Made by a program: the position numbers and the translations under genes. The notes below the pieces were generated by a model. That model worked only from the letters and a program-made list of their open reading frames with translations, did not search any database and had not been told where the DNA came from. 21,628 nt of DNA, from contig JBHJGR010000153.1 in NCBI GenBank assembly GCA_050331615.1, forward strand, positions 1 to 21,628. The letters are read 5' to 3'. Positions 1 through 21,628 of the stretch are shown in pieces (positions within the stretch are counted from its first letter, which is position 1; each line of letters begins with the position of its first letter). Origin of the DNA: Elainellaceae cyanobacterium (GTDB lineage Bacteria > Cyanobacteriota > Cyanobacteriia > CAKZMO01).

Positions 1-68
1 GGGGGGCGCGGGGGGCGGGGGGGGGCGGGGGGGGGCGGGGGGCCGGGGGGCGGGGGTGCGGCGGGCAG
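1..68. repeat. G-rich low-complexity tract: repeated G5-10C units, including two runs of 10 G. This tract is the DNA that encodes the Pro-rich TonB linker.
   Basis: Direct reading of the sequence: ggggggcgcggggggcgggggggggg cgggggggggg cgggggg... Confidence 0.8.
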
Positions 69-284
69 TTCCTCCACCGGAATCTCAGGTTCTGGCTCCA
101 CGATTGCAGGCAGCATGGTGATCTGGATTTCCTCTTCCTCCTCCAGGTCCTCGGGAATCTCCTCCTCAGGGGAGCCAGGAATGGCGAGAATTACCCCATG
201 CAGCAGCAGGGAGACATAGAGCATGGGATGGACTAGGATTTTGAGCCAGATGGGGCGATCGCGCTTCGCTGATTTGAATGCCAT
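1..284 (-). CDS. TonB-like energy transducer, N-terminal part only. The start codon is at 284 and the 3' end runs off the window at position 1.
   Basis: ATG at 282-284 on the minus strand, with an open frame to position 1. Translation is MAFKSAKRDRPIWLKILVHPMLYVSLLLHGVILAIPGSPEEEIPEDLEEEEEIQ...PAAPPPPAPRPPRPPP. It has a single TM helix carrying an S-x3-H motif (SLLLH), like the TonB SHLS anchor. An acidic stretch and a Pro-rich linker follow, the linker encoded by the G/C-rich tract at 1-68. The gene is on the same strand as the exbB-exbD-exbD genes. Confidence 0.55.
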   Translation of the reverse strand, partial: MAFKSAKRDRPIWLKILVHPMLYVSLLLHGVILAIPGSPEEEIPEDLEEEEEIQITMLPAIVEPEPEIPVEELPAAPPPPGPPPPPAPPRPPRP

Positions 285-477
285 GACAACCTTTCGACAG
301 CCTATACAAGTGCTTGAGCACAATTAATTATGTTTTCTTGGGGGCGCACCCCGCCATAGCGTCGTCTACTTACGGCTACCTACTTAACAAGGATAAACCC
401 TGGGATCGGCACCGCAGCACTGGACCCCAGGGCAAAGCACAGTAGGTGGGCCAGACGAGCTGACCCTAGCGCATCAG

Positions 478-1491
478 TTATTCGGCAGGCGCTTCCAGGG
501 TGCGGCTCAGGTTCAGAACCTCAAGCAGACCCAGGCCAGAAACGTCGTTGGTAGCGTAAACCGTACCAACAGTGCCGTTCTCAACCAGCTCCATTCCGCG
601 GCTGTAGGCTTCAGGAGACAGGGCGACATAGCCCACATCAGCAACAACGTCGGCAGCGTTGCCCAGGTAGAAGTCTACGAAGGAAGCAACTTCAGGGCGC
701 TCAAGGGCATCCTGACGCACGTAGATGAAGATAGGACGGGACAGGGGGGTGTAGGTGCCGTTGTCAACGGTTTCAGGGGATGGCTTAACACCGTCAACAG
801 CAACGGACTGAAGCCGATCCTGGTTCTCAATGTAGTAGGCATAGCCAAAGTAGCCCAGCGCATTGGGGTCGCCCTCAACACCGATAACGAGGATGTTGTC
901 GTCTTCGCTGGCGGTGTAGTCGCTGCGGCTAGCACCCTCTTCGCCGACGATCTCATCGGTGAAGTAGTCGAAGGTACCGGAGTCAGTACCGGGGCCATAT
1001 AGGGTCAGCGGGCGGTCGGGCCAGGAGGAATCAATTTCGCTCCAGTTGTTGACGCCCTGGGAATCGGGGCTCCAAATTGCTGCTAGCTGCTCAACGGTCA
1101 TCTCGGTTGCCCAGTCGTTCTCAGGGTGAATCACAACCGTGATGGCATCGTAGGCAACAGGAATTTCGATGTACTCGATACCAGCCTCAGCGCAAGCCTG
1201 CATTTCTTCAGGCTTGATGGGTCGAGAAGCGTTGGAAATGTCGGTTTCACCTCCACAGAACTTGCTGAAGCCACCGCCGGTGCCGGAAACGCCAACCGAA
1301 ATGTTGGTGCCGGGGTTTGCCGTGATGAACTCTTCAGCCATTGCCTCGGTGATGGGATACACCGTGCTGGAGCCGTCAATCGCGATCGACTGAGCCGATG
1401 CAGCGCTAGTAGACAATCCGAGGACGGATGCGGTTGCTGCGATCGCCAGCGCGACCCGGTCAAGCTTAAATGAATTTCCGTTCGCCACCAT
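478..1491 (-). CDS. PstS-family periplasmic phosphate-binding protein (PBP-like_2 fold, ABC-transporter substrate-binding component).
   Basis: A 337-aa ORF. It has an N-terminal signal peptide ([18 protein letters not shown]) and the motifs [17 protein letters not shown] and ISNASRPIK that are typical of PstS/SphX-like phosphate-binding proteins. Confidence 0.85.
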
Positions 1492-1550
1492 ACAACACTC
1501 TCCAGAGCGTAAGATTACTCAAAAACAATCCAGAGGTAAGTTAGCTGGTC

Positions 1551-1614
1551 AGGATTAAGAATGGTTAATGTAAAGTGTTTGCAAAGGTTAGGAAGTAGTT
1601 ATGAAATGGTTAAG
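1551..1614 (-). promoter_or_regulatory. Pho-box-like repeats of the SphR/PhoB type in the promoter of the PstS-like gene.
   Basis: Read on the gene-sense (minus) strand, there are three 8-bp repeats, CTTAACCA, CATAACTA and CCTAACCT. Their plus-strand coordinates are 1607-1614, 1596-1603 and 1585-1592, giving exact 11-bp periodicity. Two further repeats, ATTAACCA and TTAATCCT, lie at 1562-1569 and 1551-1558. All match the cyanobacterial Pho-box consensus PyTTAAPyPy(T/A) and sit 60-125 bp upstream of the start codon at 1491. Confidence 0.45.
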
Positions 1615-1723
1615 AGAACTTAGCGAGGCAGATTAGATCCACCTTCGCGAGTGGGAGACAGCGATCGCCACATCTAATTCCTTTGTTGGAACTTTTTGCC
1701 AGATTTTTGCCAGACTTAAGGAG

Positions 1724-1796
1724 TTATAGCCCTACGGGCTAAGGTTTGAGTGTGGACCCCAGCGGCGCGGGGGTCCACACCTCTTGAATGTCCCAA
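1724..1796 (+). repeat. Dispersed 75-bp repeat element, copy A. It has an internal 11-bp-stem hairpin (gtgtggacccc ... ggggtccacac).
   Basis: The sequence tatagccctacgggctaaggtttgagtgtggaccccagcggcgcgggggtccacacctcttgaatgtcccaat is about 85% identical to 14338-14414 in the same orientation. Confidence 0.6.
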
Positions 1797-1809
1797 TTTG
1801 CTCAAGCCC

Positions 1810-2235
1810 TTATTCGATCGCCAGAGAAACGCGACCGCCGCCGATGTCCCGCATGGTTACCAGCAGCTCGGCAACCTCGTCATAATTCAGCTCGCGATCG
1901 GCCTTGAGCCGCACGTAGCCGTCGGGATTCTCCGTCAGATAGTCCCGCATGGCCGTCGCTAGCTGTTCCTCTGCGATGGGCTCATCTTCAATCAAAATCT
2001 CACCCTGGATATTGAGACCGATGACCAGCGGCGGCGTGGAAATATCTTCTTGGGTGATGTCGCTTTCGCCCCCCTCCCCCACGTCGGGCGCGTCCACCGT
2101 CAAAATTTGCTGGCTGCTCAGACCCATCGAGATGATGATGAAAAAGGTCAAGACGGTCATCAGCACGTCCATCATGGGCACCAGGTTGACCTCCGGCACC
2201 TCCGAGGCAAATCGGCGGGAGTTACGTGACTTCAT
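1810..2235 (-). CDS. exbD: ExbD/TolR-family biopolymer transport protein.
   Basis: A 141-aa ORF beginning MKSRNSRRFASEVPEVNLVPMMDVLMTVLTFFIII. It has the ExbD single-TM topology and a conserved C-terminal region. Its start overlaps the stop of the upstream exbD by 4 bp (ATGA). Confidence 0.85.
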   Translation of the reverse strand: MKSRNSRRFASEVPEVNLVPMMDVLMTVLTFFIIISMGLSSQQILTVDAPDVGEGGESDITQEDISTPPLVIGLNIQGEILIEDEPIAEEQLATAMRDYLTENPDGYVRLKADRELNYDEVAELLVTMRDIGGGRVSLAIE

Positions 2236-2657
2236 GACGATTCCTCAATGGCCAGGGAGACGCGATCGCCCCCAATTTCCTTCATGCTCAGCAAAAAGGC
2301 GAGCACCTCCTGGTAGGGCATTTCCCGGCTGGCGGTGAGGTAAACCAAGCCGTCCTCGCTCTCCGAGAGATACGCCTGGATGCGCTGCTCCACTTCCCCC
2401 GAAGAAACGGGCTGATCCTCGATCAGGATCTGCCCCTGGGGTCCAAGGGACACGATCAGCGGCGGCGGCGGTTCCTCCTGCTCGGGCTGCTCCACCGGAG
2501 CATCGGCATCGGCTGGAAGCTGCACCTCTACCCCCCGCTGACTGCCCAAGGTCATGGTGATAATAACGAAAAAGGCCAGCACCCCCAGCATGACGTTCAG
2601 CATGGGGATCAGGTTGACGGGCGGCAAAGGGGATTCTTGTCGCGATCGCAGGCGCAT
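2232..2657 (-). CDS. exbD: ExbD/TolR-family biopolymer transport protein, second paralog. I trimmed the start to the ATG at 2657 (MRLRSRQESPLPPVNLIPMLNVML); the ORF track gives 2696.
   Basis: The sequence is paralogous to the adjacent exbD. The trimmed start aligns with the N-terminus of that paralog. Confidence 0.8.
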   Translation of the reverse strand: MRLRSRQESPLPPVNLIPMLNVMLGVLAFFVIITMTLGSQRGVEVQLPADADAPVEQPEQEEPPPPLIVSLGPQGQILIEDQPVSSGEVEQRIQAYLSESEDGLVYLTASREMPYQEVLAFLLSMKEIGGDRVSLAIEESS

Positions 2658-2750
2658 GGGTCTATACAGAAATTTCTGTAGGCAAATTAACGGCATGTAG
2701 GGGCAAATGGCCTTTTGCCCTTACCAGGATGGACGACACCCACAAGTCAA

Positions 2751-3437
2751 TTACCGATGGGGCAGCAGGTTAGCCTCCTCCGGCGAGATAGAATCGTGGC
2801 TAGTTTGGCGGTAGATTAGCTCCAGCTCAGTGCCAGCCTCAGAGAAATAATCGATTTGCTGGGCCTGCAGGGTGACAAACAGGCGGAAAAATACCAGGGC
2901 CAGAATCGCTACCAGCATGCCAGCAGCGGTCGTAATCAGGGCTTCCCCAATGCCAGCGGCGGCGAGCTGTCCGCCTTCGCCTGCGCTCCCACCGCCAATG
3001 TCCAGGTTGTTAAACGTGACAATCAAGCCAGTGACGGTGCCCAGCAGCCCCAAGAGGGGAGCAAGCGCCACCACGGTTTCCAGAAACTTGTCCCCCTTGC
3101 GCATCTGCACAAACTCGCGATCGGCAGCAGATTCCAGGGCCAGCCGAAAGGTTTCAGGGTTCGACTGCTTGAGCCGCAGCGGAGCCAGTAGAAAGCGCCC
3201 AATCGCTAGGTGCTGGGCCTGTTCGGCGATCGCCCGTGCCTCGCTCAGGTTATAGCGGGCCGCCTCCAGAACGTCGTGAACCACCCGGTCTTCCTGACTC
3301 AGCAAACGGAACCAGAACCAGCCCCGCTCCAAGGCAGTGGCCAGGGTCATCACCGACAGGGCCAACAGGGGGATCATTACTGGCCCACCTTTGACCACCA
3401 AATCAAGCACGGGAAAGCGTTCGAGAAGCTCAGCCAT
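2751..3437 (-). CDS. exbB: MotA/TolQ/ExbB proton-channel family protein.
   Basis: A 228-aa ORF. It has the LGLLGTVTGLI and EALITTAAGMLVAILALVFFRLF segments characteristic of ExbB/TolQ. Confidence 0.9.
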   Translation of the reverse strand: MAELLERFPVLDLVVKGGPVMIPLLALSVMTLATALERGWFWFRLLSQEDRVVHDVLEAARYNLSEARAIAEQAQHLAIGRFLLAPLRLKQSNPETFRLALESAADREFVQMRKGDKFLETVVALAPLLGLLGTVTGLIVTFNNLDIGGGSAGEGGQLAAAGIGEALITTAAGMLVAILALVFFRLFVTLQAQQIDYFSEAGTELELIYRQTSHDSISPEEANLLPHR

Positions 3438-3597
3438 TTTTGAACGTCGTGAGGATAGAGATCTCTCTGTAGAATACCTGAGATATTATGACGACTCGTT
3501 AAGGAGGGGTTATGATTCCCTCACTCTCATGACCTATCGAAAAATCTCGGTAGGGGTTTGGGAAATCGAAACCTCGCCGGAGTTTTTGGGCCAGTTC

Positions 3598-4989
3598 TCA
3601 GACGGGCAGCACCCGGCCCCGCAGCCCCGGCGGCGGCTCCAGCCCATAGCGGTGGAGCAGGGTGGGCACAATGTCGTAAAGCTGGGCACCGTCGAGCACC
3701 TGGCCGTTTTGCGGACGCTGGGGATCGTGGAAGATCATCAGCCCGAAGGGAGCATGATTCGCGTCGTCGGGGCCAGTGTCATTTTCGGTCGTGTAAATGG
3801 AGCCAATGCCGACGCTGCCCACCGATCGCCAGGCCAGATCATCGAAGTAAACAATCAGGTCTGGCGCTAGCCCCCGCACCCGCTGGTAGATGTCCTGAGG
3901 CTTGAAGGCTTTCACGTTGAGGGGCTGGCCTGCTGGGTCCGTGAGGCTTTCCAGTTGGGCAATCAGGCGCGATCGCACCGCCTCATACTCCGACAGTGGT
4001 ACGATGCCCTGCGGCTCCCGCCCCTTCACGTTGAGAAAAATTCGGGCATAGTAGCCCCCCGCTCCCCAGACCTGGGTTTGGCTCCAGTCCACCTCGACTT
4101 TATCGAGGGGGGTGGGCGTATCGGGCACCTCCTTAACCATGAGATAGCCGTTGGCCATCAGCCACTCATTGATGCAAATGCCGCCCATGAGGGGACGCGC
4201 CCCGTGGTCGGACACCACCAGCACTGCCGTATCGTCATCGCACTGGGATAGGAGGGTGCCGATGTGCTGGTCCACGTGGCAGTAGTAGTCGTGAATGGCG
4301 CTGGCATAGGGGGAACCGGGTTCATGCTGGGGATGGTGGGGGTCCATCGGCTTCCAAAAAGAGTGATGAATGCGATCCACCCCCATGTCTACCAGCATGA
4401 GGAAGTCGGGCTGGTCCTCGGCCAGCAGCTTGGCGGCGAGGCGAAAGCGCTGGTCGCACAGGTCGTAGATGTTTTTTAGGATACGGTCTTTATCATGGGA
4501 GCGGAACTGGGGCACATCCAGCATGAAGTTGGGCAGCCACTGGTGGATGTGCTGGGCTAGCTCGGGCGGATGGGTGAAGGGAGCTTCGGTATTGGGCGTC
4601 AGGAAGCAGGACACCAGGGAGCCATTGACCTCATAGGGAGGCGAGGTGCCGGGAACGCTGAGCACCGCTACCCGCCAGCCGGCATCCCCTAGCAGATCCC
4701 AAAGACGCGGCACCTGGACGGCTCGACCGTCAGAAATAGCCATATTGTGGTACTGGCGATCGCGCCGATTGCGAAAGCCATAGATGCCCAATTCCCCTGG
4801 GTCGCGCCCACTCATCATGCAGCTCCAGGCTGGGACGGTAATCGCTGGAATGCTGCTCTCCAGCCGCCCATAGCTGCCCACTGTCATCAGCCGGGATAGA
4901 TTTGGCAAATCCTGCCGCCACTGCTCAAATACCAGCGACGGCTCCATGCAATCCAGCCCAATGATGACCAGGCGTGGCGCTTTAGACAT
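3598..4989 (-). CDS. Type I phosphodiesterase / nucleotide pyrophosphatase (NPP) family protein of the alkaline-phosphatase superfamily. The start is trimmed to the ATG at 4989.
   Basis: It starts MSKAPRLVIIGLDCMEPS. Motifs are TVPAWSCMMSGRDPGELGIYG (an NPP-type Thr nucleophile region) and LVVSDHG. The longer ORF-track start would overlap lgt. Confidence 0.8.
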   Translation of the reverse strand: MSKAPRLVIIGLDCMEPSLVFEQWRQDLPNLSRLMTVGSYGRLESSIPAITVPAWSCMMSGRDPGELGIYGFRNRRDRQYHNMAISDGRAVQVPRLWDLLGDAGWRVAVLSVPGTSPPYEVNGSLVSCFLTPNTEAPFTHPPELAQHIHQWLPNFMLDVPQFRSHDKDRILKNIYDLCDQRFRLAAKLLAEDQPDFLMLVDMGVDRIHHSFWKPMDPHHPQHEPGSPYASAIHDYYCHVDQHIGTLLSQCDDDTAVLVVSDHGARPLMGGICINEWLMANGYLMVKEVPDTPTPLDKVEVDWSQTQVWGAGGYYARIFLNVKGREPQGIVPLSEYEAVRSRLIAQLESLTDPAGQPLNVKAFKPQDIYQRVRGLAPDLIVYFDDLAWRSVGSVGIGSIYTTENDTGPDDANHAPFGLMIFHDPQRPQNGQVLDGAQLYDIVPTLLHRYGLEPPPGLRGRVLPV

Positions 4990-5006
4990 AACTCCCGTTC
5001 CCCATG

Positions 5007-5837
5007 TTAGACCCTCGCTTCCCGTCGACGTCGCCAGTACAGCGCCCCAGCGGCTCCGATGACGGCGGCGGCGCTCAATACATGCACCAGGTTGAACGGC
5101 GTACCGGGAAAGAACCAAGAATCGGTACGCAAAAACTCGATCCAGAAGCGCCCAAAGGGATACCAGAGCAAGTAGAGCAGGACAATGTCGCCGGGCCGCA
5201 GTTGCCGCTCGAATCGGCGCGAAATCCAGAAAATTAGGCCAAATCCAATGAAGTTCCAGAGGGATTCGTAGAGAAATAGGGGATGAAAGCGAACGCTTTC
5301 GGGATAGGTGGTCAAGTCGTCGTAGGGGCTAATGCGCCGATTGGGGTCAATGCGCAAGCCCCAGGGCAGGTTGGTCGGCGGACCGTAGAGTTCCTGGTTG
5401 ATAAAATTCCCCCAGCGACCGATCGCCTGGGCCAGGGGCAGCGCCAGCCCAATGGCGTCTAGATACAGCAGAGTTGGGAGCTTCCGCAGCCGGGTGTAGA
5501 GAAATAGCGCCAACCCACCAAACAGAAATGCGCCGAATATATGGATGCCGCCGCTCCAAACCCTGAGAATTTCCCCTGGATTTTGCAGGTAGTAGCCGAT
5601 ACCATCTTCGCTGCGGGGTGACTGAATAAAGACGTAATAGAGTCGTGCACCGATGAACGCCGGAATCAACACCCAGATCAGCATGTCCCAAAAGTCTTCG
5701 GCGCTCTGCCCCCGACGCTGGATGTAGCGGCTGGCTATCGTTGCGCCAACTAGAATCGCCGTCACCATGAGCAGGCCATACCAGCGCAGCGACAGCGGAC
5801 CAAACTCGAAAATGATGGGATCGACGGGTGGATACAT
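5007..5837 (-). CDS. lgt: Prolipoprotein diacylglyceryl transferase.
   Basis: A 276-aa polytopic membrane protein. It begins MYPPVDPIIFEFGPLSLRWYGLLM and carries GGIHIFGAFLFG and WGNFINQELYG, all typical Lgt signatures. Confidence 0.9.
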   Translation of the reverse strand: MYPPVDPIIFEFGPLSLRWYGLLMVTAILVGATIASRYIQRRGQSAEDFWDMLIWVLIPAFIGARLYYVFIQSPRSEDGIGYYLQNPGEILRVWSGGIHIFGAFLFGGLALFLYTRLRKLPTLLYLDAIGLALPLAQAIGRWGNFINQELYGPPTNLPWGLRIDPNRRISPYDDLTTYPESVRFHPLFLYESLWNFIGFGLIFWISRRFERQLRPGDIVLLYLLWYPFGRFWIEFLRTDSWFFPGTPFNLVHVLSAAAVIGAAGALYWRRRREARV

Positions 5838-6052
5838 GAACCTTGCCTTAGCCAGAGATTAAGTCGGGCACCGCGAGCGTTGCCCTGAGGTCTAGCCTAC
5901 CAAATGCTGGCTGGGTAGAAGGATGCCCTGCGGGGGCTTTTTGCGGCTCAGGTGTGTCAAGGATGTGGAAAATTTGGGGATTTCCAAGCAGCCTAGGCTA
6001 GATTCGGACGAGGGTAGTTGCGCTGGCTAAGCACTTGCTTAGAGCGATCGCC

Positions 6053-6310
6053 TCACAGAGCAGAGTAGTGGTCTTGGCAGGAGCGAGCGTTGTCGAGACG
6101 GTCCTTACCTCCTAAGCAGGATTCGGATCGTTGCACCAGCGAAATGGGGATGACAACCGCCCACAGAGCTGCGGCTATGGCAACCACAGTCCACGAAGCT
6201 CGGTCGGTGTTGGGAGTAGAGGTGTCCCTCAGGAAGTCGAGGGTCAACACGACGGCAAATATGAGGGCGATCGCGAGATAAGCCAAGACAAAGATGGATG
6301 AAGCTGTCAT
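6053..6310 (-). CDS. Hypothetical small membrane protein with two predicted TM helices.
   Basis: An 85-aa ORF with an ATG start. It is transcribed divergently from the crp-like gene. No RBS is evident. Confidence 0.3.
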   Translation of the reverse strand: MTASSIFVLAYLAIALIFAVVLTLDFLRDTSTPNTDRASWTVVAIAAALWAVVIPISLVQRSESCLGGKDRLDNARSCQDHYSAL

Positions 6311-6571
6311 GGGAGTCGGATATCTCTGCTTACAACAAGTAGCGAGACGACCATTTTAAACTTTTTGTTCTCTAACGGTGAAAATTTGATTTATTTTTAT
6401 AGAAGCATAGAATTCTCGACTGGCAGCTTTCTCATACATATCAAGGTTTTAGCTGATTAGGCTCTAATTCAAGAAGATTTCGAATGAAGTCAAATCAAGC
6501 TGGAATAATCCCCTAATGCACCTGAGCTTCGTGGCAGAATTAGGATAGGTCCTAACGTCAGGAGAACCGGC

Positions 6572-7363
6572 ATGGCAGCGAAAGCCAAGCAGCCTAAGCG
6601 GGGGGACGTTGCCACCCAGCTCACTCAGAGTAACGCCCTTTTCAGAGGTCTAGATGCGTCCTGGCTTTCAAGCTACCTGCCCGCCGATCAGGTGACCCAG
6701 GAAAAGCTCTATTCCAATCGCCCGATCTACACTGCCTTTCGGCCAAATTCTCATCTCGAGCACCTCTATGTCGTTCTCGATGGCGGTCCAGTTGTTATCC
6801 GTAGCACGCCCCTCGACCGCATCATCGCGCTGACCTACCCTGGGGGATGTTTTGGCGCACAAAACTTACCCTTCAGCCACGGGCTGGTGTTGCGAGGGTT
6901 TCCCAGCCTGGTAGAAGCCTATAAAACTACCGACGTGCTCAAAATTCCCGTGGCGCTTGTTGAAGCAATTCACCACGAGAACGAGCTGTTTCGCCAGCGC
7001 TTTGACCTGCTGTTTGAGCTGCGGGAAAAGTTCCAGTATCATCTGCTGAACTGCAGCACCTATCCTCCCCAGGCAGTGGCGGCTCTGCTGCGGGCGCTTA
7101 TCTATCAGGAGCGATCGCTCGGCAGCCAGCCTGAACCCGACGGGACCTACCGGTTCGACCTACCGGTTGATCTCATTGCCCGCGCCAGTCAGCTCAACCA
7201 CCGCACCGTTGAACAGGTGCTCAAGGGCATGACTCAGGTGGGTCTGCTAAAATCCAGTAAATCAGATGCCAGCGGCGACTTGCTGCGCATTGTCGATCCA
7301 GAGGGCATGAAGGAGGTCTATGGGGCAACCCGCGATAAGGTGTCCTGGTGGCCCCTGAAATGA
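6572..7363 (+). CDS. Crp/Fnr-family transcriptional regulator: a cNMP-binding-like domain followed by a C-terminal HTH.
   Basis: AGGAGAA sits 6 nt upstream of the ATG. The cNMP-binding-like region runs FRGLDASW...LYVVLDGGPVVIRS...GGCFGAQNL. The C-terminal HTH is LIARASQLNHRTVEQVLKGMTQVGLL. Confidence 0.6.
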   Translation: MAAKAKQPKRGDVATQLTQSNALFRGLDASWLSSYLPADQVTQEKLYSNRPIYTAFRPNSHLEHLYVVLDGGPVVIRSTPLDRIIALTYPGGCFGAQNLPFSHGLVLRGFPSLVEAYKTTDVLKIPVALVEAIHHENELFRQRFDLLFELREKFQYHLLNCSTYPPQAVAALLRALIYQERSLGSQPEPDGTYRFDLPVDLIARASQLNHRTVEQVLKGMTQVGLLKSSKSDASGDLLRIVDPEGMKEVYGATRDKVSWWPLK

Positions 7364-7368
7364 GTCTG

Positions 7369-7521
7369 CTAGGGGCGATCGCTCTCCGCTGCGCTAACCT
7401 CTTCTACGTCTCTAGCATCCTGCCGCGCTTCCAGCACCAGGGTTCCCACAACGTATATGCCAAACAGGGCCAGCACGCTCAGCAACACCGCCATCACGGT
7501 ATTGCTTGGTCTCTTTTTCAT
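7369..7521 (-). CDS. Possible small single-TM protein of 50 aa (MKKRPSNTVMAVLLSVLALFGIYVVGTLVLEARQDARDVEEVSAAESDRP). It is not in the ORF track.
   Basis: GGAGG lies 10 nt upstream of the ATG at 7521. The N-terminus is hydrophobic. The call rests on sequence inspection only. Confidence 0.25.
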   Translation of the reverse strand: MKKRPSNTVMAVLLSVLALFGIYVVGTLVLEARQDARDVEEVSAAESDRP

Positions 7522-7593
7522 GGTGGCTATGCCTCCGTCGTCACAATGCCCTGTCAGGGGTGACGCCCTGCAAGCGGCGTCCTGAAATTCTAG

Positions 7594-7627
7594 TTGGCTT
7601 CGTGGACGTGAACGTCCACGAAGCCGC
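7594..7627. terminator. Perfect 13-bp-stem, 4-nt-loop hairpin (ggcttcgtggacg tgaa cgtccacgaagcc) lying between convergent genes. It is probably a transcription terminator or an RNA-stability element.
   Basis: A direct inverted repeat in the sequence. It lies 25 bp downstream of the stop of the 7652-8296 gene. No U-tract follows. Confidence 0.4.
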
Positions 7628-7651
7628 TAAATCGCCCAGGTTCTATAGGTC

Positions 7652-8296
7652 CTAGTTAATGAACACCTGACCATCGGGCTGGATGCGGATGACGCCTTGG
7701 GTGTCGTCAAGCCCCTGGTCTTCTTCGATGGAAATTTCCAGCATTCCGTCGGTAGTGCTCGTAATGATGTCCACCAGCCCCTCGTCCTGCCGGACCGTCG
7801 TAATCGTTGCGGGCACAGAAATACCCTGCAGGGTTGCTTCTTCCTGAGCCTGGAGGTAGCGGCGCTGGGTTTCGCCGGTAACCTCGTAGGTGATCAGGGC
7901 ATTGGTGTCATTCATAATGCGCACATCAACCGTGCCATTCGTCGGCGGCACGACAGCAACCGGCGGCAGATCAACGGCGACTCCATCGGGACCGTACTCA
8001 ACGCCAGATCCCTGAGGCACTGTCTGCATAGGCATGCCATCCATGCCGGCGCTAGCTGAAGCACCTTGGGTTTCTCCTACCAAACGGCTGTATTCATTGA
8101 GGGGGCAACCTTCGGGAACAAGTAGGTTAGAGCTAAATGGCTCTTCGTAGTAAATTCCAGGACAGGGATTGACGCCGGGCGTCTGTGCAGCTGCTTTCTG
8201 GACCACAGAGGCTCCTGCAAGTAGGCTACCTGCAGCGATACCAAGCAGTCCAGCCGAGCGAATATGTTTGATGATGGGCAAAGAGGTAAAACTCAT
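7652..8296 (-). CDS. Secreted hypothetical protein with a signal peptide and an acidic Thr/Gly/Asp-rich mature region. The start is trimmed to the ATG at 8296.
   Basis: The signal peptide is MSFTSLPIIKHIRSAGLLGIAAGSLLAGASVVQKAAAQ. An AGGAAA SD-like repeat sits directly upstream. I recognised no domain. Confidence 0.55.
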   Translation of the reverse strand: MSFTSLPIIKHIRSAGLLGIAAGSLLAGASVVQKAAAQTPGVNPCPGIYYEEPFSSNLLVPEGCPLNEYSRLVGETQGASASAGMDGMPMQTVPQGSGVEYGPDGVAVDLPPVAVVPPTNGTVDVRIMNDTNALITYEVTGETQRRYLQAQEEATLQGISVPATITTVRQDEGLVDIITSTTDGMLEISIEEDQGLDDTQGVIRIQPDGQVFIN

Positions 8297-8406
8297 ATGA
8301 TTTCCTTGGTGATTTCCTTGGTATCTGCAATACATAAACTTTCACCTTACAAGTTAGATGAAATGCAGTGTACCGACACCTTGCCCGCGATAGAACTCAG
8401 CCTCTG

Positions 8407-9594
8407 TCAATGGTTTAGACTAGCCGATGGCTTTATTTGGTAAAGCAAGTTCCAGATTTGCTGATTGGTGTGAATCAGGTTGAAGCGCTCCTGGGCCTGC
8501 CGTTGAGCCGTTTGGGCGATCGCCCCACTTCCATTCGGCTGGGTGCAGACGAAATGAATGATATCGGCAAGCTTTTGGGCATCACCGGGAGGGCTGAGCC
8601 AGCCGGTAATGCCGTGCTCGACTAGCTCAACCGCCCCGCCAGCGGCAGCGGCTACGACGGGGGTGCCACAGAGCATGGCTTCAACGATGACCCGACCAAA
8701 GGGTTCGGGAGCGGTGGAGGTGTGGGCGACCAGATCGCAGGCGGCCATGAGCTGGGGAATGTCGGACCGAAAGCCCAAAAACTGGACCCGGTGGTGGAGC
8801 TTGAGAGCTTCGACCTGCTGATGGAGCTGCTGGGCGTAGTCCTGTTCCCCAAACAGCGCATCTCCCACTAAGATGGCGACAACATGATCCGGGCAGTGCC
8901 GGAGGGCTTCCAGCAGCACATGCTGCCCTTTCCAGGGAGATAAACGGCTGAAGTGGCCCACAATAAACGGAGAAGGGTGGTTGGGTAAAGCCGATGTCAG
9001 CGTTTGACGCAGGCGCTGGCTGGCCTGTGCGGAGCCCATATCGTCCCCGTTGGCATAGGTTTCTAGACGAAAGCCGTTATACACCACGTGAATCCGGTCA
9101 GCTCGCCCACCCGCTTGGACTAGGGCATCACGACTGGCCTGGGAATTGGCAATCACAAGGGCCGCCCGATTGGCGAGGGTAACAATGATGCGGCGGTTGG
9201 TAGCGCTAAAGTGGTCTGGCGAAACAATATCGTGGAGGTGGTAGACCAGAGGCCGACCGCTGAGGAAGCTGGCGATCGCTCCTACCACCAGGGCCTTTTG
9301 CGTATTGGCATAGATCAGGTCATAGGACTTGCTGAGCTGAGTAACGCCAGCAACCAAGGGGAGGAGGCGGTTGAGACTCTTTAGCCCCGCCAGCAGACCG
9401 CTGGCTTTCTGGACCTGTAGGGCCTGATTAGCGAGAACCTTAACGGGAACAGGGAGCTGCCGCAGGTAATCGGGAAAGGTCCCCTCGGCAAAGACCCCCA
9501 CAAGGCTAGTTTGGCCAAAATGCTGGGCAATGTCGGCGAGGCAAAGTTCTGCACCGCCCAACTTGCCGCTTTGATCTAGAAAAAGGATTTTCAT
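8407..9594 (-). CDS. GT4-family (group 1) glycosyltransferase.
   Basis: A 395-aa ORF. It has a GT-B C-terminal domain containing the EPFGRVIVEAMLCGTPVVAAAAGG motif (E-x7-E region). Confidence 0.9.
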   Translation of the reverse strand: MKILFLDQSGKLGGAELCLADIAQHFGQTSLVGVFAEGTFPDYLRQLPVPVKVLANQALQVQKASGLLAGLKSLNRLLPLVAGVTQLSKSYDLIYANTQKALVVGAIASFLSGRPLVYHLHDIVSPDHFSATNRRIIVTLANRAALVIANSQASRDALVQAGGRADRIHVVYNGFRLETYANGDDMGSAQASQRLRQTLTSALPNHPSPFIVGHFSRLSPWKGQHVLLEALRHCPDHVVAILVGDALFGEQDYAQQLHQQVEALKLHHRVQFLGFRSDIPQLMAACDLVAHTSTAPEPFGRVIVEAMLCGTPVVAAAAGGAVELVEHGITGWLSPPGDAQKLADIIHFVCTQPNGSGAIAQTAQRQAQERFNLIHTNQQIWNLLYQIKPSASLNH

Positions 9595-9698
9595 CGCGCC
9601 TAAAACTCAATTAGCCCGTTTTCGCCTCATGATCCATAAGTACGGCTATCCAGCTTGCCCAACCGGATATCCGCCTGGCTAATTGAGGAAAGTGATGC

Positions 9699-10175
9699 CT
9701 AGCGTGACGGTTCATCCGCGACTAGCTCCCGTTGGGGGAGAGTTTCTGGCGCGGCGGCAAACGGGCGGGGCTGGAAACGTCCGATGAGGGCATAGCTGAC
9801 CAGTCCCGCATATTCCCGCAGGGCCAGGGTCGTCCTTTGCATGGCGGGAACGGTCAACGGTACGATCACGGGATGGGGAATGACCTGGAAGCCGAAGCTC
9901 TTGAAGGTAAGCACCGAGCGCAGCATGTGGGGCTGGTCGGTGACCAGGATCAGCCGACTTGCGCCGATGGTCTGGAGCAGCTCAGAGGCGCGAATAGCGT
10001 TTTCTTCGGCGGTGCGGGCCTGAGGTTCGACGATCTGGGCCGAGAGAGGAACGCCGAGCTGGGTGAGCTGGGCCGACAGGCGGGGCGCTTCGCCACGACC
10101 CGTGGTGAGAATGATGGGGGCGCGATCGCCCTGCCAAAGGCGGAACGCTGTCTGCACCCGCTCTGGCTCGGCCAA
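9699..10175 (-). CDS. DUF218 (YdcF/ElyC/SanA-family) protein. The ORF-track start is a TTG. The conserved N-terminal motif continues upstream without a canonical start.
   Basis: The sequence RAPIILTTGRGEAPRL...TAEENAIRASELL...LILVTDQPHMLRS matches the DUF218 core. In frame upstream of the TTG the sequence encodes ...SADAIVVLGRGRL, which is the DUF218 N-terminal AIVVLGGG block. Confidence 0.65.
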   Translation of the reverse strand: MAEPERVQTAFRLWQGDRAPIILTTGRGEAPRLSAQLTQLGVPLSAQIVEPQARTAEENAIRASELLQTIGASRLILVTDQPHMLRSVLTFKSFGFQVIPHPVIVPLTVPAMQRTTLALREYAGLVSYALIGRFQPRPFAAAPETLPQRELVADEPSR

Positions 10176-10359
10176 TCGCCCCCGGCCTAAAACGACGATG
10201 GCATCGGCAGACTGTCCGAGAATGTACGGTTCCTACCTTTGGGTCTACCCCAGCCTCGCTTTGGCCTGCCCTTAGAACGATGGATGAAGCGTTAAGGTTC
10301 TGTAAATTTTCCCTAGAGCAGCAGGCTCTAGACCCTTTGGCACAGGCTGACTTTGATTC

Positions 10360-12030
10360 ATGGTCTTCGATTCTCTAGAATTTTTCCTATTTCTGGCGAT
10401 CGCCTACGGGCTGTACCGAGTCCTGCCATTTCGGGGTCAAAACCTGATGCTGCTAGGGGCCAGCTACCTCTTTTACGGCTGGTGGGACGCCCGGTTTCTG
10501 TTTCTCATTGTCCTATCAACCGTGGTGGACTTCTGCTGCGGCCTCCTAATCGATCGGGGACAGCTCACTCCCCTGGAACGCCGATTTCCTTCCTTTTATT
10601 TGGTCTTTGCAGCCCTGGCCTTCCTCACGGTGCGGTGGGATGCAGTCCGTTTGAGTCCAACCTTTCCTGTGCTGACGGTAGACTGGGGGCAGATTCTACC
10701 CGCTACGCCATCGGCCTGGTTGCCGCTATTCGGCACGATCCTGCTGGTAGTGGGCGTTAATGGACTCTATCCGCGACTGATGGCGATCGCCCCCGATCCC
10801 CGCAGGCGCACCTTTCTCATCCTCAGCATCGCCACCAATCTGGGCATTCTGGGAGTTTTCAAGTATTTCAACTTTTTTATTGATAGTGCTGGATTTTTAT
10901 TGGGCACCATCGATGCCCGTCCAGAGCTGTGGAGCCTGAACATCATTCTCCCGGTAGGTATCTCCTTCTACACGTTTCAAACCATGAGCTACACCATCGA
11001 CATCTACCGGGGGGAGATGAAGGCGGCCCGCCATTTTTTGGACTTTGCCCTATTCGTCTCTTTCTTCCCCCAACTGGTGGCCGGGCCAATCGAGCGGGCC
11101 TCGCGACTGCTGCCCAAGATCCTGCAGGTGCGGCGGCTCAATGGGGAGCAGACTTTTCGGGGGCTGTTTCTAATTCTATTTGGGCTGTTTAAGAAAGTGG
11201 CGATCGCCGACAGCGTAGCCGTTTCTGTCAATGCCGTCTATGAGTCTACGGGCACCGTATCCTGGCTGGACGTGGTGCTGGCAACGGGTCTCTTTGCGGT
11301 ACAGGTTTACTGCGACTTTTCGGGCTATTCCGACATCGCTCGGGGAACTGCCAAGCTGTTTGGCATCGACCTCATGCCCAACTTCAAGCTTCCCTACTTT
11401 GCCAAAAACCCCAGCGACTTTTGGCGGCGGTGGCACATTAGTTTATCAACCTGGCTGCGGGACTACCTTTATATTCCCTTGGGCGGCAGTCGGCGCGGCA
11501 CCGTCAAGACCTACCGCAACCTCATGCTCACGATGTTTCTGGGGGGGCTGTGGCATGGGGCCGCCTGGCACTTTGTTCTGTGGGGCGTCTATCAGGGAGG
11601 GTTGTTATGTGCCCATCGAGCCGTAAGCCCCAAGCACTCCGCGCAGGCGGACCAGCGCCCCCAGCCATCAGGCTTTAGCCTTCCGGCAGCGCTGAGGGGT
11701 ACGGTGGTAACCCTTGCGTTTCTGGGCATCACCTGCTACGGCTGGCTTTTATTTCGCGCCAATTCGCTAGGGCAAGCCTTTGATTTCACCCAAATCCTCA
11801 TTGCTAACATCGGCAACTTCTCCCTCACGATGCCCAGACCAACTTTGGCCGGACTACTGGGGCTCCCCGTCCTCATTGGCTTTGAAGCTGTGGAGTATTT
11901 TTCCGGGACGGCTCATTTCTACGCCCAACTGATGCCCATGATTCGCGGCATCACCTATGCAGCCCTTGTTGTGCTGATCCTTATGGGAACAAGCAATGCA
12001 TCTACCCAGTTCATCTATTTCCAGTTCTAA
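10360..12030 (+). CDS. MBOAT-family membrane-bound O-acyltransferase, AlgI/DltB-like.
   Basis: A 556-aa polytopic protein. It has the conserved FYTFQTMSYTIDIYRG and WRRWHISLSTWLRDYLYIPLGGSRRG blocks and the MBOAT catalytic His region. Confidence 0.9.
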   Translation: MVFDSLEFFLFLAIAYGLYRVLPFRGQNLMLLGASYLFYGWWDARFLFLIVLSTVVDFCCGLLIDRGQLTPLERRFPSFYLVFAALAFLTVRWDAVRLSPTFPVLTVDWGQILPATPSAWLPLFGTILLVVGVNGLYPRLMAIAPDPRRRTFLILSIATNLGILGVFKYFNFFIDSAGFLLGTIDARPELWSLNIILPVGISFYTFQTMSYTIDIYRGEMKAARHFLDFALFVSFFPQLVAGPIERASRLLPKILQVRRLNGEQTFRGLFLILFGLFKKVAIADSVAVSVNAVYESTGTVSWLDVVLATGLFAVQVYCDFSGYSDIARGTAKLFGIDLMPNFKLPYFAKNPSDFWRRWHISLSTWLRDYLYIPLGGSRRGTVKTYRNLMLTMFLGGLWHGAAWHFVLWGVYQGGLLCAHRAVSPKHSAQADQRPQPSGFSLPAALRGTVVTLAFLGITCYGWLLFRANSLGQAFDFTQILIANIGNFSLTMPRPTLAGLLGLPVLIGFEAVEYFSGTAHFYAQLMPMIRGITYAALVVLILMGTSNASTQFIYFQF

Positions 12031-13189
12031 GTCTCGCTCTAAGCAACCCTACCGGCCACAGCCACCTTCAAAGCAGACCTCCCCCGTGCGGTGGGAGGCA
12101 ATCAAAACCGGGTGCTGGTTTGTCATCGCGCTACTTCTGTTTGACCTCGCCGTCAATCTTCTGTTTCCTTACCCTGCTGATCCAATGGAAACCTCTCCTG
12201 GTCGCCTGAATCTCTACTTTGACTACGGTCGCTCTACGGAGGCCAAAATTCTCCGGCAGATTGGGCCGACCTATGAGCAGAGCGCCCCCATTGCTCAGGC
12301 GGGCTGGTTTGAGTCTCGCCGCTGGGAGGAGCAGCCCGTCCGTCCTGCGGCAGGGGCAGCGCGGCTAATCGCCATCTACGGCATGTCTTTCTCCAACCAC
12401 GTGGGGGAAGCGATGCAAGACCTTGATTCGTCCGTTACGGTGCGCTACATTCCTGGCCCTGGTGCACCCCCCAACCACTCCTACACGGCCTTTCAGCGCG
12501 ATCGCCAGAACCACGAAGCCGAGGTCGTGATCTTTGGCATTCTGGCCTCTAGTTTGGTCGGTTTAGAAGCCAACAGCTCCATGAACTGGGGCTCGGAATT
12601 TCCGGCTCCCTACACCTTTCCCAAGTACACGCTCCAGGACGGAGAACTTCAGGCAACTCCACCGACGATTCAGTCTCTCAGCGAACTCCGCAGGGCAGTG
12701 GATCAGGGCCAGCCGTGGGAGACCTTTGTTCAGGAAATGGCGGAGCAAGATCGCTTCTATCATCCCTTTCTATTTCGGCACAACGCCCTGGATCGTTCGG
12801 CGCTCGTGCGCCTAGCGCGACGGGCCTGGACCCAGCGCCACAAGCAGTTAGTTACCCAGAAGATTCACACCTCCGATGGATTTGACTCCGACTGGGAACA
12901 AATTCCGGTGCTTCAGCAGATGGTACGAAACTTTGCCCACGATGCCAGGAAAGACGGTCGCCTACCCATCGTGCTGCTGCTCAACAACCAGGGCTATGCC
13001 GATCACCTCGCACAAATTCTAGAACCCACCCTAACCCAAGCCGCCATTCCCTTTATCAGCACCCACACCATCGTTCCCGCCAGCGATCGCCACCACTTTG
13101 CCAACGATGGCCATTTCACCAAGGCCGCCAACCGCAAAATCGCCACCCAAGTCCTACAGCTCATCCATAGCAACCTTTCAAAGTCCTAA
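11996..13189 (+). CDS. Partner protein of the MBOAT gene, of AlgJ/AlgX/DltD-like SGNH type, with one N-terminal TM helix.
   Basis: Its start overlaps the 3' end of the MBOAT gene by 35 nt. The TM helix is WFVIALLLFDLAVNLLF. A block-I-like YGMSFSNH and a C-terminal block-V-like NDGHFTKAANRKIA (DxxH) are present. The gene context is the typical MBOAT plus SGNH pairing. Confidence 0.5.
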   Translation: MHLPSSSISSSKSRSKQPYRPQPPSKQTSPVRWEAIKTGCWFVIALLLFDLAVNLLFPYPADPMETSPGRLNLYFDYGRSTEAKILRQIGPTYEQSAPIAQAGWFESRRWEEQPVRPAAGAARLIAIYGMSFSNHVGEAMQDLDSSVTVRYIPGPGAPPNHSYTAFQRDRQNHEAEVVIFGILASSLVGLEANSSMNWGSEFPAPYTFPKYTLQDGELQATPPTIQSLSELRRAVDQGQPWETFVQEMAEQDRFYHPFLFRHNALDRSALVRLARRAWTQRHKQLVTQKIHTSDGFDSDWEQIPVLQQMVRNFAHDARKDGRLPIVLLLNNQGYADHLAQILEPTLTQAAIPFISTHTIVPASDRHHFANDGHFTKAANRKIATQVLQLIHSNLSKS

Positions 13190-13203
13190 CAACAGGAGCA
13201 TAT

Positions 13204-13220
13204 CGGCAGGCAGGATGCTT
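13204..13220. repeat. Short hairpin motif GCAGGCA-GGA-TGCTTGC (copy 1 of 3), placed right after the stop of the SGNH-like gene.
   Basis: The same 7-bp-stem, 3-nt-loop motif recurs in inverted orientation at 14566-14582 and 14596-14612. Confidence 0.5.
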
Positions 13221-13261
13221 GCGCCACGGGGCATCTATTTCCTAATCCACATCAAACGCAA

Positions 13262-13295
13262 ATCTAAAATCCAAAATCTAAAATCCAAAATCCAA
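13262..13295 (+). repeat. STRR-like heptamer array (AAAATCY) x about 4.5, abutting the ATG at 13296.
   Basis: The sequence reads aatct aaaatcc aaaatct aaaatcc aaaatcc aa ATG. A related array (ccaatcc aaaatcc ccaatcc aaaatcc ATG) precedes the start codon at 21414 on the other strand. Both are variants of STRR1 (CCCCAAT). Confidence 0.6.
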
Positions 13296-14357
13296 ATGAT
13301 TAGCAAAGCAACTTTCTGGCAATGGTTCTACCGCCGCTGGCAACCAAACCCCGCTCCCCCCGTACCGGGATATACCCTGCTCCTGCCGGTCCCCGGTGAT
13401 TTACCCGTGTTTCTCAAAATCGCTATGGAGGTTTGTTCGGCACAGCACGCCGATCGCCTGGTGGAAACCGTGGTGGTGCCCGATCAGTGGTCGCCGGACT
13501 TCAGCGATCGCCTACAGCAGTGGACCCAGACCTTTAGCCTAGACCCGGTGCGGCTGGTGCGGCTTCGCCCCATCGAGCAGCGGATTGCTCGCTACCAAAA
13601 CAATCCCACGACGCTCCACTGGCTTCAGTTAATTCGGGGGGCAGAGGCAGCCCGCACCAGTCACCTCCTCCTCCACGATGCGGATCTATTCATCACCGAA
13701 CCGGGCTTCATGGCCCAGCACTATCAAGCCTGTGCCGACCAGCGGCTTTCCTGCCTGGGCGTCAGTCCAGTGTGGGATCAGTGGTATGCCCGTCAAGGCA
13801 TCCATCACCTGACAGCCACCTGGGAGCTGATGATGGACGTGGACTGGCTGCGCCGCTTCCAGCCCTGGCAGCATCGGGGCCACGATGGCACCATTGACGG
13901 CAAGCCCCATACCTTTGACACCACCCTCTGGCCCCAGTGCCAGACCAAGCCCGATGCCATCCGTCGCCACCAGCGGGAGTGGGGCTTTGTGCATTTCAAC
14001 TATGTGATTAGCACCTACCGCCATTTTCAAAAGAGTCAGCAGCGCGATCGCCCCTTTGAGGACGTGAACTTCCGCATTTTGCTGATTCGCCTGCTGATCA
14101 ATGCCTACGATCCAAGCGACTGGCCCTACGCCGTACCGACGCTAGAGTCCCTACAGCGGGGCTTGTTGCAAGACGGCAATCCCGTCACCTATCGCCAGGC
14201 CAAAACCCATCGGCGGTACTCAGAATTTCGCCACAAGCTCAGCCAGTTCATCACCAGCGGCGTCCTCACCCCAGCCCGGCAAAGGATTCTGCGGGAGGGA
14301 ATTCGCCCCTTTGACCAGGCTCTAGCTGCCGAGCTGCAGTATAGCCCTGCGGGCTAA
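13296..14357 (+). CDS. Hypothetical protein that may be a GT-A-fold glycosyltransferase-like enzyme. The start is trimmed to the ATG at 13296, after the heptamer array.
   Basis: The arrangement YTLLLPVPGD ... ETVVVPDQWS ... HLLLHDADLF (a DxD-like motif) resembles the beta1-alpha-beta2-DxD layout of GT-A enzymes. The gene location also supports this. I recognised no family precisely. Confidence 0.4.
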   Translation: MISKATFWQWFYRRWQPNPAPPVPGYTLLLPVPGDLPVFLKIAMEVCSAQHADRLVETVVVPDQWSPDFSDRLQQWTQTFSLDPVRLVRLRPIEQRIARYQNNPTTLHWLQLIRGAEAARTSHLLLHDADLFITEPGFMAQHYQACADQRLSCLGVSPVWDQWYARQGIHHLTATWELMMDVDWLRRFQPWQHRGHDGTIDGKPHTFDTTLWPQCQTKPDAIRRHQREWGFVHFNYVISTYRHFQKSQQRDRPFEDVNFRILLIRLLINAYDPSDWPYAVPTLESLQRGLLQDGNPVTYRQAKTHRRYSEFRHKLSQFITSGVLTPARQRILREGIRPFDQALAAELQYSPAG

Positions 14358-14414
14358 GGTTTGAGTGTGGAACCCGCTCGACGTGGGGGTTTTACACCTC
14401 ATGAATGTCCTAAT
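14338..14414 (+). repeat. Dispersed 75-bp repeat element, copy B. It overlaps the last six codons and the stop of the 13296-14357 gene.
   Basis: The sequence tatagccctgcgggctaaggtttgagtgtggaacccgctcgacgtgggggttttacacctcatgaatgtcctaat matches copy A at 1724-1796. The hairpin stem is preserved through G-U-compatible and compensatory substitutions. Confidence 0.6.
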
Positions 14415-14493
14415 GCGTAAGCGTAACGCCATATCAGCAGCAGAACCGTAGGGTGGGCAGTGCCCACCATTGGCGCTGTCTGGCCTGTAGGGT

Positions 14494-14919
14494 TTAGTTG
14501 GGCGGTGCCCATCCTACTTGATGAATAATCCAGGTTAGGCGATTTCTAGAATGACCTCCGTCGCGCAGGCATCCTGCCTGCATTACAGGGAGGGGGCAAG
14601 CATCCTGCCTGCCGACGGTCACCAGCAGGCTGAGGATGAGCGTGAACCCGGCCCGCTTCAGCAGACGGCGATTTCCGGCGGCGATCGCATAGGCAATGCC
14701 AATCATCGGCCCCATCAAGGGGGCAATGATCATGGCTCCAATAACTGTAGCCGTGCTGCCCGCCAGCAGTCCCAGGCTGGAAATTGCCCCCGACAGCCCC
14801 AGCATGACAAAGTAGCTCAAAGACGGCACCGATTCCCGCCACAGCAGCCGATTGATGCCGTTGATGGACGCCGGTTTCGTTGCCAGCCACTGCCAATGCC
14901 CACTGCTGCTTTCAAACAT
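14494..14919 (-). CDS. DUF389-family hydrophobic protein. It may be truncated at its 3' end.
   Basis: The core SLSYFVMLGLSGAISSLGLLAGSTATVIGAMIIAPLMGPMIGIAYAIAAGNRRLLKRAGFTLI matches the DUF389 hydrophobic domain. The C-terminal tail (GRQDACPLPVMQAGCLRDGGHSRN...) is low-complexity, and the two GCAGGCA hairpin repeats lie within it. The longer ORF-track start at 15003 would overlap the Uma2 gene. Confidence 0.5.
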   Translation of the reverse strand: MFESSSGHWQWLATKPASINGINRLLWRESVPSLSYFVMLGLSGAISSLGLLAGSTATVIGAMIIAPLMGPMIGIAYAIAAGNRRLLKRAGFTLILSLLVTVGRQDACPLPVMQAGCLRDGGHSRNRLTWIIHQVGWAPPN

Positions 14920-14982
14920 CTTGCGGTTAAAACGGTGGGTATTGGCTAAACTAAACCATAGCTCCTCCTGACCATCGCCGCC

Positions 14983-15762
14983 ATGTCTGTCCCTGCTGTT
15001 CAATCCACACCAGTTCCCCCCGCATCAGCTCTGCCGGAAGACCTGGTGTTGCCGCCCAGTGAGCCCTACAGCGATGAACCCCCCTTGGAAAGCTCCCTCC
15101 ACCTCCAGCAACTCCTGCTGCTGCTGAAATGCCTGGACTGGCTCTGGAAAGATCGCAACGACTACTTCACCGCCGGGAACCTGACGATTTACTACAGCCC
15201 CCACCAGCGCAAGTCCGAGGACTTCCGTGGCCCCGATCTTTTCGTGGTGCTGGGTGCGGAGAAGCGGCCCCGCAACAGTTGGGTGGTGTGGCATGAAGGG
15301 GGGCTGTATCCCCATGCGATTATTGAACTGCTGTCAGACTCAACCGCCAAGACCGACCGGGGGCTGAAGAAAGACATCTATCAAGACATCTTCCGCACGC
15401 CGGACTACTTCTGGTTTCATCCCCACACGCTAGAATTCGAGGGCTTCCATCTGGCTGACGGCACTTACCAGCCCATTCCCGTGAACGAGCAGGGCTGGCG
15501 CTGGAGTCAGCAGCTCCAGCTTTATCTGGGCGTCTACGAGAACCAACTGCGGTTTTTCACCGCTGAAGGCGTGCTGGTGCCCACCCCTGAAGAGTCGGCG
15601 GCAGCCGAGCGCCAGCGGGCCGACGCTGAATACCAGCGAGCGGAAGCCGAACGTCAGCGGGCCGAAGCCGAACGTCAACAGACTGAAGCTGAACGCCAGC
15701 GCAATGAGCGGTTGGCTGCCCGACTGCGGGAGCTGGGCGTGAACCCCGATGATGTCCTGTAG
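14983..15762 (+). CDS. Uma2-family (DUF820) PD-(D/E)xK endonuclease with a C-terminal AERQRAEAERQ coiled-coil repeat.
   Basis: The conserved blocks are NLTIYYSP..PDLFVVLG...WVVWHEGG.YPHAIIELLSDST...D...K..IYQDIFRTPDYFWFHP. The C-terminus has (AERQRAE) repeats followed by LRELGVNPDD, typical of cyanobacterial Uma2 proteins. Confidence 0.85.
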   Translation: MSVPAVQSTPVPPASALPEDLVLPPSEPYSDEPPLESSLHLQQLLLLLKCLDWLWKDRNDYFTAGNLTIYYSPHQRKSEDFRGPDLFVVLGAEKRPRNSWVVWHEGGLYPHAIIELLSDSTAKTDRGLKKDIYQDIFRTPDYFWFHPHTLEFEGFHLADGTYQPIPVNEQGWRWSQQLQLYLGVYENQLRFFTAEGVLVPTPEESAAAERQRADAEYQRAEAERQRAEAERQQTEAERQRNERLAARLRELGVNPDDVL

Positions 15763-15795
15763 CTGGTGTGAGTTAGCGGATGGGTGGAGGTGGCC

Positions 15796-17601
15796 ATGAT
15801 CGGACAGGTGTTGGGCGATCGCTACGAAATTCGCGAGCAGCTGGGCAAAAAGGCCGGACGGCAAACCCTGCTGGCCTGGGATCGGCAGGAGGAGCAGCCG
15901 GTGGTGATCAAGCTACTCAGCTTCAGCCAGGAGTTTGTCTGGGATGACCTGAAGCTGTTTGAGCGGGAGGCAGAAACTCTGCGCAGCCTTTCCCATCCCT
16001 GCATCCCCCGCTATCTGGACTTCTTTGAGATTGCCCAGCCCCCGGCCCATCGTTTTGCCCTGGTGCAGAGCTATGCGGCGGGGAAGTCCCTGGACGCTCA
16101 CCTCAAAGCGGGCCGCAGCTTCCAGGAGGCGGACGTGACCCAGTTGGCCGCCGCCCTGCTGGAAATTCTGGTCTACCTGCACGGCTGTCACCCGCCCGTG
16201 ATTCACCGCGACATCAAGCCCAGCAATATTCTGCTGAGCGATCGCCCCAACAACTCCGTGGGAGACGTGCATCTGGTGGACTTTGGCTCGGTGCAAACCC
16301 TGGCCGCCACCGAAGGAGGCACCATTACCATCGTCGGCACCTACGGCTACATGCCGCCAGAGCAGTTTGGCGGGCGCACCAGCCCCGCTTCGGACCTGTA
16401 TGGTCTGGGAGCGACGCTGGTTTACCTGGTGACGGGACGCCACCCGGCGGATCTGCCCCAGCGGCATTTGCGGCTGGAGTTTGAGCCGTTTGCCGACCTC
16501 AGCCCCGGCCTGATGCGGTGGCTGGCGCGGCTGGTGGAGCCGAGCGTGGAGCGGCGATTTACCTCGGCGACAGTGGCTTTGAAGAAGCTGGAATCCCTTT
16601 CCCAGCCCATGCCCGTGTGGGTGGAGCAGCCGGTCCAGACCGAGCAGGAGACGGTGGCGATCGCCCAACCGCCCCACAGCCAGATCAAGCTCTCCCGATC
16701 CGCCAACCGACTCACTATCCAGTTTCCCGCCAAGCTGACGGAGAAAACCCCCGACCCTTCCCCCCTGTTTCGCCGTAGCGGGTTATGGCTGGCGGCGTCG
16801 GTCTGTCTCTTCGTGGTGCAGCCAGAATTTCTGGTGTTTCTCCTGTGCATCTGGGGCGGCGGCGTAGGCACCGAAAAGCTGGTTTTGAAGCGGCTCACCC
16901 GCTCCCACTCCCACTCCCAAACCCTGACCATTGATTCCCAGCAGGTCACCCTCGATCGCTACGAAAACGGCGTCCTCCAATCTTCCCAATCCAGCCCCCG
17001 CAAGTCCCTGGCCGGGGTGGAGTATTGCTGTAGCCACGAAGGCTACCATTCCCTGGGGCTCTGGGGCGATCGCCGCTATGAGTTTGGCAGCAGTGAGATG
17101 GTTTCCGGTGCCGACCTGCGGTGGCTGGCCCAGGAGCTGGGCACTTGGCTCTCCATCCCCGTGCAGCACACCAACCACCACCTGCCCCTGCCCAAGGCCC
17201 TGTTCCGCAAAGGTCCGCCCAAGCTGATAGCCAAACCGACTCCCGTGGAGAAACCGGCCAGCAGTGCGATCGTCCTGCTGAAGCGCCCTGGCTGGATTGA
17301 CATCCTGGTGCCCCTCGACACCGCTTCAACCACCGACGCCTACACCCGCCTCTACATCGACCACCAGCAAATCCACCAAACCTATGCCTCTGGAGACGAT
17401 CCGCCCCCCAGTATGCGGGTGGCCATCCGGGCGATCGAGTACCACAGCAGCGACGAGGGCGGCGGCTTTCTGCGCATCTGGGCCGGTAAGCAAAACTACG
17501 ACCTGGGCAAGGATGAACCCCTATCGCCGGAGGAACTGCGGTGGCTGGTCTATGAGCTGGGGCAGTGGCTCAGGGTACCGATTTATCGGACGCATTTGTG
17601 A
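15796..17601 (+). CDS. Hanks-type Ser/Thr protein kinase with a C-terminal tandem-duplicated uncharacterised module. The start is trimmed to the ATG at 15796.
   Basis: GGAGG lies 5 nt upstream of the ATG at 15796. The kinase motifs are VIKLL (the conserved Lys region), HRDIKPSNILL, DFGS and GTYGYMPPEQ. The C-terminal 300 aa holds two homologous modules, each ending in LRWLxxELGxWLxxP. Confidence 0.85.
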   Translation: MIGQVLGDRYEIREQLGKKAGRQTLLAWDRQEEQPVVIKLLSFSQEFVWDDLKLFEREAETLRSLSHPCIPRYLDFFEIAQPPAHRFALVQSYAAGKSLDAHLKAGRSFQEADVTQLAAALLEILVYLHGCHPPVIHRDIKPSNILLSDRPNNSVGDVHLVDFGSVQTLAATEGGTITIVGTYGYMPPEQFGGRTSPASDLYGLGATLVYLVTGRHPADLPQRHLRLEFEPFADLSPGLMRWLARLVEPSVERRFTSATVALKKLESLSQPMPVWVEQPVQTEQETVAIAQPPHSQIKLSRSANRLTIQFPAKLTEKTPDPSPLFRRSGLWLAASVCLFVVQPEFLVFLLCIWGGGVGTEKLVLKRLTRSHSHSQTLTIDSQQVTLDRYENGVLQSSQSSPRKSLAGVEYCCSHEGYHSLGLWGDRRYEFGSSEMVSGADLRWLAQELGTWLSIPVQHTNHHLPLPKALFRKGPPKLIAKPTPVEKPASSAIVLLKRPGWIDILVPLDTASTTDAYTRLYIDHQQIHQTYASGDDPPPSMRVAIRAIEYHSSDEGGGFLRIWAGKQNYDLGKDEPLSPEELRWLVYELGQWLRVPIYRTHL

Positions 17602-17620
17602 GCCAGCTTGACAGATGCTC

Positions 17621-17881
17621 CTACAGCCCAAGGCGTTGCTTGGCCTCATCCCAACTCATAGTTTCTCCCTGCTCAGCCTGAGAGATGCTGGCCTGGAGCT
17701 GACCAGTAAACTCGTTATCAGCCAAAATATCCAGCGTTTCAAGCAGGGAGGCAAACTGTTCGTAGCTCACTGCCGCCATGACGGGTTGACCATCCTGGGT
17801 GATGATGATGGGCTGGGCTGTGAGCTTTTGGGGTAGCTCTAACAGTTGTTGCTGTGCTTCAAGAATCGTGAGACGGTCCAT
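17621..17881 (-). CDS. Phd/YefM-family type II antitoxin, with no cognate toxin gene downstream.
   Basis: An 86-aa ORF: MDRLTILEAQQQLLELPQKLTAQPIIITQDGQPVMAAVSYEQFASLLETLDILADNEF. It shows the typical Phd/YefM N-terminal fold pattern. Only 20 bp separate its stop from the convergent kinase gene. Confidence 0.7.
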   Translation of the reverse strand: MDRLTILEAQQQLLELPQKLTAQPIIITQDGQPVMAAVSYEQFASLLETLDILADNEFTGQLQASISQAEQGETMSWDEAKQRLGL

Positions 17882-17963
17882 TTGCCTAACCTCGCTTACA
17901 GCCCGTAAGAAATGCTACATACCCAGCGTATAGCACCGTCGAGGCGATCGCCCTTATCGCACC

Positions 17964-19400
17964 TTAGAGTATCCCCGCAATCAGCGGCAGCAGCTTGTTC
18001 ACCGCCTGCACAAATTTGGTGGCATCCGGCAGGGTCTGGGCCATGCGGTTGAGGGTGCGGCTGGCCCTGGCGAGGACGGACTGGCGGGCTTCGGGTTCGT
18101 CGGACTGGGCAGCAGTGGCGATCGCCCCCACCGCTTCTTCGGCATCGGGTTTCTCTTCGGCGGGCAGGTTGGGGTCGGTTTGGATGGCCTCCAGCAGTTC
18201 CGTGAGGTAGGCTTTGAGGTCGTTACCCGCTGCGGTCGGAGGAATCTGGTTGAGGGCGTTGGTGACGGTGCCGCTGATGTCTCCTAGATTAAGGGCAGCA
18301 CCGCTGGCGGTAAAATCGCCGCCCACGTTGCCAATTTTGATATTGCGGCTGGAGTCGGAGCTGTTGGTCATGGCTTTACCTTCTGCGATCGCTTTAACAT
18401 CTACTGTAGTTGGATTGAGCGTGAGGTTAATCTGATGCGACTGACTAGCGCCCAATTGACCTATGACATTTATGAGGTTTGAGTTTTGTTCACGGACAGA
18501 TTCTAACTGCTTTAGGTTATCGTTGTATCTCGACTCTAAAGCTCTGGTAGCCATTTCATAAGTACGAATCAATTCACTGATGACTTTATCCCGGTCAAAC
18601 TCCTGGGGTATTTTGACCTTAATAACTACGGTTCCGTCTTCCCTCGTTTCTATACCTCTTACATCTATCTCAATCCCTTCATTCTCAACGATTACCTTTT
18701 GAAAAGAGTATTGTACAGCTTGCCAATCTACCCCATCTGGAAAGGGAATACTAATTGTATCGGTAGTCCTACTTGCCCGATTCTCTAGGTATTCCCGTGT
18801 CCGCTGAGGTAAGACAATATTCTCGACTGCAACGCGTGTAATTTTTATTCCCCAAGTTGCAGTGGCTTCGTCAAGGCTATCCATCATACTACGTTCTATC
18901 TCGTCGCGAGACGAGAGAACATTTTCTAGGGGTGTACGATTAATAAGAGCACGTAGGTGCGGTACGATAACGTTTTTGCATGCCTCTTCAGAATCTTCGA
19001 TGGTGTAATACGTTTGCTGCATTTCAAGCATTCGCCAGTAGGCAACAACGCTCACTTGGATTGAGAAGTTATCCTTTGTAATAGCCTCTAGTGGTTGAAC
19101 CTCCATAATCATCTCTCGTGTGGTTCCTACCCATACGATCCGATCGATGCCAGGAACGATGAAGCTTATTCCTGGTGTTAATTTGCGATGATAACGCCCA
19201 AACCTCTGAACAATTGCCTCATAGCCTTGATCTATCACTCTGGCGGAGATGAAAGTATAGCCGACTAAAAAAAGAGCCAGAACCGCAACTAAGGCAATGG
19301 GACTGGATAAATAGACGAGATAAACGATTGCAGCGGTAATGCCAGCTAGCACGACGAATCGGAATAAGACGCCCATGATGGAAGGATAAAGGCTATTCAT
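17964..19400 (-). CDS. SPFH/Band-7 (stomatin/prohibitin-like) membrane protein. It has a long C-terminal extension carrying a module shared with the next gene upstream. The start is at the ATG at 19400 (MNSLYPS).
   Basis: Two N-terminal TM helices are followed by an SPFH domain (VIDQGYEAIVQRFGRYHRKLTPGISFIVPGIDRIV...TKDNFSIQVSVVAYWRM...LRALINRTPLENVLSSRDEI). The extension contains DGVDWQAVQYSFQKV...VVIKVKIPQEFDRDKV...SSDSSRNIKIGNVGGDFTASGAALNLGDISGTVTNALNQ. Confidence 0.8.
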   Translation of the reverse strand: MNSLYPSIMGVLFRFVVLAGITAAIVYLVYLSSPIALVAVLALFLVGYTFISARVIDQGYEAIVQRFGRYHRKLTPGISFIVPGIDRIVWVGTTREMIMEVQPLEAITKDNFSIQVSVVAYWRMLEMQQTYYTIEDSEEACKNVIVPHLRALINRTPLENVLSSRDEIERSMMDSLDEATATWGIKITRVAVENIVLPQRTREYLENRASRTTDTISIPFPDGVDWQAVQYSFQKVIVENEGIEIDVRGIETREDGTVVIKVKIPQEFDRDKVISELIRTYEMATRALESRYNDNLKQLESVREQNSNLINVIGQLGASQSHQINLTLNPTTVDVKAIAEGKAMTNSSDSSRNIKIGNVGGDFTASGAALNLGDISGTVTNALNQIPPTAAGNDLKAYLTELLEAIQTDPNLPAEEKPDAEEAVGAIATAAQSDEPEARQSVLARASRTLNRMAQTLPDATKFVQAVNKLLPLIAGIL

Positions 19401-19521
19401 CAAGAACAAGCTCTTGGGTTGAATACACTGCTGGGTTAAGTGCTGCTGATCGGTACCTCAGTATTGGCTCACAGATCCAGATATGTCCAGCTCGCAAAGC
19501 ATTACTCTTTAGCAGCAATAT

Positions 19522-21414
19522 TTAGTCTAGTTTACCTTCATTGCTGCAATCGGTTTCAGGTGATGCTGAGGATTGGTCAATCGTGTTGGTTACGCTACCG
19601 CTTACGTCTCCTAGGTTGAGAGCTGAGCCGCTAGCATTGAGGTTACCTCCAACGTCGCCAATCTTGGTCTCGCGGGAAGAATCTGAACTGTCGCTCTTAG
19701 CTTTACTATCTGAATGGCTCTCAGAAGTGACGTTGAAAACTTGTGAAACCGGCCCTACAACCATTAGAGCCTTTTCCAAGCTATCGGCACGTCTCCGCTC
19801 CCCTTCCAATAAACCGGCAGTACGAGCCGCTTCAAGCCTAGCTTCAATAACCTCATCAAAATCTCGCTCCAGATTCCCCTTATCAGTGCCAGGTGGAATC
19901 TGGACAGTCACCAGCATGTCATCGCCCTTTTTCTCGACTGCCTGCACGGCGTCAGAAGCAATATCGTACTCCTCCATCACCTTCTGAAAAGCTGCCTGGA
20001 AATCGTCAGCCGTTGCACCATGCCGGATCAGAAGCTGAACGGTGTCCATAACTTCCTTAAAATATTTCTCGAAGTCACCCGGTTGGAAAACCTTATCAGG
20101 ACTATGGGGGCGGCGTTCCCGGCTACCCATCTCATCGGGGTGCTCCAGCAAAAAGACAAACTGGCAGTCCACGTGATCCAGGACGGTAGTGTGATCAATG
20201 TTCCAGCCCTGCAAGCAGGCTCCCGTCAGGTAGGCGTGGGTGAAGTCAGCGTCGATACAGAGGGTTTCTGTGAGGTTGGCCTCTTTGAGGTTGGCGGCCT
20301 TGAGAGTCGCCCCACTGAGGTCGGCCCATTTGAAGTTGGCCCCCTCCAGGTTTGCACCGCTGAGGTTGGCCCCCCGTAGGTCGGCGTCGATGTAGGACTG
20401 CCGGTAGCCGTTGAGGGTGGTCAGGAGCTTCAGCACGTTGAGGTCAGCGAGGATGGTGTCGCCGGGGCGAGCGCGATCGAGCTTGAGGGCGTCTTTGAAG
20501 CAGGTGCGGGTGAGGGTGGCGGCGCGGAAGTTGGTGCTTTTGAGCTGAGCGTGGCTGAAGTTGGCGTCAGTGAGGTCGGCTTTGTAGAAGGAGGTGCCGC
20601 CTAGAGCGCCGAAGGCTAAGCCAAAGCTGCGGATCACAAAGAATTTAGGATCGCCCTTTAGGGCATGTCGAGCGACGTAGGTTCCTAACCCGGCGAGTGA
20701 GACTGCAAATGCACCCCCGACTATAATCGCCGCCGAGACTGAAAATGCAGCGAATATGGCTGCAAATGCGCCTATGGCTATGAATACACCTGCGATTGTC
20801 ACCGCACTTGCAACTGCGTCTGCTCCTACTCCTGCACCCACGACTGCACTTGCGAAGGGGATAGCGGCTGTGACGGCGACAGCGATTAAGATGGCTCCTG
20901 AAATAGCAACAGCAACTGAGCTTGAGCCTACGATTGCGACTATAACTGCGACTGTGGCTGCGATTGTGCCAACTAGGGCAACGGTGCCCAATAACTTTCT
21001 GGTGAAACCTTCTCGGGCGATCGCAATAACCATTCCAACAGTGATGATAATTTCGGTCACCGAGCGAGCGGCATACTTTATAGGTTGTTCAGAACTGAGG
21101 GCAAAATTAACGGTCTTGTCGATTGAGAAAGCAAGATACATACCCGTCAACTCTGCCCCAACAAACTGAATAACAGCAATTAAAACAAACGACGCAACCA
21201 ACTGCCCCACCACCCATCGCATTTGCAGCCCCGCCTTCGCGCCGCTAAAGTTCACCCCCATCAGCGTCGCCCCGGCAAAGTTCGCCCCGCGAATATCCGC
21301 CCCGCTCAGATTGGCTCCGCTCAGGTTTTGTCCCTTGAAGTTGCCACCGCGCAGGTTTGCGCCGCTGAAGTCGCGTTCTCCTTGGGCATAGCGGGTGAGG
21401 AGGGGGTGGGGCAT
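19522..21414 (-). CDS. Polytopic pentapeptide-repeat membrane protein. It has N-terminal pentapeptide repeats (PRPs), a block of about six Ala/Gly/Val-rich TM helices, a second PRP region and a C-terminal module shared with the SPFH gene. The start is trimmed to the ATG at 21414 (MPHPLLTRY).
   Basis: The PRP stretches are GANLRGGNFKGQNLSGANLSGADIRGANFAGATLMGVNFSG and ADLRGANLSGANLEGANFKWADLSGATLKAANLKEANL. The end of the repeats reads CLQGWNIDHTTVLDHVDCQFVFL, followed by ERRPHSPDKVFQPGDFEKYF...FQKV...LVTVQIPP...SSDSSRETKIGDVGGNLNASGSALNLGDVSGSVTNTIDQ. Confidence 0.75.
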   Translation of the reverse strand: MPHPLLTRYAQGERDFSGANLRGGNFKGQNLSGANLSGADIRGANFAGATLMGVNFSGAKAGLQMRWVVGQLVASFVLIAVIQFVGAELTGMYLAFSIDKTVNFALSSEQPIKYAARSVTEIIITVGMVIAIAREGFTRKLLGTVALVGTIAATVAVIVAIVGSSSVAVAISGAILIAVAVTAAIPFASAVVGAGVGADAVASAVTIAGVFIAIGAFAAIFAAFSVSAAIIVGGAFAVSLAGLGTYVARHALKGDPKFFVIRSFGLAFGALGGTSFYKADLTDANFSHAQLKSTNFRAATLTRTCFKDALKLDRARPGDTILADLNVLKLLTTLNGYRQSYIDADLRGANLSGANLEGANFKWADLSGATLKAANLKEANLTETLCIDADFTHAYLTGACLQGWNIDHTTVLDHVDCQFVFLLEHPDEMGSRERRPHSPDKVFQPGDFEKYFKEVMDTVQLLIRHGATADDFQAAFQKVMEEYDIASDAVQAVEKKGDDMLVTVQIPPGTDKGNLERDFDEVIEARLEAARTAGLLEGERRRADSLEKALMVVGPVSQVFNVTSESHSDSKAKSDSSDSSRETKIGDVGGNLNASGSALNLGDVSGSVTNTIDQSSASPETDCSNEGKLD

Positions 21415-21460
21415 GGGATTTTGGATTTTGGATTGGGGATTTTGGATTGGGGGGTTGGAT
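21415..21460 (-). repeat. STRR1-like heptamer array directly 5' of the ATG at 21414 (ccaatcc aaaatcc ccaatcc aaaatcc ATG on the minus strand).
   Basis: On the plus strand the sequence is ggattttggattggggattttggattgggg. It is related to the array at 13262-13295. Confidence 0.6.
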
Positions 21461-21519
21461 GGGTGATTGGCATCCGGTAGGGGCGATGCATTCGGCAGGG
21501 ACGTTGTCGTCACCTGCAA

Positions 21520-21628
21520 AACGTTCTGGCCGAATGCATCGCCCTTACAACCGTGGATGAGAGGCAAAACGCCTATAAACGTTCTGGCCGAATGCATCGC
21601 CCTTACAACCGTGGATGAGAGGCAAAAC
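21520..21628. repeat. Perfect 51-bp direct repeat in two copies separated by 7 bp. The array may continue past the window end. Each unit contains the right arm of a 16-bp inverted repeat whose left arm lies at 21482-21497.
   Basis: The unit aacgttctggccgaatgcatcgcccttacaaccgtggatgagaggcaaaac occurs at 21520-21570 and again at 21578-21628. The arm gggcgatgcattcggc at 21482-21497 is the reverse complement of gccgaatgcatcgccc within each unit. Confidence 0.7.

Follow-up and report, generated by a model that had tools for sequence, protein, structure and literature searches.

A dispersed hairpin repeat of an Elainellaceae cyanobacterium as a probable 94-bp TA-inserting MITE

The RUP element of Streptococcus pneumoniae inserts at TA dinucleotides, and the Correia elements of Neisseria are small MITEs flanked by a TA duplication. 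The latter have promoters and an IHF site of their own and are cleaved by RNase III; their main hairpin is formed by the terminal repeats. RUP is a 107-bp MITE that has been proposed to be mobilised in trans by IS630-Spn1 (PMC3049150). Correia elements (CREE) are present in more than 100 copies, mostly in intergenic regions, and form hairpins when transcribed (PMC10969869). Elements of the IS630, ISY100 and Tc1-mariner type target TA almost exclusively, and the TA is duplicated on insertion (PMC2170065). A cyanobacterial representative of this IS630/Tc1-mariner group, ISY100 (ISTcSa) of Synechocystis, needs only its terminal inverted repeats in cis, that is, only its terminal ~24–30 bp (PMC2170065).

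Two related repeats, hereafter copies A and B, were investigated in a stretch of Elainellaceae cyanobacterium DNA of 21,628 nt (the complete contig JBHJGR010000153.1; hereafter the window). We consider it likely, with a probability of about 0.85, that both are copies of a selfish, non-coding, 94-bp MITE that inserts at TA and would most likely be moved in trans by an IS630/Tc1-mariner-type transposase. In its behavior the element appears closest to RUP and the Correia elements, and by host phylum to Nezha and the Microcystis MITEs. Like RUP, it is about 100 bp in length, non-coding, highly base-paired and present in high copy number, and it has terminal inverted repeats; insertion into other repeats, known for RUP (PMC10969869), was also observed here. 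The two have no sequence similarity, however, and their hosts belong to different phyla, and RUP has a known partner IS whose ends match its own. Unlike the Correia elements, the present element showed no promoter- or terminator-like site, and its main hairpin is internal, separate from the short terminal repeats. Nezha of Anabaena and Nostoc and the MaeMITEs of Microcystis are likewise cyanobacterial and share with it terminal inverted repeats, direct repeats, a stable structure, filled and empty orthologous sites and occasional fusions with host ORFs (PMC3184786). They are longer (130–435 bp vs. 94 bp) and unrelated in sequence, and Nezha shares its ends with ISNpu3. ISY100 also inserts at TA with duplication, although it is autonomous (947 bp, with a 282-aa transposase and 24-bp repeats), and its mechanism is attributed to the MITE on the strength of the TA duplication. 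REP and REPIN sequences are short, abundant, hairpin-forming extragenic repeats too, but they lack the target-site duplication and the pair of terminal inverted repeats that the element has.

Both window copies lie on the + strand and are identical at 63 of 75 alignment columns (84%, MAFFT), close to the 85% given in the initial annotation, which had also described them as having the same orientation. A 21-nt core, GGGCTAAGGTTTGAGTGTGGA, is common to both, with a chance expectation of 0.00 in shuffles of the window. Each copy contains a long central hairpin preceded by a small one at the 5' side (TAGCCC-nnn-GGGCTA). In copy A, folding confirmed the previously noted perfect 11-bp central stem (GTGTGGACCCC/GGGGTCCACAC). 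The central stem of copy B pairs on the + strand by way of two G·U pairs and folds more poorly on the − strand. As RNA, the window copies fold with z = −2.6 and −1.95 relative to shuffled sequences. Mismatch searches and a covariance model run with filters off found no further copies in the window beyond A and B. The two copies recur with 100% identity in contig Ga0311279_123209 of JGI metagenome sample 3300029624, which was assembled independently, and this rules out an assembly artefact. Copy A is also where three short-read (Logan) contigs from this organism stop, either inside it or at its edge; multi-copy repeats break assemblies in this way.

Copies at other sites were sought with the 18-mer GCTAAGGTTTGAGTGTGG in one genome per prokaryotic species. 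At least 72 loci matched and, among the matches listed, 70 were in JAYKGU01 (GCA_035285585.1, "MAG: Synechococcales cyanobacterium isolate 1108005"). The other two listed, in an Aliirhizobium and a Silvanigrellaceae genome, were rejected as carriers, as they had only the 18-mer in common with the element. A covariance model built from the JAYKGU01 copies placed about 75 full or nearly full-length copies in 517 kb of this MAG, eight or nine of which lacked the exact 18-mer; about 80 or more sharply bounded copies are carried by the MAG. The copies have a mean identity of 95% to the consensus and three are identical to it, which points to recent activity of the family. Distant relatives are also present in the MAG, including L073:7159-7252 and L070:2750-2841, which have the same layout with a central stem of other bases (GGCTGAATCC/GGATTCAGCC and CGGGCGAAT/ATTCACCCG). 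A further candidate, L082:18793 (23 bits), proved to be an unrelated terminator-like hairpin. Using a pattern in which hairpin 2 was left free, a viral scan gave no matches and a metagenome scan gave five unrelated ones; the latter was insensitive and did not return the JGI contig that carries both copies. The full consensus, searched in distant mode, had no match among PLSDB plasmids, and no paper in the full-text literature contained the core sequence. In these searches no description of the family came to light, and it appears to be a new member of a familiar class of selfish DNA.

When the JAYKGU01 copies were aligned with their flanks, the common stretch was exactly 94 nt and the flanks were unrelated on both sides. 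The true repeat unit is thus a non-coding 94-nt sequence with three hairpins and a TA at either end. The 75-bp unit described earlier ended 19 nt short, missing hairpin 3 and the right terminal repeat. The family consensus is TATAGCCCTACGGGCTAAGGTTTGAGTGTGGAACCCCCGCGACGCGGGGGTTCCACACCTCTTGAATGTCCTAACGCGAAAGCGTAACGCCATA. In it, TAGCCC-TAC-GGGCTA forms hairpin 1; hairpin 2 consists of an almost perfect 16-bp palindrome, GTGTGGAACCCCCGCG-A/T-CGCGGGGGTTCCACAC, lengthened by GAG/CTC; and ACGC-GAAA-GCGT forms hairpin 3. Folded as single-stranded DNA, the consensus has an energy of −29.3 kcal/mol (z = −7.5 vs. shuffles). The terminal inverted repeats are 13 nt long and imperfect (TATAGCCCTACGG ... 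GCGTA[A/G]CGC[C/T]ATA). Specifically, the left end matches the reverse complement of the right end at 11 of 13 positions (TATAGCGCTACGC) or at 9 of 13 (TATGGCGTTACGC), depending on the sub-family, and the end motif can be written as TA-TAGCCCTACGG...CGTARCGCYA-TA. Of 66 copies, 64 have TA as the outermost dinucleotide at the left end and 63 at the right end, with no conservation further out in the flanks. Sub-families differ chiefly in the linker that follows hairpin 2 and toward the right end. The unit has no coding capacity, its left end containing stops in all three frames within 24 nt, and its size is below the ~300-bp limit for MITEs.

Copy B is complete, aligning end to end with the MAG copies over model positions 1–94 (99.2 bits, E = 1.3e-19). 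Copy A scored 74.9 bits with the covariance model, in which its last 20 positions were poorly aligned, and nhmmer matched it to model positions 1–77. Its right end (~20 nt) is lost or scrambled, and the DNA from there to the exbD stop codon (1810–1812) is not recognisable as element. The coordinates of both copies and of the genes beside them are collected in Table 1.

Table 1. Positions in the window of the two element copies, their parts and the adjoining genes.
Feature	Coordinates	Strand	Remarks
Copy A	1725..~1799	+	Left ~77 model positions: left TA, hairpin 1 (1727-1741), hairpin 2 (1748-1783)
exbD	1810..2235	-	Stop codon separated by ~10 nt from the last recognisable part of copy A; copy A oriented opposite to the gene
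Conserved hypothetical gene	13296..14357	+	353 aa; last four codons (SPAG) and stop from copy B
Copy B	14340..14433	+	Full-length MITE including flanking TAs (14340-14341, 14432-14433); ~90% identical to family consensus
Copy B hairpin 1	14342..14356	+	TAGCCC-TGC-GGGCTA; overlaps left terminal inverted repeat; holds stop TAA 14355-14357
Copy B central hairpin 2	14363..14400	+	GAGTGTGGAACCC...GGGTTTTACACCTC; two G·T wobbles, apical part damaged
Copy B hairpin 3	14413..14424	+	Consensus ACGC-GAAA-GCGT, here ATGC-GTAA-GCGT; followed by right terminal inverted repeat CGTAACGCCA+TA
Right TA duplication and TCAGCAGCAG	14432..14442	+	Displaced remnant of original frame (Y)QQQ; matches ortholog YQQV*

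The initial annotation had proposed counting copies elsewhere by BLASTN and looking for target-site duplications. Many more copies were found, as described above, and the second check was also positive, with TA as the duplicated sequence. In an empty-site test, the 40 nt on each side of an element were joined through a single TA and matched against the collected DNA. The joined flanks of five MAG loci (L005, L021, L027, L029 and L033) matched more than 25 uninterrupted paralogous sites with no gap across the junction. Three of these copies (L005, L021 and L027) are at the same TA of a second palindromic repeat family, the one at L027 in the opposite orientation, and the empty site in that family reads ...CCCCGGTTTTC-TA-ACATGAATTTAAT.... 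The joined flanks of L029 and L033 gave matches comparable to these, and L011 had four extra bases at the joined junction. Because flanks joined with a single TA reproduce empty sites, the element duplicates TA on insertion. The element is small and non-coding, with inverted ends, a target duplication, many copies and both filled and empty sites, which together identify it as a prokaryotic MITE (PMC3184786, PMC10969869). A MITE-like small repeat had been one of the options in the initial annotation, and this option is upheld by the many additional copies and by the TA duplication.

The window copies show the consequences of such insertions for host genes. As proposed from the first reading of the sequence, copy B provides the C-terminus and the stop codon of the 13296–14357 gene. 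The gene ends ...CAG TAT AGC CCT GCG GGC TAA (Q-Y-S-P-A-G-stop, with the stop codon at 14355–14357); SPAG and the stop come from the element, and the Tyr codon TAT consists of the host TA and the first base of the element, T. Removal of copy B and one TA gives ...GAGCTGCAG TAT CAG CAG CAG (...GAG CTG CAG TAT...), i.e., ELQYQQQ. The closest homolog, P0002 on JAYKGU010000174.1, is 83% identical and has the C-terminus ...PFDQALAPEFRYQQV (...EFRYQQV), encoded by ...CGA TAC CAG CAG GTC TAA; in JAYKGU01 the 3' end of the ortholog lacks the element. Since deletion of the element and one TA restores an ortholog-like ELQYQQQ, copy B evidently entered the TA of a Tyr codon. This would have occurred six codons before the end of the gene, with SPAG-stop taking the place of the non-conserved tail. 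End positions vary among the homologs, the majority stopping some 10 residues sooner (...FDRAFG), so the tail is not conserved and looks dispensable. ORFs at the MAG loci L018 and L068 are terminated in the same frame of the element as at copy B (..SPTG*). Next to copy B, at 14447–14520, are palindromes tagged with GTAGGG.

Copy A is located between exbD (stop at 1810) and pstS (start at 1491), both on the − strand, in agreement with its earlier placement in the exbD–pstS intergenic region. The syntenic gene order in JAYKGU01 is lgt, phosphodiesterase, exbB, exbD, exbD, pstS. ExbD of the window is 89% identical to that of the MAG, with the same C-terminus (...VSLAIE*). The exbD–pstS spacer measures 318 nt in the window and 179 nt, without the element, in the MAG (locus L080). 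The 125 nt proximal to the pstS promoter are almost identical in the two, whereas the rest of the spacer has diverged. Owing to this divergence and to the loss of its right end, copy A can be described only as absent from the ortholog; insertion into the TA within the stop codon of exbD would be speculative. Copy A would have inserted just downstream of exbD and upstream of the pstS promoter, and its right end would have been lost later. Because both orthologous sites in JAYKGU01 are empty, both window insertions are specific to the window's lineage and would have arisen after its split from the JAYKGU01 lineage.

The element would be inserted by cut-and-paste into a TA dinucleotide, which becomes duplicated, by a DDE transposase of IS630/Tc1-mariner type supplied in trans; the TA duplication was observed directly, and the type of the transposase would follow from it. 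In the JAYKGU01 lineage, the family would recently have amplified at different sites, reaching about 80 or more copies. Among bacterial insertion sequences, near-exclusive insertion at TA with a 2-bp TA duplication is the hallmark of IS630/Tc1-mariner elements, as demonstrated for ISY100 (PMC2170065), and for this reason we lean toward an IS630-type transposase acting in trans as the driver. Some IS5-group elements also give 2–4-bp duplications. No autonomous element with matching ends or transposase was identified in ~520 kb of JAYKGU01 and ~31 kb of the window's genome, nor did searches for unpaired left or right ends and for inverted pairs of terminal repeats 300–3000 bp apart reveal an autonomous partner. 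TA-flanked inverted repeats 700–2500 bp apart included no pair around a transposase. In a Pfam scan, the multi-copy ORFs of the MAG comprised methyltransferases, GSTs, Uma2 and a histidine kinase, with no transposase and no Y1/RAYT-like ORF. MAG binning often loses IS-bearing contigs, and the absence of a partner is consequently weak evidence. Three loci were rejected as candidates. At L054, an apparent left end with other downstream DNA was a copy disrupted by a nested repeat; L013:2328 was not an IS but a partial look-alike upstream of rpsP; and at L065 two inverted copies enclose 907 bp, within which a 206-aa ORF has no Pfam match and is no recognisable transposase.

The initial annotation had read the stem differences between copies A and B as compensatory and as a sign of selection on structure and not of drift. 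Relative to the consensus (GGAACCCCC...GGGGGTTCC), both arms of copy A are shorter by 1 nt at matching positions (AA to A and TT to T), and copy B has two one-sided, uncompensated C-to-T changes. The G-U pairing described for copy B is real, but there was no compensatory substitution of C-G by A-U. The broader claim of selection was tested on a three-hairpin structure in 66 distinct MAG copies, in which the search pattern had kept the 5' arm of hairpin 2 constant, and it is only weakly supported. Among these copies 96.3% of all cells were paired, as expected for young copies. Changes on both sides of a stem pair were found in 5 cells vs. 1.6 expected from column shuffles (8 of 500 shuffles were as high), a modest excess. 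One-sided stem changes gave 53 G·U, 40 A·C and 26 other cells. However, transitions in the partner of the pattern-fixed 5' arm are forced to appear as G·U, and when this hairpin 2 arm was set aside the counts were 34 G·U vs. 40 A·C. G·U is thus no more common than A·C, and neither strand is favored as RNA. Private substitutions (variants in ≤2 copies) were as dense in stems as elsewhere, at 1.33 vs. 1.06 per column (Mann–Whitney p = 0.26), so inserted copies decay neutrally and drift freely. Variants shared by whole sub-families were about half as frequent in stems as elsewhere (2.9 vs. 5.4 per column). Because such variants avoid stems and distant relatives retain the hairpin, the central hairpin appears to be a conserved feature of elements still able to spread and not of individual insertions. 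Inserted copies would then be selfish DNA, with hairpins kept only in those copies able to found new sub-families.

Compensated changes, although rare, were nevertheless observed within the family. In the clearest cases, L062 has AA/TT changed to CC/GG, L041 has C-G changed to G-C, and L065:7843, which is outside the ascertained set, has G-C changed to T-A; at L056:4189 an extra C is matched by an extra G. Quasi-palindrome correction, in which repair or replication is templated by the hairpin, can introduce matched changes into both arms of a palindrome in one step. The compensated changes are most simply read as such correction of the DNA or as inheritance from variant source copies. A simple IS630-type model leaves the persistence of the central hairpin and the avoidance of stems by sub-family variants unexplained, given that ISY100 needs only its termini. 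An unlikely but more far-reaching reading is that the central hairpin is a functional module of a wider MITE superfamily, either needed in cis for a TA-duplicating, structure-reading enzyme or with a role at the RNA level that aids persistence. The features behind it are that stem and position are kept while the sequence changes between families, and that matched indels and substitutions occur in both arms. If it were true, the family would be mechanistically unlike classic IS630-type MITEs, which need only terminal repeats.

Somewhat less likely still is that a selfish MITE has been co-opted at the two window sites, with copy A acting between exbD and the Pho-regulated promoter of pstS, as an insulator or as a hairpin for RNA processing, and copy B as a functional new C-terminus and 3' end. 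MITEs are known to alter the expression of neighboring genes (PMC10969869), the 11-bp stem of copy A is perfect despite the lost right end, and the element frame used by copy B also ends the ORFs at L018 and L068. Two populations assembled independently have both copies in identical form, but these populations are nearly identical overall (1 aa difference in 353), so that this identity is uninformative on constraint. The variable ends of the homologs, most of them about 10 residues earlier, make the tail look dispensable, and to judge from the orthologous sequences the genes would function without either insertion.

We also evaluated a functional structured RNA family (small RNAs, terminators or elements that stabilise a 3' UTR) whose hairpins are selected as RNA, which we regard as very unlikely. 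It could account for the consensus and both window copies folding far better than shuffled sequences, for the better pairing of copy B on the + strand through G·U, for the GAAA loop of hairpin 3 and for the compensated changes at L041, L062, L065:7843 and L056:4189. Nonetheless, Rfam 15 gave no matches in the window at gathering scores and none on copy B at E ≤ 1, and a consensus copy returned generic GC-hairpin matches alone, at least 24 bits below gathering scores. Around either copy, no terminator-like sites were found on either strand, with no U-tract (T-run) after the hairpins, and a promoter scan found no promoter-like sites. The distribution of the 66 MAG copies was informative as well. 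By a simple greedy ORF caller, 63 were intergenic and three overlapped the 3' ends of ORFs. Intergenic contexts were tandem in 27 cases, divergent in 14 and convergent in 12, near the random 2:1:1, and in tandem contexts nine copies had the same orientation as the neighboring genes vs. 18 the opposite one, again with the simple greedy ORF caller. There is thus no orientation or genomic-context bias among these copies. A dedicated role as a terminator or in 3' stability is unlikely, because such elements would avoid divergent regions and show one orientation, and here divergent promoter regions are as common as convergent 3' regions. Private substitutions are equally dense in stems and non-stems, with no preferred strand, and the sharp ends and TA duplication show that the copies have spread as DNA. 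Of the options listed in the initial annotation, neither a terminator or stability element nor a small-RNA family is supported, given the missing U-tract on either strand, the lack of an Rfam match and the absence of orientation and context bias in the 66 copies.

Least credible of all is a palindromic repeat of the REP/REPIN kind, dispersed by a RAYT or an IS200/IS605-type single-strand (Y1) transposase that reads hairpins: the prominent hairpins, hairpin 1 at the very end of the element, the GTAGGG-tagged palindromes next to copy B (14447–14520) and the central hairpin conserved in relatives would suit it, but TA is duplicated at every testable site, whereas REP and IS200/IS605 insertion to our knowledge makes no target duplication, the ends of the element are inverted repeats of each other, and no Y1 transposase gene was among the multi-copy ORFs.

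The most unusual aspect of this MITE family is the central hairpin, which persists across diverged relatives and occasionally shows changes matched from arm to arm. It is unlikely that this persistence reflects a new mechanism. Differences of the kind seen between copies A and B, which appear "compensatory" in palindromic repeats, do not alone prove selection on RNA structure. For the organism itself, the element explains the odd C-terminus ...YSPAG, the enlarged exbD–pstS spacer and the contig breaks in short-read assemblies. The family could be of use for marking strains and as bait in finding an active IS630-type transposase, and it offers a clean consensus, a proven TA duplication and recent activity in poorly studied filamentous cyanobacteria.

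The repeat copies at the exbD-pstS spacer (copy A) and at the 3′ end of the conserved hypothetical gene 13296-14357 (copy B) were examined together with the other repeats of the window and with loci of a related cyanobacterial MAG, JAYKGU01 (loci prefixed L). Both copies belong to a 94-bp non-coding, TA-inserting MITE whose second hairpin forms a central palindrome. Coordinates of the repeats are collected in the table.

Coordinates of repeats in the window and in loci of MAG JAYKGU01
Feature	Location	Position	Remark
Tandem duplication of TTTTTGCCAGA, two units	window	1693-1715	adjoins copy A at its left end
Palindromic repeat GCAGGCAGGATGC(C/T)TGC	window	13203-13229; 14558-14615	inverted orientation, either side of gene 13296-14357
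Heptamer run AAAATCC/AAAATCT	window	13253-13296	immediately 5′ of ATG at 13296
GTAGGG-tagged palindromes GTAGGGTGGGCAGTGCCCACC and GTAGGGTTTAGTTGGGCGGTGCCCATCCTAC	window	14447-14475; 14487-14520	directly 3′ of copy B
GGATTTT repeats	window	21416-21449	reverse complement of heptamer run
29-nt inverted partner of 52-nt repeat	window	21477-21505	
52-nt perfect direct repeat	window	21519-21570; 21577-21628	second unit reaches last base of contig
Inverted MITE pair around 907 bp	L065 (JAYKGU010000023.1)	6842-7936	1095 bp in total
49-nt MITE derivative	L006	1156-1204	both ends kept, hairpin 2 absent
80-nt MITE derivative	L064	2773-2852	top of hairpin 2 absent
Second palindromic family, example copies	L072; L041; L073	5286-5370; 7649-7720; 3037-3107	
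Diverged MITE relatives or partial look-alikes	L073; L070; L064	7159-7252; 2750-2841; ~104-172	
Further relatives or partial look-alikes	L073; L056; L013	5352-5422; 2809-2840; 2301-2353	

In the exbD-pstS spacer, the 125 nt upstream of pstS (1492-1616, minus strand) are nearly identical to the orthologous region of the MAG, and the remaining spacer has diverged. The initial annotation had placed Pho boxes next to copy A in this spacer, in agreement with the repeated Pho-box-like words CTTAACCA, CCTAACCT, ATTAACCA and CTTAATCC found within these 125 nt. Copy A lies ~110 nt upstream of these words, and the part of the spacer that carries the two TTTTTGCCAGA units (1693-1715) is not represented in the orthologous spacer of the MAG.

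Gene 13296-14357, which takes its last codons and stop from copy B, is surrounded by further repeats. The heptamer repeats upstream of it and near the contig end resemble the short tandem heptamers typical of cyanobacteria. The GCAGGCAGGATGC(C/T)TGC palindromes, with arms of 23-24 nt, 92-96% complementarity and two copies 3′ of the gene, are probably another small dispersed repeat family, and the GTAGGG-tagged palindromes look REP-like. The pre-insertion reading frame of the gene, as reconstructed, would pass through both GTAGGG-tagged palindromes; an earlier insertion may therefore already have displaced the ancestral stop. The end of the contig at 21628 was probably caused by the repeat at 21477-21628.

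Within the MAG, the MITE was also found in other arrangements. The outer ends of the inverted pair at L065 are identical over 30 nt and have a TA at both sides, a layout that resembles a composite transposon; a 206-aa ORF inside the 907-bp interval had no Pfam match. The two shortened elements, at L006 and L064, are internal-deletion derivatives, and their deletions are centred on the palindrome. The JGI metagenome contig Ga0311279_123209, which carries both window copies, contains two exact matches to GCCCTNNGGGCTRAGGTTTGAG yet was absent from the results of the metagenome-contig scan with that sequence, so negatives from that collection call for caution.

The DNA searched contains more than 25 copies of a second, longer palindromic repeat family (...GAACTGCATTGAAAAACGAAGGTTAGAAAACCGGGGGAGCGCCCCGGTTTTCTAACATGAATTTAATTGTGCTGACCTACTTA), which occurs at MAG loci. 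This family frequently abuts the 94-bp MITE, and one TA within it is a recurrent target of the MITE. The six diverged relatives or partial look-alikes of the MITE, one of which (L013) sits upstream of rpsP, have a common left end, TA-TAGC[C/T]CTA..GGCT.AGG, and differ in internal sequence, which suggests a wider superfamily with a shared terminal motif.

Follow-up and report, generated by a model that had tools for sequence, protein, structure and literature searches.

The window, the 21,628-nucleotide stretch of an Elainellaceae cyanobacterium analysed here, carries at one end three co-oriented genes on the minus strand, encoding a membrane protein with pentapeptide repeats (PRPs), an SPFH protein and a Phd/YefM antitoxin. 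All three had been noted in the original prediction and are confirmed as real open reading frames (ORFs) in the ORF list of the window. The predicted spacings needed minor correction. The 82 bp between the SPFH stop and the Phd start is exact, the distance between the PRP stop and the SPFH start is 112 bp (TTG start) or 121 bp (ATG start) instead of 113 bp, and the Phd stop lies 19 bp, not 20 bp, from the stop of a convergent Ser/Thr kinase gene (15784-17601). No terminator-like site was found between the PRP and SPFH genes or between the SPFH and Phd genes. A second contig, L085, is near-identical to the window (99.7% over 3485 overlapping bases) and reaches 9.4 kb further, where it carries psbV, AhpC and other genes. 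The absence of an NfeD partner, predicted for the window, was borne out by a profile scan and by the neighbouring genes both there and in the L085 extension. Neither contig holds a toxin gene or an NTPase, vWA, MoxR or STAND (or GTPase) core component, and an Rfam scan of both returned no matches. GC3 is 0.44 in the SPFH domain and 0.48 in the module of the PRP protein, versus 0.65-0.79 in the housekeeping genes of the window; the SPFH-coding part is of foreign base composition and the locus is a compositional mosaic.

The full ORF of the PRP protein spans 19522-21597 (691 aa), its first 61 codons falling in repeat DNA, a 58-bp tandem repeat and one of heptamers. Because homologues begin at the equivalent of M62, we place the gene at 19522-21414 on the minus strand, and the resulting 630 aa agree with the predicted length. 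Protein P0106 differs from it by 1 aa. ORF, Pfam, homologues and an AlphaFold2 (AF2) model together place it, as a member without a tail, in a large cyanobacterial family. It belongs to the pentapeptide repeat proteins (PF00805 clan), with Pentapeptide PF00805 matching at E 2e-35 in five stretches; the beta-helix is modelled at a pLDDT of ~98, and Foldseek matches PRP structures (E 9e-9) in alignments that span both the N-terminal and the second PRP segment. The predicted order of PRPs, six transmembrane (TM) helices, PRPs and a conserved C-terminus was recovered by Pfam, hydropathy and the AF2 model taken together. The N-terminal coils (aa 1-62, 21229-21414; Pfam Pentapeptide_3, pLDDT ~98) are assigned to the cytoplasm. 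Inserted in the beta-helix are six Ala/Gly/Val-rich TM helices (aa 65-252, 20659-21222), which by hydropathy form a block at aa 124-309 in the 691-aa numbering and which AF2 places, between the two PRP segments, at residues 65-102, 110-135, 139-164, 167-192, 199-221 and 227-252, at a low confidence of pLDDT 45-55 across aa 161-230 in the middle of the block. The original prediction had seen in this protein a channel-like effector. This is not supported: the block is an insertion in a continuous PRP beta-helix with a low-confidence middle part, and the fold search gave only PRP proteins. The second beta-helix (aa 275-396) and a capping linker (aa 397-456) occupy 20047-20592 according to Pfam, AF2 and alignment, the linker being conserved as TGACLxxWNID...VDCxFVxL...RERRPH...GDFEK. 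Thereafter begins the C-terminal module. Its part 1 (aa 457-552, 19759-20046), delimited by an HMM, AF2 and BLASTP to the SPFH protein, consists of a beta-alpha-beta-beta domain, here called domA, and a long helix, modelled as strands 458-463, 490-496 and 499-505 and helices 469-483 and 512-552. The model has a pTM of 0.72 and shows the same domA fold as in the SPFH protein. Part 2 (19525-19758), recognised by BLASTP, alignment and HMM, is a conserved Gly/Ser/Asn-rich motif (SDSSRETKIGDVGGNLNASGSALNLGDVSGSVTNTIDQ) with a pLDDT <50 in the monomer model. The protein stops 15-20 residues past this motif and has no tail.

The second gene (17964-19409 from a TTG start, 481 aa) encodes the SPFH-module-tail protein; read from the ATG at 19400 it spans 17964-19400 and yields the predicted SPFH/Band-7 protein of 478 aa. 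An N-terminal hydrophobic anchor (aa 6-60) precedes a stomatin/QmcA-type SPFH domain (aa 58-212; together 18774-19394), as seen by Pfam, hydropathy and homology to PDB entries. Membership of the SPFH superfamily is evident from Band_7 PF01145 (E 4.4e-32 over aa 58-212) and from similarity across aa 41-212 to QmcA (PDB 8z5g, E 1e-26) and stomatin (E ~6e-19). This homology breaks off at aa 203-212, just before domA. Part 1 of the module, domA and a ~50-residue helix (aa 217-322, 18444-18761; AF2 and HMM), then occupies the position of the coiled coil of stomatin/QmcA proteins. AF2 models it with strands at module positions 2-7, 33-39 and 45-50 and helices at 13-26 and 57-106 (pLDDT 72-91). Part 2, the motif region (aa 323-375, 18285-18443; SDSSRNIKIGNVGGDFTASGAALNLGDISGTV...), delimited by alignment and AF2, is the most conserved stretch by sequence and disordered in the AF2 monomer model. 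The protein ends in a tail, a helical bundle of ~85-100 aa with a hydrophobic C-terminus (aa 376-481, 17967-18284), which is missing from the PRP neighbour and, like domA and the helix, is modelled with confidence.

The locus thus encodes two inner-membrane proteins that end in the same cyanobacterial module, composed of the alpha/beta domain domA, a ~50-residue helix and the Gly/Ser/Asn-rich motif. SPFH aa 217-399 and PRP aa 518-689 (691-aa numbering) align by BLASTP at E 1e-13 with 33% identity over 194 columns. The common C-terminus claimed in the original prediction is therefore real; the sharing is incomplete, since the ~85-aa helical tail of the SPFH protein is missing in the PRP protein. 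Neither Pfam nor NCBIfam has a model of the module, no PDB entry is related to it by sequence, and a Pfam scan at E<=10 gave chance-level matches only, none to effector-associated domains (EADs), Death-like or TRADD-N domains. It is an abundant cyanobacterial module of ~180-265 aa for which a literature search found no description. The two copies at the locus are less like each other (29-33% identity) than like certain copies elsewhere (55-57% for the SPFH module, 49% for the PRP domA), and thus bear no mark of co-evolution or of a recent duplication. The tail of the SPFH protein is 63-69% identical to small stand-alone proteins versus 31-48% to other SPFH tails. Tail likeness hence tracks lineage and not architecture, as expected of interacting or exchanged adaptors. 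A division of domA into types A and B was only partly borne out, and nothing here builds on it: the PRP domA of the window shares 49% identity with that of a Microcoleus tail-less PRP protein, and the SPFH domA just 26% with that of the Microcoleus middle gene.

A search with the module returned 2340 cluster representatives at E<=1e-3 and 417 at E<=1e-30, and all named or genome-derived matches are cyanobacterial. Most members are ~700 aa long with a C-terminal module and the usual build PRP-6TM-PRP-module; architectures were sorted with home-made HMMs. SPFH versions account for 11 of 265 proteins. The full module is found on PRP and SPFH proteins, and motif plus tail also occur by themselves and in P0140, a CHAT protein. 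Homologues may instead have, in the C-terminal slot after domA, a TIR domain (L163; PF13676, E 3e-21), a CHAT domain (twice in L172, and in P0119) or a second, different type of helical tail. A 'GTPase' fusion, P0258, was discarded, as its basis was the source name of a partial protein alone. The module is consequently a common and promiscuous domain, with 2340 representatives and occurrence on PRP, SPFH and CHAT proteins and alone, an outcome which the original prediction had counted against itself. Nostocales have one copy of the PRP-module gene, in synteny with an aspS-like gene and housekeeping genes; apart from this synteny, no conserved partner gene was found near PRP-module genes.

The pairing of SPFH and PRP genes was seen only in the window and in L085, that is in one lineage. 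None of seven other SPFH-module loci has a PRP-module neighbour; at one of them, L002, a PRP N-terminus survives as a 68-aa remnant directly upstream of the SPFH-module gene. Conversely, among PRP-module genes with enough downstream sequence, 80 loci in genomes and 34 tailed ones in metagenomes, none was found to have an SPFH neighbour. A conserved neighbourhood of an SPFH gene next to a PRP-TM gene, which the original prediction had hoped for, is hence missing from seven SPFH-module and >110 PRP-module loci. The pairing is a lineage-specific arrangement and not a conserved system. Since these proteins are solitary elsewhere, each can evidently work alone, and since the three-gene set is not a conserved unit, it is not the new defence or scaffold system that had been proposed. 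Presence or absence of the tail follows a more regular pattern. Among genes with >=900 bp of downstream sequence, all 6 tail-less PRP[domA-motif] genes are followed by a module or tail gene, as against none of the 34 tailed ones. This pattern is phylogenetically shallow, with five of the loci in one Microcoleus-like clade (73-91% identity), and one locus, L110, shows no more than a frameshifted tail. The window and the Microcoleus locus L091 also have a tail-less PRP-module gene followed by a gene with module and tail. The Microcoleus-like arrangement looks like a tandem duplication of the module split into ORFs, gene decay being an alternative reading.

Several described systems resemble parts of the locus. 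Stomatin/QmcA-NfeD (YbbJ) systems and the SPFH cages of QmcA (8z5g) and HflK/C (7vhp) have in common with the SPFH protein the membrane anchor and the SPFH domain; they continue with a coiled coil and cap, whereas the window protein has domA, helix, motif and tail. The operon context differs too, the neighbours here being a PRP membrane protein, Phd and the kinase, with no NfeD. HglK (All0813) of Anabaena PCC 7120 is likewise a polytopic cyanobacterial membrane protein with pentapeptide repeats. As described in PMC8145042, it has four TM segments at the N-terminus and, from residue 501 of its 727 towards the C-terminus, 36 repeats, a layout that sets it apart from the PRP-6TM-PRP-module build. 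EADs and bacterial Death-like adaptors (PMC7159879; PMC8195603) are, like the module, small, mostly helical and present in differently built proteins, sometimes from adjacent genes. They are joined to PRP, Band7/SPFH, CHAT and TIR-type partners and concentrated in multicellular cyanobacteria. As in EADs, the same module is carried by varied effector-type proteins (PRP, SPFH, CHAT, with TIR, CHAT or the second tail in the slot). Unlike EADs, it matches no described EAD, Death-like or TRADD-N model, has no core NTPase nearby and is not closest to the copy next door (29-33% versus 49-69% elsewhere), and it is mostly carried by conserved single genes that lie in synteny with housekeeping genes. 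An identity with TRADD-N, EAD or EACC1 was dismissed, given no Pfam match, a domain order unlike that of bacterial TRADD-N proteins and the absence of TRADD-N among the best 50 Foldseek PDB matches. Finally, the last ~105-120 residues of the PADLOC candidate PDC-M14B match the end of the motif and the tail (E 2.5e-8 for the SPFH protein of the window). This match covers only positions 161-265 of the 267 in the profile, its C-terminal third; PDC-M14A gave no match, so that a full-length B protein together with A is lacking, and a literature search for PDC-M14 found no paper.

We tentatively favour the reading, at a probability of about 0.45, that PRP and SPFH proteins form a lineage-specific pair which probably co-assembles via the module as an oligomerisation or adaptor device, with the tail supplied in trans and Phd as the remnant of a decayed toxin-antitoxin pair. 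Co-assembly of the two proteins through the module is plausible. In the SPFH protein the module stands in for the coiled coil and C-terminal cap from which stomatin/QmcA proteins build their membrane cage, and would probably drive ring or cage assembly. The motif, invariant in sequence yet unstructured in the monomer model, may become ordered only between subunits, as its conservation and low pLDDT suggest. Members of the PRP family normally hold module and tail in one chain, and the window copy appears to have lost its tail. It could join the SPFH assembly by module-module contacts, the SPFH protein providing the tail in trans. The outcome would be a cytoplasmic, membrane-anchored pentapeptide beta-helix tethered to an SPFH scaffold. 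Hundreds of membrane PRP proteins end in the module, and in a minority of cases it takes the place of the C-terminus with which a stomatin/QmcA-type SPFH protein would form its cage. If it is an oligomerisation or adaptor device, it offers a testable way into the role of the membrane PRP proteins, a large family of obscure function, and an alternative way of building an SPFH scaffold. With TIR and CHAT domains found in the same slot, a connection to signalling in cell death or immunity also becomes open to test.

The two genes might instead be chance neighbours whose products form separate homo-oligomers via the module with no functional link. An SPFH-module gene would then have landed or recombined beside a PRP-module gene through module homology, and loss of the tail would be a harmless or degenerative truncation. 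Confinement of the pairing to the window and L085, the fact that SPFH-module and tailed PRP-module genes are otherwise always solitary, the atypical GC3 of the SPFH domain and the single Nostocales PRP-module gene in its syntenic housekeeping setting are consistent with such an origin, and the PRP remnant at L002 points to rearrangement at these loci. Yet tail-less PRP-module genes consistently precede a tail-bearing module gene, and the PRP and SPFH genes are co-oriented, 112-121 bp apart and separated by no terminator-like site. We regard mere coincidence as a serious though somewhat unlikely account. A role in conflict or immunity is unlikely. Here PRP-6TM-PRP-domA would be a membrane sensor whose C-terminal slot holds effectors (TIR, CHAT) or adaptor tails that recruit tail-bearing SPFH, CHAT and small coiled-coil proteins by homotypic contacts, in the manner of EADs (PMC7159879), the window holding the SPFH version coupled in trans. 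TIR (L163) or CHAT (L172 twice, P0119) after domA, the CHAT-motif-tail protein P0140, the match of motif and tail to the candidate family PDC-M14B and toxin-antitoxin genes adjoining several module genes argue for it, as do the pentapeptide repeats and Band7 listed among effector-position domains of vWA-MoxR systems, with adaptor coupling between adjacent genes, by Kaur et al. 2020 (PMC7159879). The same authors give as a rule that an adaptor is most closely related to the copy in the adjacent gene, which does not hold at the locus. Further points against this role are that no NTPase, vWA, MoxR or STAND gene lies in the window or L085, that Pfam EAD, Death-like and TRADD-N gave no match, and that PDC-M14 is a computational candidate matched solely at the C-terminus of its B protein. 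The main PRP-module family is moreover single-copy and in housekeeping synteny in Nostocales, unlike fast-shuffling defence genes. The anti-phage role that a defence-island setting was to have signalled finds no echo in the surroundings either, which in the window and L085 consist of housekeeping genes without a defence island. Quite unlikely, in our estimate, is the wider proposal that domA-helix-motif-tail constitutes an undescribed, cyanobacteria-wide adaptor network of immune or programmed-cell-death signalling. Such a membrane-associated network would link an embedded PRP-6TM-PRP-domA sensor to exchangeable outputs. TIR, CHAT or helical tails would serve in cis, on the chain of the sensor itself; SPFH cages, CHAT proteases and small coiled-coil proteins would be engaged in trans, through homotypic contacts of module and tail. 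The window would represent a split, SPFH-coupled version.

The third gene (17621-17881, minus strand) encodes the predicted 86-aa Phd/YefM protein, whose domain is recognised by PF02604 above cut-off (E 6.3e-9), and, as had been noted, no toxin gene accompanies it in the window or L085. Type II pairs of the Phd/YefM-YoeB/ParE kind share its PF02604 fold and differ by their toxin; here only 19 bp downstream and 82 bp upstream of the gene are free. The idea that within a three-gene unit it regulates transcription of the other two genes, SPFH and PRP, draws on its co-orientation 82 bp downstream of the SPFH gene, the missing toxin and the absence of a terminator-like site between the two. We consider this very improbable: no Phd homologue was found near any of ~170 other module loci. 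The closest informative homologue, 68% identical, lies in another Elainellaceae genome (L173) in an unrelated neighbourhood, where it and an overlapping downstream gene form a canonical pair; the product of that gene resembles ParE/YoeB only weakly, scoring below curated cut-offs. With no homologue at other module loci and the L173 homologue in a toxin-antitoxin-type pair of its own, the suggested regulator is best seen as a solo remnant, judged to stand functionally apart from the SPFH and PRP genes. The protein paired with the L173 homologue, used as a tblastn query, revealed no toxin remnant in the window, and the Phd gene is the leftover of an unrelated toxin-antitoxin pair that has lost its toxin.

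The C-terminal module common to the pentapeptide repeat (PRP) protein and the SPFH protein represents a real and large family, which is missing from the domain libraries searched and is open to experiment. SPFH aa 217-399 and PRP aa 518-689 align in BLASTP with 33% identity (E 1e-13). According to a homologue alignment and an AF2 model of the SPFH C-terminus (32 sequences in the alignment, mean pLDDT 75), the module of the SPFH protein resolves into four parts: a beta-alpha-beta-beta domain, domA; a helix of about 50 residues running on from it (pLDDT 72-91 across both); the Gly/Ser/Asn-rich motif SDSSRKIEIGNVGGDFNASGQALNLGDISGTVTNTINQ, which shows the highest sequence conservation, yet a pLDDT <50; and a helical-bundle tail (pLDDT about 90). 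As originally predicted, both large proteins carry the module. They share domA, helix and motif, but the tail is absent from the PRP protein of the window, which ends 15-20 residues past the motif. No model in Pfam or NCBIfam covers the module, and no PDB chain is related to it in sequence. Fold searches returned only weak ferredoxin-like, Rpb11 or Pcc1-type matches for domA (E of at least 0.02) and generic four-helix bundles for the tail. The sole library match is the PADLOC candidate PDC-M14B, whose C-terminal third fits the motif end and the tail.

The three genes lie co-oriented on the minus strand, as had been claimed for them. The PRP open reading frame (ORF) extends over 19522-21597 (691 aa). 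Because homologues start at the equivalent of M62 and the first 61 codons fall in a 58-bp tandem repeat and a GGATTTT heptamer run, we place the gene at 19522-21414; the resulting 630 aa agree with the length predicted originally, and the 61-codon extension is a spurious product of the upstream repeats. Several repeats occupy this intergenic region, both in the window (21416-21628) and in the near-identical metagenome contig L085 (8975-9123 and 9348-9610). The 58-bp repeat is perfect, cut off by the window end and present in 2.8 copies in L085, which has an additional 63-bp repeat (2.4 copies); Rfam gave no match in the repeat region of either.

The PRP protein is a true pentapeptide repeat protein, with repeats in five stretches (Pfam, E 2e-35) and a hydrophobic block at aa 124-309 (691-aa numbering). 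Its AlphaFold2 model (61 sequences in the alignment, mean pLDDT 79, pTM 0.72) starts with a PRP segment at the N-terminus, followed by six TM helices (low confidence for the middle ones), then by the second PRP beta-helix, which carries a conserved capping linker, and by the beta-alpha-beta-beta-long-helix domain; the final ~75 residues are disordered. In Foldseek, PRP proteins of ~215 residues align across about 430 columns of the query, from which we infer that both PRP segments form a single beta-helix with the TM block inserted in it. The six TM helices, and basic residues on either side of TM1 and TM6, lead us to expect the C-terminus and both PRP parts in the cytoplasm. The architecture differs from that described for HglK, and we class the protein with a PRP membrane family whose members share an adaptor-like C-terminus.

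The SPFH gene (17964-19409, minus strand) encodes 481 aa from a TTG, or 478 aa if the ATG at 19400 is used. It is separated from the PRP gene by 112 or 121 bp and from the Phd gene by 82 bp. The protein belongs to the SPFH superfamily (Band_7, aa 58-212, Pfam E 4e-32), its closest solved relatives being QmcA (8z5g, E 1e-26) and stomatins. This homology stops at aa 203-212, and the protein has neither a stomatin-NfeD operon context nor the canonical stomatin/QmcA-type C-terminus. In stomatin, QmcA and HflK/C, a long coiled coil and a C-terminal cap after the SPFH domain build an oligomeric cage; the window protein has domA, the 50-residue helix and the motif instead. We rate it as an SPFH scaffold whose assembly module is non-canonical.

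The module is common and promiscuous. Searched exhaustively with HMMER, a 14-sequence profile matched 2340 cluster representatives at E<=1e-3, of which 417 reach E<=1e-30; proteins of 650-750 aa with a C-terminal module predominate. A scan of species-representative genomes gave 98 module loci; the 80 retained are all cyanobacterial, mostly Nostocales. Sorting of 265 retrieved proteins with home-made HMMs revealed domA-motif-tail on long proteins (76), SPFH-domA-motif-tail proteins (11), short motif-tail proteins (about 70) and a few tail-less ones. By Pfam, CHAT follows domA in protein P0119 and precedes motif and tail in P0140. In metagenome homologues the slot after PRP-6TM-PRP-domA holds this tail, another helical tail, TIR (L163 60-1505, E 3e-21, replacing motif and tail) or a CHAT protease domain (L172, two tandem PRP-CHAT genes, 549-3455 and 4936-7680). 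The second, unrelated helical tail (AEIQQLLxxLxxxYP…KQRVIxALKxGGIEA…NPYVNIL…GW) follows domA and a coiled coil in the PRP genes of L130, L138, L169 and L170 and likewise has no Pfam model. In P0114 (565 aa), sigma-54 activator-interacting and core-binding domains are followed by coiled coil, motif and tail where the DNA-binding domain is expected. This is odd, since to our knowledge cyanobacteria lack sigma-54, and may reflect a chimeric assembly.

The original prediction of a three-gene membrane system, with an SPFH scaffold, a PRP effector and a Phd regulator, is not supported: the pairing is not conserved, the Phd gene is unrelated, and the module, with 2340 representatives and PRP, SPFH and CHAT carriers, is the common promiscuous domain that the prediction itself had named as speaking against it. 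Outside the window, adjacent SPFH and PRP genes were seen only on L085, a JGI contig 99.7% identical over 3485 bp, with psbV, a peroxiredoxin gene, a methyltransferase gene and cobD upstream. Seven other independent SPFH-module loci (L001, L002, L007, L084, L086/87, L088, L089/90) have no PRP-module neighbour, and all 80 genome loci lack an SPFH gene or another module gene within 10 kb, L050 showing just a 58-aa fragment of a tail some 0.7 kb upstream. In Nostocales, judged from N-termini, the surroundings of the PRP-module gene are syntenic and comprise an aspartyl-tRNA-synthetase-like gene along with further housekeeping genes. Directly upstream of the SPFH-module gene of L002 (1004-2497), and overlapping it in a different frame, lies a 68-aa ORF (867-1073) resembling the PRP N-terminus (phmmer E 4e-13). 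It is either a PRP gene remnant or a frameshifted PRP-SPFH fusion and indicates rearrangement at such loci. In the window, GC3 is 0.44 in the SPFH-domain coding part (18756-19400) and 0.48 in the PRP module (19522-20046), versus 0.65-0.79 in neighbouring housekeeping genes. The composition of the locus is mosaic, which suggests a mosaic or foreign origin, by recent acquisition or recombination.

PRP-module genes without tail are rare. In L091 (Microcoleus, 5513-8642) a tail-less 622-aa PRP[domA-motif] gene precedes a 178-aa gene (half domA, coiled coil) and a 213-aa gene (coiled coil, motif, tail). A profile of PRP linker and domA retrieved 80 metagenome loci. Where these extend for 900 bp or more downstream, a module or tail ORF follows 6/6 tail-less [domA-motif] PRP genes and 0/34 tailed ones; five of these six loci belong to one clade (73-91% identical), and L110, one of the six, merely has a frameshifted tail. 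The three-ORF arrangement (tail-less PRP-module gene, ~180-195-aa half-domA/coiled-coil gene, ~213-219-aa coiled-coil-motif-tail gene) is conserved in a Microcoleus-like clade (L091, L139, L158, L131, L150, L154, L166). It arose by tandem module duplication, as the middle ORF of L158 retains a nearly complete tail. The window PRP protein is only 41-50% identical to this clade, which makes the window at least the second case of such an arrangement. The window SPFH tail is 63-69% identical to the small stand-alone motif-tail proteins P0004, P0005 and P0012 and only 31-48% to tails of other SPFH-module proteins; tails therefore track lineage, not architecture.

Since the module replaces the cage-building region after the SPFH domain, we propose that it may act as an oligomerisation device. 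The motif would be ordered only between subunits, and the PRP protein, lacking a tail, would attach to the SPFH assembly via module contacts. We assign such co-assembly a probability of about 0.45. That the SPFH and PRP genes are unrelated neighbours appears somewhat doubtful; the seven SPFH-module loci agree with it, and the regular occurrence of a tail-bearing gene downstream of tail-less PRP genes speaks for coupling. A conflict-type sensor-adaptor-effector network, favoured by the TIR and CHAT versions of PRP-domA proteins and by the PADLOC match, seems rather unlikely. In its behaviour the module resembles the effector-associated adaptor domains that Kaur et al. describe (PMC7159879), but three of four membership tests were negative; it has no family match, its locus lacks an NTPase core, and neighbouring module copies are not each other's closest relatives. 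The window content is housekeeping (PstS-like, ExbB/ExbD, phosphodiesterase, Lgt, GT4 and MBOAT genes). An ExbB-ExbD-ExbD cluster adjoins the gene of a PstS-like periplasmic binding protein (1810-3437 and 478-1491 (-)); genes of this ordinary, housekeeping kind show that the region is no defence island.

Regulation of the SPFH and PRP genes by Phd is highly improbable. The Phd gene (17621-17881, minus strand, 86 aa; Phd/YefM antitoxin, PF02604 E 6e-9) has no homologue at other module loci; an identical protein, P0266, comes from the annotation of an Elainellaceae cyanobacterium MAG. A 68%-identical homologue lies in an unrelated neighbourhood in L173, a different Elainellaceae genome, and is followed by a 107-aa gene overlapping it by 4 bp, with weak ParE/YoeB matches only, below curated cut-offs (ParE E 0.001). 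tblastn with the 107-aa protein found no trace in the window, in keeping with the predicted lack of a toxin partner, and we conclude that the Phd gene is the solitary leftover of a toxin-antitoxin pair. Module genes elsewhere have a TumA antitoxin (L001, above the NCBIfam cut-off), a ParE toxin with a weak ParD-like partner (L084) or a HepT-like fragment (L089) beside them, and in L003 (1671-2628) a RelE/ParE-family toxin gene (TIGR02683, E 3e-34, above the NCBIfam cut-off) lies directly downstream of a PRP-module-tail gene. We attribute this to how densely such genes occur in cyanobacteria. In the antitoxin position of L003 stands a 213-aa protein that carries motif end and tail a second time at its C-terminus.

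The stop of the Phd gene lies 19 bp from that of a convergent Ser/Thr protein kinase gene (15784-17601 (+), 605 aa). Past a hydrophobic segment the kinase carries two C-terminal repeats of ~120 aa, ending ...LRWLAQELGTWLSIPV and ...LRWLVYELGQWLRVPI, with no Pfam match. Its kinase domain gives strong PADLOC PD-T4-6 and Mad6-type matches, which are expected for many bacterial Ser/Thr kinase domains. At its C-terminus, a putative endonuclease of the Uma2 family (14983-15762 (+)) ends in a repeat tail (AERQRAEAERQR...), for which a 21/42-bp tandem repeat at 15598-15701 codes; Uma2 genes also occur near the module genes of L088 and L090.

Follow-up and report, generated by a model that had tools for sequence, protein, structure and literature searches.

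Two adjacent membrane-protein genes with a common C-terminal module

The window (the whole 21,628-nucleotide stretch analysed) carries on its minus strand two neighbouring genes, one encoding a pentapeptide-repeat (PRP) protein and the other an SPFH protein, which bear one tail-less and one complete copy, respectively, of a module of about 265 aa. The features, from high to low coordinates within each gene, are as follows.

19522..21597, minus: PRP-type carrier gene, a mechanical ORF of 691 aa (PRP, TM region, PRP, junction, tail-less module)
20713..21228, minus: TM region of the PRP protein (aa 124-295), a hydropathy scan showing about 6-7 hydrophobic segments
20173..20613, minus: second pentapeptide-repeat beta-helix domain (aa ~329-475), from Pfam and NCBIfam
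20047..20121, minus: RERRP...PGDFEKYFKEV junction between pentapeptide helix and module (aa 493-517), kept in PRP-type carriers
19771..20046, minus: module copy 2, subtype-2 N-domain and helix (aa 518-609), HMM match and hhalign to subtype 1 (98.9%)
19573..19707, minus: Gly/Ser/Asp-rich motif copy b (aa 631-675), HMM match, 64% identical to copy a
19522..19572, minus: short C-terminal end, SSASPETDCSNEGKLD plus stop, non-homologous in alignments and lying where the tail would be
19410..19521, minus: 112-bp intergenic gap from PRP stop to SPFH start, read from the sequence
17964..19409, minus: SPFH-type carrier gene, an ORF of 481 aa (TM hairpin, SPFH domain, complete module), its gene order repeated in an independent assembly (L162)
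19281..19394, minus: hydrophobic hairpin at the N-terminus of the SPFH protein (aa 6-43), two 19-residue segments in a crude Kyte-Doolittle scan
18774..19238, minus: SPFH/Band 7 domain (aa 58-212), PF01145 at E = 4.4e-32, 112 bits against a cut-off of 23.6
18444..18761, minus: module copy 1, subtype-1 N-domain and ~50-residue helix (aa 217-322), from AlphaFold2, HMM match and hhalign to subtype 2
18381..18443, minus: variable linker (aa 323-343), poorly conserved with many indels, pLDDT falling from ~73 to <50
18246..18380, minus: Gly/Ser/Asp-rich motif copy a (aa 344-388), N-terminal half disordered and C-terminal half forming the first tail helix in the model
17967..18236, minus: predicted helical-bundle tail (aa 392-481), ending LLPLIAGIL

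The PRP protein matches PF00805 (tandem A(D/N)LXX repeats) in five stretches at E = 2e-35, and also PF13576 and PF13599. A 58-bp tandem repeat overlaps the first codons of its mechanical ORF, and translation probably starts at M62 (ATG at 21414); a protein from another sample (P0104) is identical at 690 of 691 positions. The Tail HMM finds no match in the window PRP protein, and the 112-bp gap behind the gene holds no tail remnant and no terminator-like site, only a single promoter-like match at chance level. In the SPFH protein, alignment shows homology to five cyanobacterial SPFH proteins of 270-320 aa stopping near aa 212; the Ala/Glu-rich C-terminal region of these ordinary SPFH proteins is absent, and the module is found in its place.

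A C-terminal module common to the two membrane proteins had been proposed in a preliminary description of this DNA, and BLASTP bears this out (E = 1e-13, 33% identity; SPFH aa 217-399 against PRP aa 518-689). The aligned regions lie at 18240..18761 and 19567..20046, compared with the span 18249..20121 given earlier, and every sequence block quoted there recurs in both proteins. Homology thus stands, but the proposed length of about 160 aa does not: family-wide the module measures about 265 aa including a helical tail of about 90 aa. Likewise, the stretch described as 40 aa and nearly identical is present, but only 27 of 42 residues match (64% at the protein level). Its DNA identity over the 42 residues is 64.3%, and identities of 69, 88 and 36% at codon positions 1, 2 and 3 indicate an old divergence under purifying selection. 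The similarity also extends beyond the Ser/Gly stretch, as the N-terminal part alone gives E = 1e-4 in pairwise comparison, and profiles of the two N-domain subtypes built with the Gly motif left out align over 73 columns with an hhalign probability of 98.9% (E = 1.7e-17). That the copies are old paralogues and not a recent duplication, as first suggested, is supported by an N-domain identity of 25% (rank 147 of 207) and by both copies being far closer to relatives elsewhere; the nearest to the PRP-copy N-domain are P0056 (64%) and P0015 (54%). For the Gly motif, the 64% identity between the copies equals the family median (rank 101 of 201).

Anatomy and distribution of the module family

Four parts make up the full module: a small beta-alpha-beta-beta domain (the N-domain), a ~50-residue helix, a conserved hinge rich in Ser, Asp, and Gly, and a tail predicted as a helical bundle. 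We modelled it with AlphaFold2 as a monomer, using 16 and later 135 aligned sequences; the latter run gave a mean pLDDT of 83.5, with about 96 for the N-domain and about 95 for the tail. The subtype-1 N-domain model has strands at residues 2-7, 33-39, and 45-50 and helices at 13-26 and 57-106 (pLDDT ~96), and the long helix probably forms a coiled-coil stalk. Residues 118-157 of the module model have pLDDT <50, followed by a helix at 159-171 inside the Gly motif. The tail is predicted to be a four- or five-helix bundle whose first helix is the conserved ISGTVTNxINQ.

The Gly/Ser/Asp-rich motif is the best-conserved segment of the family (2.71 bits per column), yet this hinge lacks a confident predicted structure. 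It had been thought to have a 6-residue glycine periodicity and to form a short beta-helical or beta-solenoid segment. Conserved glycines occur at columns 17, 20/21, 27, 33, and 37, so a weak trace of periodicity survives, but the spacing is irregular. The beta-solenoid itself finds no counterpart in the AlphaFold2 models, which show no beta structure in the stretch: its N-terminal half has pLDDT <50 with 16 and with 135 sequences, and its best-conserved half (NLGDISGTVTNxINQ) provides the N-cap and the opening helix of the tail bundle.

Far from being private to two neighbours, the module belongs to thousands of cyanobacterial proteins. A threshold of E <= 1e-3 gave 2,336 representatives (clusters at 50% identity) and one of E <= 1e-30 gave 399; the 80 genome loci kept were without exception cyanobacterial. 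The family is covered by neither Pfam nor NCBIfam, and the searchable literature yielded no paper naming the module by its motif; the family is large, restricted to cyanobacteria, and without prior description. Pfam, NCBIfam, and further profile searches gave no enzyme-like or known-domain match to the module, the sole library match being that of the tail to a phage defence candidate, PDC-M14B. Fold searches brought up no significant match, only generic helical bundles and small alpha/beta folds of the dimerisation type. The module has no catalytic features.

We surveyed carriers among the best 150 of the 2,336 family matches. Most often the module is carried by a single TM-PRP protein of about 700 aa, found across Nostocales, Leptolyngbyaceae, Thermosynechococcaceae, and other groups; at least ~110 carriers are PRP proteins (with TM) and at least ~10 are SPFH proteins with TM, with SPFH, CHAT, and other carriers rarer than TM-PRP. 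In PRP-type carriers, alignments show the module behind the conserved ERRP...PG(D/E)F junction that closes the pentapeptide helix, as anticipated. Confinement to SPFH or PRP-TM architectures does not hold, since the module or its parts also occur with CHAT, Clp_N (four cases), and sigma-54 N-terminal domains and as stand-alone Gly-tail proteins. In one carrier (P0124), the CHAT domain sits between stalk and tail. Parts of the module can be encoded separately: in Dolichospermum a TM-PRP gene is followed by a Gly-tail gene, and in Argonema a CHAT-Gly-tail gene lies near a gene for a TM-PRP protein with the N-domain. Adjacency of SPFH and PRP genes is not conserved across the family, no partner gene conserved across orders was found, and in Nostocales the canonical gene is surrounded by housekeeping genes.

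Relation of the gene pair to a single gene in a close relative

L001, a close relative, has only one PRP gene, which ends in Gly motif and tail. Comparison with it marks out two segments of the window.

17973..18377, minus: segment matching the 3' end (Gly motif and tail) of the single PRP-module gene of L001, 95.8% DNA identity by blastn
18378..20071, minus: segment with no DNA counterpart in L001, by blastn and protein mosaic analysis

The first segment is 97-98% identical in protein sequence. The second comprises, in order, N-domain 2, coiled coil, Gly motif b, and stop of the PRP gene, the 112-bp gap, and then SPFH, N-domain 1, and coiled coil; in its place L001 has about 460 bp encoding another N-domain, of a third lineage, and coiled coil. 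The breakpoints coincide with the PGDF junction (left) and the start of the Gly motif. The TM region is only 25-50% identical to that of L001, and the TM region and N-domain together range over 25-57% between close relatives, against 93-100% in the flanking PRP domains. Because L001 holds a single PRP gene with a 96% DNA-identical Gly motif and tail, the two-gene pair appears to have arisen by segmental recombination at module boundaries. The SPFH gene carries the Gly motif and tail that the relative has on its PRP gene, and the window PRP gene stops after its own Gly motif. The tail is 46-47% identical to the closest SPFH-type tail and to the closest subtype-2 PRP tail alike and therefore gives the rearrangement no polarity. 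As L001 is a metagenome-assembled genome, the mosaic may be a chimeric assembly joined at the conserved motif; the two-gene layout of the window was found again in the independent assembly.

Self-association, conflict systems, and other possible roles

Self-association or docking is the most likely function that we infer for the module. The explanation we favour, to which we assign as a whole a probability of roughly 55%, is that the module is a cyanobacteria-restricted self-association or docking unit, and that its copies in the window were split over two genes by recombination, the layout being, on the sequence comparison, a lineage-specific product and not a conserved pairing. N-domain and stalk would multimerise the carrier in the cytoplasm, and the hinge-tethered tail would dock to other tail copies or to one common partner, so that membrane-anchored carriers (TM-pentapeptide proteins, SPFH scaffolds, and occasionally CHAT proteases) would come together in higher-order assemblies. 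The module stands in for the native region C-terminal to the SPFH domain in the SPFH protein, and in PRP carriers it lies directly behind the end of the pentapeptide beta-helix.

Both positions have known parallels. The C-terminal coiled-coil oligomerisation region of stomatin, HflK/C, and flotillin likewise follows the SPFH domain with a long helix, and in soluble pentapeptide proteins (MfpA, Qnr, and AlbG; PMC8145042) a dimerisation helix at the C-terminus comes right after the last pentapeptide coil. No sequence or fold relationship to either was detected, the module differs in adding an alpha/beta domain, hinge, and bundle tail, and oligomerisation is here only a presumed common property. 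The founding TM pentapeptide-repeat protein, HglK (All0813) of Anabaena, resembles these carriers in its size of about 700 aa, in lying in the cytoplasmic membrane of a cyanobacterium, and in combining TM segments with pentapeptide repeats. In the published description its four TM segments are N-terminal and its repeats number 36, in contrast to the order PRP, TM, PRP, and module in window-type carriers; as its repeats run from residue 501 towards the C-terminus, they leave no room for a C-terminal module of 265 aa.

The main competitor, which we regard as possible though clearly the weaker reading, makes the module an effector-associated adaptor of an anti-phage or programmed cell death conflict system, on the principle of the effector-associated domains (EADs) and Death-like adaptors described by Kaur, Burroughs, Iyer, and Aravind in 2020/2021 (PMC7159879 and PMC8195603). 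The tail would couple TM-PRP, SPFH, and CHAT effectors homotypically to a sensor or NTPase bearing the same domain, and the Ser/Asp/Gly hinge, in which D-x-S-R-K is conserved, might serve as a switch thrown by protease cleavage. EADs, too, are small non-enzymatic terminal domains fused to pentapeptide, Band7/SPFH, and caspase-like CHAT proteins; they are enriched in multicellular cyanobacteria and sometimes lie on adjacent genes. Pentapeptide, Band7, and caspase effectors are part of the published concept (PMC7159879), and the module shows fusions of this kind with PRP+TM, SPFH+TM, CHAT, Clp_N, and sigma-54 N-terminal carriers. The promiscuity of the carriers and the cassette-wise divergence of TM region and N-domain between close relatives point the same way, as do some neighbours: the window has Uma2, an orphan Phd antitoxin, and a kinase with matches to PD-T4-6 models, another locus (L081) has HicAB and Uma2, and the Dolichospermum pair has an NB-ARC/NACHT gene nearby. 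Toxin-antitoxin genes, Uma2 genes, and kinases are, however, very common in cyanobacterial genomes, and the canonical gene mostly stands alone. Within +-10 kb at about 95 loci, and with the best 150 of 2,336 matches listed, we saw no NTPase or sensor protein with the module and no copy on a core component of a VMAP, iSTAND, GAP1, or Ubl NTPase-centred system. Against the EAD pattern, the adjacent window copies are not mutual closest relatives, and no EAD, Death-like, or TRADD-N family is among the Pfam matches listed. The module also differs from an EAD, a single small domain, in being a composite of alpha/beta domain, stalk, hinge, and bundle, with a tail that resembles a plain four- or five-helix bundle.

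A further argument for a conflict role comes from PDC-M14B, component B of a candidate phage defence system of two genes (Payne et al. 2024, bioRxiv 10.1101/2024.01.29.577857). The tail matches this PADLOC candidate in the window SPFH protein (E = 2.5e-8), in 8 of 13 module copies, and in stand-alone Gly-tail proteins; the C-terminal 100-120 positions of three HMMs align with the end of the Gly motif and the tail. The match recurs consistently through the family but is partial: the window tail aligns to profile positions 161-265 of 267, just the C-terminal 40% of the profile, and the module N-domain has no counterpart in PDC-M14B. PDC-M14 is a candidate system only, its function and mechanism without published description, and a PDC-M14A partner (cassette FAM_02625>>FAM_00494) was absent from every locus checked, including the window neighbours and the genes beside stand-alone Gly-tail proteins. 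A wider and still more tentative version would have the module as common adaptor of a cyanobacteria-wide membrane-effector network (TM-pentapeptide, SPFH, and CHAT) via the tail shared with PDC-M14B, triggered by cleavage or refolding of the D-x-S-R-K/Gly hinge, with TM-region and N-domain-plus-stalk cassettes swapped at their boundaries.

We consider it improbable that the Gly-rich stretch (peptide SSDSSRNIKIGNVGGDFTASGAALNLG) acts as a short signalling motif of beta-helical, beta-solenoid, or amyloid-like type that folds only on oligomerisation and signals between the adjacent proteins. Its conservation, its richness in Gly, Asn, and Ser, its presence in both genes, and a N-terminal half without confident monomer structure would suit such a motif, and BASS motifs are known from multicellular cyanobacteria. 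The predictions with 135 sequences speak against it, with the best-conserved half helical and packed into the tail bundle, as do the irregular glycines and the fact that family members picked at random are as similar to each other as the adjacent motif copies. A BASS motif stands C-terminally on an effector and N-terminally on the NLR next to it (NB-ARC/NACHT plus TPR/WD); in both window proteins the motif is internal and the window has no NLR, so the defining context is missing. A hexapeptide left-handed beta-helix ([LIV]-G-x4 hexads) was rejected on the same irregular spacing and lack of predicted strands, and no Hexapep family is among the Pfam matches listed (E <= 10). Least probable of all is that the N-domain is a bacterial TRADD-N, the RRM-like adaptor tied to pentapeptide repeats and caspases in cyanobacteria by Kaur et al. 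It is a cyanobacterial two-layer alpha/beta domain linked to pentapeptide repeats and CHAT, but the TRADD-N hallmark, a tiny residue followed by Ser ("uS") in the beta2-beta3 turn (PMC8195603), is absent: the turn reads NKGDG, REDG, or KKGDD, with conserved K-G-D-G and no Ser at columns 40-43, and the N-domain is predicted to have three strands. Comparison with TRADD-N and NCOA6 models gave no profile or structure similarity.

A large class of TM-PRP proteins of about 700 aa is now united by a conserved C-terminal module of 265 aa that also occurs on SPFH scaffolds and CHAT proteases. Its profile allows annotation of more than 2,000 protein clusters, and its four defined parts and their boundaries provide constructs for interaction, localisation, and knockout work. 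The window offers a clear natural case of gene remodelling by recombination at domain boundaries, and the link between the tail and PDC-M14B gives a testable idea on the cellular role. Cyanobacteria are unusually rich in pentapeptide-repeat proteins, and a function is known for hardly any of them. If the adaptor-network reading is true, the module would be the first functional handle on the unexplained abundance of cyanobacterial pentapeptide-repeat membrane proteins.

A shared C-terminal module in two adjacent genes

Two neighbouring genes on the reverse strand, separated by 112 bp, encode proteins with a common C-terminal region. One has an SPFH domain (aa 58-212, PF01145, E = 4.4e-32 in Pfam), and the other is a pentapeptide-repeat (PRP) protein (PF00805, E = 2e-35) in which pentapeptide repeats flank a hydrophobic region of ~170 residues on both sides. 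The PRP-then-SPFH order recurs in an independent metagenome assembly, whose PRP protein is identical to that of the window at 690 of 691 residues.

Genes and repeats in the window
14983..15762, + strand, Uma2-family (PD-(D/E)XK) gene
15784..17601, + strand, convergent Ser/Thr kinase gene, 605 aa; kinase domain at aa 14-223, then a hydrophobic stretch
17621..17881, - strand, Phd/YefM-type antitoxin gene, 86 aa (PF02604, E = 6e-9)
17964..19409, - strand, SPFH gene, 481 aa: N-terminal hydrophobic hairpin and SPFH/Band 7
19522..21597, - strand, PRP gene, 691 aa as a mechanical ORF
21416..21460, short 7/14-bp repeat array (GGATTTT)
21519..21628, perfect tandem repeat of 58 bp (1.9 copies) that the window end truncates; covers codons 1-26 of the mechanical PRP ORF

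Translation of the PRP gene probably begins at M62 (ATG at 21414), which fits the N-termini of homologues (M..LL.RY..GERDF). Copies related to the 58-bp tandem repeat also sit upstream of the single PRP-module gene of a close relative, L001.

BLASTP aligns SPFH aa 217-399 with PRP aa 518-689 (E = 1e-13, 33% identity), bearing out the preliminary description of a module shared by both proteins. The likeness extends beyond the Ser/Gly segment, which rules out a low-complexity artefact: the N-terminal 120-130 residues of the copies match by themselves (E = 1e-4), and alignments of the two N-domain subtypes, each made from family members and lacking the Gly motif, match in hhalign at 98.9% (E = 1.7e-17, 73 columns). 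Proteins found with SPFH aa 217-481 as query carry this region after an SPFH domain or after pentapeptide repeats, and almost every one continues with a helical tail of ~90 aa. The region common to the two genes is thus part of a larger, recurrent unit of ~265 aa, which we call the module. A homologue search with the PRP copy alone as query found nothing, and an exact look-up of the window proteins found no entry.

AlphaFold2 models of the module had a mean pLDDT of 69 with 16 sequences and 83.5 with 135 sequences.

Predicted segments of the module (residue 1 is SPFH aa 217)
2-50, small alpha/beta domain (N-domain): strands 2-7, 33-39 and 45-50, helix 13-26; pLDDT ~96
57-106, one long helix (stalk); pLDDT >90
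118-157, no structure: a variable linker followed by the first half of the Gly motif (SSDSSRNIKIGNVGGDFTASGAAL); pLDDT <50
159-264, five-helix bundle (tail); pLDDT ~95

N-domain subtypes
Subtype 1, NGIDWxAF...IENKGDGVVVVKV: the window SPFH protein, other SPFH carriers and most PRP carriers
Subtype 2, R.G..p.aF.aAF...eKkGdDvLlT: the window PRP protein and 43 further family members

Within the Gly motif, conservation peaks in N-L-G-D/E-I-S-G-x-V-x-N-x-I-N-Q, at ~85-93% per residue; these residues are modelled as the N-cap and first helix of the bundle. The motif has the highest information content in the family (2.71 bits per column; tail, 2.43; N-domain, 2.28). A beta-solenoid had been proposed here from a six-residue glycine periodicity; the periodicity is based on three glycines (columns 21, 27, and 33), and AlphaFold2 predicts no beta structure in the stretch. 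No hexapeptide family is among the Pfam matches listed for the module, and fold searches returned non-significant or generic matches only.

Over the 42-residue Gly-rich stretch, the copies are 64% identical in protein and DNA alike, with 69, 88, and 36% identity at codon positions 1, 2, and 3, a pattern typical of ancient divergence under purifying selection. The low third-position identity, together with nearer relatives of each copy elsewhere, upholds the view of old paralogues and excludes recent tandem duplication or gene conversion between neighbours. The window Gly motifs, at 64% identity, lie exactly at the family median (rank 101 of 201), and the N-domains are 25% identical (rank 147 of 207); no part of the two copies is each other's nearest relative. 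What had been described as a nearly identical stretch of 40 aa therefore reflects family-wide conservation, with no special tie between the neighbours.

Distribution, carriers and genomic contexts

Scored against 1.84 billion cluster representatives, a profile built from 13 copies had 2,336 protein matches at E ≤ 1e-3, of which 1,665 reached E ≤ 1e-10 and 399 reached E ≤ 1e-30; the two genes share the module with many others. Scanning one genome per species confirmed 124 places; of the 80 loci retained, every one is cyanobacterial (Nostocales, Leptolyngbyaceae, Thermosynechococcaceae, Coleofasciculaceae, and others). Pfam, NCBIfam, and PDB sequence searches gave no coverage of any module part; weak Pfam matches to DUF4404, DUF1542, and DUF6030 were inconsistent (two to four of 13 members, E ~0.05) and were not used. 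Source annotations are generic, e.g., "YjbI with pentapeptide repeats" or "SPFH domain-containing protein", and the literature searched holds no mention of the motif strings. The module is undescribed yet widespread in cyanobacteria.

We compared 169 family proteins, which included ~110 PRP proteins (mostly transmembrane, TM), ~10 SPFH proteins with TM segments, and several stand-alone Gly-motif-plus-tail proteins. CHAT, Clp_N, and sigma-54 carriers were also found.

Unusual carriers and loci
P0147: CHAT, Gly motif, tail
P0124 (marine protein): PRP, N-domain, stalk, CHAT, tail; CHAT is inserted between stalk and tail
P0118 (metagenome): four Clp_N, then three tails
P0115 (metagenome): sigma-54 activator-interacting and core-binding domains, with the DNA-binding domain replaced by stalk, Gly motif, and tail
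L165 (Dolichospermum flos-aquae), 4444..6498: 491-aa TM-PRP protein without N-domain, then a 165-aa Gly-tail protein
L167 (Argonema antarcticum), 8001..11975: CHAT-Gly-tail gene ~1 kb upstream of a TM-PRP-N-domain-stalk gene
L168, 8001..11195: CHAT-module case, as are L167 and P0124

The contigs of P0115 and P0118 are short (2-3 kb), and these architectures may be assembly chimeras. At two loci besides the window, L165 and L167, parts of the module are spread over neighbouring genes. The two L165 genes are separated by an AT-rich spacer of 82 bp with an RBS-like GAGGA, and an NB-ARC/NACHT gene lies ~1.3 kb upstream on the opposite strand. The TM-PRP protein of L167 has a divergent C-terminus, and an HTH-like gene sits between its gene and the CHAT gene.

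Each of the 80 genome loci has the module at the C-terminal end of a single protein (~650-760 aa) and, two fragments excepted, the surrounding 10 kb contain no other module gene. None of the 80 PRP-type loci has an SPFH-module neighbour, nor do the SPFH-type loci with flanks (L081, L083, L093, and L166) have a PRP-module neighbour, so the adjacency in the window reflects no conserved pairing. Conserved neighbours occur in Nostocales only and are housekeeping genes (AspRS, FAD amine oxidase, saccharopine dehydrogenase, and Na/H exchanger); none are common to different orders. A conserved subfamily of tail-less PRP proteins was also rejected: the sole other "tail-less" representative, P0123, is a frameshift, with tail fragments in two other reading frames 3' of the gene (8028..8352 of its locus, L163), which makes it either a pseudogene or a sequencing error.

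Next to the window pair, the Phd/YefM antitoxin gene lies 82 bp 3' of the SPFH stop codon on the same strand. The convergent kinase gene ends at 17601, which leaves no space for a toxin gene, so the antitoxin is an orphan; it may share a transcript with the PRP and SPFH genes. The kinase C-terminus consists of two homologous repeats of ~85 aa (aa ~381-465 and ~523-604; BLASTP E = 1e-14, 38% identity) with no match in Pfam, and its kinase domain matches PADLOC models of PD-T4-6 (E = 2e-53), probably through generic kinase similarity. In the window and at L081 and L166, a Uma2 gene lies at most a few kb from the SPFH-module gene; this closeness may be chance, Uma2 being very abundant in cyanobacteria.

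A mosaic relationship with a single-gene relative

L001, a Synechococcales metagenome-assembled genome, has a single PRP gene (P0185) that resembles both window genes in different parts.

DNA identity of window segments to L001
21212..21627 (PRP gene): 90%
20072..20970 (PRP gene): 82%
18378..20071: no DNA counterpart
17973..18377 (Gly motif and tail of the SPFH gene): 95.8%

Both pentapeptide domains of P0185 are 93-100% identical to those of the window PRP protein; its Gly motif matches that of the window SPFH protein at 98% identity, and its tail at 97%. Identity to the window PRP protein is 25-57% over the N-domain plus stalk and 25-50% over the TM region (aa 124-295; 20713..21228), which is a second hypervariable cassette of the gene. 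The breakpoints coincide with the PGDF junction, where the module starts, and with KAMTNSSDSSR, where the Gly motif starts, and this position at module boundaries indicates that the middle of the module was exchanged in one lineage. In the window, this segment comprises a subtype-2 N-domain, stalk, second Gly motif, stop codon, the 112 bp, and the head of the SPFH gene, which, with its subtype-1 N-domain and stalk, runs in-frame into the pre-existing Gly motif and tail. Such an exchange would leave the window PRP protein without a tail, and a reading of the 112-bp gap found no tail remnant.

Insertion into a single ancestral gene is the favoured direction, since the single-gene architecture is near-universal; alternatively, the L001 gene would be a fusion of a pair. 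The closest SPFH-type tail to that of the window SPFH protein (P0001, 46%) and the closest subtype-2 PRP tail (P0075, 47%) are about equally similar, and neither tail nor N-domain similarities discriminate between the directions. The nearest relative of the L001 N-domain belongs to a third lineage (P0054, 74%), so that at least one cassette replacement is implied either way. As L001 is a metagenome-assembled genome, its mosaic may, less probably, be a chimeric assembly at the conserved motif. On the sequence comparison, the window pair appears to be a recombination-generated split form of the module.

Probable self-association or docking, and a possible role in conflict systems

The module has no catalytic motifs or enzyme-like matches. 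Homology of the window SPFH protein to ordinary cyanobacterial SPFH proteins (270-320 aa) stops near aa 212, and the module takes the place of their Ala/Glu-rich C-terminal region. In structures of stomatin, HflK/C, and flotillin, the C-terminal region after the SPFH domain forms a coiled-coil wall that oligomerises the proteins. In PRP carriers, the module begins directly where the pentapeptide helix ends, the junction named in the preliminary description. Soluble pentapeptide proteins dimerise via a C-terminal helix at that position (PMC8145042). Given these two positions, an exposed 50-residue helix, unrelated carriers, and parts that also exist as separate small proteins, the best-supported reading is that the module is a non-catalytic self-association or docking unit. 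A cytoplasmic location is inferred: signal peptides are lacking, topologies are hairpin or multi-TM, and the CHAT, Clp_N, and sigma-54 carriers are soluble.

The main rival is a role in conflict systems like that of effector-associated domains (EADs). PADLOC gave the only library match to any module part: the end of the Gly motif and the tail match PDC-M14B (E = 2.5e-8, profile positions 161-265 of 267), consistently so in eight of 13 module copies, the stand-alone Gly-tail proteins, and P0185. PDC-M14 belongs to a set of 145 untested candidates proposed through "guilt-by-embedding" (PADLOC); its cassette of two genes has 247 instances in RefSeq. The PADLOC files contain no functional description of it, the literature searched does not mention it, and the loci examined have no PDC-M14A partner. 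Beyond the tail match, CHAT fusions, cassette-like divergence, and some neighbours (Uma2, the orphan Phd antitoxin, the PD-T4-6-matching kinase, HicAB at L081, and NB-ARC/NACHT at L165) speak for such a role, whereas the canonical gene usually stands singly and, in Nostocales, amid housekeeping genes, no module-bearing NTPase was seen within 10 kb at ~95 loci, and adjacent copies proved not to be closest relatives.

Further described families were weighed. Bacterial TRADD-N (PMC7159879, PMC8195603) is rejected: its conserved uS turn is absent here, and neither profile nor structure comparison gave a match. Like an EAD, the module is fused terminally to diverse effector domains; no EAD or Death-like family is among the Pfam matches listed. 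The context that defines BASS amyloid motifs is missing. HglK and CipG, compared by description, have published architectures that do not fit.

The module reveals no new mechanism as yet; its definition gives a clear, testable starting point for work on a very large group of cyanobacterial membrane proteins that lack characterisation.
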